From a virus: a stretch of 64,000 nucleotides of DNA. The notes beneath the pieces were generated by a model. The model made no database searches, was not told the origin of the DNA, and saw only the letters and a list, made by a program, of their open reading frames with translations. Location: IMG/VR virus record IMGVR_UViG_3300032304_000672, positions 39,696-103,695 of that record, one strand, 5' to 3'. Below are positions 1-64,000 of this stretch, piece by piece (position 1 is the first letter of the stretch; each line of letters starts with the position of its first letter). A program made the translations under genes and the position numbers.

Positions 1-128
1 ATCATATTATTGATACTACAGGTGTCCATGGAATTGCAGATACATCACAATTAGCCACACTTACTACAACAAATTCCCTAAATACCCGCCTTATCTCAAT
101 TGAGCTAGGCCTAGGGATATTTGATTAA
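1..128 (+). CDS. 3' end of a virion fibre-type protein (partial, not in ORF track)
   Basis: Frame 3 is open from the window edge: HIIDTTGVHGIADTSQLATLTTTNSLNTRLISIELGLGIFD*, TAA at 126-128. The DTT-VHGIADT motif is typical of actinophage fibre proteins (recognised from memory). Confidence 0.7.
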   Translation, partial: HIIDTTGVHGIADTSQLATLTTTNSLNTRLISIELGLGIFD

Positions 129-139
129 AACTTACAGAA

Positions 140-159
140 TGCTATAATACATTAGGAGA
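140..159 (+). promoter_or_regulatory. Extended -10 promoter (TGcTATAAT) and SD (AGGAG) for fibre gene 165
   Basis: aatgctataatacattaggagaaaaaaATG. Confidence 0.65.
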
Positions 160-164
160 AAAAA

Positions 165-2075
165 ATGCCAAATTATTCAAGTTTATCAACCCAGATCGAT
201 GCGATCAAGAGCGAAATATCATCCTCTCTCGCAGCATCTGCCTATTCCGCTCAAGATCTAGTATATGTAGCCAAAGCGCTACAAGCGCTAGGTTCAGTAG
301 TTGCACCAGATGGTGTATCTAACATTACAATTAACGACAATATTTATCTTGGCACAACAGCAGAAGCGTTTGCAACCACTGCTGCACTAACAAATCCTAA
401 TTTAGTAATTACTGTGAGCAAAGATGACTACGCACAAATAGCATTTTCAAATAGATCTTCAAATGCCAATGCATCAACAGATATCATTCTTTATTCAAAT
501 AATGGTAATGACGCATCTGGTTATATTGATATGGGTATTACATCTTCTAACTTTGCCGACCCAGACTTCACAGTTACTGGAAAGGGCGATGGCTATATAT
601 TTATGGTCGGAGCAGAAGCTGGCACAACAGATAGAGGAAACCTAGTATTTGCAACTTCAAATACTGGAACACAAAACAAAATTATTTTCGCTGCAGGAGG
701 ATTGGCTTCTGATAACGAACAAATGTCGATTACTCCAGATCAGAATGTGCATATCGAAATTGACACTCCGTCTACCTCACCTACAACTGGTGCACTGACT
801 GTAGTCGGCGGAGTTGGTATTTCTGGTGACGTTAACATCGACGGAACAATTACATTTGGCGGAGCGGGAACCACAGTAGAGACTTCAAACCTTGCAGTTA
901 CAGATCCTCTTATCTTTACAGGAAATGAAAACCAAGGAGATGCACTTGACCTAGGATTTGTTGGAGAATTTGCAAATCCAATTGCAACAATTACTAAGAC
1001 GGTTTCTAACAAGGCCCTTACATCTAACGTAGCAACACTTACTACATCAACAACCCACGGATTCTCCGTCGGAGACATTGCTGTTATCACAGGAGTGGAC
1101 GCAACATTCAATGGAACTTATTATGTAAAAGCAGTTCCTACAACTACAACATTTACATTTGATAAAACTAATGCTAACGTAACTTCAGCAGCAGCAACAG
1201 GCTCAGTCTCAGTATCAGGTCAACGCAGATTTGCGGCGGTAGCAAGAGATGCCTCTGACGGAGTCATTAAATTCTTAACAAACATTACAACAAAGCCTAC
1301 AACTACAATTAACTTTGCGGAGGCAGGAACAGTATACGCAGACATACTAGTAGATGATATTACAGCAGATGCAATTACTGCAACATCAGCCACAATTGGC
1401 GATGTATCAAATACAGAGCTACAGTATCTCAATAACGTATCTTCAAATATTCAAACACAGTTAGATGCTAAACTAGCATCAGCAACAGCGGCAACAACAT
1501 ATGCCCCTATTGCTTCTCCAACATTAACTGGAACACCATTATCAACAACAGCGGCAGTAGATACAAATACAACTCAAATTGCTACAACAGCATATGTAGT
1601 TGGACAAGGATATCTAAAGTCTGCTACAGCATCTTCAACATATGCACCATTAACAAATGCTAACCTTGTTAGCCCAGTTCTACAGTCTCCAGAAGAAGTA
1701 ATTACAGTAGCTGCAACTGCAGCAACTGGCACAATTAACGTAGATCTCGCAACATCTGCAATTCATTATTACACTGCAAACTCTTCAGCAGACTGGACAT
1801 TTAATTTTAGAGGAAATGGATCAACAACATTAAACTCTATGCTAAATGTTGGCGGAACAATATCAGTAGCATTTATGATTACAAATGGTGCTACTCCATA
1901 TAAGCCAGCAGCAACATCAGTTCAAGTAGATGGAGTTACAGTTACTCCTAAATGGAACGGTGGAACGGCACCTTCTACAGGAAATGCTAACTCAATAGAC
2001 GTTTATACATTTACAATTATTAAAACAGCATCAGCAACATATACTGTTCTTGGAACACAATCTAAGTTTGCATAG
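165..2075 (+). CDS. Virion fibre protein, paralog 1
   Basis: Thr/Ala/Ser-rich. Shares a core (YIDMGITS, GYIFM, NKIIFAAGG, NVHIEI.TPST...TGALTVVGGVG, RDASDG) with 5242 and 9062. Has an ~70-aa E1-FCCH-like module and a C-terminal 'W.GG.AP...N.ID.YTF' domain. Confidence 0.75.
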   Translation: MPNYSSLSTQIDAIKSEISSSLAASAYSAQDLVYVAKALQALGSVVAPDGVSNITINDNIYLGTTAEAFATTAALTNPNLVITVSKDDYAQIAFSNRSSNANASTDIILYSNNGNDASGYIDMGITSSNFADPDFTVTGKGDGYIFMVGAEAGTTDRGNLVFATSNTGTQNKIIFAAGGLASDNEQMSITPDQNVHIEIDTPSTSPTTGALTVVGGVGISGDVNIDGTITFGGAGTTVETSNLAVTDPLIFTGNENQGDALDLGFVGEFANPIATITKTVSNKALTSNVATLTTSTTHGFSVGDIAVITGVDATFNGTYYVKAVPTTTTFTFDKTNANVTSAAATGSVSVSGQRRFAAVARDASDGVIKFLTNITTKPTTTINFAEAGTVYADILVDDITADAITATSATIGDVSNTELQYLNNVSSNIQTQLDAKLASATAATTYAPIASPTLTGTPLSTTAAVDTNTTQIATTAYVVGQGYLKSATASSTYAPLTNANLVSPVLQSPEEVITVAATAATGTINVDLATSAIHYYTANSSADWTFNFRGNGSTTLNSMLNVGGTISVAFMITNGATPYKPAATSVQVDGVTVTPKWNGGTAPSTGNANSIDVYTFTIIKTASATYTVLGTQSKFA

Positions 2076-2084
2076 GGGGACTAA

Positions 2085-2948
2085 GTGCCAATAATTACAA
2101 CAATACGTGGCAATCTTAGGCCATTCGGTAAAAGAGCTACATTTTTAAGAGATTCAACAGGTGGAGATATTTCTACCGCTGGTTCTTATAGAGTACATAC
2201 TTTTTCCAGCATTGGCACTACAACTTTTAATGCAGGCGCAAATGGATCTGTAGAGGTTTTAGTTTTAGCTGGAGGAGGCTCTGGTGGCCCAGGCCAACCA
2301 GGATTTTGGGAAATTGGCGGTGGCGGTGGAGCAGGAGGATTAATTTATAATTCATCTGTTTCTGTTTCAGAAGGACCAATTACGGTTACAGTAGGAGACG
2401 GAGGGCTTGGTAAATCTGGCAATACAGGCGATGACCCAGGACTACCTGGACAAAACTCAGTATTCGGATCACTAACAGCAATTGGAGGCGGCGGAGGAGC
2501 AGCTAATTATTCAAGTACCAACCCAGCTTATGTTCCTTATATGAATGGAGGCTCAGGTGGTGGAGGACAAGGTAACTTTGCATCAGTCAGAGGATTAGGT
2601 ACTTCAGGACAAGGAAACAACGGAGGATTTTCTACAGCAAATGCAGATAACTCTGGCGCAGGCGGAGGAGGCGGAGCAGGAGCCGTTGGCAACAATGCTT
2701 CAGGCAACAGTGGCGGATCAGGTGGATCAGGTTTATCAGTATTTGGTACAACTTACGCAGGCGGAGGAGGAGGTTCACATTCTTCAAGTGGGAGTGGAAG
2801 TATGGGCGGAGGAGGCTCAGGAGGAGGCGGAGCAGGCGGAAACAACAATGGGACAGATGGACTCGGCGGTGGTGGCGGAGGAAATCGTGTTGGAAATAGA
2901 TCTGGCGACGGCGGATCTGGAGTAGTTATAGTAAGGTATATACCTTAG
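2085..2948 (+). CDS. Glycine-rich (polyglycine-II type) virion tip/adhesin protein 1, GTG start
   Basis: YRVHTF...VLVLAGGGSGG...GGGGGAGG...GGSGVVIVRY scaffold, with poly-Gly motifs separated by variable loops. Confidence 0.7.
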   Translation: MPIITTIRGNLRPFGKRATFLRDSTGGDISTAGSYRVHTFSSIGTTTFNAGANGSVEVLVLAGGGSGGPGQPGFWEIGGGGGAGGLIYNSSVSVSEGPITVTVGDGGLGKSGNTGDDPGLPGQNSVFGSLTAIGGGGGAANYSSTNPAYVPYMNGGSGGGGQGNFASVRGLGTSGQGNNGGFSTANADNSGAGGGGGAGAVGNNASGNSGGSGGSGLSVFGTTYAGGGGGSHSSSGSGSMGGGGSGGGGAGGNNNGTDGLGGGGGGNRVGNRSGDGGSGVVIVRYIP

Positions 2949-2951
2949 ATT

Positions 2952-3671
2952 TTAGTTAAATCTTTTTTTAACCCAATGATTTTTTTTATACCCACCCCAA
3001 AAATGTTTTCTTAATTTTTGTACGTAATGGGTTTGAGCATCTTCGTTATACTCATTAGACTCAGATCGCCACTCGTCCCTTTTAAAAGGAATTATTTGAT
3101 ACATAGGCGTTCCTATTGGAATAATCCCAGTAAAATTATTTTTTAATAAAAACGGAAGATTAGATCCTTCTTGAGATTGATTATAAGTATCACAATCAAT
3201 AATCCCAGATAAAGTATAAAAAGGTAAATCTGTTCTATTAAGTGGATGGGTTATAATAGCAGAGTAGCCTTTAGGAAGTTCTGGAATCCATACTGGATGC
3301 CACATCAATTCAAATTGATAGTACTCTGAAGGTATTGGAAGCTTATGTTTTCCTTGATTTCTAACCCCCATAATATCAGGCTTTGTTGGATATTGATAAG
3401 CAAATGCTTTCTGCTGATTGCCATTGTCATTTAATGATATATTTATCTCTTGCCAGGTTTCCTGGATATATCCCATAGATAAAGAGTCTAAAAATGGCAT
3501 ACACATTTTAATTGTTCTATCTGTGGTTCCAGAGCTATCAAAACTAGGCTTGCCATTTTGAAAAGCTGGTATATCCTTATACCAATCTGGCAAATACTCT
3601 CTAGATGGCCTAGGAGCTTTTACAGAAAGCTCAGTAAGCTTACTTACCGCATTAAACTTAATAATTTGCAT
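2952..3671 (-). CDS. Conserved phage protein, possible dUTPase-like beta-clip fold (DUF6065-like)
   Basis: Motifs LPDWYK, TIKMCMPFLD, PKGYS.IITHPLNR.DLPF..LSGIID.D, GTP.YQIIPFKR. It is the only convincing minus-strand gene in the window. Confidence 0.6.
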   Translation of the reverse strand: MQIIKFNAVSKLTELSVKAPRPSREYLPDWYKDIPAFQNGKPSFDSSGTTDRTIKMCMPFLDSLSMGYIQETWQEINISLNDNGNQQKAFAYQYPTKPDIMGVRNQGKHKLPIPSEYYQFELMWHPVWIPELPKGYSAIITHPLNRTDLPFYTLSGIIDCDTYNQSQEGSNLPFLLKNNFTGIIPIGTPMYQIIPFKRDEWRSESNEYNEDAQTHYVQKLRKHFWGGYKKNHWVKKRFN

Positions 3672-3697
3672 TTTTGCTCTTTTCTGAATAGTATAGT

Positions 3698-3740
3698 AAA
3701 CTATATCATATAGACCTTATAATTTCAATACCTGGAGGAA
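3698..3740. promoter_or_regulatory. Back-to-back divergent -10 elements
   Basis: Minus strand TGaTATAGT (complement of 3700-3708). Plus strand TATAAT at 3718-3723, followed by GGAGG before ATG 3743. Confidence 0.45.
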
Positions 3741-3742
3741 GC

Positions 3743-4243
3743 ATGTTAAACGTAACAAAAAATTTTTTATCAGAAAGCCATATTAATATCATATCAAAAC
3801 ATCAATCCTTAAATTCATTTTCAGCCACCCAGTCCGAAGATTTTGAAACAATTAAAGAGATAATTAGTCTAATAAAGAATAAAATTAATATAGATTTTTC
3901 TACTCTGGACCTATACCTTGAAAATGTGGGAATTAAAACAAATTTTGCTGGAGAATCTATCCCATTGCACTATGATGCTAGCGGCATCACCCTAGGCAGA
4001 AGAGAATATGCAGCACATCTTTATTTAAATAATGATTTTACTGGGGGAGAGATTTGCTATCCAAATCAAGAATTTAATGAAAAGCCAGAATGCAACACCC
4101 TAATTATATTCCCTACTACAGAAGAATACTCTCATGAAATGAAGACAATCCTTTCTGGCGAAAGAAGAGTAATGCTAATTCATTTTACTAGCAATAAAGA
4201 CCTAGCCTATACCCACAACATGGCTGGATATAGCTCAATCTAG
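3743..4243 (+). CDS. 2OG-Fe(II) oxygenase, prolyl-4-hydroxylase-like
   Basis: HxD (LHYD), YLNNDFTGGE, distal H (YSHE) and R (SGERR) facial-triad and 2OG-binding motifs. Confidence 0.85.
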   Translation: MLNVTKNFLSESHINIISKHQSLNSFSATQSEDFETIKEIISLIKNKINIDFSTLDLYLENVGIKTNFAGESIPLHYDASGITLGRREYAAHLYLNNDFTGGEICYPNQEFNEKPECNTLIIFPTTEEYSHEMKTILSGERRVMLIHFTSNKDLAYTHNMAGYSSI

Positions 4244-4283
4244 ACAGATGCAAATTTATCAAATATCGAGTATAATGTAAATT

Positions 4284-4655
4284 ATGGCTATCTCAAGACT
4301 AGCAACATCTAATCCAGCATCCAATACAGATATACTTTTGTATACTGGATCAAGAACTATTCTATCTTCAGTTATTGCTACAAATAAATCTTCAGATCCC
4401 GCCACAATTAGAGTATGGGTTGTCCCATTAGATCAGGATGCAACTGCTGCAAATCATGTATTTATTTCTTACAATGTATCAATTGGCGGAAACAACAGTC
4501 TTGAAACTTTTAGATTTCCAGTTTTAACTGGAGATAAAGTTTATGTGCGGGCATCAACAGCAGATATTTCATTTAGCCTTTCAGGTATAGATGATACAAC
4601 AGTTACTGGGCTTGAGTATGCGACCTTAGAGGCGCTTATTCTGGGCTTGGCATAG
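4284..4655 (+). CDS. Small beta-rich virion adaptor protein with hydrophobic C-terminal tail
   Basis: Homologous by eye to 10554 (LY...SS...N......IR.......A.NH....Y.V.I..N......L..GD.V.V.AS.AD.SF). Ends EALILGLA*. TATAAT lies 7 nt before ATG. Confidence 0.6.
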   Translation: MAISRLATSNPASNTDILLYTGSRTILSSVIATNKSSDPATIRVWVVPLDQDATAANHVFISYNVSIGGNNSLETFRFPVLTGDKVYVRASTADISFSLSGIDDTTVTGLEYATLEALILGLA

Positions 4656-4676
4656 GAGATATAGTATAATAACAAT

Positions 4677-4991
4677 ATGGCAAATTTCGGGAATGTAAAG
4701 TCAACTTCAGTAGGAACCTCGGCGGTAAACCTAAAGGTTGTAACTACCCCTACTCTTGTAACAGGATGTAATATTCTAAACAAGACTGGATCAACTGCCT
4801 CAATATCTCTTTATGTAACAAACACCTCAGTAGATTACTACATATTTAAAAACAAACAGATTGACGGAAATACAAATATAGAGGCAATAACAGGAAACAA
4901 GATTGTCCTAGTAAGTGGCGATACATTAAAGGCAATATCAGATGTTTCAGCCGCCTTTGATATAATTGTTTCTACATTGGACGGATTCTAA
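4677..4991 (+). CDS. Small beta-rich virion adaptor protein
   Basis: MANF...VGTS...N......V....YY..KN..I.......I.GNKIVL.SGD.L...SD....FD.IVS.L pattern, as seen in small proteins of phage fibre loci. TATAAT lies 6 nt before ATG. Confidence 0.6.
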   Translation: MANFGNVKSTSVGTSAVNLKVVTTPTLVTGCNILNKTGSTASISLYVTNTSVDYYIFKNKQIDGNTNIEAITGNKIVLVSGDTLKAISDVSAAFDIIVSTLDGF

Positions 4992-5242
4992 TGGCCACAA
5001 TATCTAACCCAAATGAGGTCTCAGACCTCAGCTTTGCAAATAACACATTTTATGGATTTAAGATTATTGCCAATACAGGCAAGTTCTACGTCCATGTAAT
5101 AAATGACGGGTCAACCGTAGAATTACCCGTAGATGACGTACTAAAAGATAATCAGTATAGAACTTGGATTTGGACCAAAAATACTGTACAATTTAGTTGG
5201 GACGGCACAAAGAAGACACACCTTAAGATGGAGATAAAATAA
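4991..5242 (+). CDS. Small virion/fibre-associated protein
   Basis: TAATG overlaps on both sides; contains an FYGF motif; 83 aa. Confidence 0.6.
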   Translation: MATISNPNEVSDLSFANNTFYGFKIIANTGKFYVHVINDGSTVELPVDDVLKDNQYRTWIWTKNTVQFSWDGTKKTHLKMEIK

Positions 5243-7659
5243 TGACACAAATTATAGATTTAGGCAAACTTAGATTTCACTGGGCAGACGCATGGAGTTC
5301 TTCCACAGAATACGAATTAAACGACGTAGTCAAATACGGTGGAAACGCATATGTTTACACAAACGCAGTAGCCACAACTAGCAACCTCCCAACTAATACC
5401 ACATATTGGAAAACAATGGTGGAAGGAATAAACTTCTTGGGTGCATACTCATCTAACACAGCATATAAGCCAGGAGACTCAGTAACACATGGTGCAAACC
5501 TTTATCTTTGCGAAAATCCATCAACTAGCAACACTCCCCCAAATGCAACATATTGGTCAAAGCTTGCAAGCGGAATTCAATATGAAGGATCATATAATGG
5601 AGGAACTCAATATGAAAAAGACGATATTGTGTCTTACGGCGGAAGCGTATATATTAGATTGCAAGATGGCGCAGGAAACCTTCCAACAGATGCTACACAT
5701 TGGGCAAAATTAGTAGACGGTACATATCCAGCACAAGCTGGCTTAACAAATTATATTTTAAAGACAGACGGTACAAACGTATCATGGACAAATGCCCCAA
5801 CATTAGATGATGCAACAATTGTTGACGATTTAATTGTAGGAGGAACAACATATGCTGGAAATGCTGCAGATAATTTTGATACTGACGCAGTATTAACTGG
5901 AGCACGAGCAGTATTTGATATGGACTCATCTCCATATGGACAGATTGCAGTACACAACTCAAACACAACTTCATCAACAGATGTTATTGCATATTCCGCA
6001 AATGGAGTAGATGCATCTGGTTGGATTGATATGGGTATCACTGGAGAAGATTTTAACCAGGCAACATTTGGAATTACAGGACCAAATGATGGATATATCT
6101 TTATGCAAGCCCCTGAAACATTTACAGAAACTGTAACAAACAAAGCATTAACAAACAACGTAGCGACACTAACTATTGGAGCAAACGACTTTAGAGTTGG
6201 AATGCCAGTAACCGTAACAGGCGTTGACGCAACATTTAACGGCACATATACAATTACAGCCAGAACATCTACAACATTTAGTTATGCAAAAACAGCATCT
6301 AACGTAACATCAACAGCGGCTTCAGGTACAGCAGTTGCTGGTAAAACAGGAGCAGGTAATTTAGTTCTTGCAACTGGCGCAAACGGTACAGATAATAAGA
6401 TTATATTTGCAGCAGGTGGATATGATTCTGGTAATGAGCAAATGAGCATTACCCCTGATGAAAACGTACATATTGAAATTGATACCCCTTCAACATCTGC
6501 TTCAACTGGAGCACTAACCGTAGTCGGAGGTGTCGGTGTACAGGGAGATATGAACGTCGCAGGAGATGTTTCTATCGTAGGTAACCTATCATTTGGCGGA
6601 GGATCAACAAGCGCAGAAAATCTAGCAGTTACAAACCCACTAGTATTCGTAGGAGATCAAAATAACGCAGATACTCAAGACTTAGGTCTTGTAGGAGAAT
6701 ATTCAGCTACAGTAACAGTTTCTACAGCTACAGTAAATAATAAAGCATTAACAAACAATGTTGCGACATTAACAACTGCAGCGGCACACAATTTCCTAGT
6801 AGGAGATAGAATAACAGTCGCTGGAGTAGATGCAACCTTCAATGGTACATATGCACTAACAGCAATTCCAACAGCCACAACATTTAGCTATGCCAAAACA
6901 GCATCAAATGTAACTTCAGCAGCAGTATCGCCAACAGGAACAGCAGATGCTGTAACTCGTAGAGAGTTTGCTGGAGCAGTAAGAGATGCCTCAGATGGAG
7001 TATTTAAATTTTTCCAGGATGCAGTCACAAAGCCATCATCCACAGTTAACTTTGCAGAGGCAGGATTAACATATGCTCCTATTAGAGTAAAAGACATTAC
7101 TGCAGATCAAATTACTGGCTCAGGAAACCTTGCAGTCGGCACAGATAAGCTAACAGTAAATGCTTCAACAGGTGCAGTTGGAATGGCTGGAGCTCTAACT
7201 ACAACAGGACTAATCACAGCAAATGGTGGACTAACTACATCAGGAGCATTAACAGTATCAGGTGGAGCAACATTTACTGGAACAACAGATGTTCAAGAAC
7301 TTCGTGAAAATGTAGTTGATGTAACATTATCTTCAAATGCAGGAACATTAGATTGGACTGCAGGAAATATTTATTATATTGCAACAGCACCAACTGGAAA
7401 CATGACTTATAACCTAACAAATCTTCCTGCAACTAATTCAAAGATTATGACCATAAACGTACTTGTTACACAAGGTGCAACTGGTTATATTCCATCTACC
7501 TTCCAAATTGGTGGAGCATCACAAACAATTCGCTGGGCTGGTGGAAGTGCACCAACCCCAACATCTTCAGCAGGAAAGATTGATATATTTAACTTTACCC
7601 TACAAAGAACTACTGCTGGGGCATGGATAGTATACGCAACATCATCCCTAAATTTCTAA
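5242..7659 (+). CDS. Virion fibre protein, paralog 2, with N-terminal CBM5/12-like repeats
   Basis: Three repeats of W/Y...T.Y...D.V.YGG..Y.......P.....YW, then the shared fibre core, two FCCH-like modules and a C-terminal 'WAGG.APT...KIDIFNF' domain. Confidence 0.75.
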   Translation: MTQIIDLGKLRFHWADAWSSSTEYELNDVVKYGGNAYVYTNAVATTSNLPTNTTYWKTMVEGINFLGAYSSNTAYKPGDSVTHGANLYLCENPSTSNTPPNATYWSKLASGIQYEGSYNGGTQYEKDDIVSYGGSVYIRLQDGAGNLPTDATHWAKLVDGTYPAQAGLTNYILKTDGTNVSWTNAPTLDDATIVDDLIVGGTTYAGNAADNFDTDAVLTGARAVFDMDSSPYGQIAVHNSNTTSSTDVIAYSANGVDASGWIDMGITGEDFNQATFGITGPNDGYIFMQAPETFTETVTNKALTNNVATLTIGANDFRVGMPVTVTGVDATFNGTYTITARTSTTFSYAKTASNVTSTAASGTAVAGKTGAGNLVLATGANGTDNKIIFAAGGYDSGNEQMSITPDENVHIEIDTPSTSASTGALTVVGGVGVQGDMNVAGDVSIVGNLSFGGGSTSAENLAVTNPLVFVGDQNNADTQDLGLVGEYSATVTVSTATVNNKALTNNVATLTTAAAHNFLVGDRITVAGVDATFNGTYALTAIPTATTFSYAKTASNVTSAAVSPTGTADAVTRREFAGAVRDASDGVFKFFQDAVTKPSSTVNFAEAGLTYAPIRVKDITADQITGSGNLAVGTDKLTVNASTGAVGMAGALTTTGLITANGGLTTSGALTVSGGATFTGTTDVQELRENVVDVTLSSNAGTLDWTAGNIYYIATAPTGNMTYNLTNLPATNSKIMTINVLVTQGATGYIPSTFQIGGASQTIRWAGGSAPTPTSSAGKIDIFNFTLQRTTAGAWIVYATSSLNF

Positions 7660-7669
7660 GGAGAAATAA

Positions 7670-8464
7670 ATGCCATTTATTAGCAGCGTAAGAGGTTCAC
7701 ATGGTGCACAAAGTAGACTGCGTGGATTTATCCCAACAATTTCAAATTCTACTGGCGGAACAATTACAAATTCTGGTGCATATAGAATACATACATTTAC
7801 TACAATTGGAAACTCAACACTTACTTTATCAGGAGCTGGAACTGTTGAGTATTTAATTCTCGCAGGCGGCGGTGGCGGCGGATCTGACGGAGATGTTGGC
7901 GGCGGAGGAGGAGCAGGAGGTCTTCTTTCTGGAAGCGTATCTCTTTCTGCAGCAAACTACACTATAACTGTAGGAGATGGAGGAATAGCAGGCAGCACTA
8001 CCGCTTGGGGTGGTTCAGATTTTTCTGGCACAGGTGCTGGAACTAATGGAACTCAAGGAAACAATTCTATTTTTAATGGTTTAACTGCAATTGGCGGAGG
8101 TTACGGAGGTACTCGTGAGGCGGCTGGAGGTAACGGTGGCTCGGGAGGCGGCGGTGGAGACAACTCTAAGCCTGGAGGCTCAGGAACAGCGGGTCAGGGA
8201 AATCGTGGTGGAGATGGACCAGGAATGAATACCCAAGGTGGGCAAGACTCAGGTGGTGGTGGTGGTGCGGGAAGCGCAGCCTCATTTAATAATCCAGGAT
8301 CAGGACTTGCAAATTCAATTTCTGGAAACTCAGTTACTTACGCTGCAGGCGGCAGAGGAATTCAGCTAAATACGGCGCAGGCTGCTGCAAACAACACTGG
8401 AAATGGTGGCCCTGGAGTTCGTAAAGGTGGATCTGGTGTAGTAATAGTTCGTTACACAATATAA
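7670..8464 (+). CDS. Glycine-rich virion tip/adhesin protein 2
   Basis: Same scaffold as 2085 (STGG.I...G.YR.HTF..IG; GGSGVVIVRY). SD AAGGAG. Confidence 0.7.
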   Translation: MPFISSVRGSHGAQSRLRGFIPTISNSTGGTITNSGAYRIHTFTTIGNSTLTLSGAGTVEYLILAGGGGGGSDGDVGGGGGAGGLLSGSVSLSAANYTITVGDGGIAGSTTAWGGSDFSGTGAGTNGTQGNNSIFNGLTAIGGGYGGTREAAGGNGGSGGGGGDNSKPGGSGTAGQGNRGGDGPGMNTQGGQDSGGGGGAGSAASFNNPGSGLANSISGNSVTYAAGGRGIQLNTAQAAANNTGNGGPGVRKGGSGVVIVRYTI

Positions 8465-8480
8465 CAGAAAAGAATTAACA

Positions 8481-8864
8481 TTGAGATTTAAATCAACACA
8501 AAATATATTTAAAGATTTTGGCGAAGTGTTTGAACAATCATGGATGGACTCTAACAAAGTTGGTATGCCACCAAAAACAGAATGGGATTATTCTCGCCAA
8601 CTACAAATTGAAGATGTAGATATTTGGGAAGTTATTTATGAACAAGGCGGAGCAGTAGGAGTATATGCTGCATGGTCTCCATATGCTGAATTCTATATGG
8701 TAAGAGTTGGCTGGCAAAAAGAAGCTGAAGGTTATGGAGTTGAAACATATTATGGTCCAGGGGCACAAAAACAAGTACAGAATAGAATGCGTGAAATGAA
8801 CATTCCTTTTAGCGTTAATCAAACATGGGTAGAGCCAGAAGATATGTGGTTATATACAAATTGA
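8481..8864 (+). CDS. Hypothetical phage protein (TTG start)
   Basis: 127-aa ORF filling the gap; aromatic-rich motifs WDYSR...IEDVDIWEVIYE...GVYAAW.PYAEFY. Confidence 0.6.
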   Translation: MRFKSTQNIFKDFGEVFEQSWMDSNKVGMPPKTEWDYSRQLQIEDVDIWEVIYEQGGAVGVYAAWSPYAEFYMVRVGWQKEAEGYGVETYYGPGAQKQVQNRMREMNIPFSVNQTWVEPEDMWLYTN

Positions 8865-8878
8865 GGTATAATTAAACC

Positions 8879-9025
8879 ATGCCTGGATACTTGACTAATA
8901 GATATATTACCTTGAACCCCGCCGCCGATGTTCAGACGGTAACAACAAGCGTAACAACCCTTGCCTCAAGAGTAACTGAGGCGGAAGCAAGCATAGATGA
9001 TCTTAGCCTTAATATAGGCGTTTAA
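8879..9025 (+). CDS. 48-aa small protein (not in ORF track)
   Basis: MPGYLTNRYITLNPAADVQTVTTSVTTLASRVTEAEASIDDLSLNIGV*. TATAAT at 8867-8872 lies 6 nt before ATG. The ORF fills the intergenic gap. Confidence 0.7.
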   Translation: MPGYLTNRYITLNPAADVQTVTTSVTTLASRVTEAEASIDDLSLNIGV

Positions 9026-9061
9026 ACCTACTTAATGCTATAATTTCAGAAGGAGATACAC

Positions 9062-10552
9062 ATGGCACTTACAACAGAAATTGGTTTAGTTAAAACGGAA
9101 ATAGCTTCATCGCTAGCCGCTTCTCTATATACCGCAAAAGATTTAGTATACGTAGCAAAGGCGATTGAAGCCCTAGCAAATGCAGAGACAACAACTGGAG
9201 TCTTTGAGACAGTCGATGTAAACTCTCTTCTATATGTTGGCCCAAATGCAGACACATTTAATACAGCGGCGGGACTAACAAATCCTGTAATCGTTGCACA
9301 GATATCAAATAATGATTATGCTCAAATAGCATTTAAGAATACCAGCTCAGGCACAAACGCCTCAACAGACTTTATTGCATACTCAAACAATGGAACAGAC
9401 TCAGATGGATACATTGATATGGGTATTACTTCACAAAACTTTTCAGACCCAGATTTTACTATTACAGGAGCTGGCGATGGATATATATTTATGGTCGGTG
9501 CCGCAGGCGGAGCAGATAAGGGTAACTTAGTACTTGCTACATCCGATACAGGTTCACAAAACAAAATTATTTTCGCAGCAGGTGGCTTAGCATCTGATGA
9601 TACTCAAATGGTTATTACTCCAAATCAGAATGTACATATTGAAATTCCAACCCCCTCAACATCACCAACTACTGGTGCATTAACAGTTGTCGGTGGCGTA
9701 GGTATATCTGGCGATATTAATATTGCTGGTAACGTAACATTTGGTGGAACAGGAACTACTCTTGAAACATCTACTCTTGCAGTAGCAGATCCACTAATAT
9801 TCGTAGGTAATGATAATATTACAGATGCCGTAGACCTAGGACTAATTACAGAATATGGCACAGCATTAGCTTCAACACTAACAGGAACAATTACAAATAA
9901 AGCATTGACTTCAAATGTAGCAACACTTACAACTGGAGCAACTCATGGATTTGCAATCGGAGACATTGTAGTAGTAGCTTCAGTAGATGCAACATTTAAC
10001 GGAACACATGTAGTTAAAGCAGTTCCAACAACAACAACTTTCACATTTGATAAGACAAACGCTAACGTAACTTCAGCGGCAGTTAGCCCAGCAGGAACAT
10101 TCTCAGCGTCAACAAAACGCAGATTCGCAGGAGCAGTAAGAGATGCCTCAGATGGAGTAATTAAAGTATTTAAAGATGCTACAACTAAACCATCTGGCAC
10201 AGTTAACTTCTCAGAAAGCGGACTTGCATTTGCAGATATGAGAATGGCAGGACTAACAGCATCTTCAATTACAGTCGGAGATGTATCAAACACAGAATTT
10301 GGATATTTGAACGGTGTTACAAGTGCCATTCAAACACAGCTAGATGCTAAAGCCGTATATCCATCACAAACTTCTAACAGTGGTAAATATCTTACTACTG
10401 ACGGAAGCGCAACATCTTGGGCAACGGTAGATGCCCTTCCAGCACAAGCAAATAATTCTGGATATTATCTAACCACAAATGGTACAGCGGCATCATGGGC
10501 AGCACTTGTCACTGATCCGAATCCACAAATATTCATGATGATGGGAGCATAA
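9062..10552 (+). CDS. Virion fibre protein, paralog 3
   Basis: N-terminus and core homologous to 165. Two P.Q..NSG.YLTT.G.A.SWA repeats. Ends DPNPQIFMMMGA*. TGCTATAAT and AAGGAG upstream. Confidence 0.75.
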   Translation: MALTTEIGLVKTEIASSLAASLYTAKDLVYVAKAIEALANAETTTGVFETVDVNSLLYVGPNADTFNTAAGLTNPVIVAQISNNDYAQIAFKNTSSGTNASTDFIAYSNNGTDSDGYIDMGITSQNFSDPDFTITGAGDGYIFMVGAAGGADKGNLVLATSDTGSQNKIIFAAGGLASDDTQMVITPNQNVHIEIPTPSTSPTTGALTVVGGVGISGDINIAGNVTFGGTGTTLETSTLAVADPLIFVGNDNITDAVDLGLITEYGTALASTLTGTITNKALTSNVATLTTGATHGFAIGDIVVVASVDATFNGTHVVKAVPTTTTFTFDKTNANVTSAAVSPAGTFSASTKRRFAGAVRDASDGVIKVFKDATTKPSGTVNFSESGLAFADMRMAGLTASSITVGDVSNTEFGYLNGVTSAIQTQLDAKAVYPSQTSNSGKYLTTDGSATSWATVDALPAQANNSGYYLTTNGTAASWAALVTDPNPQIFMMMGA

Positions 10553-10553
10553 C

Positions 10554-10886
10554 ATGCCAACAACTTATAAGGTACTAGGAAGAAAAGCTTCAGCGGCTAC
10601 AACAATGGAAGAACTCTATGCAGTTCCTTCATCTACTTCAGCAGTAATTTCAACAATTACAGTATGCAATAGAGCGGCGGCAGCAAGAACATACAGAATT
10701 GCAATCAAGCCAGCAACAGGAACAACATTAGCAAACGAACACTATGTAGCTTATGATGTAACAATTGCAGCAAATGACACAACTGCTTTGACACTTGGTC
10801 TAACACTTGCAACAGGTAATTCAATTCAAGTATACGCATCTGCAGCAGATTTAACTTTCCAGGCTTTCGGCTCAGAGATATCGTAA
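10554..10886 (+). CDS. Small beta-rich virion adaptor protein
   Basis: MPTTYKVLG...LYAVPSSTSAVISTITVCN...HYVAYD...FQAFGSEIS, a recurrent family in phage fibre loci. Confidence 0.65.
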   Translation: MPTTYKVLGRKASAATTMEELYAVPSSTSAVISTITVCNRAAAARTYRIAIKPATGTTLANEHYVAYDVTIAANDTTALTLGLTLATGNSIQVYASAADLTFQAFGSEIS

Positions 10887-10901
10887 TAGGAGGAATAGTT
10901 A

Positions 10902-11789
10902 ATGACTGTTTCTCGTTTTAATAAATCAACAGTTAAAACTGGTAATCCAAAATATAATACTTTTAATGATAGTGTTATTCCTGCAAATGGAGTAGAGGTA
11001 TTAATCGTCGGCGGCGGAGGCGGCGGAGGATTTGCAGCAGGCGGAGGCGGCGGAGGCGGCGGGGTCGTATATCTTCCTTTATATCAGGTAGCTTTAGGAC
11101 AAACATATAGCGTAATTGTTGGCGGTGGACAAGCGGGCGCAACTACCTATCCACAAACACTTAGCAATGGGCAAAATAGTTCATTTGATAACATAATTGC
11201 ATATGGTGGTGGAAGCGGTGCAGGGTACACGGGAAATGGTAACTCATCCGCAACAGGCGGAGGATCAGGAGGATCTGGAAGCGGAACGAACGGATCTAGC
11301 AGTTATCAAAATCAAGGATTCGATGGAGGTTTTGGAAGAAACGTTGGCGGCGGCGGAGGCGGCGGCGCAGGAGGACCTGGGCAAAGCCCCTTGGTAACTA
11401 CTGGAATGGCAAATATGGCAGGATCTGGTGGTCCTGGAGTTTTATTTTATGAAAATTATTATGGCGGCGGAGGCGGCGGTGGTGGATTTAATCCTGCAAC
11501 CTATCCAGCAAATGGCGGAGTTGGAGGCGGTGGCGCAGGAGGAGTTGCAACAGATTCTGGCGCAGAATCACCTGCACCAACTCCTGGGACAAATGGACTA
11601 GGCGGCGGAGGCGGCGGTGGTGGAGGATCGAAAAATGGAGCAGCAGGTGGTAATGGAACCGTGATAATAGTTTATCCTATTTCACAACGTGCAGCGATTG
11701 CTACAACAGGAACAGTTAACATCACAACATATAGCGGTGGAACAAAACGTGCATATATATTTACATCAACTGGGAGTATAACTTTCTAA
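10902..11789 (+). CDS. Glycine-rich virion tip/adhesin protein 3
   Basis: VEVLIVGGGGGGG...GGNGTVIIVY scaffold; SD AGGAGG. Confidence 0.7.
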   Translation: MTVSRFNKSTVKTGNPKYNTFNDSVIPANGVEVLIVGGGGGGGFAAGGGGGGGGVVYLPLYQVALGQTYSVIVGGGQAGATTYPQTLSNGQNSSFDNIIAYGGGSGAGYTGNGNSSATGGGSGGSGSGTNGSSSYQNQGFDGGFGRNVGGGGGGGAGGPGQSPLVTTGMANMAGSGGPGVLFYENYYGGGGGGGGFNPATYPANGGVGGGGAGGVATDSGAESPAPTPGTNGLGGGGGGGGGSKNGAAGGNGTVIIVYPISQRAAIATTGTVNITTYSGGTKRAYIFTSTGSITF

Positions 11790-12709
11790 TGACAAAATCA
11801 TTTTCTACATCATCAATTAATTCTTTAATAAATCTTTCTTCTTTTAAAGATAAAATTTACGCAACTGGCGGTAATCAAGTTATTGATATTAATAATTTTA
11901 GATATCATGTATTTACAAGCGTAGGTTTGAATTCTTTTCAAGTTTTGTCTGGAAAACAAAGCGTGGAAGTAATGATGTGTGGCGGTGGTGGTGCTGGAGG
12001 ATACAGAATCGGCGGCGGTGGCGGTGGCGGAGAGTTAAAGTTATTCACAGCAACAACATTAAATCAAGGAGTATATCAAGTTATTGTAGGATACGGAGGT
12101 TTAAGAGGCACTGGTAGTAACGGGATAAAAAATAATGGTGGATCTTCCAGGCTTATAAAAGATTCAACAATTATTTTGTCGGCTTTAGGAGGCGGCGCTG
12201 GTGGCACACAAGGAAATGGTGATGGAAACACTGGAGGCTCTGGCGGCGGAGCGAACGAATGGTCGCTTACTGGAACTGGTGGAAAACCAGGCCTTGCTGT
12301 TGGATCTAATACAAATGCTGGTGGAGATTCAAGGACTAATCCCTGGGCAGGCGGTGGCGGTGGCGGAGTAACTGCTTCTGGTTCTTCAGCTTTTCCACTA
12401 GGAGGAAACGGCGGCGGAGGCGGCTCGGGAATTGTGTTAACAAATGTAGATTCAAATTTTACATCAGGAAATTTTTCAACATTTTCTGGAATGACAGTAA
12501 TTTGTTCTGGAGGTGGCGGAGGTTCTTATAATTCAGGCACAACTGGTGGACCTGGTGGCACTGGTGCAGGATCTGGAGGAACCCCTAGCGTTGTCGCTAC
12601 AAGCGCAACTTCTTTTGGCTCTGGCGGCGGTGGCGGCGGCGGAGATCAAGGTGGAGCACTTGGTTCAAGTGGGTACCAAGGTATTGTAGTTATTAAATAT
12701 TCTTTATAG
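11789..12709 (+). CDS. Glycine-rich virion tip/adhesin protein 4
   Basis: ATGG...FRYHVFT...VEVMMCGGGGAGG...GYQGIVVIKY scaffold; TAATG overlap. Confidence 0.7.
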   Translation: MTKSFSTSSINSLINLSSFKDKIYATGGNQVIDINNFRYHVFTSVGLNSFQVLSGKQSVEVMMCGGGGAGGYRIGGGGGGGELKLFTATTLNQGVYQVIVGYGGLRGTGSNGIKNNGGSSRLIKDSTIILSALGGGAGGTQGNGDGNTGGSGGGANEWSLTGTGGKPGLAVGSNTNAGGDSRTNPWAGGGGGGVTASGSSAFPLGGNGGGGGSGIVLTNVDSNFTSGNFSTFSGMTVICSGGGGGSYNSGTTGGPGGTGAGSGGTPSVVATSATSFGSGGGGGGGDQGGALGSSGYQGIVVIKYSL

Positions 12710-12724
12710 TAGTATAATAATATT

Positions 12725-14470
12725 ATGAGTTATCAACTGAAGGTAATTAAAGATTATCCGATTGGCTTTTGGCCGTTGGATGAATCTTCGGGTACCACCG
12801 CTTCTGATATTTCAGGATGTGGAAATAACGCTACTTATGTAGGATCACCTGCATCAAACATGTTACCAATTATTCCAGGCGGCGGATCAGGAACTAAGAT
12901 AACCAATACTGCTTATATAACAGTACCAACATCAAAAGACTTTTATGGCTCATCCGTTTCAAACGGACTAGGCAATAAATACTCTTCAGACAACGACTTC
13001 ACACTAGAATTATGGGTAAGCCCATCTATTCAGTCATCCACCCTAACCACACTGTTTGCAGACACTACAGACAAGATCGGTTTATATTGGGAAAAAGGCG
13101 ATGTTCTATTTAAGGTTACAGATACAGAACAAATTAGGTGGGCTGTAACATATAGCAAAAAGGCAATGCACATTGTAGGAATATATTCCGTAAACTCTAT
13201 TTCTTTATATATTGATGGAACTCAAGTAGCAACTAAAACTATAGACTCTAATTTTAAATTTACTAACACATCTTTAGACTTACAGATAGGACCAACATCA
13301 GATGCTGGAGATTCTTTTGTAGTAGATGCACCAGCAGTATATCGATATGGATTAAATGCGGCATCTATTAATAGACACTACAACGATGCCAATTATTACA
13401 TTCAGCCAATACATGTTGTTAACCCAGAAGAGGGAGTGTTATTTTCCTGCTCTGATAGAACAAATAAAATAGATTTTAGCTACACCTATGGAGTAGATGC
13501 AACATGGGATAGCTTTTTAGATTCAAATACTTACTATGACGATAAGGGAAAGTATATTGGATTTATTCCAACTGCCACCTCTGAATCAAAGTCATCGGTA
13601 ATTACTGATTTCTTGTTTATTCCAATGGAGTCGGGCTTTGTAGATTCTAAAATTGAATGGCGTAATGAATTAGGGATAACAGTAGAAACTAGCGTAGATG
13701 GAACTACTTACTCAACTTGCGTAAATGGAGAATCAATTCCACAATATAAAAAGGGCAGCTTCGGTACAAGCGGACTCCTATATATTAAAATTACTATGGC
13801 TACTACAGATGCCAGCAAGTTCTTGCCAAGATTATCATATTTCTCAATTAGATTTTATAGTCAGTCTAGAGTTTATGCAGATAACTTTAATAGTTATATT
13901 GAATCTAACAATCAATTCGCAATAGGATCTCTAAATTATTCCCCACTTCTAAGACATTACAATAATGGAATTAGACCAAATTCAGGATATGGATTTAATA
14001 TCAATACTGGATTAAATATAAATACAGTAGAGATGTTTTTTACTCCTAAAACAACTGGAGCAAATACTTTATTTAGCCATGCAGCATCAGGCACTAAGTA
14101 TGCCTGGAATGGGTCTGGCGTGGTCTCTAAGGCCTCTATAAGCAAAGTTTATATCAATGGGGTAGATAAGACCTCACAGACCAATATAAGCAATTTCCTG
14201 GTGGCTGGAGAGCCTCATCATATAGTCCTTGTATTTACTTCAGCAATAACTGGAGTCCTTCGGTTTAATTATGAAACTTCAGGCGGGCCAGATAATCTAT
14301 ACAATAACATAGCAATATATAATAGAACGCTTACTCAGGCAGATGTTACCGCCCACTTTGATTTATATTGTGGCAGACCAACCTCTACAATCACTGATCC
14401 TGTAATTGACCTGACAGAATTATCTCCTGAATATTACGATAATGACTGGGTCGTTATCCAAAGCGTCTAA
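12725..14470 (+). CDS. LamG/concanavalin A-like domain virion protein
   Basis: PIGFWPLDESSGTTA.D.SG, FTLELW, HIVGIY...ISLYIDG; second LamG-like half near the C-terminus (PHHIVLVF). Confidence 0.75.
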   Translation: MSYQLKVIKDYPIGFWPLDESSGTTASDISGCGNNATYVGSPASNMLPIIPGGGSGTKITNTAYITVPTSKDFYGSSVSNGLGNKYSSDNDFTLELWVSPSIQSSTLTTLFADTTDKIGLYWEKGDVLFKVTDTEQIRWAVTYSKKAMHIVGIYSVNSISLYIDGTQVATKTIDSNFKFTNTSLDLQIGPTSDAGDSFVVDAPAVYRYGLNAASINRHYNDANYYIQPIHVVNPEEGVLFSCSDRTNKIDFSYTYGVDATWDSFLDSNTYYDDKGKYIGFIPTATSESKSSVITDFLFIPMESGFVDSKIEWRNELGITVETSVDGTTYSTCVNGESIPQYKKGSFGTSGLLYIKITMATTDASKFLPRLSYFSIRFYSQSRVYADNFNSYIESNNQFAIGSLNYSPLLRHYNNGIRPNSGYGFNINTGLNINTVEMFFTPKTTGANTLFSHAASGTKYAWNGSGVVSKASISKVYINGVDKTSQTNISNFLVAGEPHHIVLVFTSAITGVLRFNYETSGGPDNLYNNIAIYNRTLTQADVTAHFDLYCGRPTSTITDPVIDLTELSPEYYDNDWVVIQSV

Positions 14471-14525
14471 ATTTGTCATCTTCCGTGACAAAAAGCTGGA
14501 CTTAAACCATAAAGAGTGGTAAAAT
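14471..14525 (+). promoter_or_regulatory. Inverted repeat TTTGTCA-N7-TGACAAA followed by promoter TGGACT-17-TAAAAT
   Basis: atttgtcatcttccgtgacaaaaagctggacttaaaccataaagagtggtaaaat; ATG 8 nt after the -10. Confidence 0.5.
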
Positions 14526-14533
14526 AAAATACT

Positions 14534-14878
14534 ATGGATATCAATAAAATAAATAGTCAAGTTATGGACGAAGAGTCTACCCTTGGGATCTATGTTTGGG
14601 AAATGCCAGACGGAAGATGGATTGGCGATGATGAGGGAAACTACTTGTCTATTACTTCTAAAAAGAATAATAAATCAAGAATTGAAGCCCTTGCTAAAGA
14701 GGTTAGAGGATTTGGTATCTATGAAGGGCAGCCTAAGTTTCTTAGCGCCCGTCGAAAAGTTACAGATGAAGAATTTGAAGAACAGCAATCAAGACTTAAG
14801 TGGGGCCTAGTTCCAGATCCTTTAGATATTGGTAACTACAAGGACGAAGTTAAAAAGTACGGTAATCTAAGGGGATAA
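14534..14878 (+). CDS. Hypothetical protein preceding portal
   Basis: 114-aa ORF; GIYVWEMPDGRW.GDD motif. Confidence 0.7.
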   Translation: MDINKINSQVMDEESTLGIYVWEMPDGRWIGDDEGNYLSITSKKNNKSRIEALAKEVRGFGIYEGQPKFLSARRKVTDEEFEEQQSRLKWGLVPDPLDIGNYKDEVKKYGNLRG

Positions 14879-14880
14879 AG

Positions 14881-16461
14881 ATGCAATTTATGGAAGACGA
14901 CGACTCAGCAGATATTTCAATTTCTAACATGGCGGATTGGATGAAGTTTAATACTCCAACACAATCAACAAGCAATGATCCTTTCAAGATTGAAGGAGAA
15001 GAGCTAACTAAAGTCTCAGGACTTGGTGCAACATTCCGTCGTAAAATGAATCGTGATCTTCAAAAGAGATTTCAAGGAATTGAAGGAACAGAGACTCAGC
15101 AGAACCTGCTTGCACAGGCAATTACAGGCTATGCAATGTTCGATCTTATTGAACCTCCATATAACTTAGATTATCTTTCTCGTATTTATGAAATTTCTCC
15201 ATATAACTATGCAGCAATTAATGCTAAAGTTTCTAATATCGTAGGCCTAGGCCACGACTTTGTAGAAACAAGAAAAACAAATGAAGCTTTCGATAATATT
15301 ACAGATGACAAGTCTTTAGAACGTGCACGACGTAAACTTAATAGACTACGTCAAGATCTATATGAGTGGTTAGAGCAGTGCAACGAAGAAGAAACATTTA
15401 CAGAAACATTAATAAAAGCTTACACAGATGTTGAATCTACAGGAAATGGCTATATCGAAATTGGCAGAACATCTGCTGGAAAGATTGGCTATATCGGACA
15501 TATTCCAGCAAAGACAATGCGTGTGCGTCGCCTACGTGATGGCTTTATTCAATTGCTTTACGGCAAGGCAGTTTACTTCCGTAACTTTGGAGATCAAGAT
15601 ACACCGAATCCGATTGATGGCGGACTAGAGAGACCAAATGAGATTATTCATTTAAAGAAGTACACTCCAACAAATAACTATTATGGTATTCCAGATATCG
15701 TAGCGTCTTCAAATGCTATGGCTGGAAACGAGTTTGCTGGCAAGTACAACCTTGATTACTTTGAGAATAAGGCGGTCCCAAGATACATTATCACAGTAAA
15801 GGGAGCTAAATTATCTACAGAGTCAGAGCGTAAGCTCCTTGAATTTTTCCAGGTTGGCCTAAGAGGAAAGAATCACAGATCCCTATATATTCCGCTTCCA
15901 CCAGATTCACCAGACTCAAAGGTTGAATTTAAGATGGAGCCAATTGAGGCAGGAACTCAGGAGTCCTCATTTAACGTGTATCGTAAATCTAATAGAGATG
16001 AAATCCTATTATCTCACCGTGTCCCAATTAATAAAATTGGAACTCCAGAAGGAGTTAATTTAGCGGTAGCAAGAGATGCCGATAAAACATTTAGAGAGCA
16101 AGTATGTCGTCCAGCTCAAATGAATTTAGAAAAGAAATTAAATAAAATTATTGAAGAGATGACCGATGCCCTATTACTTAAATTTAATGAGCTTACTTTG
16201 ACCGATGAGGATACTCAATCCAAGATCGATGAGCGATATTTGAGAATGCAGGTAATTACCCCTAATGAAGTTAGAATTAGAATGGGTATGGTTCCAATTG
16301 ATGGTGGAGATAAAGTCGTAGAATTAAAGCCACAAGCTGCAGCAGAACAAAGAGCCCAAGCAGGGCAGACCAGAACCAGAGATTCTGAAAGGTCTGCAAA
16401 TTCACCAGATATTTCTGGAGAGGGCAGAAATGCTCAGGGCGACGGAAGACAAGTCAACTGA
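14881..16461 (+). CDS. Portal protein (HK97/PBSX-type)
   Basis: GNGYIEI.R, NEIIH.K.YTP...YYGIP, YFEN.AVP, RDEIL..HRVP, ITPNEVR motifs; position before the protease and capsid genes. Confidence 0.92.
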   Translation: MQFMEDDDSADISISNMADWMKFNTPTQSTSNDPFKIEGEELTKVSGLGATFRRKMNRDLQKRFQGIEGTETQQNLLAQAITGYAMFDLIEPPYNLDYLSRIYEISPYNYAAINAKVSNIVGLGHDFVETRKTNEAFDNITDDKSLERARRKLNRLRQDLYEWLEQCNEEETFTETLIKAYTDVESTGNGYIEIGRTSAGKIGYIGHIPAKTMRVRRLRDGFIQLLYGKAVYFRNFGDQDTPNPIDGGLERPNEIIHLKKYTPTNNYYGIPDIVASSNAMAGNEFAGKYNLDYFENKAVPRYIITVKGAKLSTESERKLLEFFQVGLRGKNHRSLYIPLPPDSPDSKVEFKMEPIEAGTQESSFNVYRKSNRDEILLSHRVPINKIGTPEGVNLAVARDADKTFREQVCRPAQMNLEKKLNKIIEEMTDALLLKFNELTLTDEDTQSKIDERYLRMQVITPNEVRIRMGMVPIDGGDKVVELKPQAAAEQRAQAGQTRTRDSERSANSPDISGEGRNAQGDGRQVN

Positions 16462-16478
16462 CCCTACTCGACCAGTAT

Positions 16479-16507
16479 TTGCCTTATATACAATAACGTT
16501 ATAAAAT
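16479..16507 (+). promoter_or_regulatory. Promoter TTGCCT-17-TAAAAT (leaderless, protease/capsid operon)
   Basis: Exact 17-nt spacer; ATG 7 nt downstream. The same TTGCCT -35 occurs at 22128. Confidence 0.6.
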
Positions 16508-16514
16508 TAAGCAT

Positions 16515-17831
16515 ATGAACATTGAAAAATCACTTTGGTCTTCGCATGGCGACAACATTACGTTGTCCGTGCCATTCACCAAAGTTAACCGTGAAAAAAG
16601 AACAGTCTCAGGATTTGCAACTCTAGATAATCTTGATCAGACTGGTGATGTTGTTACAGCAGAAGCAAGCCTAAAAGCATTTGAAAGTTTTCGTGGAAAC
16701 ATTCGTGAGATGCACGGGTCAAACGCAGTTGGTAAAATGGTTTCATTTAAACCAGAAACATTTTATGATCCAACAACAAAAGAATTTTACAATGGAGTTT
16801 ATGTTGACGCATACATCTCAAAGGGCGCACAAGATACTTGGGAAAAGATTCTTGATGGCACATTAGCAGGATTTTCAATTGGCGGAAAGATTGTAGATTC
16901 AGAAAACGAAGTTAACAAGTCTACAGGTAAGCCAGTTAGATTTATTAAAGAATACTCATTGATGGAGTTGTCAGTAGTTGACTCACCAGCAAACGAGCTA
17001 TGCAACATCTTGTCTGTTCAGAAAATGAATGGTCAGCTAGTATTTAAAGGAATGGCAACAGAAGTTGTAGCAGAAAATATTTTTTATTGTGAAGATAGCG
17101 ATTCAGTATTTGTATCAACAGAGTCATCATATGATTCACCAGTTACAGGTAAGCCTGCAACATTGATCGGATGGGTAGAATCAAACGATGTTAACAAAGC
17201 AAAAGAAATAGATAAGATTCTTGATTTACATAAAAGATCAAGATTGTCCTTGCCTGAAACACAAATTGCAAAACAGGCAGACATAGAAGGAGGTAATGAA
17301 GTGTCAGAAAATACAGAAACAGTATCAGTCGAAGAGACTGTAGTAGAAACTCCTGTTGAAGAAGCACCAGTTGTTGCTGAAGAAGCACCAGCAGTTGTAG
17401 ACGCACCAGCAGAATCAACAGACGCTTCTGCCGAAACTCTAGAAAAAGCAGCCGACGTATCAGAAGTTATGGTTGATGAACCTGATTTTGCAAAGATGCT
17501 TGGCGATCTTAAGGGATTTTTCTCAGAGACATTGAATAAGGCTTCAGAAGCAAATGCTGCTCAAGTTACAACTATTAAAGATACAGTTGAAACTTTCAGC
17601 AAGAGCGTAGATGGTCGAATTTCAGAATTGGCAGAACAGCATGCAGCACTTTCAAAGGCTGTAGAAAATATCAAGAGCACGATTGATGGCGTAGAGAAGC
17701 GTGTCGATGCAGTAGAATCAGAGACTGCAATTAAGAAGTCCTCGGACCTTGGCGGGTCTCAGGAAGTAACAATCAAAAAATCAAAGTGGAACGGTTCTTT
17801 CCTCGGTTCCGTAAATGAAATTTTTAACTAA
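16515..17831 (+). CDS. Prohead maturation protease with C-terminal scaffold region
   Basis: VSGFAT...D..GD, IREMH, GFSIGG, ELSVVD.PAN (HK97 protease), followed by an acidic linker and coiled coil. Confidence 0.88.
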   Translation: MNIEKSLWSSHGDNITLSVPFTKVNREKRTVSGFATLDNLDQTGDVVTAEASLKAFESFRGNIREMHGSNAVGKMVSFKPETFYDPTTKEFYNGVYVDAYISKGAQDTWEKILDGTLAGFSIGGKIVDSENEVNKSTGKPVRFIKEYSLMELSVVDSPANELCNILSVQKMNGQLVFKGMATEVVAENIFYCEDSDSVFVSTESSYDSPVTGKPATLIGWVESNDVNKAKEIDKILDLHKRSRLSLPETQIAKQADIEGGNEVSENTETVSVEETVVETPVEEAPVVAEEAPAVVDAPAESTDASAETLEKAADVSEVMVDEPDFAKMLGDLKGFFSETLNKASEANAAQVTTIKDTVETFSKSVDGRISELAEQHAALSKAVENIKSTIDGVEKRVDAVESETAIKKSSDLGGSQEVTIKKSKWNGSFLGSVNEIFN

Positions 17832-17853
17832 AAAAGGTAGGTGAAAATATAAA

Positions 17854-18918
17854 ATGAGTAATGAACTATTAGCGAAGACAATCGCAGCAGGTACAACTGC
17901 TACAGGCACATTCACTTCCATTGCTGACACAGGTTCTAACGTAACTGGTGTTCATCAGGGCAGCGAAGCAGGCAACGGCGGTCTTCTAAACGCAGAACAA
18001 TCAGCTCGCTTCCTGGACTACATGTTCGACGCTACCGTAATCGGTAAGGTCGCACGTACTGTCCGAATGAGAGCAGACACAACTGAGATTGATCGTATGT
18101 CAGTAGGCGAGAAGCTTATGAAGCTCGCAACTGAAGGAGATGACACAGCAGCAAACAGCGCTGTAACTTTCTCAAAGATCTCTCTCACAACAAAGAAACT
18201 TCGTCTAGATTGGGAACTTTCAACTGAGTCTCTAGAAGACAATATTGAAGGTCCAGACCTAGAAGATCACATTGCACGTATGATGGCAACACAGGCAGGT
18301 AACGATATTGAAGACGTAGTCCTCAATGGAAATACAGCTCTTTCATCAGACGCACTATACAAGTCATTTGACGGTGTAGTAAAGAAGGCTAAGGCCTATG
18401 GACACGTTGTAGACGCAGGTGGAGCTGCAGTAAGCCGTGCTGTATTTAACAGCGCTCTTAAGGCTCTTCCACGTAAGTACAAGCAACGTCGTGCAGACCT
18501 TCGTTTCTTGGCAGGATCAAACCTAATCCAAGACTTCCTATATGCTAACAGCATTGGAACAAACAACACAATTCCACAGGATATCGCTTCAAGCGTAATC
18601 CGTGGTCAAGGTGTACAGCCACTAGGTGGCCCAGCAGGATATGTGGCACCATTCGCATTCGGTATTCCGATTGTTGAAGTTCCACTTCTTCCAGAGGCAC
18701 AGGATGGCGATTATTCAGGAGAGACTGGTAATCACGGAGATATCCACTTGACATTCCCAAATAACGTAGTTATTGGTATCAAGCGTGATGTAACTGTTTA
18801 TCGCTTCTTCTGGCCACGTAAGGACTCAATTGAGTACACAATGTATACTCGTGTTGGCGTCCAGATCGAGCAAGCAGACGCTTGGGTCGTTGTTAAGAAC
18901 GTTAAGGTAGCATCATAA
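17854..18918 (+). CDS. Major capsid protein (HK97 fold)
   Basis: GGLLN.EQ..RF, ELSTESLEDNIEG, D.E...LNG, FDG..K, GIPIVEVP; position; strong codon bias; followed by a terminator. Confidence 0.92.
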   Translation: MSNELLAKTIAAGTTATGTFTSIADTGSNVTGVHQGSEAGNGGLLNAEQSARFLDYMFDATVIGKVARTVRMRADTTEIDRMSVGEKLMKLATEGDDTAANSAVTFSKISLTTKKLRLDWELSTESLEDNIEGPDLEDHIARMMATQAGNDIEDVVLNGNTALSSDALYKSFDGVVKKAKAYGHVVDAGGAAVSRAVFNSALKALPRKYKQRRADLRFLAGSNLIQDFLYANSIGTNNTIPQDIASSVIRGQGVQPLGGPAGYVAPFAFGIPIVEVPLLPEAQDGDYSGETGNHGDIHLTFPNNVVIGIKRDVTVYRFFWPRKDSIEYTMYTRVGVQIEQADAWVVVKNVKVAS

Positions 18919-18940
18919 TTTAATTATTGCTAACCAGCTG

Positions 18941-18979
18941 GAAAGGCCCCCGAATTAATTTTTGGGGGCTTTTCATTTT
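18941..18979 (+). terminator. Intrinsic terminator after major capsid gene
   Basis: gaaaggccccc-gaattaattttt-gggggcttttc followed by atttt. Confidence 0.8.
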
Positions 18980-19025
18980 AATTTAGTAATGCTATAATTG
19001 TTTAGAGTAGAAATAGGAGATTTAC

Positions 19026-19427
19026 ATGTCATTTGAGACATTGAAGGTTTCAGAAATAAAGAAAATTGCAGAAGATTTTGCAGTTGATACAGACGGCTTA
19101 AAAAATAAAGCCGATATTATTGCGGCCCTTGCAGAAGAAGGCGTAACCTGGTCTGTATATAACAAGACCATTGAAAAGATGGAAGAAGACGAAGAAGATA
19201 TGGCAGTAGAGGTATTACCTAAGTTCGATCCAAAGGCGGAACATCCAGAGGATACAGTGCTAGTAAGAATGACCAGAGCTAATTTTAGATATGATATTAT
19301 GGGGTATACGTTCACAAAAGAGCACCCATTTGTAGCAATGCATAAAGAAGATGCTCAAGAAATTTTTGACAGGGAGGAAGGGTTTAGATTAGCAACTCCA
19401 AAGGAAGTTCAGGAGTATTACAACTAA
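19026..19427 (+). CDS. Head-associated protein with N-terminal Rho-N/HeH-like motif
   Basis: LKVSEIKKIAEDF.V...GLKNKADIIAAL; TGCTATAAT and AGGAG upstream. Confidence 0.6.
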   Translation: MSFETLKVSEIKKIAEDFAVDTDGLKNKADIIAALAEEGVTWSVYNKTIEKMEEDEEDMAVEVLPKFDPKAEHPEDTVLVRMTRANFRYDIMGYTFTKEHPFVAMHKEDAQEIFDREEGFRLATPKEVQEYYN

Positions 19428-19440
19428 CTAAACCTACACT

Positions 19441-20415
19441 ATGGAAATTTATGTAGGATCAACTAACCCAGTAAAACACAAAGTGTTTTGGAGGGGCGAA
19501 CCAACAGACGCAGACTCTAACCCAACAGTTACAGTTTATGATATTACCAACGATCCAGAAACAAACATAAATCCAAACACTGCTTTGTACTCAAATCTGG
19601 CTACCGAGAAAGCAGAAACTGACATTGGTGTTTATAATTTAAATCTACCAGTAAATGCAACATATAAGTCTAGAGAATTAAAACTTGTATGGTCTTATGT
19701 CGTTCAAGGCAGCTCTCAGTCTAAAGAACATAAACTATTCGTGGTTGTTCCTTACGTAGACCTTGCTCAGGCCTCTGATAGTTTAGGTGTTGGAAATGAT
19801 CCATCGGATCCGAATTATAAAACATTTAATGAAATATCTGCAGCTGAAAGATATGCTCGTAAAGTAATAGAAAATCACACAGGCCAAAAGTTTTACACAT
19901 ATTCAGAGACATGTTCTGTTTACGGCGTAGATTCAGACACTCTTGTGTTACCTTCTAGAATAGAGTCCTTATATAAGTTATATTCAAATGACATACTTTT
20001 AGAAGACAATTTAAATAATATTGATAATTGGAATTATAAGGTAGATGTTACTGAGAGCGGATTTGGTTTGCGTATAAATAGAGCCAACATGCTCGATAAT
20101 ACAGTTTACACTGCAAATGGCATGGTTCCTCCAACAATTCATGATTACTCTGGTATTTTTAAAAGAGGAGTAAGATATAAAGTATTTGGAAAATTTGGAT
20201 GGGACGAAGTTCCAGATGAAGTAGAGCTAGCAACAATAGAATTAATGAAAGATTATTTTTCTAAAGATAATCTATGGAGAAATAAGTACATCAATAAGAT
20301 CTCAACATTTGACTGGGATTTTGAGTACGGAAGCGGATCAACTTCAGGAACTGGAAATCTGTATGCAGATCAATTGCTTTCAGACTATGTAGTTTCTAAA
20401 GTTATACTTATCTAA
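19441..20415 (+). CDS. Head-to-tail adaptor
   Basis: AERYAR..IE..TGQ.F, GW.EVPDEV..A...L, TGN..AD.LL..Y; position after the capsid gene. Confidence 0.7.
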   Translation: MEIYVGSTNPVKHKVFWRGEPTDADSNPTVTVYDITNDPETNINPNTALYSNLATEKAETDIGVYNLNLPVNATYKSRELKLVWSYVVQGSSQSKEHKLFVVVPYVDLAQASDSLGVGNDPSDPNYKTFNEISAAERYARKVIENHTGQKFYTYSETCSVYGVDSDTLVLPSRIESLYKLYSNDILLEDNLNNIDNWNYKVDVTESGFGLRINRANMLDNTVYTANGMVPPTIHDYSGIFKRGVRYKVFGKFGWDEVPDEVELATIELMKDYFSKDNLWRNKYINKISTFDWDFEYGSGSTSGTGNLYADQLLSDYVVSKVILI

Positions 20416-20843
20416 TGAATGGAATTATAGACTCAGTCCTGTCTATGAATTTAGATGTTTACAAACAATTTGAAGTTCAAGACACTGATACAGGAGCAAT
20501 CGTTAGAGAGTGGAACTATTACAGAACCGTTCCCTGCCACGTAAAAGGAGTTATTAGCAACTCTGCTACTACTAGGTCTAGCGACAAGCAACTATTTTCA
20601 AACAAATATATAAACGATCAGGTTATTCAAGTACGAACAATAGAAAAGTTAACTATTAGAGAAAAAGTTACAAACATTAGAGACTCTCAGGGGAACGCCA
20701 TTTGGACAGAAATTAATTATCCTAATGATACCCCTACAGTTTTTGAAGTAATGGGAACTACTCCAGTCACAGATCCTTTTGGAAGAGTAATAGGATACAA
20801 CTCAGCAATGAAGAGATCGGAGAATCAGCAAATTGGACAATAG
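20415..20843 (+). CDS. Head closure/stopper protein
   Basis: Q..DTGAI.REW...RTVPC; size and synteny. Confidence 0.6.
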   Translation: MNGIIDSVLSMNLDVYKQFEVQDTDTGAIVREWNYYRTVPCHVKGVISNSATTRSSDKQLFSNKYINDQVIQVRTIEKLTIREKVTNIRDSQGNAIWTEINYPNDTPTVFEVMGTTPVTDPFGRVIGYNSAMKRSENQQIGQ

Positions 20844-21615
20844 CGGAATGCTGATTCAAGCGGCAAGCGGACTTGAAAGAATGATGTACGCAAATCAAAA
20901 CGGACCACTGAAAGATAGTACAGTTGCACAGATATCAGCTTATGTATATTATGAGGCAGCCGTAATATCTAAGCTTACAACAAATGCTAAATTTAAAGCA
21001 GCATTTACAAAGATAATGTTTGACCAGATAGATACAGATTTTGGCAACTATATTGATGCACTGGCAAGATCAAAACCTAAATCACTACATCATGTTTATG
21101 AATGGAAAAAGTCAGGAAACAAGTCTTCAAGACTTTTTAAGCTTAATAAGATTTCAGATGATGGATTATCATTTAGAGTAAACTACACACTACTTCCCTC
21201 AAAGTCTATGGTGCCTACAACAAACGGTAAAAGAAGACACGTATTTGTAAACAAAGCTTCTATAATGGAAGAAGGAAAGCCTTTAGTAATTAGGCCAAAA
21301 AATTCAGATAGACTTGTTTTTCAAGTTGACGGAGAAACAGTATTTATGCCAAAGGGCAAATCAGTTACAGTAAAAAGACCTGGTGGATCAGCAGCAACAA
21401 ATCAATTTAGCTTAGCTCATTCAAGATTTTTTAGCGGAAGATTGGTAAACGAATCAATAAAAAGATCTGGTTTTCAAAAGATATTTAACTCAAGCCTTAC
21501 TAAAGCCTTAAGCGTTCCTGCTGATATTAAAAAGGTTCAGTATTCATTTTCACCAAATACAATTAAGTCTCAGGCAGATGCAGCATTAACTGCGTCATTT
21601 GGAGGTGCAATGTGA
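20833..21615 (+). CDS. Neck/tail-completion protein
   Basis: Basic 260-aa protein between the stopper and terminator genes; assignment by synteny. Confidence 0.5.
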   Translation: MDNSGMLIQAASGLERMMYANQNGPLKDSTVAQISAYVYYEAAVISKLTTNAKFKAAFTKIMFDQIDTDFGNYIDALARSKPKSLHHVYEWKKSGNKSSRLFKLNKISDDGLSFRVNYTLLPSKSMVPTTNGKRRHVFVNKASIMEEGKPLVIRPKNSDRLVFQVDGETVFMPKGKSVTVKRPGGSAATNQFSLAHSRFFSGRLVNESIKRSGFQKIFNSSLTKALSVPADIKKVQYSFSPNTIKSQADAALTASFGGAM

Positions 21616-22124
21616 CGGCTAACTATAAATTAGATGCGATGCTTGAACTAAGAAAGTATCTATGGAAAGAGCTATATACAAGAAATATATTTGACGAGGA
21701 TGATTACTGGTCAGACAATCTAAATGAAAATATAGTTCCAATTATTCCAGTTCAACAGTCTGCCGAAATGAATCAATTCTTGAGCGGAAAGAAGCATATA
21801 GTCTATGATAAGATTGGAATGTCATATGATGACAACTGGCTAATATGCTGCGAGCAGATCTTGTTTACTCTATATTCAACTTCAGTAGCAGAGATTAATG
21901 AGATTAGAAACTATATGACTGATGAGTTTAGAAGAATGGATGAGTCAGCTAGAGACATAAATCAATGGTCAGGGCTTTCAGATAAGTTTAAATTTCATAC
22001 TATTTGGGTTGCCGATATCTCCCCTACAGCCCCATCAGAAGAGCTTCAGGGATTTTTCTCTGCTGAGGTTATCTTAGAAATAAAGTATTCAAGAATTACA
22101 GACGGTCAGGGCAGGTTCCTTTAG
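21612..22124 (+). CDS. Tail terminator protein
   Basis: 170 aa immediately before the major tail gene; assignment by synteny. Confidence 0.55.
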   Translation: MTANYKLDAMLELRKYLWKELYTRNIFDEDDYWSDNLNENIVPIIPVQQSAEMNQFLSGKKHIVYDKIGMSYDDNWLICCEQILFTLYSTSVAEINEIRNYMTDEFRRMDESARDINQWSGLSDKFKFHTIWVADISPTAPSEELQGFFSAEVILEIKYSRITDGQGRFL

Positions 22125-22127
22125 GGT

Positions 22128-22156
22128 TTGCCTTTTTACCCTTAATGCAATAGAAT
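22128..22156 (+). promoter_or_regulatory. Promoter TTGCCT-17-TAGAAT for major tail gene
   Basis: Exact 17-nt spacing; ~85-nt leader ending in an AGGAGGT SD. Confidence 0.55.
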
Positions 22157-22248
22157 TATACCAAGAGGGAAGAGGCCTAGCCAGCCAAGATTTAAAATTT
22201 GATTTTACAATTTAATAACCAAAGAATTCCAGGAGGTGGAAACACAAT

Positions 22249-23001
22249 ATGGCACAAAATACAGGTAATGCTAGAAACATTCTCGTAGGTGCATCCCCAT
22301 TGTTTATTTCGAATATCGATTCAACATCAGCAGGATATGCAACATACGAAAACTCAGAACCAGGATCAGCCAACGCAGGTGCGCTTGTACCAGGAACATC
22401 CTATACAGACACACTTAACGGCATTGATTCAGGTACATTCTACTACAGAAACGTAGGATTTACTAACAATGGTTTGCAAATTACTTACAACCCAACATAT
22501 GATTCAGTAACAGTGGATCAGCTTCTTGATACAGCTAAGCTGTTCAAGTCTGCTATGGAGGTCATGATCGCAACTGAAATGTCAGAAGGTACACTAGAAA
22601 ACGTTCTAGTAGTATTCGGACAGCCAGACGATCCAACAAACAACTCTGCAATTACTCAGGATAATACAATTATCAAGAGTGGCGCAGGAACATCACACAA
22701 GACTACACTAGGACTTGCAGCAGGAGCTCTCGGTATTGCACCAACAGAGCGTCAGCTTATTGCAGTTGGTCAAGCACCAACAAGACTAGCTTCAGGAGTT
22801 TCTCTTGCAGAAACTAACGTGGCAAAATCAGAGCGTGTATACTATGGGCGTCGTGTCCTTTCAGTACAGCAATCAGCTTTCACACTAGCTAGATCAGCCC
22901 CAACTACATTCCCAGTAACATTCCGTCTTCTTCCAACCGCTACTAGCGGATACGAAGGACAAGAGTACGGTAAGATTATTGACCGTGTACTAACAGTATA
23001 A
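22249..23001 (+). CDS. Major tail (tube) protein
   Basis: NILVGA, VG.T..GL...Y.P....VTVDQ, T...E.TLEN, FPVTFRLLP; followed by a terminator. No sheath gene is present. Confidence 0.85.
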   Translation: MAQNTGNARNILVGASPLFISNIDSTSAGYATYENSEPGSANAGALVPGTSYTDTLNGIDSGTFYYRNVGFTNNGLQITYNPTYDSVTVDQLLDTAKLFKSAMEVMIATEMSEGTLENVLVVFGQPDDPTNNSAITQDNTIIKSGAGTSHKTTLGLAAGALGIAPTERQLIAVGQAPTRLASGVSLAETNVAKSERVYYGRRVLSVQQSAFTLARSAPTTFPVTFRLLPTATSGYEGQEYGKIIDRVLTV

Positions 23002-23020
23002 TAATTTATTAATTATTCTA

Positions 23021-23050
23021 CAGGGCCCCCAAGAAATTGGGGGCTTTTGT
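23021..23050 (+). terminator. Intrinsic terminator after major tail gene
   Basis: agggcccccaa-gaaa-ttgggggctttt. Confidence 0.8.
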
Positions 23051-23110
23051 GGTTGTATTAGTATATTTCTTTTAGTATAATGAATATGACTAGATCCTAG
23101 GAGGATTAAA

Positions 23111-23443
23111 TTGGCAACAACAGTATATGACGTAGAAGAGGTTCAGCTACAAAACGGGCAGACCGTAAAGCTAAAGCCTTTATCAATTAAAGAACTTCGT
23201 AAGTTCATGATAGCAATTAAGAAGACAGCAGAATCTCAAACAGAAGATGACACTCTAAACATCCTAATTGATGCATGTGCAATTGCACTAGAAAAGCAGC
23301 TTCCAGAATTGGTCGCAGACAGAGAAGCATTTGAAGATGCTATCGATGTACCAACAATGAATCGCATACTTGAAGTTTGCGGAGGAATTAAACTTGACGA
23401 CCCAAACCTACTAGCGGCAGCGGTTCTGGCTGGTCAGAACTAG
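23111..23443 (+). CDS. Tail assembly chaperone (G-like, TTG start)
   Basis: Between major tail and tape measure genes; SD AGGAGG. Confidence 0.8.
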   Translation: MATTVYDVEEVQLQNGQTVKLKPLSIKELRKFMIAIKKTAESQTEDDTLNILIDACAIALEKQLPELVADREAFEDAIDVPTMNRILEVCGGIKLDDPNLLAAAVLAGQN

Positions 23444-23775
23444 ATTTAGCCGCTTTAGAAGGAGAAGTTTTCGTACTTGGACATTGGAAGAATTACGAAG
23501 AACTTGAAGAAAATTTATCAATGCCAGAACTTATAAATACTCTGCAGGCTTTAAAGAAAAAGGATTACGAAGATAAAAAATTCTTTGCATCTTTAAAGGG
23601 AATAGATATAGGTGATAATCAAAATGATAAAAATGGAGGTCCTACTTTCGAAGACATGGAGTTAAGGGCAGCAGGAATAAATGCAGCAGGTAACGATGTG
23701 GTTTCTTTACAAGGAAGATTCGCAGCTCAGGCTGGTTTTGGAATTGGTGAAGGATTAGGATACTCAAGGGAGTAG
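23401..23775 (+). CDS. Tail assembly chaperone -1 frameshift extension (GT-like; fusion 23111..23775)
   Basis: Slippery C CCA AAC at 23401-23407. The -1 frame is open from 23398 to 23775 (PKPTSGSGSGWSELDLAALEGEVF...). Confidence 0.8.
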   Translation, partial: PKPTSGSGSGWSELDLAALEGEVFVLGHWKNYEELEENLSMPELINTLQALKKKDYEDKKFFASLKGIDIGDNQNDKNGGPTFEDMELRAAGINAAGNDVVSLQGRFAAQAGFGIGEGLGYSRE

Positions 23776-23786
23776 TTTGAATATAA

Positions 23787-26700
23787 ATGGCTGACGAAAC
23801 AATCAGTACCCGAATAGTCGCTAATGCCGACTTCTCATCCCTTATTGCCGATGTGCATAAGGTTACTGCCAGCCTATCCAAATTACAGGAACAATTAGCT
23901 AACTCCAATAAAATGATGGCAAATCAAATTGCTGTCATGAATAGATCTTTTTCAGATACACTAAGAAGCACTGGCCAGTTCTCGACACACTTTGTAAGTC
24001 TTCAGTCAGATGTAGAAAAGTTTGGTAAAAATCTTGATGGTGGAAAGCTAAAGCTAAATCAATATTTTAATACTTTTAGAGATCAAGCTAGAACATCTGG
24101 CGGACTTATAAGAGATCTGGCAAAACAACAAGTAGCCCTACAAAATTCAGTATTACAACCGCTAGGCAGAAACGCACAAGGATTAATGCAATTCAATGTG
24201 CATGTTCCAAGAGGGCTAGATGAAGTAAAGAATAAGACTGCAATTGCAAGACAAGAATTGCAGATTATGAATAAAGTTATTCAAGATGGTGCAACTGGAC
24301 TTATTAACTGGGGTAAAAATACTCAGTGGGCAGGTCGTCAGTTAACAGTTGGATTAACAGTCCCACTTGTAGCATTTGGAGCACAAGCCGCTAAAGCATT
24401 TAGAGAAGCAGATCAAGAACTAGTTCGTTTAACTAAGGTTTACGGAGATGTTGCAGGAACATCATCAGCAGAACTAGGAAGAATTAGAGATGATGTATCT
24501 GCTACCGCAAAAGAAATTTCTGCTGCAATGGGTGTTTCGTTTAAAGAAACAATTGGTTTAGCAGCTGATATTGCAGCAACTGGTAAAACTGGAGATGAGC
24601 TTCTAGGTTCAATTAAAGAAACAACTAGACTTGCAGTACTTGGTGAAGTAGATCGTCAAGAGGCAATGAAAGCAACACTGGCTATTCAGTCAGCATTTAA
24701 GCAAAACACAGATCAACTTTCAGAGTCTATTAACTTTCTTAACGCAGTTGAAAACCAAACTTCAACAACTCTAAACGATCTTGTAGAAGCAATTCCAAAA
24801 GCAGGTCCAGTAATTCAAGGACTAGGCGGAAGCGTACAAGACTTAGCACTTTATTTAACTGCTATGCGTGAAGGTGGTATTAATGCATCAGAAGGTGCAA
24901 ACGCACTTAAGTCAGCATTAGCTTCTTTGATTAACCCAACAGATGTTGCAGTAGGAAAGTTTCAGACTTTAGGAATAGATCTTTTAGGAATTGTAAATAA
25001 TAATGCTGGCAATCTAACTGGCACATTAATGGCTCTACAAGGAGCATTAGATAATTTAGATCCACTTCAAAAGCAACAGGCAATCGAACAGTTATTCGGT
25101 AAATTCCAGTTCTCAAGACTTAATGCTTTATTTGAAAATTTAGGAAGACAGGGAAGCCAGACCTTACAAGTATTAGATCTTATGAAGGCTTCTACTGGAG
25201 AGCTAGCTTCTGTGGCAGATCGAGAATTAGCAGCAGTAACTGAATCTGCTTCTGGTAAATATCGTAGAGCAATAGAAAGCTTAAGAGCATCTTTAGCTGA
25301 AGTTGGAGAACAATTCTTAACTATCAATACTGTTCTTATTCAGGTAATAGACAAGGTTGTGCAATTTGCCAATAACCTACCAGGACCAGTAAAACAAATA
25401 TTAGCTCTTGCAGGTGGAGTTACAGCAATCATTGGTCCAGTAATTATGTTAACTGGTGTTCTTGCTAACTTCTTTGGATATTTGCTAAAGGGTGCTTTCC
25501 ACATGAAGGCATTTCTTAAGGGTGGAGAAGGCTGGAAATATCTAACACCAGAAATGCTAGCAGCAGAAAAAGCTGGTAAATTAGTTGAACAAACATTTTA
25601 TAGCGATGCAAAAGCAGCGGCGGTACTGCAACAGGCACTAAGAAACTTACTAGATGAATTTGCAATACTAGAACAAAAAGCAAAATCAGGAGCAATGTCA
25701 GTAAATCCAGCAGTATCAACAATGGCTGGAAACCTTGTCATGGGCGCAGGTGGAAGAGTAGTAAATCCACAACACCCATTAGCTGGTGCAATGGGATCAA
25801 GAGCAAGTTCTCACATGGTTCCAAGAGCGGGCATGACAGAGGCTGAGAGGCTCTCACAGACGATGTTTGGCATGGTTCCAGGTTCTGGACCAGTAAATCA
25901 AAAGATTGGCCAAAACCCTCAAATTTATATGAATGATGCTCTTCCAAATGTTCCTGGATTAACTACAGTTGGCGGTGTATCAACTGGTGTAGTTGCTGGA
26001 GAAGCTGCAAGATGGCATGCAATGATGGCAACGCTTTCAATGCAATCAAAGGCGGAGATAGAAGCATTGAAGAAGCAAATAGTTGCTACTGGCGTAGTAA
26101 GCAAAGACTTTATGATGCAGTTTGATGATATTTTGCCAGTTGTATCTAAACTAACAGATAATGCTGCAAGAGAATCTGCAGTAATTGTTGCAGAACTTCG
26201 TGCAGGTAAACTAACTGTAGAATCAGCTAAAGCAAAAATAATTGCTCTTAATTTAGAAACAGAAAGAATGATTGCCTCTGCAGTTGGATCACAAGCTACT
26301 GCAATGGGAAGAACAATTAATCCAACAATGGTTCCTACATTAAATCAGCCAGTGGTGGATGCTGCTGGTAAGTCTAATATGAGAGAGTTATTTAAAAAGG
26401 GAAAAACAAGAGACTTTATAAATAAGATAGCTGGCGTACTTGGAGTTAGAACATCAGGTGCTGGATATAATATTGAAACAACTGTTCCACGAAAGATGAA
26501 TTCTGGTGGATATGTTTATACAATGAATGATGGAAACATTGTTCCAGGACCAAATGTAAATGCAGATGTTGTTCCAGCTATGCTTACTCCTGGAGAATTT
26601 GTTGTAAACGCAAAATCTACAAGGCAAAATCTTCCGTTGCTTCAGGCTATCAATAGTCAGAGTGGTTCAGATTTACCAATAGGATATATGCCTCCTAAAG

Positions 26701-29700
26701 TTAGCGACTCTGTGCTAGGAATATTCGGAGAAAGACCAAGGAGTCGTGGATCCTCATCTCCAGGTACTTTGGTAGGTCGCTGGGGAATGATCATGCCTGA
26801 AACTATTAATGGCGCATTAGCACAAAAATTAAATAGTCCAGGAGCGAAAGGGTCGGACCTTATTGCATTATTACAACAACCAGATAGATTAATAGACTTA
26901 GAAGATTTTCTTTCTTATAATGGAGTAGATCCAAAAGATATTAATATTGTAAAAAGAAAAGTCGCAGCAGACATGGCTCGTCAAATTCAACCAAATGCTT
27001 ACTATGCAGACGGAGGATTTGGAAACATTGCCATGAGTTCAACACAAAAAGTTGTTTCTGGACTAGAAAATAAATACCCTGGAATTAGTTTAAAATTTCA
27101 AAAAGATAGAATGACTCCTGGAAGAAGAGATACTTTAAGAAGACCTCGTCCTGGAGAAACACAGGCTCAAGCAAATGCTCGTGGCGGCGGTAGTCCAACA
27201 GGAATTAATTATAAAGACCAAAGGCCAAGTAATTATGGAGCAGGGGCATCCAGAGGCGCAGCATTTGGAGAAGGCCAAGTATGGGGACACTTTGGAGATC
27301 AAGAAATGCAAAGAAACACTTCGATGCTATCTAAATCTTTTGGATTCGCAAGAAAAACTCCAAACTTAATGGCAATAAAAAATGTACTTGATAGCGTATT
27401 GCCAAGAGGAAAATTTACTCCTGGTGCATACAGAGGATACAATAGAAGAAATTCTGGCGGAATTATTGGAATGAATGCTGGAGGCATGGTTCCTGCTGCA
27501 AATGGAAATAAGTACAACATGGGCGGAATGGTTCGTGGATACAACATGGGCGGAATGGTTAAGGGCCTTCTGGCTAGCACTGCAATTTACGGCGGCGGAC
27601 AGATGCTTGGAAACCAAGTAGGCGGCGGAGCAGGCGAAGCGATATCTATGGGATCATCCATACTAGGATCTTTAATTGGTTTTGGTTCTATGGGCGGTGG
27701 AGGAAATCAAGAAGGCAAGAGTCCAGGATTCTTTGGAAGACAAATGGCCAAGGTGCCAGCACAACTAAAGACTCCAATTGGTCCATTAAATAATTTAGCT
27801 ACAGCAGCATCAAGAGTTTCAGGAAACCTATCTGGAATTGCTAGAGTATTTGGCCCAGTGCTAAAGGGATTTGCATCGCTATTAAGATTTACTAGCCCGC
27901 TTGGAATAGCTATTACTGGACTTACCGCTGGCATAGGATTGTTTATTAAGATGCAAAGAGAAAAAGCAAAGGCTTTAGAAACAGGAAGACTGGCATTTGG
28001 ATTAGATGCCGCAGCTGCGGAAAAAGCAGGATTTAAATATACAGATTACAATTCTAAGATAAAGGCGGCTATTGAAGATGCAAAGGCTTTAAAAGAGCGA
28101 AACATGATGGTTTACGAAAGTATGACAAAGGCTAATGTTCCTTTAAATATGACAATTGAGCAATATAAGAAGCTTAAGGAACAAGTAAAGTCAACAATGG
28201 GAAGCTACATAGACCTGTTTAGTCAGACAGACAGAAAAGATGTTGGTCAGGTTGCTATTCAATTAAAGGCACAATTTATGGCTGCAGGAGATTCTGCAGA
28301 AGTTGCTACTGCTAAAATATTTACAATGATTAAGCAGTCTGAAAATGCTAATATGGCTGCACAAGCAATTAGCAATAATGCATTCCAAAGCATTCAAAAT
28401 ATGGAGCAGGCATCTGCTCAAACAGTAAAAACTTTTGAAGCTGCAATGAAAACTGGAGATGCTGAATCTCAAGCTAGAGCTTTACATAGTACATTTATGG
28501 CTATGGATGCTACCCTAGAAGAAACCATTTCAAAGCAGAAAGAATTAGGCGCAGCAGGAAAGGCCAATGCTGAAGAGGTTGGTAACGCAATAGAGCAGAA
28601 GCTAGATAAGATAAATGAGTCCTTTGGAAAGCAAGCAAACCTATCAAAGGATGTTATTAAGGAAATTGGAAAAACAGATCCACTGCTATCTCAAATGTTA
28701 AATAATACAGATACACTATCTAGCGCATGGGCTAAGTACAGATTGATTGTTCAAGGCCTTGCCCTTGATTTTGAATCAATGTCTGGTGAAGCAGCAACAG
28801 CTGCACTATCTTTAAATGAAATAGTAAAGGCTCAAGTTCAGCTTAATCCTGCAGTAGCCGCTGCAAATAAGAGCTACAAGGGAATGACAGACAGAATCAA
28901 GGAGCTTGAAAAGGCTCAAAAGGGTCAGTCTGTTAAAGCTCAATATAATGCTAAAGAAGAGTCTGCTAGATTACAAAAACAAATTGCAGATATTAAAAAG
29001 GCTGCTCAAGATAAAATTGAAGGAATTCGTAAAGCAACTGAGGCAGAAAATACTCAGCTAGAAATTCAGAAAGCTCAACTAAGAGCTCAGCAAGCATTGA
29101 TTCAAGGCAATATGTCTAGTTATGCTGAAGAGCAAATGTCTATTGAGCAGTTGATGAATGAGGCTAATCGCAAAGCTGCAGAAGAAGCAATTATTGCTAA
29201 GGCAGAAATTGATGTTAAACCTCTTCAAGATGCCCTGGATAACATGGCAAAAAATCAAGAGGCTATGGCTAAGAAATCAGCTCTTGCAGGAGAAAGCTTA
29301 TCTTCTCTTAGATCTAAGGCAGATAATTTTAATACAAGTCTTCAAGAATATACAACAAACCTAAACACCACAATGTTTAAGTATTTAACAGATATTAATT
29401 TTAAAGATAGTAAAGAATATCAGGCGGCGTTAACTGCTCTAGATGAACTAGGCAAGAAGTTAGGAATTAAAACTCCAAGTAAAGATGTTGTTTCGGAGCT
29501 TACAAATGCATTGAAGAATGGAATTAATGCACAAAACGTTACAATTTATACAGATAAAATTAACGAAGGTAAACTAAGAGACTATACTGGCGATCAAGCA
29601 AAAATGGCTGATGCTATTAAATCTGGCGGAGGAGATACAACAAAACCTGCTTATAATGTAAATACTCAAATCCTAACAGAAGATGCACAAAAAGCAATTA

Positions 29701-30164
29701 TTAAGGCTGAAGGGTTAGAAGTAGGAGACAAGTTCTTTGATTCTCAAGGAAGACCGTACACTATTAAAAAAGGACGATTTGGTCTTGGCAAAGATGCTGT
29801 AGCTGGAGAGAGACCACTTGGCCCTATTCCTGCACAAATGTCCGCAGGAAGATTTATGGGTGGAAGAATTGTTCCAGGAATTCCTTATACATTAAATGAT
29901 GGTGGTAAAATAGAAGGAATTACATTTGATAGTCCTGGCAACGTATCTCCAAATATCAATACTATGCCTAGCTATAATATTCCTACTGGAATTAAATATA
30001 ATGGAATCAATACATCAAGTGCTTCAACTAGCAATAACGTATATAATATAGATATTGCTCTAAATGGAACTAATGTCACAGCAGATGATGTTATAAATAG
30101 CTTCAAGAGAGAACTAGCATTGGTTAATGCTAAAGAAGGAATAAGCAGAAGGATTGGTTCATAA
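23787..30164 (+). CDS. Tape measure protein
   Basis: 2125 aa, helical; TP901-like core (INFLNAVENQT, GINASEGANALKS, EQLFGK); position after the chaperones. Confidence 0.93.
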   Translation: MADETISTRIVANADFSSLIADVHKVTASLSKLQEQLANSNKMMANQIAVMNRSFSDTLRSTGQFSTHFVSLQSDVEKFGKNLDGGKLKLNQYFNTFRDQARTSGGLIRDLAKQQVALQNSVLQPLGRNAQGLMQFNVHVPRGLDEVKNKTAIARQELQIMNKVIQDGATGLINWGKNTQWAGRQLTVGLTVPLVAFGAQAAKAFREADQELVRLTKVYGDVAGTSSAELGRIRDDVSATAKEISAAMGVSFKETIGLAADIAATGKTGDELLGSIKETTRLAVLGEVDRQEAMKATLAIQSAFKQNTDQLSESINFLNAVENQTSTTLNDLVEAIPKAGPVIQGLGGSVQDLALYLTAMREGGINASEGANALKSALASLINPTDVAVGKFQTLGIDLLGIVNNNAGNLTGTLMALQGALDNLDPLQKQQAIEQLFGKFQFSRLNALFENLGRQGSQTLQVLDLMKASTGELASVADRELAAVTESASGKYRRAIESLRASLAEVGEQFLTINTVLIQVIDKVVQFANNLPGPVKQILALAGGVTAIIGPVIMLTGVLANFFGYLLKGAFHMKAFLKGGEGWKYLTPEMLAAEKAGKLVEQTFYSDAKAAAVLQQALRNLLDEFAILEQKAKSGAMSVNPAVSTMAGNLVMGAGGRVVNPQHPLAGAMGSRASSHMVPRAGMTEAERLSQTMFGMVPGSGPVNQKIGQNPQIYMNDALPNVPGLTTVGGVSTGVVAGEAARWHAMMATLSMQSKAEIEALKKQIVATGVVSKDFMMQFDDILPVVSKLTDNAARESAVIVAELRAGKLTVESAKAKIIALNLETERMIASAVGSQATAMGRTINPTMVPTLNQPVVDAAGKSNMRELFKKGKTRDFINKIAGVLGVRTSGAGYNIETTVPRKMNSGGYVYTMNDGNIVPGPNVNADVVPAMLTPGEFVVNAKSTRQNLPLLQAINSQSGSDLPIGYMPPKVSDSVLGIFGERPRSRGSSSPGTLVGRWGMIMPETINGALAQKLNSPGAKGSDLIALLQQPDRLIDLEDFLSYNGVDPKDINIVKRKVAADMARQIQPNAYYADGGFGNIAMSSTQKVVSGLENKYPGISLKFQKDRMTPGRRDTLRRPRPGETQAQANARGGGSPTGINYKDQRPSNYGAGASRGAAFGEGQVWGHFGDQEMQRNTSMLSKSFGFARKTPNLMAIKNVLDSVLPRGKFTPGAYRGYNRRNSGGIIGMNAGGMVPAANGNKYNMGGMVRGYNMGGMVKGLLASTAIYGGGQMLGNQVGGGAGEAISMGSSILGSLIGFGSMGGGGNQEGKSPGFFGRQMAKVPAQLKTPIGPLNNLATAASRVSGNLSGIARVFGPVLKGFASLLRFTSPLGIAITGLTAGIGLFIKMQREKAKALETGRLAFGLDAAAAEKAGFKYTDYNSKIKAAIEDAKALKERNMMVYESMTKANVPLNMTIEQYKKLKEQVKSTMGSYIDLFSQTDRKDVGQVAIQLKAQFMAAGDSAEVATAKIFTMIKQSENANMAAQAISNNAFQSIQNMEQASAQTVKTFEAAMKTGDAESQARALHSTFMAMDATLEETISKQKELGAAGKANAEEVGNAIEQKLDKINESFGKQANLSKDVIKEIGKTDPLLSQMLNNTDTLSSAWAKYRLIVQGLALDFESMSGEAATAALSLNEIVKAQVQLNPAVAAANKSYKGMTDRIKELEKAQKGQSVKAQYNAKEESARLQKQIADIKKAAQDKIEGIRKATEAENTQLEIQKAQLRAQQALIQGNMSSYAEEQMSIEQLMNEANRKAAEEAIIAKAEIDVKPLQDALDNMAKNQEAMAKKSALAGESLSSLRSKADNFNTSLQEYTTNLNTTMFKYLTDINFKDSKEYQAALTALDELGKKLGIKTPSKDVVSELTNALKNGINAQNVTIYTDKINEGKLRDYTGDQAKMADAIKSGGGDTTKPAYNVNTQILTEDAQKAIIKAEGLEVGDKFFDSQGRPYTIKKGRFGLGKDAVAGERPLGPIPAQMSAGRFMGGRIVPGIPYTLNDGGKIEGITFDSPGNVSPNINTMPSYNIPTGIKYNGINTSSASTSNNVYNIDIALNGTNVTADDVINSFKRELALVNAKEGISRRIGS
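27513..27560 (+). repeat. 21-bp direct repeat with 27-bp period (YNMGGMV x2) in tape measure
   Basis: tacaacatgggcggaatggtt at 27513 and 27540. Confidence 0.9.
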
Positions 30165-30166
30165 TT

Positions 30167-30670
30167 ATGCCTACATATTTACCTAGAGGTTCCGTTTTAA
30201 GCATAGAGGCAAAGGACCTACTTGCTACTCCAGAAGGAACTACAAAAATTTGGAATAAGATTACTGAGCATAACAGGTCAGACATTAGCCTATCCGTAGA
30301 AAGAATTGAAAAGACCGTAAGAACTTCTAACGGCACCCTTAGAAAAAATCATATTGCTGATAAGAGAAGATTCTCCATGTCTTGGACCATGCTTCCATCT
30401 TATCGCACACTAACAGTTGACTCTGGGTGGGGAGCAGAAGATTTAAGATCATTCTATCTAAGCGACGACGGTAAGAAAGAATTTAATATAAGAATTAACT
30501 TAGCAAAGGACGGAACAGATAGATCTTCTACTGGCGCCGCATATACGCCAACTATGGCAAAAACATCATCAGAATTATACACGGTGGTATTTGGAGGCTG
30601 TAATTTTTCAGTTGTAAAACGTGGTCTACAGCCACACTGGAATGTTTCTATTGAACTGGAAGAGGTATAA
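30167..30670 (+). CDS. Distal tail (Dit-like) protein
   Basis: Directly after the tape measure; RT.NGTLR....ADKR.F..SW. Confidence 0.65.
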   Translation: MPTYLPRGSVLSIEAKDLLATPEGTTKIWNKITEHNRSDISLSVERIEKTVRTSNGTLRKNHIADKRRFSMSWTMLPSYRTLTVDSGWGAEDLRSFYLSDDGKKEFNIRINLAKDGTDRSSTGAAYTPTMAKTSSELYTVVFGGCNFSVVKRGLQPHWNVSIELEEV

Positions 30671-33600
30671 TGATTTCGTCTCCCACAGTTAAAACTTTAC
30701 TAGAAGAAAATACTACAATTCAAACCAATATTGGTTGCACCATTGAATATAATATGAATTCGATGGTTGATAACATTACTGTTGTTGGTTCTGATTATGT
30801 TAGGGCAGATGGGGCTAAGCCATATCAAAAACTTTTCCCCGCATCTTCTGTTGTTAAATCTTTTAGACCAGTTGGTGCTGGCATAAAGTATGGAATCTTT
30901 GGAGACGTATCCCTTGGAACATGGAAAGATCCTAAGAAGGTTGAATATCCTTTAAATTTTAGAACCTATTATCCTGGAATAGATACTTATTATAAGTACT
31001 GGGTTTCTCAAAAAGGCTCTGGTGCAGACATAACCATAACCTATCCTCAAGCAGTTTTAACTAATAAGATAGTTATCAGATTTGAAATATCTCATTCCAT
31101 CCCAGCCACTTGGACAGTTTCTAAAGAAGGAAGCGCAGTCTTGGCAACTGGAACAAGTTCAGCAATTAAACCATTTATAACTAGCGGATCAAAGAACTTT
31201 GACGCTGGAACACTTACACTATACTATAATGGAACATCATGGGTTACTACAGAGCCTGCTACATTGGCTACTCCAGTATCTATAACCTCTTTAAAGTTGG
31301 TGACGGCTGGAGTTACTAATGCCCACGTTGGAGTTATTGAAGTTTCTCCTAGATGGGTAGCTGATATAACAGATCATATTGTTGCATTTTCTATAGATCA
31401 AGAATCTTCTACAAGCCCTGATGATATTCTTCCAGTTGGAAAAGTTTCTGCAAACTCTATTTCTATGGACTTAGTTTCATATGAGTCAACTAGAAAAATT
31501 ATTACATACGAAAAGGGAACAGCATTTAGTTCTTCTAGCTTGTATATGTACAAGTCCGCAGAATTAAAGCCATACATAAAGGTGTATTATTCAGGAGCAC
31601 CGTATACTGATTCAAAAGGTACTTATGAAAAGATAAAGCAAGGAACATACTATGTTGATAACTGGAGCACCTCAGAGTTTGGAGATATTTCTTTAGACGC
31701 ACTGGATGGCGCAAAGTTTCTTCAAGATATATCTTGCCCTGGAATGGTTTCTAAAGACTCTACTGCAGTAGGAATTATTAGAAGACTTTTAGATAACGTT
31801 GGATTTACAAACTATAATATAAACTACAAAACAGATTCTACTGGAAAGATAACAGACACATCTATCCTAAGCCCGTTCTATTGGTGGACAGACGACGGAG
31901 AAACTGTATGGAACGCTATTCAAGAATTGTGTAGAGATTCTCAAATGATAGCAACGTTTGACGAAAACAATGTTCTGCAGTTTTACACAAGAGATTACTT
32001 GTTTTCTAGAACAGATGCCCATTGGAATTTTAAATACTCAAAAGACGGAAACATACTACCAAATATTATTTCTTTTGAAAAAAGAGATTTACCAGCAGTT
32101 AATCAGGTAAAGGTTCTATGGAGCCCCGTAACATCTAGTCAGCTCATAGGAGATGGACAACCTTTATGGAAGTCTGGAACAGCCTATCTAGGTGCATACT
32201 CTTTAGCATCAGATATTCCTGCTAGTACAATTGGGGGAGGATCTGGAACCGAGATGATCCTAATCCCAATAACAGTAAATCAAGACATTAAACAAATCAT
32301 ATATAACTTTACTGGATATGTGGTTATAGATTCTGAAATCATAGAGTATGATGCAATTGAATATCAATATATAAATACCTCACTGGGAAGAACAAAGCTT
32401 TGGGTAACCCAAGTATCTGATTTGCAAAAAATAGCTAATGATATTACTACTACACTTCCAGCAAATCAAGCAATTGGACAAACTGGAAAAGTTAGAATAA
32501 AATCCAGAGGGGCATTTGGAACAAGTGCTGTTGCTCATGCAAAAACTGGTTCTGTTACTGGATGGAATGGATTTGATAATACCTTTAGAACTAATTCTGA
32601 AAACTTACAGGGAACTAGCACATCTTCAAGTATTTCTCATGAACCTGCAGCACTACCAGATATAAGTTTAACACCACCAGAGGCAGAAGAAACAAAAGTT
32701 ACTCCACCTAAATTAATTCAAAAGTCTTTATTTCAAATAACATCCAGCGGATCTTCTGATAAACAAAATAAGTATTCTGTTTCTGTAAAAGATATGGAAA
32801 TAGCAGATACTGGAGATTGCTATAATTTTGGCACAGGCTTATTCTTTAAAGGCACTAAAACTGATACAAAAGGCTCTGGAGGCATAGGGTTCTTTACAAA
32901 CTCAAATGGTCTTGATGGATACTATGTTAAATTAGAAACAACAAGCAATTTGCCAGAAAGCGGATCAGATAGACCTCTATCTATTTTTAAAGTAAAGAAT
33001 GGCGTAATCACTCCGCTGCAAGATAGTCAAGAAAAGGGAAGCAATAAATCACTAGCTTATTTATCTCAAGGAGTTTCTTATAAGGTTGATATTCGTGTAA
33101 AGATTCAAAGCTCAGTTGTTGCAATAGATGTTTTTATTAATAATTTTAGAGTAACAGCAGTTGATTCATCTGATATAATTTCTCCGACAAGCAATGTGGC
33201 TTTATTTTCAAATGCTAATTCGACATTCTTTGATTATGTTTATTCAATTCCTCTTAATGAAACTCAATATAAAGATGGGGTAATTGGAAATCAATATTCT
33301 GGAAGATTTGGATCAACGACTTTAGACTTTTTATATGGAGATAAACTTTCAAGCGGCTTTGATAATAGCGGTATATCTGGCGGGGCTATAGATGAATTTG
33401 GAACTGTAGCCAGAGAGCTTTTAAAGGTAAACATTAAATATGATTCTAGACCAGCTTTTCCAATTATTACTAGCCTAGGGCTAAACCAATTTGTAGAGCT
33501 ACTTGGCTATAGACTGAACTCGTTTGGAGCAGAGGTTTATGTTTTAAATAACGCTGGAACATTTATACCGCTGGACGACTCTAAATTTGCCTCATTTAGT

Positions 33601-33948
33601 ATAATTGGAAATACCCTAGTACAGTCTGGTCAAAATGAGTACTTAGATAAAACAATAAATGAGTTCACGGTTCCAGAGCAGGCGACTTTCGAGTCAGTTT
33701 GGATTCAAAAAGAATCGGATGCTAAAAGTCTTTCTGACTGGATTAAGGGCCAGTGGTCTAAAAAGCAGTCGGTCTGTGAACTAGAAGTTTTCTCTAACCC
33801 CTTGATTTCCGTAGGAGATATTGTTACAATTAACTATCCAGCCAATGGACTAAATGGCACACAAAAGTTTATAGTATTAAGCATTAACAATTCATTTGAT
33901 GGGGGGCTAAGTACCAAAATAACAACTAGATCTATTTATAGTTCATAA
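30670..33948 (+). CDS. Baseplate hub / minor tail protein
   Basis: 1092 aa; TVW.AIQEL..D.Q..A.FDE.N.LQF; C-terminal NPLI.VGDIV.I hub signature. Confidence 0.7.
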   Translation: MISSPTVKTLLEENTTIQTNIGCTIEYNMNSMVDNITVVGSDYVRADGAKPYQKLFPASSVVKSFRPVGAGIKYGIFGDVSLGTWKDPKKVEYPLNFRTYYPGIDTYYKYWVSQKGSGADITITYPQAVLTNKIVIRFEISHSIPATWTVSKEGSAVLATGTSSAIKPFITSGSKNFDAGTLTLYYNGTSWVTTEPATLATPVSITSLKLVTAGVTNAHVGVIEVSPRWVADITDHIVAFSIDQESSTSPDDILPVGKVSANSISMDLVSYESTRKIITYEKGTAFSSSSLYMYKSAELKPYIKVYYSGAPYTDSKGTYEKIKQGTYYVDNWSTSEFGDISLDALDGAKFLQDISCPGMVSKDSTAVGIIRRLLDNVGFTNYNINYKTDSTGKITDTSILSPFYWWTDDGETVWNAIQELCRDSQMIATFDENNVLQFYTRDYLFSRTDAHWNFKYSKDGNILPNIISFEKRDLPAVNQVKVLWSPVTSSQLIGDGQPLWKSGTAYLGAYSLASDIPASTIGGGSGTEMILIPITVNQDIKQIIYNFTGYVVIDSEIIEYDAIEYQYINTSLGRTKLWVTQVSDLQKIANDITTTLPANQAIGQTGKVRIKSRGAFGTSAVAHAKTGSVTGWNGFDNTFRTNSENLQGTSTSSSISHEPAALPDISLTPPEAEETKVTPPKLIQKSLFQITSSGSSDKQNKYSVSVKDMEIADTGDCYNFGTGLFFKGTKTDTKGSGGIGFFTNSNGLDGYYVKLETTSNLPESGSDRPLSIFKVKNGVITPLQDSQEKGSNKSLAYLSQGVSYKVDIRVKIQSSVVAIDVFINNFRVTAVDSSDIISPTSNVALFSNANSTFFDYVYSIPLNETQYKDGVIGNQYSGRFGSTTLDFLYGDKLSSGFDNSGISGGAIDEFGTVARELLKVNIKYDSRPAFPIITSLGLNQFVELLGYRLNSFGAEVYVLNNAGTFIPLDDSKFASFSIIGNTLVQSGQNEYLDKTINEFTVPEQATFESVWIQKESDAKSLSDWIKGQWSKKQSVCELEVFSNPLISVGDIVTINYPANGLNGTQKFIVLSINNSFDGGLSTKITTRSIYSS

Positions 33949-33964
33949 ATGGTATAATAAAAAA

Positions 33965-34375
33965 ATGGTGTCCTCAAATAAGAAAAAGCCTTCCGTAAGC
34001 AGTCAGCCAAACACGGCTGCTCTAGTTACTGTTGAAGGATCCGAGCTTGATTTTTATACAAATAAAAATTATCTAGCTTATGAGTTAGCTCAATATGCAG
34101 CGGCACAAAGACAGGGCAAGCTGGGTAGCGACAAAATAGATGATGACATTCCAGGTGAGGAAGAAGAGGAAGAGGAGTCTGAAGAGGGCGAAGAAGGCTC
34201 AGAGGGCTCAGAAGGAGAAGGAAAAGGAAGACCAAGCCTTTCCGATATTGAAATAATTTCAAACGAAGTTGTCCTAGGTGCAGGAGATATCCCTAGTGCA
34301 AAAATAGTATTTAAGGTTAAAAACAGTAGTGGGGTAGAATTGAAAGCAGTAAATGTAAGAGTGGAGAAAAAATGA
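33965..34375 (+). CDS. Hypothetical tail-region protein with acidic tract
   Basis: EEEEEEESEEGEEGSEGSEGEG; TGGTATAAT 6 nt before ATG. Confidence 0.6.
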   Translation: MVSSNKKKPSVSSQPNTAALVTVEGSELDFYTNKNYLAYELAQYAAAQRQGKLGSDKIDDDIPGEEEEEEESEEGEEGSEGSEGEGKGRPSLSDIEIISNEVVLGAGDIPSAKIVFKVKNSSGVELKAVNVRVEKK

Positions 34376-35298
34376 TAACTAAATTTGGAAAAAGGTTTCT
34401 GACAAGTTACCTGTCTGGCAACAACGCATTTGCTTCAAAGGAGTTGGCTCTGGGGATTGGATCAACTACCCCTAACGCAAAAGGCAATGATACAAAATTA
34501 AACTTTGAGTTTTATCGTCTGCCAGTAGAGTTATCAAGTTTTAATATTTTAGAAGCAGGCGTAGATGGAGACGGAGATCCCATATACAACTACTTTGTAA
34601 CTTATAAGTCGACAATTCCACAAGATGTATCTGGAGTAGTTTCTGAGGTTGGCCTTTATCCTGGAGATAGACAGTCATTCAATAACTTTGACAGCAAATT
34701 TATTACATCTTTTACAAATGAGTTTAACTGGTTTAACGGAACCGATAACCCTACTTCACAGGGAAATACACAAGATGCTAATGGAGCATATACATTTTTA
34801 TCAAAGGTTAGCGATAGCATGATAAAGGTTGATGTTACTTCAGGACAAACAAAGGAATATATAAACTCTCTTATCTCTGACGATATATCTGGGTACAGCA
34901 TAAATGACACTATTTCTATTGCATATAAAAAGGCAGACAACAACGTGTCTAAGATTAGAGTAAAATTCTATAGCTCTGATTTAGCATATTACTATGTAGA
35001 CTTTACTCCAGAATCTGGAACTGGAGACAAGATACAGACTCTTACTCTAAACAATCTTTTTTCAAACTACACAGCAGCACCTAATCTGCCAGACCCATCT
35101 TCAATTATTAAGATCGGAGTAGCAACAACTGCATCTGGCGGAAATACAACAGTATACTTTGATGCAATAAGAATAAATGACGAGGACACATTTGATCCAG
35201 GATATGGATTAATTAGCAGATCTGTTTTGTCAACACCACTAATTAAGAAACCTGGTAGACCAGTAGATATTGAATATAAGCTGCAGTTGGATTTCTAA
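34372..35298 (+). CDS. Minor tail/baseplate protein
   Basis: MITKFGKRFL..YL, D..L.FEFYR.PV, EVGLY, L.K..G..VDIEY.L pattern of fibre-attachment proteins. Confidence 0.6.
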   Translation: MITKFGKRFLTSYLSGNNAFASKELALGIGSTTPNAKGNDTKLNFEFYRLPVELSSFNILEAGVDGDGDPIYNYFVTYKSTIPQDVSGVVSEVGLYPGDRQSFNNFDSKFITSFTNEFNWFNGTDNPTSQGNTQDANGAYTFLSKVSDSMIKVDVTSGQTKEYINSLISDDISGYSINDTISIAYKKADNNVSKIRVKFYSSDLAYYYVDFTPESGTGDKIQTLTLNNLFSNYTAAPNLPDPSSIIKIGVATTASGGNTTVYFDAIRINDEDTFDPGYGLISRSVLSTPLIKKPGRPVDIEYKLQLDF

Positions 35299-38259
35299 AT
35301 GAGCAAAGACGCAGAATACGATGCAAAGAATTTTCCAGCTGACTTAAATAAAAATAATAAGGTCAAAACTGGTCAAGACTACTTTACAATACCTGTTGTA
35401 GATTTAAACATAGGCCAGACGTATTCTTTTAATTTCCAGTGGGTATACCCAAATGGAAAAGTAAGTCCGTGGTCAGACGGATATTCAGTAACAACAGCTT
35501 CTTATGTTTCTAAGCTAACAAAGCCAACAGTTACAGTAACGCCAGCTTCGTTAGGGTATACTGTTTCTTATACCAAGCAAACTGATAAAAATTTTGAGCA
35601 TGCAATTATTGAAGAAGCAGTCTCTACATCAAGCACAGCACCGACAACTGGATGGACAGAGGTTGCAGTTACTTCTACCAACCCAATAACAATAACTGTT
35701 GGAGATGTGTTAAAGAGATGGGTTCGTGTAAAGCTTATAGACAAGATTTTAGGCAATACGCCTTACTCTGATCCAGTTTCAGTAACTCCAATAGATCCAG
35801 TTGCAGCATCGCTAGACTCTACTCCACCCGCATCAGCAAGCAGCGTTGTGGCAGTATGGTCTGGTAACAATATATTAATTACAGCAACAGTTGCTGCTGA
35901 CTCAAAAAAGTTTATTATAAAACTTACAAATGGAGTTAATGATGGCTTCTTTACTAAATTCCCATCAACATCTGGAACCTCACAATCAATATTAATTACG
36001 CAGTCAGAGTTATTTAATACATTTGGCGAGTACTATACTTCATTTACAGGATTGTTTGTCTCAGCAGATTCATTTGATAATCGTGATTCTGGAACAGCAT
36101 TTACTGTGGCTACAAAAACAAATCCATTATTAAGTGTAGTTCCCTCGTTTACTTTGACTGCAATTACAAACGGGTACACTGCTACTTGGACATTGCCAAC
36201 TGGTGCTTCTTATGCAAAGGTGTATGAGTCTGGCACAACCTGGGGATCAGGAGACCCATCAGAATCTGATTTAGTTTTTAGCGGTGCAAGCCCAGCAATT
36301 ATAAAAAAGACAGTTTACACTCAGAGATTTGTTAAGATAAGATTTTTAACTGACGACGGGTTCACCTCATCTTGGTCAGCAGAACAGTCAGTTACACCTA
36401 TTGATGCAATTGCTGCTGACGTAGTGGCTCCAAATGCTCCATCAACAATATCAGCAACAGCAGGAACAGATAGCACTGGAACAATTGGTTTTAATGGAGT
36501 AGTAAATATTTCATGGGCCTCTGTATCAGATACAACTCTTCGTGGCTATAGAATTAGATTTAGGCCTTATAAGGCTTCCGCCCCTTTTGAAAACTACTCA
36601 TATGTAAATTCTCCAGGCACTGGAACAACGTACAGACTTGGAGGCTTAGCTCTAGGGACTACTTACGAAGTAGGTATCGCTTCTTATGACGAGTTTAATA
36701 ATACTTCATCTGCGTACACTGCTCTATCACCAAACATTGCGGTAAGCGGAACACCATTTGTAGGCACAAATGTTTCAACTACTGGATATTTTGAAGCAGG
36801 AGTAAGCGGAACCGATACTGGAACATTTAAGTTTGGATATGGAGTATCTTCTGGCAAAAGAGGTGTTGTACTTAATGCTAATAACTATTGGTATATTGAT
36901 TCATCTGAAGCTGCATCATTTAAAATTGGTGGTTCTACAAATAATTATGTTTCGTGGAACGGCACTAAGTTATCTGTAGACGGAGATCTTGGAGTTGCAG
37001 GTGGAACTACAATTGGTGGAAATATTGCTATGGGTGCATCAGGAGCATCTATTTACCAAGGCACACTCTCTTCTGGAAATTTAGACAGCGACGGATTTTT
37101 ATTAAATAGTAGCGGGCTTGTAATTAAAAAGGGTTCAGTTCAATTAAGACTTGATACATCAGATGGTGGCATATATGCTCAATACGGACAAATTGCTGGT
37201 TGGACAATTGATTCATCTAAGTTTGAAAGAGGCTCATTTACTGTTGGCGGAACTGCTGGAACTGGAACATACACTGGTATAAGTTCTTCTGGCACATATG
37301 CAATATGGGCTGGATCAGATGTTTCTGCTGGAAACTCATCAGCTAATTTTTCAGTAACTCCAGCTGGTGCTGTTATAGCAAAGAATATAACAATTACTGG
37401 TGGATCTTTGACAGTAGGAGCATCCTCAATTGCAGCATCTACTGGAAAGCTTATATCAACAGATGCAGAAATTACTGGAAAGATTACAGCAAGTACTGGA
37501 AAAATTGGCAATGTAAATATTGATAGTGGTGGGCTATATATATCAGATGCAGCTACTCCATCAACAACCGAAGGCAATAGAGTTATATTTAGCGGTGGAG
37601 GAATTGCTGCATATGCTAATGGAAGCTCTACCCCAAAATTTCAATTAGCTTCGAATGGTACTGCAAAAATTGGTGGCTGGACAATCAATGACACATCACT
37701 GTCTTCTAGCGGAATGACATTTGACTCTTCAGATCAAACAATTACATTTAAGCAAGGGTATGAAATAGATCAAGACACATTTTCAATACCTACAATTACA
37801 ACTACAACTGGCGCAGCAAGTACAGATGACGAAGATGACACTCCAAATTCTGTTTACGCCAGCGCATCAGCTGCTTCTGCATCAACAACATCATCAACTA
37901 TTTCTATAAAAGCAACCGCTGGAGTTACATCTGGAGGGGCTTTATATTTAAGCCAAACCCCAATTGCAGCAGTTTTAAGAGCTGGGTCTTCTTATATTTC
38001 AGCAACAAGCACTGGAATAGTTTTAAATGCCGCAACTGCTGGAGCATATGTTTTTAAAAACTTAGTTGCATCAGATCGACGACACCTTAATTATTACGGA
38101 AATGAATCAGCCGCAATGCTTATGATGAAAAGCGACGGTACAGTGTCTGTTGGCAGAACTATATTTAAATCTGGAAGCTCAGAAACTGCTATAACCAGTG
38201 GCGGCAACTTTAATAGCGTGGGCTTAATTGGCGACATAATCTTAAGTACAAGGGATTAA
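35299..38259 (+). CDS. Tail tip/fibre protein with FN3 domains
   Basis: DVVAPNAP...ISW......LRGYRIR....GTTY.LGGL..GTTYEV.IASYD (FN3); IGGWTI repeats. Confidence 0.75.
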   Translation: MSKDAEYDAKNFPADLNKNNKVKTGQDYFTIPVVDLNIGQTYSFNFQWVYPNGKVSPWSDGYSVTTASYVSKLTKPTVTVTPASLGYTVSYTKQTDKNFEHAIIEEAVSTSSTAPTTGWTEVAVTSTNPITITVGDVLKRWVRVKLIDKILGNTPYSDPVSVTPIDPVAASLDSTPPASASSVVAVWSGNNILITATVAADSKKFIIKLTNGVNDGFFTKFPSTSGTSQSILITQSELFNTFGEYYTSFTGLFVSADSFDNRDSGTAFTVATKTNPLLSVVPSFTLTAITNGYTATWTLPTGASYAKVYESGTTWGSGDPSESDLVFSGASPAIIKKTVYTQRFVKIRFLTDDGFTSSWSAEQSVTPIDAIAADVVAPNAPSTISATAGTDSTGTIGFNGVVNISWASVSDTTLRGYRIRFRPYKASAPFENYSYVNSPGTGTTYRLGGLALGTTYEVGIASYDEFNNTSSAYTALSPNIAVSGTPFVGTNVSTTGYFEAGVSGTDTGTFKFGYGVSSGKRGVVLNANNYWYIDSSEAASFKIGGSTNNYVSWNGTKLSVDGDLGVAGGTTIGGNIAMGASGASIYQGTLSSGNLDSDGFLLNSSGLVIKKGSVQLRLDTSDGGIYAQYGQIAGWTIDSSKFERGSFTVGGTAGTGTYTGISSSGTYAIWAGSDVSAGNSSANFSVTPAGAVIAKNITITGGSLTVGASSIAASTGKLISTDAEITGKITASTGKIGNVNIDSGGLYISDAATPSTTEGNRVIFSGGGIAAYANGSSTPKFQLASNGTAKIGGWTINDTSLSSSGMTFDSSDQTITFKQGYEIDQDTFSIPTITTTTGAASTDDEDDTPNSVYASASAASASTTSSTISIKATAGVTSGGALYLSQTPIAAVLRAGSSYISATSTGIVLNAATAGAYVFKNLVASDRRHLNYYGNESAAMLMMKSDGTVSVGRTIFKSGSSETAITSGGNFNSVGLIGDIILSTRD

Positions 38260-38261
38260 AG

Positions 38262-41200
38262 ATGCCTGGTAAAATATATATAAAAACTGGTGATGCCACT
38301 TGGTCAAGAGTTAAAAAAGTATATTTAAAAACTGGTGGTATTACTTGGCAGGCAATAAGAAAAGCTTATATAAAAACTGGAACCTCTACATGGAAAAAGG
38401 TATACGATACAGCAAGCAATAGGCCATTTGTTGGTACCGATATACCAAAGATTAGACTTAATACATTTAGAACTAATAGTAGCTATAACCCTAGTGGAAC
38501 AGCCAATGATCCAGTTAATCCAGTAGTTGAAGCTCCTCCAGTTCAACAAATGGGTCCACCCACAACAACTCCAACAGTAGGTTGGACAAGCGGAACAGTG
38601 GGTAATCATTTGTGGGGGTATGACGGTACATGGACTTCAGGAAACGGAAGTACCATAACATTTATTTATCAGTGGCTATATAATCTTACTGGTAATTCAA
38701 ATGATAACAGATTTGATCCGCAATTTTATGTTTCAGGCACATCAAGTTCAATAAATACTTCTTCAACTGGAAGAGCGGATATGTTGACAAACTCCGAAAG
38801 CTATTTGGGTTATAATGACGGTGACTACTTTGACAAAAACTTTATTACATTCAGAGTAGGAGCATCAAATTCTGCAGGTGGACCAGTTTTTGCAGAAAGC
38901 ACACCAGTTTATATTGTAAGACAAAGACCTAGCGGAACAATTAATTTAATAAATACTAGCGTTGATGTTCCAGAAACATTATCTGCAAGTTTTACTTATA
39001 ATAATCAATGGTATAACAAACCAGATCTTGTTAATTCATACATAGAGTGGTTTGCAATAGATTCTGTTGGAGAGGCATTAACGACAAGCAATAGAGTGGC
39101 AATTGAATATTTAAATTCTATAGTTACAACTGGCACAACAACAAAATCTGGAACTGTATATCATAATGCCACATTAGCCAATAAAATATATTCAGTAAGA
39201 ATTACTCTTAATAACTCAAATACCCAGTCTGCAGTAATTCCTATATCTGGGTTTATCCCTAATTCTCCATTTACTGCAGAAGATTCTACATCACCAGGGT
39301 CAGCTCTTGAAGTTACCTCATTAGACATTTTAGATTACTACGGAAATGAAGGTACAGACAATAGGGGCTATATACCAGTAGGCGGTCTGATGAAAATTAG
39401 ATCTAATGTTACAGGCGTTGATGGAAGTACAACATATAGAATTAGATATAGAATGTATAATATACAAAATAGTAGCTACTACGGAATGGACGGTACTAAT
39501 TATGGTGCCGCCGCTAGCAGCGCATGGACTACAAGAACTGGTTCAAGCACCCAGTTTGGCCCAGGAGGAACATATATTAGTGAAATTTCAATTTCTGGTA
39601 CAACTGCTACGTTAACACATAATGATTTTATAAACTCATCTATATTTGGATCAACAACTTATGCAATAGATGGAGTAAGTGGATATGATAGATGGTTTAT
39701 TGAAATAGAAGTTAGTGCTTTAAAGAATTCAGTAAGAAAGTATTATCTAGATTTTGTTGGCGGACTTTCGTATTACGTTTCTAGACCAGCAACACTATCA
39801 CTTACCGCATCTCCTGATAATGCTCAGGTAAATCAAACTGTAACTTTATCTGGAGCAATTACTGCTTTAGGAGGCGGACTTTCGTATCCAAGACAGTATA
39901 AGGTTGATTTTGGAGATGGCACCCCTGATAGCGGATGGCTCCCTGTGGGAGAATATGCATACGGAACATCTAATCCAACTTTTTCAATTACAAAACAGTA
40001 TTCTGCTGTAGGAGAATATTTTCCTAACCTTAGAACAATACCAGATTATTCATCTACTTCTGCATATGTTAATGTTTCTGCAGCTTTATCTGGAGCAACA
40101 AGTACGTCTATTGTTTCTGTTTCCAGACTTGATAGCACATCAACTAGAGTGGTAGTTAGTTCGTCTGGGGCAAGTGGTCCTTATTATCAATTATATTGGC
40201 AATCTGGATCCACCGCTCCAACTACTGCTTCTTATGATGCTGCTTCAACTACAAGTACAGTAACTGAAGACTTTTCTTTTTCACATAATATAACATATTA
40301 TTTTTATATAAGATCATCTTCGCAAAATTTAGGAAATACAATACAAAATGGCACTGCAACTGCTGGAACATACAGCGCTTATGGTCCTACAACTGGAGCA
40401 GCCAGCTATACATTTTTGCAGCCATCTGGAACTATGAGCGTTTCTCCGTCATCTGGTACGGCTGGATCTACACAATTTACTGCAACTCCTTCTATAAGTT
40501 CTGCTCCTAATGCACAAATATCATATCAGTGGCAGTATTTTGAGGGCGGTTCTTTTGGATGGGTTGCGCTAAGTGGAGCTACGTCTTCAACATATACGCC
40601 ACCTTCAAACTATGTTTCTATATACGGATCTAATTTAAGATGCCAAATAACTGCAAATAATGGAGTTGGAAATACTCTTACACTATCTGCAAACACAACT
40701 GTTGCAGCTGCAGCAGCAAAACTATCAACTCCAACTAATGTTGCAGCAACAGATAATCTTTCAACTGGTATTAGAGTTTCTTGGACAAATGTATCAAATG
40801 CGGCAACTTACGGAGTTTGGTGGGGAGGACAGCCAGGATATGATAATAGCCCAGATTTTGGAGGACCAAATAATAATGGCGGGAAAACAATTACAGGTAC
40901 CCCATTTTTGGACGATGGCGTTGCAACTGGAACTACTAGAGATTATTATGTTCAAGCATTTCCTGCTTCTGGTTCTACCTCGTTTTTAAAATCAGATTGG
41001 TCACTAGGAGATTCTGGAACAAGAGTGGCAGCAGCCATTGCTCCAACTGGTGGCTCTGTATTAGTAAATCCATCATCTGGCACAGCTGGATCTACAACAT
41101 ATACTGCATCTCCCTCTGGTTGGACAGGATCAGGAACGATAACCTATTCCTACTCTTGGCAAAGATTTACTAACGGGGTATTTTCATGGCAAGAGCTGGG

Positions 41201-41630
41201 AACTGGAACAACATTTTCACCTACTGTAGCTCAAAACTCTAGCGCATTAGCTTGGCAAGTTGTTATTACAGCTTCTAATGGAGTGTCTCCAAATGGTACA
41301 TCATCTACATCATTTACAGTAAATAATCCAGTAGCATCTACTCCATCAACTCCTGGAACTCCGACTTTGACATACGTTCCTGCAAATAATACTCCCACTA
41401 CTTGGGGATATAGCGCAACTTGGGGAGCATCTACTGGAACAGGAACAATTCAATATCAGATAGACGGACTTGGCAATTCTGGAGGATCAGCAACCCTAGG
41501 TCTTTATAACACAAACTCTGCAAGTTTTAATTTGTCCAGAAACGATAACCTTTGGCAAATAAGAGTACGGGCTACAAACGATGGCGGATCAACTTGGTCT
41601 AGCTATTCAGGATACTCAAACTCAGCATAG
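38262..41630 (+). CDS. Large Ig/PKD/FN3-domain tail fibre/adhesin
   Basis: N-terminal triple (I/V)YIKTG..TW repeat; VDFGDG (PKD-like); YQWQ..ATSSTYT (Ig-like); PTNV.ATD (FN3). Confidence 0.7.
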   Translation: MPGKIYIKTGDATWSRVKKVYLKTGGITWQAIRKAYIKTGTSTWKKVYDTASNRPFVGTDIPKIRLNTFRTNSSYNPSGTANDPVNPVVEAPPVQQMGPPTTTPTVGWTSGTVGNHLWGYDGTWTSGNGSTITFIYQWLYNLTGNSNDNRFDPQFYVSGTSSSINTSSTGRADMLTNSESYLGYNDGDYFDKNFITFRVGASNSAGGPVFAESTPVYIVRQRPSGTINLINTSVDVPETLSASFTYNNQWYNKPDLVNSYIEWFAIDSVGEALTTSNRVAIEYLNSIVTTGTTTKSGTVYHNATLANKIYSVRITLNNSNTQSAVIPISGFIPNSPFTAEDSTSPGSALEVTSLDILDYYGNEGTDNRGYIPVGGLMKIRSNVTGVDGSTTYRIRYRMYNIQNSSYYGMDGTNYGAAASSAWTTRTGSSTQFGPGGTYISEISISGTTATLTHNDFINSSIFGSTTYAIDGVSGYDRWFIEIEVSALKNSVRKYYLDFVGGLSYYVSRPATLSLTASPDNAQVNQTVTLSGAITALGGGLSYPRQYKVDFGDGTPDSGWLPVGEYAYGTSNPTFSITKQYSAVGEYFPNLRTIPDYSSTSAYVNVSAALSGATSTSIVSVSRLDSTSTRVVVSSSGASGPYYQLYWQSGSTAPTTASYDAASTTSTVTEDFSFSHNITYYFYIRSSSQNLGNTIQNGTATAGTYSAYGPTTGAASYTFLQPSGTMSVSPSSGTAGSTQFTATPSISSAPNAQISYQWQYFEGGSFGWVALSGATSSTYTPPSNYVSIYGSNLRCQITANNGVGNTLTLSANTTVAAAAAKLSTPTNVAATDNLSTGIRVSWTNVSNAATYGVWWGGQPGYDNSPDFGGPNNNGGKTITGTPFLDDGVATGTTRDYYVQAFPASGSTSFLKSDWSLGDSGTRVAAAIAPTGGSVLVNPSSGTAGSTTYTASPSGWTGSGTITYSYSWQRFTNGVFSWQELGTGTTFSPTVAQNSSALAWQVVITASNGVSPNGTSSTSFTVNNPVASTPSTPGTPTLTYVPANNTPTTWGYSATWGASTGTGTIQYQIDGLGNSGGSATLGLYNTNSASFNLSRNDNLWQIRVRATNDGGSTWSSYSGYSNSA

Positions 41631-41637
41631 GAGTCAT

Positions 41638-41826
41638 ATGAACATAGAAGAAAAAAGAAATATAATTTTAGAAAGAATATCTCAATTAGATGAACGTATT
41701 CAAATACTTCAATCTAATATAGATGGCGGGTACCAAAATAAAGAAGGCTTACCAAGCTTTGAGTCTTTAATTCAAGATTCAATAAGGGCAAAAAATGCTC
41801 TTATTGCTGCTATTGACGATTTATAG
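41638..41826 (+). CDS. Small coiled-coil protein (possible fibre chaperone); start revised to 41638
   Basis: AGGAG before ATG 41638; MNIEEKRNIILERI... Confidence 0.55.
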   Translation: MNIEEKRNIILERISQLDERIQILQSNIDGGYQNKEGLPSFESLIQDSIRAKNALIAAIDDL

Positions 41827-41857
41827 TTAAATGGTATAATAATGAAAGGAGGCAAAA

Positions 41858-42073
41858 ATGACATTGTTAACAAATGCAGATAAGTTAAACCTTGTAAATC
41901 AGCACATGAAAAGTATTGATTTCCAGATGTATAATTTTCAGCTAGATCTAATTGAAGCAAATGCTGAATCTCCAGTAAATTCAGAAAACGTTTCAGTTAT
42001 TACTGGTAAAATTAACGCTTTAACAGCAAAAAGAACTGCTCTAGAATCAGAAGCAGAAGCATTAGAAGAGTAG
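41858..42073 (+). CDS. Small coiled-coil protein
   Basis: TTGACG-16-TATAAT and AAGGAGG upstream; resembles 41638. Confidence 0.65.
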   Translation: MTLLTNADKLNLVNQHMKSIDFQMYNFQLDLIEANAESPVNSENVSVITGKINALTAKRTALESEAEALEE

Positions 42074-42082
42074 GAATACAAA

Positions 42083-42268
42083 ATGGCAGAAAAAGCAGAG
42101 CTAATTATTACAGCCTTACAACAGCGCATTGGAGAAATTGTATCTAACTATGAAACTCAGATTGCAATACTTAGGGCAGAAATTACTAAGCTTATGGAAG
42201 AAAAGGATGCTAAGATTGAAGCTGTTCAAGAATACGAAAGCCATCTTAACGATCTCACAGCCAACTAA
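42083..42268 (+). CDS. Small coiled-coil protein
   Basis: LQQRIGEIVSNYETQIAILRAEIT heptads; SD AGGA. Confidence 0.65.
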   Translation: MAEKAELIITALQQRIGEIVSNYETQIAILRAEITKLMEEKDAKIEAVQEYESHLNDLTAN

Positions 42269-42614
42269 TTTTCCTTCAGGTATCGCTGTTAAAACAGATA
42301 AAGATACATATTGGATTAAAGATGGTAAAAGATATAAATTGATTTCTGATAGGGCCGCCAAGTCCTGGTCATTTACAACAGTAAATGCAACTGAAGCGGC
42401 TTTAACAGGATTTAAACTGGCTGGAAAACTAGGGTTCAGAGACGGAGCCTTGATCAAGAACATAGCCGATGGTAGAATATACTTAGTATCACAAAATAAA
42501 CTAAGACACATTGTGGACCCAGATTCTTTTATTAGATATGGTCTAAATAGGTCTAACGTAATAGAGGTATCTGAGGCAGAGATCTCAGCCCATGATTTAG
42601 GAGAGAATATATAA
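42207..42614 (+). CDS. Hypothetical protein with two internal repeats; start likely 42207
   Basis: PSGIAVKT...YWIKDGKRY.L and RDGALIKN...IYLVSQNKLRHI repeats. Confidence 0.55.
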   Translation: MLRLKLFKNTKAILTISQPTNFPSGIAVKTDKDTYWIKDGKRYKLISDRAAKSWSFTTVNATEAALTGFKLAGKLGFRDGALIKNIADGRIYLVSQNKLRHIVDPDSFIRYGLNRSNVIEVSEAEISAHDLGENI

Positions 42615-43042
42615 TGAGCGACACTTTTAATGATGGTGATCCAATTGACGCTACCTTATTGCAAAAATTAAAAACAGATGTAGCTAAGGCTACCGCATTG
42701 GCTGGAGCAAAAGCAGTTGCTGGTTCAAACATTAATGTTGGAGACCTTGCAAATCAGACTGCAGCAGAAATTACAATTCCTAAATTTTTTGGAGGGAAGA
42801 CTGATCCAAAATCTGTTACTAGTGGTAAGCGTACTACATATACAATTAATTACGCTGCTGCTGGATTTTCTGGCAAGCCTTCAGCAATAACGCTAACCGC
42901 TATATGCAAAAGTGGTTTAGCAGATATAAAAGAGCCATCTATAGTAAGTGGATCAGTTTCTAACACTGGAGCCGAAGTACAGATTTGGGGCTCAGGAGAC
43001 ACAAAGTCTATATCAATATTTTTTATAGCAGTTGAAAACTAG
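42614..43042 (+). CDS. Hypothetical virion protein (H-type lectin/gp53-like C-terminus)
   Basis: FNDGDPIDA..L N-terminus; I.Y...GFSGKPS....T ...SISIFFIAV C-terminus. Confidence 0.45.
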   Translation: MSDTFNDGDPIDATLLQKLKTDVAKATALAGAKAVAGSNINVGDLANQTAAEITIPKFFGGKTDPKSVTSGKRTTYTINYAAAGFSGKPSAITLTAICKSGLADIKEPSIVSGSVSNTGAEVQIWGSGDTKSISIFFIAVEN

Positions 43043-43046
43043 CCTA

Positions 43047-43074
43047 TTGACAGCCTATTTTAATATGCTACAAT
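43047..43074 (+). promoter_or_regulatory. Sigma70-type promoter TTGACA-16-(TGc)TACAAT at start of replication module
   Basis: ttgacagcctattttaatatgctacaat. Confidence 0.6.
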
Positions 43075-43087
43075 TTGTTTAATATCT

Positions 43088-43112
43088 AAGTCACGACTCC
43101 GTGACTTTTTTT
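43088..43112 (+). terminator. Hairpin plus T-run (terminator-like)
   Basis: aagtcacg-actc-cgtgactt-ttttt. Confidence 0.65.
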
Positions 43113-43127
43113 ACGCAGGGAAGTTAA

Positions 43128-43928
43128 ATGACAAACGATTTAAAATGGATGTTGTCATCCGATCAGCAATTCCCTTATCAAGATGATAAGATGATTGCGC
43201 TATGGTTTAAAGTCATGAAGTGGTTTAAACCAGATGTAGTCGATTATCTTGGTGACACTGATGATCAAGCTTGCTATAGTAAATATACAGAGGGAAGATC
43301 TGCTGAGTTTATGCAGCTCCATAAAGATGATAGTCGTGATTTAATTGTTCCTATGATGCGTCACGAAGCAAAGGGTGCAAGAGATTTCTATGCAAAGACT
43401 CGTGAGATGCTTCCAGATGCACAACTATTCTCTGCTTTAGGAAATCACGATATACGAATATTTGATTATATAGACAAGAAGCTTCCAGACTATGCTAAGG
43501 ATGTAACTCCAGAATCATTATGGTCATTAGACTCTTTGGGCTACGAGTATATTTATTACGACTCATTGCCTAAGCGTCGCTTTGGAGATGTTCACGTACA
43601 TCATGGTATTTCAATTGCAGCAACTGGTTCCGTAAGAAAAGACATGGAAGACCTTCAGGTTTCTTTAATACGTGGTCACTCACACAGAATTGCTTCACAT
43701 ATGGTAACATATGAACTTAGAAACGGCGGAGAAGGAGAAACCCTTCGAGGCTATGAGATTGGTCACATGTGTGATGAAAAGGGTCCAGGAATGAAATATA
43801 CTCAACACCATGACTGGCAAAAAGGATTTGCTATTGCTCATATTGTAAATGATTATCCTCATATTCAAATGATTCACATTGCTCCAGACTACTCATGCGT
43901 TGTGGACGGAAAGACATTCTCGCTATGA
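43128..43928 (+). CDS. Calcineurin-like metallophosphoesterase
   Basis: SDQQ, LGD..D, GNHD, HHG, GHSHR motifs. Confidence 0.85.
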   Translation: MTNDLKWMLSSDQQFPYQDDKMIALWFKVMKWFKPDVVDYLGDTDDQACYSKYTEGRSAEFMQLHKDDSRDLIVPMMRHEAKGARDFYAKTREMLPDAQLFSALGNHDIRIFDYIDKKLPDYAKDVTPESLWSLDSLGYEYIYYDSLPKRRFGDVHVHHGISIAATGSVRKDMEDLQVSLIRGHSHRIASHMVTYELRNGGEGETLRGYEIGHMCDEKGPGMKYTQHHDWQKGFAIAHIVNDYPHIQMIHIAPDYSCVVDGKTFSL

Positions 43929-44113
43929 TGAGATGCGGAAGGTGTAACGGAAGAGTATTTATTGATAGAGTATTCTCTCAAAAACTACACACAGAGTTGT
44001 TTTGCATCCTATGCGGAAAGCGTTGGATGATCAATAAGGAAACGAATGCATTCGGTAAATGGCTAGAAAAAACAGACAGCGACTACGCAAAAAATTCGTC
44101 TATTTCTTCTTAA
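43925..44113 (+). CDS. Zn-ribbon protein; start likely 43925
   Basis: CGRC...CILCG; ATGA overlap with the upstream stop. Confidence 0.65.
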   Translation: MMRCGRCNGRVFIDRVFSQKLHTELFCILCGKRWMINKETNAFGKWLEKTDSDYAKNSSISS

Positions 44114-44541
44114 ATGGTAAGGTACATAAAGTACTAAAGCTTTCTAGGGCTAAGGACGAGGTAATTGCGTGGTCTTACCTGGATAAAAAAAGAATGATGT
44201 ATTCTTATTCTCAGGTAGAAAAGAATATGGAAAAGGCCTACAGCGTTGTAGATGTAAGTAAAATTCTTGGCAGGCACAGGGTTACAATAGAAGAATATAT
44301 ACTTCAAGGTAAAATAAAACAACCTCAGAAAGTATATCCAATTGGCAATCCAGATAGCACATGGTCAAAGTATATGCTTAGTGAATCGGACATATTGGAC
44401 ATTCATCAGTTTATTATTGATGCTGGCCATATAAGAGATTTGCCTTCAAGATCGGAGCTACAAGCTATTCTCAAACACAACTTAATATTGTATACTAAGA
44501 CAGAAGACGGAAAGTTTGTACCTGTATGGAAGGCGGAGTAA
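44059..44541 (+). CDS. MerR-like helix-turn-helix DNA-binding protein
   Basis: YSVVDVSKILGRHRVTIEEYILQGKI. Confidence 0.65.
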   Translation: MARKNRQRLRKKFVYFFLNGKVHKVLKLSRAKDEVIAWSYLDKKRMMYSYSQVEKNMEKAYSVVDVSKILGRHRVTIEEYILQGKIKQPQKVYPIGNPDSTWSKYMLSESDILDIHQFIIDAGHIRDLPSRSELQAILKHNLILYTKTEDGKFVPVWKAE

Positions 44542-44747
44542 TGTCAGAGACGAGAGTAAAGGTGGACCTATCGTTCACACGCAATCTAGGAAACTACGAA
44601 AGCATTAAGATTAATATAGGCGTAGAAGACAATGTGCGTAGTGGAGAAAATGTAGATACTGCCACGGAAAGAGTCTACGCTTTTGTAGAGAACAAGCTTA
44701 TTGAAAAGACTCGTGAGGTTGAAGAGGAATTAAAACGTGGCAAATGA
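44541..44747 (+). CDS. Conserved hypothetical phage protein; start 44541
   Basis: V.LSFTRNLGNYESIKI..GVED; TAATG overlap. Confidence 0.65.
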   Translation: MSETRVKVDLSFTRNLGNYESIKINIGVEDNVRSGENVDTATERVYAFVENKLIEKTREVEEELKRGK

Positions 44748-45057
44748 AAAACAGCCATATGTATTAATTGGCCTTTACGAATCTCTATACCTAGACAAGT
44801 ATGGCAAGAAGCCAAGGCTTAATAAGTTTCGTGAGAAGTGGGCTATGCAGGATGTTGTTGACAGCGTAGGATTTGATAGAGCCAGAGATCTTCTGGTTTA
44901 CTATTTTAAAACTAACAAGTCTGGTCATCCTCTTAGTTTCTTTTTCTATAACTTTGACAAGATAGACTATTTAAAGTCAGAGCGAGAAAAAGATGAGAAG
45001 CATCGTCGATTGCTATTACAAGCAACGAAGGAATTAGTAGAGGGCGGAGATGAATGA
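44737..45057 (+). CDS. Hypothetical protein, possible helicase loader
   Basis: Directly upstream of and overlapping dnaB; function by position only. Confidence 0.5.
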   Translation: MANEKQPYVLIGLYESLYLDKYGKKPRLNKFREKWAMQDVVDSVGFDRARDLLVYYFKTNKSGHPLSFFFYNFDKIDYLKSEREKDEKHRRLLLQATKELVEGGDE

Positions 45058-46298
45058 ATACAGAGGCAGAGTTACTGTCAGCGGTATGCAAGAACAAAGA
45101 CATAAGCACCCTACTTGCTGATAACGTAGATGAAATCTTTACATCACATAAAGATATTTGGGAATCATTAAAGTCATATTACTATAAGTTTAAGGCTGTT
45201 CCAGAAGCTGGAATCCTTATGGAAAGATTCAAAGACTTCGAGCCAGTAGAGACAAAAGCAGAAACTGGATACTATCTAGACAAGCTTAAGAATGAATATC
45301 TAACTGGTAGACTAAAGAATATTATTCTTCAAAGCGGTTCTGCTCTCAAAGAAGATGCCGCTACTAGAGTTCTAGGAGATTTACAGGCAAAGCTTTCACA
45401 GTTATCAAAGTTTACAAATCATGTTCGTGACGTAGATATTACAGATATTGATTTAGCAGAAAAGCATTTTCTAGCAGTTAAAGAGCGTTCATCTATTATG
45501 GGTGGTGCTCCAGGAATTCTAACTGGGTTTGATGCAATTGATAAGGCATACCCTACAGGAATGGCTCCAGGACACCTTATCGTGGCTATTGGATGGCCAG
45601 GACGTGGTAAGACATGGTTTACATCCTACCTTGCTTGCAAGGCTTGGGAGCAGGGCTTCAAGCCTATGATCGTATCCCTTGAAATGTCACCAGAGAATAT
45701 GCGTGATCGTATTTATACAATGATGGGCTCTGGATTATTCCGTGCATCAGATTTTGCACGAGGCGATGTTAATGTTGATACATTTAGGTCATGGGGACAG
45801 AAAAGGTTTGAAAACAAGAACAGGTTTATCCTTGTGTCTAATGAAGGCATGGGAGAAGTAAATGCCAATACAATTCAGTCTAAGATTGATCAGCATAAAC
45901 CAGACTTAGTTATTCTAGATTATCATCAGCTGTTTTCAGATAATAAGAGAAGCACTGGCGCAACTGAACGTAATATGAATGTGTCTCGTGAATTTAAGAT
46001 GCTTGCTATGACAAACAACATTCCAGTAATTGATATTACTGCAGCAACTATGGATGATATTACAGATCAAGATGCTCCACCTATGCTATCTCAGGTTGCG
46101 TGGTCAAAGGCTATTGAGTATGATGCTGACATGGCAATTGCTATTCATAAGTACACGGACACAAATATGATTGAGGTAGTTAGTCGTAAGAATCGTCACG
46201 GTCAGGAGTTTAATGTGTTCTTAGATTGGGATATCAACAGGGGTATCATCAAAGAGATTTATGAGAATCCGTTTGCTAATGACGCATCGAAAAATTAA
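45054..46298 (+). CDS. dnaB: DnaB-like replicative helicase
   Basis: Walker A GWPGRGKT, SLEMS, ILDYHQL, IEYDAD, KNRHG. Confidence 0.93.
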   Translation: MNTEAELLSAVCKNKDISTLLADNVDEIFTSHKDIWESLKSYYYKFKAVPEAGILMERFKDFEPVETKAETGYYLDKLKNEYLTGRLKNIILQSGSALKEDAATRVLGDLQAKLSQLSKFTNHVRDVDITDIDLAEKHFLAVKERSSIMGGAPGILTGFDAIDKAYPTGMAPGHLIVAIGWPGRGKTWFTSYLACKAWEQGFKPMIVSLEMSPENMRDRIYTMMGSGLFRASDFARGDVNVDTFRSWGQKRFENKNRFILVSNEGMGEVNANTIQSKIDQHKPDLVILDYHQLFSDNKRSTGATERNMNVSREFKMLAMTNNIPVIDITAATMDDITDQDAPPMLSQVAWSKAIEYDADMAIAIHKYTDTNMIEVVSRKNRHGQEFNVFLDWDINRGIIKEIYENPFANDASKN

Positions 46299-46581
46299 AA
46301 GATTTCAAATAGATGTAGAGTTTCAAGATAACGCTCAATTAATTAGCTTGAGACCACAATATGAGAATTTATTAATTCAGGACATGAGGGGTAAGGGCTA
46401 CGTCAGAGTACTTGACATAGACCCAGCATTTTCGGTAGAATTTACAGGCGAGACATGGAAGTTCTTAATGAGCATTCATGGTGTTTATGTGGGAAAGAAG
46501 AAGGCATGGCAATTAGAGGGTATAACACAAGGGAAGTCGATACCACGCACTACACGCCAAACCATATCAAGTCGATCCTAA
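46279..46581 (+). CDS. Hypothetical protein; start likely 46279
   Basis: MR.KGYVRVLDIDP.FS....F.M..HGVYVGKKKA; overlaps both neighbours. Confidence 0.6.
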   Translation: MTHRKIKRFQIDVEFQDNAQLISLRPQYENLLIQDMRGKGYVRVLDIDPAFSVEFTGETWKFLMSIHGVYVGKKKAWQLEGITQGKSIPRTTRQTISSRS

Positions 46582-47504
46582 AATCAATAGGACTTGAAAT
46601 AGTTGGTGAAACTGGTAATGACTTTCTATGCTACTGCCCATTTCATTCCAATAGACACACATCAAGCTTTAGCGTAAGTCGGGAGAAGGGTGCATTCATA
46701 TGCTTCAATCCTTCTTGTGGTGAGGCGGGAACACTGCAAGAATTAGTAAAGCGTGTAATGAATAAGAATGATTTTGAGGCGATGAGATTTATTGCAACAA
46801 AAGAAACTGAGTCCTTAGAAAATTTTGACGACCTATTATCAGATGCAATGAATGAGAAGCCTGTCTTTGAAGAGTTCTCAGAAGATACTTTAAGCAAACT
46901 TCATAGCGGTCTTATTAATAGCGATAAGGCTAAGTCTTATTTTAAATCTCGTGGAATTGAAATGCAGGCTGCAATAGACTTTTCTTTAGGATATTCCGCT
47001 AATATGGATATGGTTACTGTTCCAGTTCACAGTCCAGATGGAACGGCAATTGGAATTGTTGGTAGATCAATTGAAGGCAAGTCTTTTAAGAATAGTACTA
47101 ATCTACCAAAGAGCAAAACATTATTTAATATTCATAGGGCTAAAAGAATTGGCTCACACGTTATAGTTGTGGAGTCTAGCTTTGATGCAATCCGTGTGCA
47201 TCAGGCTGGGTTTCCAAATGTTGTTGCTACCCTTGGCGGATTCCTGTCTACAGAGCAGCACAACCTTTTAAACAGGCATTTTAATAAGATAACTATTATG
47301 ACTGATGCTGACCAAGCTGGCAGGGAGCTTGGCAAAAGCATAACTAATAAACTAAAATTCAAGGACCTCTTGTGGGCTTCGTATGAATATGGTAAGATAT
47401 ATCCTCATGATGCAAAAGATGCTGGCGACATGACTGATGAGGAAATAAAAACCTGCATTAAAAATTCTGTATCCGATATAGAATACAGATCTTGGAACTC
47501 GTGA
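46506..47504 (+). CDS. dnaG: DNA primase (CHC2 zinc finger + TOPRIM); start likely 46506
   Basis: CPFH...CFNPSC; VVESSFDA; MTDADQAG; KDAGDM. Confidence 0.9.
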   Translation: MAIRGYNTREVDTTHYTPNHIKSILKSIGLEIVGETGNDFLCYCPFHSNRHTSSFSVSREKGAFICFNPSCGEAGTLQELVKRVMNKNDFEAMRFIATKETESLENFDDLLSDAMNEKPVFEEFSEDTLSKLHSGLINSDKAKSYFKSRGIEMQAAIDFSLGYSANMDMVTVPVHSPDGTAIGIVGRSIEGKSFKNSTNLPKSKTLFNIHRAKRIGSHVIVVESSFDAIRVHQAGFPNVVATLGGFLSTEQHNLLNRHFNKITIMTDADQAGRELGKSITNKLKFKDLLWASYEYGKIYPHDAKDAGDMTDEEIKTCIKNSVSDIEYRSWNS

Positions 47505-47550
47505 TATAATAAAAATACAGATGGATTTATACCATCAACTATAAAGGAGA
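47502..47550 (+). promoter_or_regulatory. TGaTATAAT promoter and leader hairpin of SSB gene
   Basis: gatgg-atttata-ccatc hairpin (47520-47536), then AAGGAG. Confidence 0.5.
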
Positions 47551-47555
47551 AATAT

Positions 47556-48227
47556 ATGAGTATAGTAAAGGGTCTAAAAGACCTCAACAAGGCACTAGAT
47601 AAGCCTACCTATAGCGGTGGGGATGAAAACAAAGGTCGCTGGCTAAAGGTTGAAGATGGAGAAAGCGTAAAGATTAGATTCCTACAGGAACTAGATCCAG
47701 ATTCACCTAATTATAATGACAAGCTTGGTTGCGGATTTATTGCACTAGAGCACACAAACCCAAAAGATTATCGACGCAAGGCTCTAGACACAATGGAGTC
47801 AGAAGGTCGTGACTGGGCAAATGAACAACATCGCAAGGATCCAAAGGCTGGCTGGAAGGCCAGAACACGTCTCTATATCAACGTCTTGGTGGACGATGGT
47901 AAAGAAGAACCGTATGTAGCAATTCTTTCACAGGGTACAAGCGGTAAAACAATTACTCCTACCTTAATTGAATACGCTGGTGAAATGGGAAGTATCACCA
48001 ACCTTATGTGGCGCATTAAGCGCAACGGTTCAAAAACAGATACAAGCTATACAATCATTCCATTGGCAAAAGATGAAGCCCCATTTGACTTCTCTGCCTT
48101 AGAGTTGTATGACTTGGAAAAAACAGCAGTTCGTCACGTTACATATGCAGAGCAAGAAGCTTTCTATATGGGTGAAGGTGGCAATGCAGAAGAGTCTTCT
48201 GCCTCATCTAGCAGCGTAGACTGGTAG
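47556..48227 (+). CDS. Single-stranded DNA-binding protein (gp32-like)
   Basis: WLKVEDGESVKIRFL, YINVLV, IKRNG...DTSY; acidic/Ser tail ending in W; lies between primase and polymerase. Confidence 0.75.
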   Translation: MSIVKGLKDLNKALDKPTYSGGDENKGRWLKVEDGESVKIRFLQELDPDSPNYNDKLGCGFIALEHTNPKDYRRKALDTMESEGRDWANEQHRKDPKAGWKARTRLYINVLVDDGKEEPYVAILSQGTSGKTITPTLIEYAGEMGSITNLMWRIKRNGSKTDTSYTIIPLAKDEAPFDFSALELYDLEKTAVRHVTYAEQEAFYMGEGGNAEESSASSSSVDW

Positions 48228-48237
48228 TATAAATATG

Positions 48238-48281
48238 TACAGGGCTAGTCTATTGACTAGCCCTGTAATATTTGTTAGAAT
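48238..48281 (+). promoter_or_regulatory. Perfect 13-bp inverted repeat overlapping promoter TTGACT-17-TAGAAT
   Basis: tacagggctagtc-tatt-gactagccctgta; -35 at 48253-58, -10 at 48276-81, ATG at 48288. Confidence 0.7.
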
Positions 48282-48287
48282 AACAAT

Positions 48288-48494
48288 ATGATCTCATACG
48301 AAATACCAGACCCATTTCAAACCTTTGTCTCTAATAAGTATAAAGACTATAAAGGAATGGTATACGATTTCTTCGCTAAAGAATGGTATTTAAAGGCTGC
48401 ATGTTGCGGAGAAGATTTATATGCACCAAATAAAAAGACTATGAATAAGATAAGACTTTATCATACAAGAAATGAATGCATGGGCGGATATTAA
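48288..48494 (+). CDS. Small Cys/His protein
   Basis: ACCG...H.R..C; leaderless start; TAATG overlap with dnaE. Confidence 0.65.
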   Translation: MISYEIPDPFQTFVSNKYKDYKGMVYDFFAKEWYLKAACCGEDLYAPNKKTMNKIRLYHTRNECMGGY

Positions 48495-51400
48495 TGAGCT
48501 TTACACACCTACACGTTCACTCCTATTATTCGTTAATGGATGGACTGAATTCTCCTAAAGAATTATGTCAGGCTGCCTTAGATGCAGGTCAGACAGCAAT
48601 TGCAATTACAGATCATGGAACATTATCGTCACACCGTGAAATGCAGATTGCTGCAAAAGAATTGGGCATCAAGCCAATCCTTGGAGTAGAAGCGTACATA
48701 TCACCTACAGATAGATTTGATCGCTCCTCTAAAACAGATAAGTCGATTCAGGCTTACAACCATATCATCTTGCTGGCTAAGAATAAAAAGGGTCTAGAAA
48801 ATATAAACATACTACAGGAGCTTGCATGGAACGAAGGCTTTTATCATAAGCCACGTATTGACAGAGAGGTTTTAAAAGAATATGCAGAAGGTATTATTGT
48901 TCTTTCTGGTTGCCTTAATGGACTTATTTCTAAAGCTATTGAAAAGGGCGAGTTTTCAGAGGCCAAGAATATACTCAAAGATTTTAGTAAGACTTTTGGT
49001 GACGACTTTTACATTGAGGTGCAATCTCATAATCCGCATGAAATAAATTCAAAGCTACTTGAGTTAGCAGATGAGCTTAAAATTAAGGCGGTGGCAACAG
49101 GAGATGCACACTTTGCCAAGGAAGAAGACCGTATATTAGAAGAGGCTATGCTTATTCTATCAACATCCCCTAAGTCTGACAAAGATGCAGACTTCGATAT
49201 GTCTAGAAATATAAAGGATATGTTAGATAGATTTAATTATCTTTATCCAGATAGAAAGATATCATTCGTAGACTATAATTTATTTATCCAGACTAGGGAT
49301 GAGATTGAGGCTGACTTTAATAAGGTTGGAATTACTCGCAAGGATATCTACGATAATACTATGGAGATAGCCGATAAAATTGGAGAATACGATTTTAACA
49401 GTGGTTTAGACCTACTTCCTGTCCCTAAGACCAATGCTGATAAAAAGCTTGGCGAAATGGCCTTAGAAGGCCTTAGAAGGCTAAACCTATCAGATGATCA
49501 GGTCTACTTAGACAGGCTTGATGAAGAGTTATCTATAATTAAAGATAAATCATTTGCTTCATACTTCTTAGTGGTAGCAGATATGATTAACTGGGCTAAA
49601 GAGAATAATATTATGGTTGGGCCTGGTCGTGGTTCCGCCGCTGGCTCCCTTGTCTGTTATGCCCTAGGCATTACAGATGTAGATCCAATTAAATATGACC
49701 TGCTATTCTTCCGATTTATTAATCCAGAACGTAACGATTTTCCAGATATTGATACAGACTTTGAAGATCGTCGCCGCAAAGAGGTTAAGGATTACCTAAA
49801 GAAAAAGTTTAAGCACGTTGCTTCTATTTCCACCTACACTTATTTTAAAGATAAGGGTGTAATTAGAGATGCTGCTCGTGTATTCATGGTTCCGCTGTCT
49901 GATGTTAATCGTGCAATGAAATCAATTGATACATTTGAAGACTTTATGGACTCTCCAAATACAAAAGAATTTAGAATGAAGTATCCAGAAGTTGTTTGGT
50001 TGTCAGAAAGATTACGTGGCAAGATTCGAAGCGTAGGAGTACACGCTGCTGGAGTTGTGGTTGCTAAAGATGATATTAGAAAGTTTGCCCCAGTAGAATC
50101 TCGTGCAGATGCTAGCGATGATGTGTCAGGAAGAATTCCAGTCGTCGCATACGATATGGATACGGTTGCAGATATAGGTCTTATTAAGCTAGATGCACTA
50201 GGTCTTAAGACTTTATCTGTGATCTCAGATACAATTAAATCAATTAAAGATAGAAGCGGAAAGGCAATTAATCTTTCTAGCCTTCCTCTAGACGATCCAA
50301 AAGTTTATAAGACATTAAGCGAAGGATATACTAAAGGCGTATTTCAAGCAGAAGCAACTCCTTATACAAACCTATTGATTAAAATGGGTGTAAGCGTATT
50401 TGAAGATCTCGCTGCGTCAAATGCTTTGGTTCGTCCAGGAGCTATGAATACGGTAGGAGCATCATATATTAAAAGAAAGCATGGTCAGGAAGCAGTTCAA
50501 TATATTCATCCAATCATGAAGCCTTTTACTGAAAACACATATGGTGTTATTATATATCAAGAGCAGGTTATGCAGGCTTGCGTACACTTGGGTGGAATGA
50601 CATGGTCAGAGGCTGACAAGGTCCGTAAGATTATTGGAAAGAAAAAGGATGCAAAAGAATTTGACGAGTTCAAAGATAGGTTTATTGTTGGGGCTTCAAA
50701 ACACATTAGTAAGAAGCAGGCGGAAACGTTATGGCATACTTTCGAGGCTCACGCTGGGTATTCTTTTAATCGTTCCCATGCTGTTGCTTACTCTATGCTC
50801 TCTTACTATACTGCTTGGCTCAAGACTTATTATCCTTTGGAATTTATGTTCTCGATTCTTAAAAACGAAAATGACAAAGATGTTCGTACGGAATATCTAA
50901 TTGAGGCTAAAAGACTTGGGCTTAAAGTATTGCTGCCTCACATTAACGAATCTGATATTTACTTTTCTTTGCAGAAAGACGCTATTAGATTTGGATTAGC
51001 AGAAGTTAAATTTATTTCTGACAGCATAGCAAATAAGATTATGGACAACAGGCCTTTCTTAAACTATAAAGAGTTTATTGAAAAGTCTTCTAAAAAGGGA
51101 AGTGGAATTAATAGTAGAGCTATAGCGGCTCTTAATGCCATCGGAGCTGCTGCATTTGAGGATAATCCTAGAGAAGGTAATGAGAAAGACAACTATTATG
51201 AGTATCTTGGAATACCTACATTTAACCTAGACCTTCCACCAAGAATTAAAACACAAGCAAAACCAATCTCAGAGTTTGATGATTTAGGATCATTTGTTAT
51301 GTTTGGTATGGCTAAATCTATTAAAAGAGGTAATGGCTGGGCTAGAATTGAATTAGTAGATGAGACTGGATCGATAGGTTTATTTCATAACGAACAGACT

Positions 51401-51760
51401 CCAATTGAAACAAATCAAATGTATTTTATTCTAGTTGGAGATAATAGAATTGCAAGATATGTGAAGGTTCAAGATATTAATCCTCAGTCTAAAGACTCAT
51501 TCGTAGACTACCTTTATAGGAAAGAGTACGACCTTGAAGAAAACCAGTATCATGTGGTAGACTTTACACCTTATAAGACAAAGGCTGGCAAAACAATGGC
51601 ACATATTGTAATGTCAGATAAAGATAAAAATTTAACTAGAGCTATTGTTTTCTCTAGTATGTATAAAATTGCCTTAGCAAAAATGCGTGAGGGAATGAAA
51701 TGTCAGGTTGTTTTGTCTAAATTAGATGACGGCACCTTGATGGTTAAGGAAATAAAATGA
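48494..51760 (+). CDS. dnaE: DNA polymerase III alpha subunit (family C); start likely 48494
   Basis: PHP domain HLHVHS/TDHG/GDAH, GRGSAAGSLV.Y, RF.NPER..FPDIDTD, KLD.LGL, YSFN.SH. Confidence 0.96.
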   Translation: MSFTHLHVHSYYSLMDGLNSPKELCQAALDAGQTAIAITDHGTLSSHREMQIAAKELGIKPILGVEAYISPTDRFDRSSKTDKSIQAYNHIILLAKNKKGLENINILQELAWNEGFYHKPRIDREVLKEYAEGIIVLSGCLNGLISKAIEKGEFSEAKNILKDFSKTFGDDFYIEVQSHNPHEINSKLLELADELKIKAVATGDAHFAKEEDRILEEAMLILSTSPKSDKDADFDMSRNIKDMLDRFNYLYPDRKISFVDYNLFIQTRDEIEADFNKVGITRKDIYDNTMEIADKIGEYDFNSGLDLLPVPKTNADKKLGEMALEGLRRLNLSDDQVYLDRLDEELSIIKDKSFASYFLVVADMINWAKENNIMVGPGRGSAAGSLVCYALGITDVDPIKYDLLFFRFINPERNDFPDIDTDFEDRRRKEVKDYLKKKFKHVASISTYTYFKDKGVIRDAARVFMVPLSDVNRAMKSIDTFEDFMDSPNTKEFRMKYPEVVWLSERLRGKIRSVGVHAAGVVVAKDDIRKFAPVESRADASDDVSGRIPVVAYDMDTVADIGLIKLDALGLKTLSVISDTIKSIKDRSGKAINLSSLPLDDPKVYKTLSEGYTKGVFQAEATPYTNLLIKMGVSVFEDLAASNALVRPGAMNTVGASYIKRKHGQEAVQYIHPIMKPFTENTYGVIIYQEQVMQACVHLGGMTWSEADKVRKIIGKKKDAKEFDEFKDRFIVGASKHISKKQAETLWHTFEAHAGYSFNRSHAVAYSMLSYYTAWLKTYYPLEFMFSILKNENDKDVRTEYLIEAKRLGLKVLLPHINESDIYFSLQKDAIRFGLAEVKFISDSIANKIMDNRPFLNYKEFIEKSSKKGSGINSRAIAALNAIGAAAFEDNPREGNEKDNYYEYLGIPTFNLDLPPRIKTQAKPISEFDDLGSFVMFGMAKSIKRGNGWARIELVDETGSIGLFHNEQTPIETNQMYFILVGDNRIARYVKVQDINPQSKDSFVDYLYRKEYDLEENQYHVVDFTPYKTKAGKTMAHIVMSDKDKNLTRAIVFSSMYKIALAKMREGMKCQVVLSKLDDGTLMVKEIK

Positions 51761-51960
51761 CAGAAGATATCGAAGGCTTAGTTACTTCTATAAGTATAAA
51801 TCAGGTCCTAGTCGCAGTGCTTGAAGAATATGGCAGGCTTACCGTTCCAACTCTTAAATTTTTAGAGTCGAAGGCGGAAGAAAAAGAATTAGTTATTGAT
51901 TATGATGAGAATGGTCCATCATTTACATTTAGTTTAAGGGATAAGAATGAACAGCAATGA
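51757..51960 (+). CDS. Hypothetical protein
   Basis: ATGA overlap; 67 aa. Confidence 0.6.
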   Translation: MTEDIEGLVTSISINQVLVAVLEEYGRLTVPTLKFLESKAEEKELVIDYDENGPSFTFSLRDKNEQQ

Positions 51961-52294
51961 TATTCTAGTAGAATACGGACTAGATGCATTAGCGGCAACG
52001 CTTCACGAAACAGCAAAAGAAAAAGGGTTTTGGGATGGAGAGTATTCTCATGACAAGATTGGAAACAAGCTTGCCCTAGTACATTCAGAAGTTACTGAGG
52101 TGTTAGAGGCAATTAGAAAAAGTCACGGATCTGAAAAGATAGTTGAAGAAATGGCAGATGTTATTATTCGTCTTCTAGATGTTTATGCAGCCATGAGAAA
52201 TGAAGAGCAAATTCTACATAGTCTTGATGAAGTATTAGAGGCTAAGATAAATAAAAATAAAGAGCGACCAAGACTTCACGGCAACCTTTTTTAA
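51947..52294 (+). CDS. MazG-like NTP pyrophosphohydrolase
   Basis: LALVHSEVTEVLEA.RK...EEMADVIIR.LD...K...N..R. Confidence 0.85.
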   Translation: MNSNDILVEYGLDALAATLHETAKEKGFWDGEYSHDKIGNKLALVHSEVTEVLEAIRKSHGSEKIVEEMADVIIRLLDVYAAMRNEEQILHSLDEVLEAKINKNKERPRLHGNLF

Positions 52295-52327
52295 TGATAT
52301 AATTAGCAGAGAGAAGAAAGAATAATA

Positions 52328-53332
52328 ATGGAAATTTTATTAGATGATATATTAGCAAAACTAGATCCAAAAACAAGAGCAAGAGTCCAGTCAGCACAGA
52401 ACGTAACAGTAGATCGTCAACCAACGCCAAGCATTGGTCTTAATTTAGCCTTGCGTGGCGGACTTGGATATGGTCGTCAGGTTATGGTTTGGGGAAATAA
52501 GTCTGCTGGTAAATCTTCTTTCTGCTTACAGATGATTGCAATTGCACAAAAAGAAGGAAAGACTTGTGCATGGATTGACGCAGAAGATTCATACGATCAG
52601 GTATGGGCAGAGTCTTTGGGAGTTAATTCAGCCTCATTGATTCACTCAAAGGTAAAAACAATAAATGACATGGTTGATGTTTCAACTAAGTTGATGGATG
52701 CTGGCGTAGATATTATTGTAGTAGACTCTATATCCGCATTATTGCCAGCCATCTATTTTGAAAAAGATGGAAATGAATTAAAAGATCTGCAAGACACTAA
52801 GCAGATTGGCGCTGAAGCAAAGGATATGACACACGCAGTCAAGATGTTAAATTATGCAAACAAAAACACACTACTTGTTCTCATCTCACAACAACGAAAT
52901 CAATTTGGATCTATGCATGCTAGTCACATCCCCACAGGTGGAATGGCAGTCAAGTTCTTTTCTTCCACGGTCATTAAGTTATGGTCGTCTGAAGCTGAGG
53001 CTAATGCTATTAAGGCTGGCGTTAAAGTTGGCGACAAGATTATCGAACAAAGAGTCGGCAGACCAGTTAACTGGATTGTTGATTACAACAAACTCGGCCC
53101 CCCTAATTTATCGGGACAGTACGACTTTTATTACCAAGGGGACACTCTCGGTATAGATGCCGTAGGAGAAACATTAGATGTTGCAGAAATGTGTGGCATC
53201 GTAGAAAAAGGTGGAGCATGGTATACAGTAAATGGAGAACGTTTTCAAGGACGTGCAAAGGCTGTAGCATATTTAAGGGCAAATCCAGATGTTGTAGACA
53301 GCTTAATCGGAGAAATAAATGCCAAATCTTAA
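52328..53332 (+). CDS. recA: RecA/UvsX-like recombinase
   Basis: GNKSAGKS, WIDAE, IVVDSI, ISQ.R, TGG.AVKF, GAWY; TGaTATAAT upstream. Confidence 0.93.
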   Translation: MEILLDDILAKLDPKTRARVQSAQNVTVDRQPTPSIGLNLALRGGLGYGRQVMVWGNKSAGKSSFCLQMIAIAQKEGKTCAWIDAEDSYDQVWAESLGVNSASLIHSKVKTINDMVDVSTKLMDAGVDIIVVDSISALLPAIYFEKDGNELKDLQDTKQIGAEAKDMTHAVKMLNYANKNTLLVLISQQRNQFGSMHASHIPTGGMAVKFFSSTVIKLWSSEAEANAIKAGVKVGDKIIEQRVGRPVNWIVDYNKLGPPNLSGQYDFYYQGDTLGIDAVGETLDVAEMCGIVEKGGAWYTVNGERFQGRAKAVAYLRANPDVVDSLIGEINAKS

Positions 53333-53507
53333 TGAATTTTTTAATCAAAAAATTGATCAAAAGGAATATGACCTAGAAAAGATTCCAGGTCTCAGAGCAT
53401 GTGATAAATGTGATGAAAATGTTAACGGAGCAACCTGGGATCCAATAGAGTTAGTAATGTCTTGGAGATGTTCCAAGGGACACGAAACAGTTTTTAAGGT
53501 TAAATAA
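53319..53507 (+). CDS. Small Zn-ribbon protein
   Basis: CDKC...C.KGH. Confidence 0.6.
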   Translation: MPNLNEFFNQKIDQKEYDLEKIPGLRACDKCDENVNGATWDPIELVMSWRCSKGHETVFKVK

Positions 53508-53821
53508 TGTCAGAAAGATCTGAAGTTAAAAGAGATAACGCTAAGGCACAAAAAAATAGTGGTCGTGGTGATTATCAAAAAGGTGATGCTAAATGGAATC
53601 AGTTTTTGGTGGACTATAAAGAAGCATCATCTTCTTTTACTTTGAATAAGCCAGTATGGTCTAAGATATGTACCGACACATTTAAGGTTAGCAGAGATAT
53701 GCATCCAGCATTAAAGATTATTATTGGAACTGAGTCTAAAGTTAGACTCGGTATTATTGAGTGGGCAGTACTAGAAGAACTGATCCAATTCTGGGAGGAT
53801 AACAATGGCGAACAAGCGTAG
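53507..53821 (+). CDS. PD-(D/E)xK nuclease, Holliday-junction resolvase-like
   Basis: NSGRG...KGDA.....LVDYKE...SFTLN..VW.KI. Confidence 0.7.
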   Translation: MSERSEVKRDNAKAQKNSGRGDYQKGDAKWNQFLVDYKEASSSFTLNKPVWSKICTDTFKVSRDMHPALKIIIGTESKVRLGIIEWAVLEELIQFWEDNNGEQA

Positions 53822-53933
53822 GTTTAACGATACCATTATTAGGAATGGAATGATTATAAAGATTCGTAAAGATGGAACAGTAAGATCAGTAGTTGGTCCA
53901 TATATAGTAAATCATAAAAAGGCAAAGCAATGA
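53805..53933 (+). CDS. 42-aa basic protein (not in ORF track)
   Basis: GGAGG then ATG; MANKRRFNDTIIRNGMIIKIRKDGTVRSVVGPYIVNHKKAKQ*. Confidence 0.6.
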   Translation: MANKRRFNDTIIRNGMIIKIRKDGTVRSVVGPYIVNHKKAKQ

Positions 53934-54034
53934 CAATGTTTTTGCTAGGTATAATGTTGGGTTTTGTTATCGGATATGGTTTGGGTTTATTTATAGATAA
54001 GATAGATAAGAGGATAAAAAATGGCAGACGATAA
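53930..54034 (+). CDS. 34-aa single-pass membrane peptide (not in ORF track)
   Basis: MTMFLLGIMLGFVIGYGLGLFIDKIDKRIKNGRR*; ATGA overlap; fills the gap. Confidence 0.55.
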   Translation: MTMFLLGIMLGFVIGYGLGLFIDKIDKRIKNGRR

Positions 54035-54359
54035 GAATACATTAGAGTTAATTAGCTCTATCACAGAGTTCAATGACTTGCATGAGTATATGGGCGACGA
54101 TCAATTAGACAAAGCCCTTGCGATTGTAGTAAAGTTATTGATGAATCCAGATGTTCCTTCAGCCAAGGCTCCGTATTTAATTATCGAGCTTCAGGCTATG
54201 TCTACTAAGTTTTCAATGATGGCATCTTATTATTCCACCATTGCTAAGGATAAGGCTGGCACCACAAACAATAACAAGAAGAACATTTACTATTCAGCAA
54301 AGGAGTCCATAGACAAACTTGTAGATGCACTTAAGTATGTCGTTAGGTACAATTCATAG
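54021..54359 (+). CDS. Conserved hypothetical helical protein
   Basis: 112-aa ORF, GAGG SD, coupled to the next gene. Confidence 0.65.
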   Translation: MADDKNTLELISSITEFNDLHEYMGDDQLDKALAIVVKLLMNPDVPSAKAPYLIIELQAMSTKFSMMASYYSTIAKDKAGTTNNNKKNIYYSAKESIDKLVDALKYVVRYNS

Positions 54360-55150
54360 TGGGTAGAGATATAGTAAAGAACCTTAAGTTTAAGAAGCAT
54401 ACTGGTAAATTTTTTGACCCAGAGCTTTTTGCACAATTGCTTGACGAGTCCTACCGAAATACTAAACGTGCAGACGGAGAAATGACCAAGAAGTCTTTCA
54501 GCCCAAGCTCCCTTGGTTACGGTCATGGAACATGCCCAAGATACTGGTATATGGCTTTTAGTGGAGCAATGTTTATCGATGATAATGATGCCGTAGCAGT
54601 TGCTAATATGGCTCAGGGAACACAGGCTCACGAACGTTTGCAAAAACTTATTGCAACTATGCCACAGTTTAAGGCTGAAGAAGAAGAAATTATTAATGAG
54701 TATCCACCGATCAGGGGCTTCATAGACCTTATTATGGAATACGATGGTGAAACAGTAATTGGTGAAATTAAAACGGCTAAGCAGGAAGTTTGGGATGCTC
54801 GTCAATCTGAAATGAAGCCTACTCCAAACCACATGCTTCAGTTGCTTACATACATGAAGATGAAGAATGCCAAAGAAGGGTTTTTCCTTTATGAGAATAA
54901 GAATACGCAAGAGCTAATCGTTATTCCAATTTCCATGAATGAAAAAAATACTAAGATTATTGAAGATACTTTTACTTGGATGTGCGAAGTTTGGGATAAC
55001 TTTCAAGACGGTGATCTTCCAATGAGACCAGAAGGCTCTTCGAAGTCCAAGATGCCTTGCACATACTGTCCAATTAAAAAAGAATGTTACAGTAAAGACA
55101 CTCCAGTTGGCACTGTTCAGATAGAGTTGTTTGCGGTTCCAAAAGTATGA
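54359..55150 (+). CDS. Cas4-like PD-(D/E)xK exonuclease
   Basis: SPSS...CPR.W; GFIDL....GEIKT; Q...Y; C..CP....C (1+3 Cys Fe-S pattern). Confidence 0.85.
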   Translation: MGRDIVKNLKFKKHTGKFFDPELFAQLLDESYRNTKRADGEMTKKSFSPSSLGYGHGTCPRYWYMAFSGAMFIDDNDAVAVANMAQGTQAHERLQKLIATMPQFKAEEEEIINEYPPIRGFIDLIMEYDGETVIGEIKTAKQEVWDARQSEMKPTPNHMLQLLTYMKMKNAKEGFFLYENKNTQELIVIPISMNEKNTKIIEDTFTWMCEVWDNFQDGDLPMRPEGSSKSKMPCTYCPIKKECYSKDTPVGTVQIELFAVPKV

Positions 55151-55425
55151 TCTGTGCAAATAAAGAGTGCGCTAAAGACTTCGAGCCTAAGACTCATAAT
55201 CAAAAGTATTGCACAGATGAATGCTGCCGTGTTGCTACCAACAGAAGAATTATGGAAAAGTATTACGAAAAAAAGGCTATTAGAAATGGTGCTGCTCGTG
55301 GATGTAAAAAGTGTGGCGCACAACTAAGCAGATATAATGACACTCCACTATGTGCTTCCTGCCAGAAAAAAATAGATATAACAAAAAGAAATAAAATTGT
55401 GGGGATGCTAGATGAAATTAGCTGA
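55147..55425 (+). CDS. Cys-rich zinc-finger protein
   Basis: C....C, YC...CC, CKKC, CASC. Confidence 0.65.
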   Translation: MICANKECAKDFEPKTHNQKYCTDECCRVATNRRIMEKYYEKKAIRNGAARGCKKCGAQLSRYNDTPLCASCQKKIDITKRNKIVGMLDEIS

Positions 55426-55978
55426 GCTTGTAAAGACTAAGGCCAACAGGGTATTAGGAATAGACGCCTCTACTAATTCTGTTGCATTTTGTTTAATGGA
55501 AAATGACAAGCCATTAAAGTGGGGTAAGATAGAGTTTACTGGTGCCGATATATATGAAAAAATATATGATGCTAAAGTAAAGATGCACGTTATGTTAGAT
55601 CAACTTAAGAGTGATTATATTGCTGTAGAGGGAGCTATTCTTGTAAGATCACCTGATGCTGTGATAAAATTGTCTTATGTATATGGAGTTGTTATTGCTG
55701 AGCTTATGTCTACTGGTGCTAAAGTTATTACTATTAGCCCTTCCGCATGGCAGGCATACATTGGCAACAAGAATCCAACAAAAGATGAGAAGTCTGGAAT
55801 AAGGCTAGCTAATCCAGGCTACGCAGATTCCTGGTATAAAAATAAGTTAAGAAATATGCGTAAGCAAAGAACAGTAGATTACTTTAATAATAAGTATAAT
55901 TTATCAGTAACAGATTTTGACGTAGCAGATGCATTCGGCATTGCTCATTATGCTAATAAGGTGTTGACGGAACGATGA
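55412..55978 (+). CDS. RuvC-like Holliday junction resolvase
   Basis: VLGIDAST, IAVEG, D.ADA.GIA. Confidence 0.85.
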   Translation: MKLAELVKTKANRVLGIDASTNSVAFCLMENDKPLKWGKIEFTGADIYEKIYDAKVKMHVMLDQLKSDYIAVEGAILVRSPDAVIKLSYVYGVVIAELMSTGAKVITISPSAWQAYIGNKNPTKDEKSGIRLANPGYADSWYKNKLRNMRKQRTVDYFNNKYNLSVTDFDVADAFGIAHYANKVLTER

Positions 55979-56121
55979 AGTTATATCAGAGTCAAACATG
56001 GCTATACAGAAGATATGTAGTACAAAAGAAAACAGTAACTGAAATTGCCGATGAGTGCAAGGTCTCTGCTATGACTATACAGAGACATTTAGAAAAGTTT
56101 CAGTTAATTAAAAGGAGATAG
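55975..56121 (+). CDS. 48-aa helix-turn-helix protein (not in ORF track)
   Basis: MKLYQSQTWLYRRYVVQKKTVTEIADECKVSAMTIQRHLEKFQLIKRR*; ATGA overlap. Confidence 0.75.
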   Translation: MKLYQSQTWLYRRYVVQKKTVTEIADECKVSAMTIQRHLEKFQLIKRR

Positions 56122-56122
56122 T

Positions 56123-56881
56123 GTGAGTATAGAAAAAAAGATTTGGCAGACCTACGAAACAACTTTTGACGAATTACCAGATTACGCTAAAGAAAGCGTA
56201 GGGACATGGACTTATCAAAATCCAGAATGGACTCATGGATACATGAGTGGACAAGACAGAGAAGACTTCTTCAAGGAGCATTTTGACTCAAAGACATATG
56301 AGACATATGTTAATCTTCCTTTAGGAGTAATGAAAGCTGGTTTATGGAGATTTGCTATTCTTTATATTCACGGTGGCATATATGCAGATATGGATACACA
56401 CTGTAAGGTTCCAGTAGATACTTGGTTAAACTCTGAATACGATATGATTCTAGATATAGAAAGAGATACCCCATGGCTAGCAACTCAAACAATTGCTGCT
56501 AAAGCTGGTCACCCACTACTAAAAGCAGCTATAGATCTTTGCGTTGAAAGATGTTCTGAAGGAATTATTCAGCATAATCATATGGTTCATTACTACACTG
56601 ATGTTCAAATGTTTACTGATGCTCTTTACCGTGAACTTGGAGTAGAGCCGTATCAAAAACACATCAATGAATGGGCACCAGAGCTTATTGAAATGCCATT
56701 TCTAAAAGATAATAAAGTTTATATTTTTCACGGAGAAGATGCTAAAAGACTTCTAGATAGAGATGTGGTTCATCTATATTGGGGAGATGATAGAGAAGAA
56801 GGATGGATTGCTTGGAAAAAGGATCCTAGAGTAAACGAATCTTATCCTAATGGATTTAACCCTCACGATTGGGAAAAGTAA
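56123..56881 (+). CDS. Glycosyltransferase, GT32/OCH1-like DXD family
   Basis: IEKKIWQTY, W...NPEW, LWR.AILYIHGGIYADMD, GHPLL. Confidence 0.85.
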   Translation: MSIEKKIWQTYETTFDELPDYAKESVGTWTYQNPEWTHGYMSGQDREDFFKEHFDSKTYETYVNLPLGVMKAGLWRFAILYIHGGIYADMDTHCKVPVDTWLNSEYDMILDIERDTPWLATQTIAAKAGHPLLKAAIDLCVERCSEGIIQHNHMVHYYTDVQMFTDALYRELGVEPYQKHINEWAPELIEMPFLKDNKVYIFHGEDAKRLLDRDVVHLYWGDDREEGWIAWKKDPRVNESYPNGFNPHDWEK

Positions 56882-57543
56882 TGTCAACTATTGGAGTATT
56901 GCCAGCGTCAGGAAAAGCTTCTAGAATTGGAGGCATTCCTAAATTTTGTTTACCCATATCAGATGAAAGATCGCTTTTGCAGTGGCACGTAGAGCAAATG
57001 CTTGAAGTGTGTGATGAGGTTAGAGTTTCTACAAGAGCTGAGTGGGTTCCAATCATTCAAAATATGGATATGAATATTAAACTAATTGTTCGTGAGCCAT
57101 CAACAATGTCAGATGCAGTAAAGTTTATGGTGGGAGAATATAACGATACTGTTCTAATTGGCATGCCAGACACATATATATTAAATGCACCTGGAAATAT
57201 ATACAAGCCTTTATTTAAAGATAATACTGCTGACCTTGTTTTGGGAATTTGGGAATGCGGAGAATCTATAAAAGGCCGTGTTGGACAAGTTTTAGTATCT
57301 CAAGATAGAGTAATTGAATCAGAAGACAAAGTCGACAATTGTGATTACCCAGATATGTGGGGCACTATGCTATTCCGAAAGAATATGATAAGATACATAG
57401 ATACAGCACTAGATCATCCAGGAAAACAATTAAAGGAATGGATTTCCAAGGGTGCTAATATTAGGGCGGTAAGACCAGGCGGACATTATATGGATATTGG
57501 AACCTTAAGAGGACTTAAACAATTATACAAGGAGATGGAGTAA
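56881..57543 (+). CDS. Sugar-phosphate nucleotidyltransferase-like protein; start likely 56881
   Basis: GVLPASGKASRIGGIPKF.LPI; GMPD; YMDIGT. Confidence 0.8.
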   Translation: MSTIGVLPASGKASRIGGIPKFCLPISDERSLLQWHVEQMLEVCDEVRVSTRAEWVPIIQNMDMNIKLIVREPSTMSDAVKFMVGEYNDTVLIGMPDTYILNAPGNIYKPLFKDNTADLVLGIWECGESIKGRVGQVLVSQDRVIESEDKVDNCDYPDMWGTMLFRKNMIRYIDTALDHPGKQLKEWISKGANIRAVRPGGHYMDIGTLRGLKQLYKEME

Positions 57544-57884
57544 TGGCGGGATACCCAGATAGAGATAACGGATACCAATTGTGGGTTACGGATTTACAAT
57601 TGATCGCTACAAATGCGCCATCAGGTCAAAAGATTATTAGAGAATGTCTTGAGATAGCAGAGATGCTTATTCAAAAGAATATATCATACGGAGACTCAGC
57701 TTTGAGCCCAATTAGAATATTTTCACAGGCAGATAATCAAGAACAAATTAAAATTAGAATAGATGATAAGATTAATAGAATAAAGAATGGCTCAGGATTT
57801 GCTGGAGATAACGATATTGACGACATGATTGGTTATTTAATCCTACTTAAAATTGCTAAGAAACTTGCTATTTCAGTCGACTAG
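57543..57884 (+). CDS. Nucleotide-modification-associated (Nmad1/DUF1599-like) helical protein
   Basis: L..KN.SYGDS......IRIDDKI.RI.......D...D.IGY.IL. Confidence 0.7.
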   Translation: MAGYPDRDNGYQLWVTDLQLIATNAPSGQKIIRECLEIAEMLIQKNISYGDSALSPIRIFSQADNQEQIKIRIDDKINRIKNGSGFAGDNDIDDMIGYLILLKIAKKLAISVD

Positions 57885-57901
57885 AAGTATAATGATGTTA
57901 T

Positions 57902-58438
57902 ATGGAAATCGAATTAATTGATCATTATGATCGAATGAACAGAGTAGTTGAAGAACTACTCAAGGGCAATAACCCTACCCAGATAGCCACCCTAACAGGT
58001 TTTAAAAGAGCAGAAGTTGTTGAGTATATAGAAGAGTGGAAGAGTGTTGTTCACAACGACACAGCGGCTCGTGAAAGGGCTAAGGAAGCCATCTCAGGAG
58101 CTGATCAACACTACGCTATGCTTATCAAAGAGGCGTGGAAGACAGTAGAGGATGCAGATCAGGCTGGACAGCTAAGCGTTAAATCTGGAGCATTAAAACT
58201 AATTGCAGACATTGAAGGCAAAAGAATAGGCATGCTTCAAGAGATAGGCTTACTTGATAATGCTGAACTTGCTACACAGATTGCTGACACAGAACGTAAG
58301 CAAGATATCCTAGTAAAGATTTTAAAAGAAGTTACTGCAAGCTGTCCAAAATGTAAGATGGAAGTTGCTAAAAGACTATCTCAGATTACAGGAATCGTAG
58401 AGCCGATAGAGATAGTTGAGGAAGTAAGTGGACCTTAA
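57902..58438 (+). CDS. Probable terminase small subunit (N-terminal HTH)
   Basis: LLKGNNPTQIATLTGFKRAEV plus helices; overlaps the large subunit; promoter TTGCTA-17-TATAAT at 57865-57893. Confidence 0.65.
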   Translation: MEIELIDHYDRMNRVVEELLKGNNPTQIATLTGFKRAEVVEYIEEWKSVVHNDTAARERAKEAISGADQHYAMLIKEAWKTVEDADQAGQLSVKSGALKLIADIEGKRIGMLQEIGLLDNAELATQIADTERKQDILVKILKEVTASCPKCKMEVAKRLSQITGIVEPIEIVEEVSGP

Positions 58439-60218
58439 TTTTGATGATCTTATTGACATACTGGATGGCGAAGAGTTTGATGAGCGTCCAGTTGATCTAC
58501 GTACATTTGTTCAAAGCCCAGACTATCTAGGACTACCACCTTTATCTGAATATCAGTATACTCTTATTGAAAAGAGTTCTCAGATTTACAAAGAATCAAC
58601 ACTCGTTAAGCTATTTGGCGAAGACGAAGGTGTCAGAATGTTTAAGCAAACAGCTAATGAAGTTGTTGCTCAACTAGGTAAGGGTTCTGGAAAAGATTAC
58701 TGCTCTACAATATCAGTAGCATACATAGTTTATTTATTGTTGTGCCTTAAAGATCCAGCAACCTATTATGGTAAGCCTCCTGGAGACTCAATTGATATTA
58801 TTAATATTGCTATTAACTCTCAACAGGCTAACAATGTTTTCTTTAAAGGATTTAAAACACGAATAGATAAGTCGCCATGGTTTACTGGAAAGTATGAGCC
58901 AAAGGCTTCTGAAATGAAGTTTGATAAGGCTATAACAGTACACTCAGGTCACTCAGAACGTGAGGCCTGGGAAGGGTATAACGTTATCGTAATCATCCTT
59001 GACGAAATCTCAGGCTTTGCCACGGAGAATACGACTGGGCATGAGCAGGCTAAAACTGGTGGAGCTATTTATGATATGTATAGGGCATCAGTAGACTCAC
59101 GTTTCCCAGACTTCGGTAAGGTTATCCTTCTGTCATTCCCTAGATACAAGAACGATTACATCCAGCAAAGATACGATGATGTTGTAGCGGAAAAAGAAGT
59201 TGTAATTAGAACTCATCACTTTAAGCTAGACGATGATCTTCCAGATGGAACCGAAGGCAATGAGTTTGATATTGAGTGGGAAGAAGATCATATTATTTCT
59301 TATAAGTATCCTAAAATGTATGCCCTTAAAAGACCTACATGGGAAGTAAATCCAGTAAGAAAAATTGATGACTTTAAAGTGGCATTCTACAAGAACGCAC
59401 CAGATGCGCTTGGAAGATTTGCCTGCATGCCATCAGAAGCAGTAGATGCATTCTTTAAGTCAAGAGAGAAAATTGAAAAAGCATTTAGTAATATGGCTAT
59501 TGCGGTAGATAGCTTTGGAAGATTTGAAGATTGGTTTGCCCCAGATCCAGATAAGGAATACTTTATACACGTTGACCTTGCACAAAAGCATGACCATTGT
59601 GCAGTAGCAATGTCACATGTAAAGAAGTGGGTTAATGTTAAGGTAACAGATACATATTCTCAGCCAGCTCCAATTGTTGAAGTAGATGTTGTAAGATATT
59701 GGACTCCAACTCCAGATAAGTCTGTAGACTTTACAGAGGTTAAAGATTATATTCTGTCTCTTAGATCTAAAGGATTTAAAGTTAGAGTGTGCACATTTGA
59801 CAGATGGAACTCCCATGATATGATGCAGCAACTAAAGCAATATGGAATTAACACAGAGACCTTATCTGTTGCTAAAAAACATTATGATGATATGGCAATG
59901 GTTGTAGCAGAAGATAGACTTGATGGCCCACACATTCCTTTACTAATAGATGAATTGCTTCAGCTAAAGATTATGAGAGATAGAGTAGATCACCCTAGAA
60001 AGGGATCTAAAGACTTAGCCGATGCTGTTTGCGGATCTATATTTAATGCTATTAGCAGAAGCAGGCCACAGAACAATGATGAAATAGATATTCACACATA
60101 TAGTTCTTTGAAGTGGGATAGAGAAGAAGAGGAAGACACAATTGTAACAAACATGATAAGAGCACCAAGAATGCCAAAGGACTTATCAGATGTATTAGAC
60201 GGAATGGAAATAGTATGA
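58428..60218 (+). CDS. terL: Terminase large subunit
   Basis: Walker A GKGSGKD, Walker B IIILDE, coupling motif LSFP, nuclease HVDLA...FDRW...DHP..GSKDLADA. Confidence 0.92.
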   Translation: MDLNFDDLIDILDGEEFDERPVDLRTFVQSPDYLGLPPLSEYQYTLIEKSSQIYKESTLVKLFGEDEGVRMFKQTANEVVAQLGKGSGKDYCSTISVAYIVYLLLCLKDPATYYGKPPGDSIDIINIAINSQQANNVFFKGFKTRIDKSPWFTGKYEPKASEMKFDKAITVHSGHSEREAWEGYNVIVIILDEISGFATENTTGHEQAKTGGAIYDMYRASVDSRFPDFGKVILLSFPRYKNDYIQQRYDDVVAEKEVVIRTHHFKLDDDLPDGTEGNEFDIEWEEDHIISYKYPKMYALKRPTWEVNPVRKIDDFKVAFYKNAPDALGRFACMPSEAVDAFFKSREKIEKAFSNMAIAVDSFGRFEDWFAPDPDKEYFIHVDLAQKHDHCAVAMSHVKKWVNVKVTDTYSQPAPIVEVDVVRYWTPTPDKSVDFTEVKDYILSLRSKGFKVRVCTFDRWNSHDMMQQLKQYGINTETLSVAKKHYDDMAMVVAEDRLDGPHIPLLIDELLQLKIMRDRVDHPRKGSKDLADAVCGSIFNAISRSRPQNNDEIDIHTYSSLKWDREEEEDTIVTNMIRAPRMPKDLSDVLDGMEIV

Positions 60219-60466
60219 GTATATATCAAGAAAAAGCTAAAGAGTGTAAATGTTGTGGAAAGCACGTGCCACTTCCAACAGTTCTAAAAGAATATAATGG
60301 AGTTTCAGTATGCCCAACCACATTTGCTAATGTTATAGAATATAAAAGAATGTGGAAGTCTTTAGGAAAGAGACCATCTGGAAGTATAAGAAAACATTTT
60401 TCTGATTATGTTCAGCAATTAGTAGAAGAAACTATTGACAAAAATGAAGACGGAACGTTACAATAG
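60215..60466 (+). CDS. Hypothetical Cys-containing protein
   Basis: CKCCGKH...CPT; ATGA overlap. Confidence 0.6.
   Translation: MSIYQEKAKECKCCGKHVPLPTVLKEYNGVSVCPTTFANVIEYKRMWKSLGKRPSGSIRKHFSDYVQQLVEETIDKNEDGTLQ
60435..60464 (+). promoter_or_regulatory. Promoter TTGACA-18-TACAAT for the tRNA
   Basis: Lies inside the 3' end of ORF 60215, 10 nt before the tRNA. Confidence 0.6.
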
Positions 60467-60474
60467 ATCAACTG

Positions 60475-60548
60475 GCACCAGTAGCCAAGTTGGTCAAGGC
60501 CCCGAACTCATAATTCGGCTATCGTAGGTTCAAGTCCTACCTGGTGTA
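60475..60548 (+). tRNA. tRNA with CAT anticodon (probably Ile2, otherwise elongator Met); CCA not encoded
   Basis: Acceptor GCACCAG/CTGGTGT+A; D-arm GCC-AAGTTGGTCAA-GGC; anticodon arm CCGAA-CTCATAA-TTCGG; T-arm GTAGG-TTCAAGT-CCTAC. Confidence 0.93.
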
Positions 60549-60561
60549 CTAAGGAGATATT

Positions 60562-60885
60562 ATGCATGACGATAAATATGATGACGGCGATTCAAGGCTG
60601 GCATACTACCTAGAAATAGGCGCAGTGTCTTTAGAAGGCATGGATGAAAACGGCGAGATGATATTTTCTATAAGCGAAACGGCAAAAGAAATAGCACCAG
60701 AACTGTGGCAGTCACACATAGAATATGTTGATAAGTCTCTTATGGAATTATATGAGGCGGGTCTGGTTGAAGTTGAGTATGATGAAAACCTAGAAGCAAC
60801 ATTGCACTTAAGCCCAGAAGGACAAAGGGTTGCCAAAGAAAAAGGTCTAATTGAATTGGATATGCCAGACATTCCAAACGATTAA
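60562..60885 (+). CDS. Acidic hypothetical protein
   Basis: AAGGAG SD; G.DENGE..FS; LYEAGLVEVEYDE (winged-helix-like). Confidence 0.65.
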   Translation: MHDDKYDDGDSRLAYYLEIGAVSLEGMDENGEMIFSISETAKEIAPELWQSHIEYVDKSLMELYEAGLVEVEYDENLEATLHLSPEGQRVAKEKGLIELDMPDIPND

Positions 60886-60891
60886 AATTTA

Positions 60892-60964
60892 TGATATAAT
60901 TATATTAGGATGCCCTTAAGGGGTCCTATAAATTAACTTATTCGCTTGAAGGAGGAATAAAATG
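60892..60964 (+). promoter_or_regulatory. hsp20 promoter and ROSE-like two-hairpin 5' UTR
   Basis: TGaTATAAT at 60892-60900. Hairpin 1 taggat-G-ccc(ttaa)ggg-gtccta. Hairpin 2 ttattc-G-ctt(gaag)gag-gaataa occludes the SD. Confidence 0.65.
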
Positions 60965-61381
60965 GTAACAACATATACATGGGATCTTTTTAAAGATCCT
61001 TTTTTTATTGGCTTTAACCGTGAGATTGAAAGAATGGCTAATGTGCACAATGCTGCATCACGCCAATCATATCCACCATACGATGTATTAAAGCTAGATG
61101 AAGATACATATCAGGTATCTCTTGCAGTGGCAGGATTCACAAAGGAAGACATTAGCCTATCAGTAGACAACGGCACCCTTGTGGTATCTGGAGAAATTAC
61201 AGAAGTTACAGACGCAGAGGTTTTGCACAAAGGAATTGCTGCTCGTAAGTTCACACGCTCTTTTGCCCTAGGAGAATATATGGAAGTCTCTAGCGCATCT
61301 CTAAAGGACGGTATGCTTAATATTAATATTGATCGTATTGTGCCTGAAGATAAAAAGCCAAAAATCATCAAAATCAAATAA
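60962..61381 (+). CDS. Small heat-shock protein (Hsp20/IbpA family)
   Basis: IGF.R, YPPYD, LAVAGF, LHKGIA.RKF.R.F.L, A.LKDGML.I. Confidence 0.95.
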   Translation: MVTTYTWDLFKDPFFIGFNREIERMANVHNAASRQSYPPYDVLKLDEDTYQVSLAVAGFTKEDISLSVDNGTLVVSGEITEVTDAEVLHKGIAARKFTRSFALGEYMEVSSASLKDGMLNINIDRIVPEDKKPKIIKIK

Positions 61382-61393
61382 ATAGTATAATGG

Positions 61394-61480
61394 TAGTCTG
61401 CACCCCGTCACTGGGGAGTCGCAGATTATATGCGGGCCGCTACCCGCAGGATGGACCTGAGCATGTCCGCAAACTGCTCT
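61394..61480 (+). ncRNA. Candidate structured RNA (two hairpins plus H-type pseudoknot)
   Basis: GC-rich island after TATAAT at 61386-91. Pairings: tagtctgc/gcagatta with ccccg/tgggg; tgcggg/cccgca; ggac/gtcc crossed with gagca/tgctc. Confidence 0.65.
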
Positions 61481-61499
61481 TTATAATTTAAGGAGAATC

Positions 61500-61907
61500 A
61501 TGTTCGAGTATTATGTTAAAAAGGTTACTAAGGTTGTGGATGGGGATACAATCGATGTAGAGATTGATCTTGGATTTGATATCTCATTTAGCTCAAGAGT
61601 AAGGCTTGCTGGTATCGATACACCAGAAAGCAGAACAACAGATAAGATGGAAAAGGCGCTAGGGCTTGAAGCAAAAGCTTATCTTAAGCATGAAATTGAG
61701 GCTGCTAAATCTGTTGTTATTAAAACAGAAAAGATGGACTCGTCAGAAAAGTATGGAAGAATTTTGGGATGGGTTTTCCTTGATGGCTCATCAGTATCTT
61801 TAAATGAAAAAATGATTGCAGACGGACATGCCTGGGGATACTTGGGAGATACTAAGGTTAAAGACTTTAACGCCTTAGCAGAGAAGAGAAAAAAGAGCGG
61901 TAAGTAA
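61500..61907 (+). CDS. Thermonuclease (SNase-like), no signal peptide
   Basis: KVVDGDTID, RVRLAGIDTPE, KYGRILG, LNE.MI..G.A. Confidence 0.9.
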   Translation: MFEYYVKKVTKVVDGDTIDVEIDLGFDISFSSRVRLAGIDTPESRTTDKMEKALGLEAKAYLKHEIEAAKSVVIKTEKMDSSEKYGRILGWVFLDGSSVSLNEKMIADGHAWGYLGDTKVKDFNALAEKRKKSGK

Positions 61908-62095
61908 TGCCTGTATATGAGTATAAGTGTTCACACGATGATGCACATGCAACAATGTCAGTACATAGATCAATAACAGATATAGATCCAGGTTATACAT
62001 GTGTAGAGTGTGAGTCACAAATGACTAGACACTTTACACCTTTTGGTATACAGTTTAAGGGTAATGGCTTTTATAAAACAGATAATCCTAAATAA
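61907..62095 (+). CDS. FmdB-family zinc-ribbon protein
   Basis: MPVYEYKC...C..C...M.R......FKG.GFY.TD. Confidence 0.85.
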   Translation: MPVYEYKCSHDDAHATMSVHRSITDIDPGYTCVECESQMTRHFTPFGIQFKGNGFYKTDNPK

Positions 62096-62153
62096 CACTA
62101 GTGGTATAATTATTAAGTAAGCAAAGATATTGCATTACTTAGGAGATACCTAG

Positions 62154-64000
62154 TTGACTAGAAAGTTACAGTATTTTTTAACCAGCCTTTTTATAATCGG
62201 CTGGCTTTTCCTTTTTAGCCCTAGCTTTGCTAATGCCAATGAGCCACCAGCACCTGCAGAGCAAGTTGTAGTAAGCCCTGCACAGCAAGCAGTTAATACA
62301 GCAATTGCAACAGCAACTACAGAAGTTGCACAGGCTGTAGCAGCATCAGATACAGCAACAGTGACTATAGCCACTGCGGTTGAATCAGTAACAGCGTCTA
62401 ACGCTGCTGTGGCAGCAGCAAATACAGCGGTAGCAGCAGCAACGGCTGCGGTAGCAGAAGTATCAAATGTATCCTCAGCCGTAGAAACAGCAACAACAGT
62501 TGTTCAAACAGTTACATCAACAATAGCATCTGTCACACAGGCAGTGGCTGCAATTCCAGTAACAGCTACAACTCAAACACCAGAGGTTGTAGCAGCGCAA
62601 ACAATAGTAACGCAAGCCGTTACTACCGTAGATTCTGCAGTAGCCACTGTTATAGCAACAGCAACTCCATTAATGACAGAGACTCCAACCACGGTTACAC
62701 AAGTATCCACAGCAATTGCAACAGAAGTTGCCCAATCAGAGACAGCCACAGTTTTAGTTCAATCAGCACAAACAGCAATAGATACGGCTACTGCAACAGT
62801 TACTACAGCAACTACAGCGGTGGCAGCAGTAGCACCTGCACGGACAGAGGCTCAAACACAATTAACTCAAGCAAACGTAGCAATTAATAACGCCCAAGAT
62901 GCGGTCAATGCTTTGGCAGCAACCATTGGCACCACAACAAACGTTTTATCTAATGTAGATGATGCTGGTGTCCGAATGAACCTCCCATTTAATTTACAAA
63001 TGGGTGGGGTCACATACAACAATGTTTATGTTGGATCTAATGCGACAATCACCTTTGGAGTAAATGAGGGTGCAAATTATTATTCTACACCTAATGCACC
63101 CTCCATTTCTATAGCAGGGTATGACTGGACTACTTGGAGTAGTGGGTCTGGAATTACGTATTCAACAACTACAAACACCCTTAGCGTTGCTTGGGATCTT
63201 AGAGTTTATCCTTTGCAAACAGCAGAAACACAAATGACTCAAGTTAGATTTAATGCGGATGTTAATCCTTCAGATGGTGCCTGGCAGGCAGATGTAAGCG
63301 TGACTGGACCAATACCAAATGGTGCTAGATTTAACGTAAGAGAGACTACAAATGGTCCCGTAACAAATATTAGTAATACAACCACTACTACGGGATTTAC
63401 TGGAACAATTAGTCAAGGCGCTGCATTTACTCCCACCCCTGATCCAGACAATGCGACAGTCTTGGCAGCAATTGATACAGCAAATGCACAAATTGCTACA
63501 TTAAACTCAGCAGTTACAGCTATTGTTGCAACAAATACAGCAAATACAAATACAGTTATTGCACCAATTGCAACTGTTTCTCAAAATACAATTACATCAT
63601 TAAATAATGCAAGCACAGACTTAACTAATAAAGTAGCGGCAATTGCAACAGTTTCTGTAGCAGTAGAAAAAGTAACTACAGCACCTACAATAGTAGCAGC
63701 AGCTCAAACAGTAATTGATGCAGTTCCTGCACCAGCGCCCTTGCCAGCCCCTGCTCCACCTGCACCAGTTGAACCACCAGTAGTCGTGCCACCTGTAGAC
63801 ACTACACCCGTAGTCGTGCCACCTGTAGACACTACACCCGTAGTCGTGCCACCTGTAGACACTACACCAGTAACTACCACACCAGTTGATACAACACCTG
63901 TGGAGACAGAGCCAATTGACACAGAGCCTGTGGAAACAGAGCCAATTGACACAGAGCCTGTGGAAACAGAGCCAATTGACACAGAGCCTGTGGAAACAGA
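62154..64000 (+). CDS. Large secreted/surface protein, 5' part (open at window end; not in ORF track)
   Basis: TGGTATAAT at 62102-10, AGGAG, TTG start. Signal peptide MTRKLQYFLTSLFIIGWLFLFSPSFANA, then Ala/Thr/Val helices, a globular domain and Pro-rich repeats. No stop seen to 64000. Confidence 0.85.
   Translation, partial: MTRKLQYFLTSLFIIGWLFLFSPSFANANEPPAPAEQVVVSPAQQAVNTAIATATTEVAQAVAASDTATVTIATAVESVTASNAAVAAANTAVAAATAAVAEVSNVSSAVETATTVVQTVTSTIASVTQAVAAIPVTATTQTPEVVAAQTIVTQAVTTVDSAVATVIATATPLMTETPTTVTQVSTAIATEVAQSETATVLVQSAQTAIDTATATVTTATTAVAAVAPARTEAQTQLTQANVAINNAQDAVNALAATIGTTTNVLSNVDDAGVRMNLPFNLQMGGVTYNNVYVGSNATITFGVNEGANYYSTPNAPSISIAGYDWTTWSSGSGITYSTTTNTLSVAWDLRVYPLQTAETQMTQVRFNADVNPSDGAWQADVSVTGPIPNGARFNVRETTNGPVTNISNTTTTTGFTGTISQGAAFTPTPDPDNATVLAAIDTANAQIATLNSAVTAIVATNTANTNTVIAPIATVSQNTITSLNNASTDLTNKVAAIATVSVAVEKVTTAPTIVAAAQTVIDAVPAPAPLPAPAPPAPVEPPVVVPPVDTTPVVVPPVDTTPVVVPPVDTTPVTTTPVDTTPVETEPIDTEPVETEPIDTEPVETEPIDTEPVET
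63780..64000 (+). repeat. In-frame 30-bp tandem repeats (VVVPPVDTTP x3; VETEPIDTEP x3+)
   Basis: gtagtcgtgccacctgtagacactacacc(c/a) x3 from 63780; gtgga(g/a)acagagccaattgacacagagcct x3+ from 63900. Confidence 0.95.

Follow-up and report, generated by a model that had tools for sequence, protein, structure and literature searches.

The fibre locus described here probably encodes modular fibres that are assembled end to end, with three kinds of joint that span gene junctions and whose paired halves are inherited together; these are most likely tail fibres. It belongs to an uncultured long-tailed phage (siphophage) with a 104-kb genome and was analysed in a window of 64,000 nucleotides (the whole stretch of DNA under study), whose numbering is used below, L003 marking coordinates in the same genome. 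With the roughly 7 kb that precede the window included, the locus on balance appears to comprise several multi-gene cassettes for such siphophage fibres.

Each fibre would be built end to end out of separately encoded segments. In the first joint (J1) a hydrophobic C-terminal peptide, the stub, tethered by a flexible linker of Gly/Ser or collagen-like type, would be captured by the N-terminal SBP domain of the next protein. In the second (J2) a C-terminal extension (EXT) would pair with the N-terminal segment (NA) of a core fibre, which reads EI.SSLAAS..DLVYVAKA. In the third (J3) the ~130-aa end-domain of a fibre (CX) would hold a distal adhesin by a peptide of ~16 residues at the adhesin's N-terminus, MP(F/L/I)x(S/T)(S/T)xRGxxG. 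Such adhesins are often receptor-binding proteins of the TNF-like plus polyglycine type. Recombination is proposed to break inside genes and to keep both halves of a joint together, so that a C-terminus predicts the next N-terminus and tips may be swapped. More tentatively, the capture of stubs on flexible or collagen-like linkers by N-terminal SBP jelly rolls may be a widespread, unannotated plug-and-socket system that chains segments and adhesins; some proteins would then carry a socket at one end and a plug at the other, with tips exchanged by recombination at the joints.

Organisation of the locus

The features of the locus are as follows.

1..128, + strand: 3' end of a 152-aa gene (L003:11365-11823), SBP with a 47-aa C-terminal EXT ending ELGLGIFD
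129..164, + strand: conserved junction with an extended -10-like TAATGCTATAAT and a GGAGA ribosome-binding site
165..2075, + strand: fibre 1, 636 aa, with NA helix (165-314), shared CORE and CX end-domain (1674-2072)
2085..2948, + strand: Gly_rich_2 adhesin 1, 287 aa, GTG start, with N-peptide VPIITTIRGNLRPFG (2085-2132) and a TNF-like plus polyglycine domain
2952..3671, - strand: phrog_7084 protein, 239 aa, function unassigned
3743..4243, + strand: 2OG-Fe(II) oxygenase (PF13640), inside the fibre locus
4284..4655, + strand: SBP paralogue, 123 aa, itself ending in a hydrophobic stub, EALILGLA (4629-4652)
4677..4991, + strand: SBP paralogue, 104 aa, in tandem with the gene at 4284
4991..5242, + strand: P83-family protein, 83 aa
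5242..7659, + strand: fibre 2, 805 aa, with CBM5/12-like NB N-terminus, CORE with one inserted repeat, and CX (about 7264-7656)
7670..8464, + strand: Gly_rich_2 adhesin 2, 264 aa, with N-peptide MPFISSVRGSHGAQ
8481..8864, + strand: P127-family protein, 127 aa, matching no known family
8879..9025, + strand: EXT-only mini-protein, 48 aa (MPGYLTNR...DDLSLNIGV)
9062..10552, + strand: fibre 3, 496 aa, with NA helix, CORE and CY tail with terminal stub QIFMMMGA (10526-10549)
10554..10886, + strand: SBP, 110 aa
10902..11789, + strand: Gly_rich_2 protein 3, 295 aa
11789..12709, + strand: Gly_rich_2 protein 4, 306 aa
12725..14470, + strand: Laminin_G_3 (concanavalin-like lectin) protein, 581 aa, likely a further distal binding module
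14881..16461, + strand: portal protein, start of the head module

The reading frame at 1-128 is the tail of a 152-aa member of the ~105-aa beta-rich SBP family, which corrects the preliminary description, and the protein at 4284 belongs to the same family. The gene before the 152-aa gene (L003:10623-11363) ends SWFLGA and provides a third example of a stub followed by SBP in this genome. The phrog_7084 protein is found again beside oxygenase genes in related fibre loci.

Gene ends predict their neighbours

The preliminary description proposed, from two examples per pair, that the C-terminus of each gene predicts the N-terminus or family of the next. Such pairs within one genome are paralogous and hence dependent examples, and their number is far exceeded in a set of 73 related viral contigs, where three boundary rules were found to be near exceptionless. 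Of 55 proteins with a stub, 54 have an SBP gene next in line, as do 39 of the 816 without one. A protein with the MP-peptide comes after 59 of the 63 dereplicated CX fibres, across a gap of about 4-24 nt, and after 20 of 677 others, and a gene ending in EXT precedes every NA fibre, with two co-varying subclasses. Adjacent terminal classes are coupled far beyond chance (Fisher 3e-59 and 1e-64), in tests that ignore the relatedness of the loci to one another and use motif patterns defined on the same 73 contigs. A fourth pairing, P83 followed by an NB-type fibre, holds in all 37 dereplicated cases. The stub-SBP rule was seen again in phage contigs fetched separately, none of them part of the first set: with the stub pattern fixed beforehand, it holds in 9 of 13 cases against 2 of 170 (p = 7e-11). 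One further case is present in L077.

The proposed stub-SBP joint and the location of the fibres

Stubs take forms such as ..WWLGA, ..IFMMMGA and ..ALILGLA, sit after Gly/Ser or collagen linkers on carrier proteins of 73-838 aa, and stand before a gene encoding the ~105-aa jelly-roll domain SBP. As the preliminary description had it, the window contains two such junctions, in which EALILGLA (4284) and QIFMMMGA (9062) are followed by beta proteins of 104 aa and 110 aa, respectively; SBPs of the 4284 type have no stub upstream, which counts against the modular-fibre reading. The SBP family is large, about 3,900 clusters when grouped at 50% identity, and has so far gone unannotated. In 94 of its top 150 representatives SBP is the N-terminal domain of a longer protein; proteins headed by SBP include a Gly-rich adhesin and fibres that reach 1,429 aa. 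Its fusion partners include a Gly_rich domain (P0061), fibres bearing Peptidase_G2 or S74 chaperone domains, and collagen, and 17 of 114 longer members have a terminal stub of their own, against 6 of 489 in the background.

AlphaFold2 models the L010 orthologue of the 110-aa SBP (85% identical) as a jelly roll of eight strands, at pLDDT above 90. Among solved structures it comes closest in fold to 7dou, the capsid cement protein of KHP40 (Z 10.4 with 107 residues aligned), and to 8qpg, the turret of HFTV1 (Z 9.4); both matches extend over the whole domain, at 10-14% identity and within a fold that is common. These neighbours speak for the earlier suggestion of head fibres. In such a reading, which is compatible with the docking model, SBP would act as a trimeric cement or decoration protein of the capsid, and the head would carry the fibres. 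The locus adjoins the portal gene here and comes after ORFs of major-capsid-protein size in L010 and L035, and the C-terminus of the upstream 400-aa fibre matches a head-decoration PHROG. However, the jelly roll is very common and a Z near 10 is little above the usual background of 7-8, the PHROG matches of the fibres are tail-fibre families, and SBP heads fibres with Peptidase_S74 or G2 domains, which are intramolecular chaperones of the tail-fibre type. By structure, the Gly-rich proteins are homologous to proteins of the tail fibre and tail tip, which is also where homologues of their domain reside (PMC13252515). The head-fibre suggestion is thus unsupported and unlikely, and a location on the tail is more likely.

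The proposed EXT-NA and CX-adhesin joints

Fibres 1 and 3 share the N-terminus EI.SSLAAS.Y.A.DLVYVAKA..AL and are preceded by reading frames ending LGLGIFD (3-128) and LSLNIGV (8879-9025), in agreement with the preliminary description. Every EI.SSLAAS fibre stands after a gene ending ..ELGLGIFD or ..DDLSLNIGV, EXT segments that are probably helical. The 48-aa EXT-only reading frame (8879..9025) has conserved counterparts in at least 10 related loci, and the junction block at 129-164 recurs at 9026-9061. Fibre 3 has, as proposed, the N-terminus and core of fibre 1 (66% identity over 435 aa) with a different tail.

Fibres 1 and 2 share the ~130-aa C-terminal CX domain (phrog_5906) and are followed by Gly_rich_2 proteins beginning (V)PIITTIRG (2085, GTG start) and MPFISSVRG (7670). 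This pairing had also been recognised beforehand, although the undefined stretch written as three residues in the original CX motif spans 7-8. The protein after CX begins MP(F/L/I)..(S/T).RG, and the N-peptide MP(F/L/I)..RG..G is found on Gly_rich_2 and on at least 14 other bodies (BLAST families). Its residues are fixed while synonymous sites vary, which argues for selection at the protein level.

The four Gly-rich proteins match PF21722 (Gly_rich_2) with 86, 56, 79 and 51 bits for those at 2085, 7670, 10902 and 11789, respectively (cut-off 24.3). Residues 170-424 of a structural model superimpose onto the tail-fibre protein gp24 of cyanophage Pam3 (7ypx_A, Z 15.2, rmsd 3.0, 185 aligned; PMC9608196) and the model matches the mycobacteriophage Bxb1 tail tip (9d93_Qa, Z 15.2, 191 aligned) equally well, the domain sharing 28-32% identity with these two proteins, whereas the next unrelated folds reach Z <=8. 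As modelled, the Gly-rich bodies fold like a receptor-binding tip and not like a chaperone.

Exchange of modules and co-inheritance

The MALTTEIG N-terminus bears three different tails, and the downstream gene tracks the tail. The same joints occur in split and fused versions, including an SBP-Gly-rich fusion (P0061), an SBP-EXT fusion and SBP with a body ending in a stub; fused SBP-SBP forms exist elsewhere, and the genes at 4284 and 4677 are an unfused tandem pair. The comparison of sequences thus supports the part of the earlier proposal that terminal modules are interchangeable units travelling with the cognate end of the neighbour. The docking itself did not emerge from two AlphaFold2 models of natural read-through fusions, a weak test because they were monomeric and had a forced short linker, the stop codon being read as Gly: both the stub and the MP-peptide in cis had pLDDT below 50 and formed no strand, and neither docked with confidence. 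The tail swaps, the many bodies behind the MP-peptide, the varied carriers of stubs and the split and fused joints fit a gene order that mirrors assembly order, and we infer both this correspondence and a physical binding of the joint halves.

Tandem block duplication might account for the pairs if adjacent ends stayed together by proximity and by overlapping translational or transcriptional signals, without docking. Every pair in the window is a paralogous block, and the monomeric fusions agree with this reading, as do signals at the junctions. The final LG(A/V) of the stub, its last three codons, doubles as the Shine-Dalgarno sequence (AGGAG) of the next gene, as in fibre 3, whose last codons contain the GGAG ribosome-binding site for the SBP at 10554. 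Some of the conservation at the EXT-NA junction is at the nucleotide level because a conserved promoter-like TGCTATAAT box is located there. However, HPFLFG(V/T)I stubs obey the rule over spacers of 24-43 nt without overlapping a ribosome-binding site, the MP-peptide is kept despite synonymous change, the bodies on either side are swapped with the joint intact, the stub-SBP rule reappears in the separately fetched contigs, and the fused forms put joint partners in one structure. Co-inheritance alone is therefore rather improbable.

T4 gp38, Mu Tfa and Pam3 gp25 are tail-fibre assembly chaperones, and the protein after each fibre (SBP, SBP-EXT or an MP-peptide protein) could by analogy recognise the fibre C-terminus during folding and then be released, leaving no structural link. 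This is very unlikely: although the gene lies directly downstream of the fibre and is often translationally coupled, collagen-like fibres with a bare terminal stub themselves have no trimerisation domain, and SBP-EXT, a beta sandwich with a C-terminal extension (probably helical), has the layout of Pam3 gp25 (PMC9608196), chaperones of the Tfa or Pam3 gp25 type are expected only as stand-alone proteins, whereas SBP mostly heads longer proteins, among them fibres with intramolecular chaperone domains; the Gly-rich bodies have a tip fold; and a profile search matched SBP, EXT and P83 proteins to no Pfam family, those of tail-fibre assembly proteins included.

Relation to known fibre systems

Multi-part tail fibres are already known, and the joints found here are previously undescribed. 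If they are true docking pairs, they would form a grammar for reading fibre loci across a large group of uncultured phages, loci now mostly annotated as hypothetical proteins, and would tell proximal proteins, adaptors and receptor-binding tips apart. SBP would then be a new family of N-terminal attachment domains, alongside a new terminal-peptide motif, and both could help annotation and the inference of host range from metagenomes. Conserved joints with variable tips are known from T-even and Klebsiella phages, and the present system would therefore extend a known principle.

The T4 long tail fibre gp34-gp35-gp36-gp37 is likewise built end to end from the products of adjacent genes, in gene order, but from unrelated proteins without a jelly-roll adaptor or a C-terminal hydrophobic stub. 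The small jelly roll of Bacillus Ena endospore appendages has a fold similar to SBP (7a02, Z 8.8; 9i0y; 8pdz) and is joined to the adjacent subunit via a terminal peptide; the likeness is at fold level only, the Ena connector being N-terminal, disulfide-linked and not from a phage.

In T2 and S16 the adhesin gene gp38 directly follows the fibre gene gp37, as here, and tips are exchanged as modules in both systems. The gp38 adhesin attaches through a short N-terminal part and bears a glycine-rich lattice whose tips vary (PMC9608196, PMC12032242). Its attachment part is a helical domain, unlike the ~16-residue peptide found here, which is also found at the start of many bodies that are not glycine-rich; CX and gp37 are unrelated, the present phage is a siphophage, and its adhesins had no sequence match to solved gp38 in a search of solved structures (E up to 0.01).

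The branched receptor-binding proteins of Klebsiella phages, in which RBP1 has a branching domain and RBP2 a conserved docking peptide, are exchangeable and experimentally validated (PMC6872550, PMC13352976). RBP2 and the MP-peptide proteins are both variable second proteins with a short conserved N-terminal peptide, for which a pairing is proposed here by analogy. In the present uncultured phage group the joint is at the C-terminal end of the fibre (serial) rather than on a side branch, and the sequences differ; no T4gp10-like branching domain was recognised, and CX, as part of a larger model, had no clear relative among solved folds (weak matches, Z at most 6.5).

The TNF-like plus polyglycine fold of the Gly_rich_2 proteins is common to Pam3 gp24 and the Bxb1 minor tail proteins, and the polyglycine domains of Bxb1 are placed on the central tail fibre (PMC13252515). 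Pam3 gp24 is attached to the baseplate by its own long helical N-terminus, whereas in the present locus a short protein of its own, encoded after a long fibre, contains the domain.

Organisation of the fibre locus

The source is an IMG/VR siphophage genome of 103,695 bp with direct terminal repeats, of which the window comprises bases 39,696-103,695. The fibre locus is bounded by a ribonucleotide reductase gene and the portal, and begins in the overlapping locus record L003, some 7 kb ahead of the window. A megablast search of the locus against isolated phages gave no match, and the sole tblastn match of the third fibre among isolated phages was to a repeat domain of ~80 aa from Microbacterium phages. 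The end of the locus and the genes that follow it are (window positions; single positions are gene starts):

12725-14470, Laminin_G_3 (concanavalin-like) protein, 581 aa, last gene of the third cassette, behind two Gly-rich proteins and just ahead of the head genes
14881, portal
16515, protease
17854, capsid/virion structural protein
23787, tape measure, 2,125 aa, with minor tail proteins next

The 581-aa Laminin_G_3 protein may be another binding module.

The three fibres, w165, w5242 and w9062 (named after their start positions), are mosaics. w165 and w9062 agree in their N-terminal helix, NA, and in their core (66% identity over 435 aa); the core of w5242 is of the same type (about 60% identity to w9062 and 43% to w165) and follows a CBM5/12-like N-terminus, and w165 and w5242 share an end-domain of ~130 aa, CX. 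The ORF at 1-128 encodes the C-terminal part of a 152-aa protein whose residues 1-105 belong, together with w4284, w4677 and w10554, to a family of small beta domains termed SBP. The fibre preceding this 152-aa protein terminates in SWFLGA, and the 48-aa ORF w8879 is a homologue of its C-terminal extension by itself. The preliminary description had claimed that the C-terminus of a gene predicts the start or family of the next, in that a hydrophobic stub precedes an SBP gene (J1), the extension an NA fibre (J2) and CX a protein starting with an MP-peptide (J3); all three couplings are found in the sequence as stated.

Junction rules across related viruses

Using an alignment of the three fibres, 73 related viral contigs were retrieved, and their crudely called ORFs were classed by HMMs made from the modules of this genome. 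An SBP gene follows 54 of 55 stub-ending proteins compared with 39 of 816 other proteins, and the one remaining case is a truncated SBP. The stub is preceded by Gly/Ser runs or collagen G-X-Y repeats, in proteins of 73-838 aa. SBPs of the w4284 type form an exception class, as they lack a stub upstream, yet carry one of their own. At J3, a protein with the start MP(F/L/I)x(S/T/E/N)(S/T)x(R/G) comes after 59 of the 63 CX fibres that remain on dereplication, and behind the other four the ORF deviates solely from the strict form of the pattern, which is tied to the start codon as called. The bodies behind this peptide are Gly_rich_2 or belong to at least 14 other families (102-970 aa), and two subclasses co-vary across the junction: fibres ending in KFA with MP(L/I)(L/I)(E/T)T, and those ending in LNF with MPF(I/V)(S/N)S.RG. 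A gene ending in the extension precedes every NA fibre, here too with two co-varying subclasses, and the 83-aa protein family P83 precedes a fibre with the alternative N-terminus NB in 37/37 cases.

Pure linkage of adjacent gene ends is a rival explanation for such pairs. The MALTTEIG N-terminus occurs with three kinds of tail (stub, CX and a third type), and in each case the downstream gene matches the tail. Clustering the stub-bearing proteins by single linkage gave no useful groups, as most are merged through common collagen and WFD..YYDG..W motifs. As the motif patterns had been drafted post hoc on the first data and the loci are mutually related, a generic stub pattern set beforehand was applied to loci obtained with unrelated queries. 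In these control loci an SBP follows 9/13 stubs versus 2/170 non-stubs, both of the latter being near-stubs (p = 7e-11). In locus L077, a protein ending in NAWWLGV lies immediately upstream of a 528-aa fibre headed by an SBP.

Constraint at the nucleotide level

Some of the conservation concerns the nucleotide sequence itself. At the end of the stub, the codons TTA GGA G(C/T)N double as the ribosome-binding site, AGGAG, for the SBP gene, which is translationally coupled to the stub-bearing fibre; since this Shine-Dalgarno sequence lies inside the final fibre codons, part of the "peptide motif" is constrained as RNA. The dual-coding arrangement TTA GGA GCN TAA N ATG, with its Leu/Met-Gly-Ala/Val end, is seen at window 10540-10556, at L003:11351-11367 and in related loci. 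The J2 junction contains the box TAATGCTATAAT. This extended -10-like element, followed by a ribosome-binding site, is identical at window 137-148, 9033-9044 and 18987-18998, ahead of the fibre genes w165 and w9062 and a 133-aa gene at w19026, and the copies are candidates for late promoters. Some relatives have a corresponding junction of just 8 nt without the box.

These signals do not explain the rest of the conservation, because stubs of the type HPFLFG(V/T)I obey J1 despite spacers of 24-43 nt, and the MP-peptide keeps its residues unchanged despite variation at third codon positions and even in the serine codon family used. Fusion of adjacent genes by frameshift or stop read-through is rejected as a general rule, since in many loci gaps of 0, 1, 3 and 8-36 nt leave the partners out of frame with each other.

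The SBP family

The SBP fold is an 8-strand jelly roll (AlphaFold2, pLDDT above 90). Among solved folds it comes closest to the KHP40 capsid cement protein (Z 10.4), followed by the HFTV1 turret (Z 9.4) and by subunits of Ena pili (Z 8.8); these model-based matches serve as leads only, since the jelly roll is a common fold. A full HMMER scan yielded 3,900 SBP clusters, 869 of them at E up to 1e-10. The best 150 representatives comprise 94 longer proteins, 36 stand-alone and 20 tandem forms. In nearly all of the 94, SBP is at the N-terminus (residue 1). Among the parts attached to it are fibres with Peptidase_G2 or S74 intramolecular-chaperone domains, collagen, a Gly_rich domain (P0061), RCC1 repeats (P0005) and the core repeats of this phage itself. 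Of the 114 representatives longer than 135 aa (the longer and tandem forms), 17 end in a hydrophobic stub, versus 6 of 489 background ORFs; hence there are link proteins with both socket and plug, such as P0015. In the variants P0003, P0004 and P0007, two repeat domains of ~80 aa with the motif NKALT.NVATLTT..HG..VGD, which also make up repeats of this phage's fibre core, are inserted after the first beta strand and before the remaining jelly roll.

Glycine-rich adhesins

A sequence search of w2085, a Gly_rich_2 adhesin, among solved structures gave no match. In an AlphaFold2 model of CX joined to w2085 the Gly-rich part is of high confidence (mostly pLDDT above 90; CX about 77-91). Its matches are gp24, the tail fibre of Pam3 (7ypx), and a chain of the Bxb1 tail tip (9d93), each with Z 15.2 and at 28-32% identity, far above every other match listed. 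In Pam3, this TNF-like plus polyglycine module forms the receptor-binding tip and is similar to the S16 gp38 adhesin located on the gp37 fibre (PMC9608196), and in Bxb1 domains of this kind are on the central tail fibre (PMC13252515).

Assembly and location

Overall, the best reading is that of a modular, serially assembled fibre system with putative docking between the halves of each joint. Selection would keep the two halves together while the bodies are exchanged, and the distal pieces would be adhesins. As a proxy for complex prediction, AlphaFold2 was run on two natural fusions that arise in frame when the stop codon is read through as Gly. SBP is well folded in one and the Gly-rich domain in the other, and the stub and the MP-peptide fall below pLDDT 50, a weak test as these are monomers with forced linkers, so that the models neither support nor refute binding at a trimer interface. 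A rival to stable docking is that the partners act as release-type chaperones. The preliminary description had proposed this scheme, with which the behaviour of the modules across relatives agrees; its suggestion of head fibres is not supported, a tail location being more likely than the rival, capsid attachment.

The principle of multi-part fibres with conserved joints is known. The long fibre of T4 is built from the products of adjacent genes. In T2 and S16 a separately encoded polyglycine adhesin is added to gp37. In Klebsiella phages a second receptor-binding protein joins a branching domain through a conserved N-terminal peptide, as validated experimentally (PMC6872550, PMC13352976). The particular joints described here, foremost the C-terminal hydrophobic stub with the N-terminal jelly-roll domain, appear to be new relative to Pfam, PHROGs, the solved-structure library and the literature compared; the same holds for the size of the SBP family and for how densely joints are packed in a single locus.

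Other genes of the locus

Upstream of the window, L003:4570-8383 holds more fibre genes. They encode a 400-aa protein that matches a head-decoration PHROG at its C-terminus, a protein of 84 aa, and one of 515 aa that has tail-fibre repeats and the C-terminus LNSWVVLGDLSA. Similar ends are followed in relatives by proteins with an MPLLLG start. Three further genes within the fibre locus have counterparts in related loci:

window 3743-4243 (+), 2OG-Fe(II) oxygenase
L003:8387-9004, 2OG-Fe(II) oxygenase
window 2952-3671 (-), phrog_7084 protein

The two oxygenases could be fibre-modifying hydroxylases, since many partner fibres of relatives carry collagen G-X-Y repeats.
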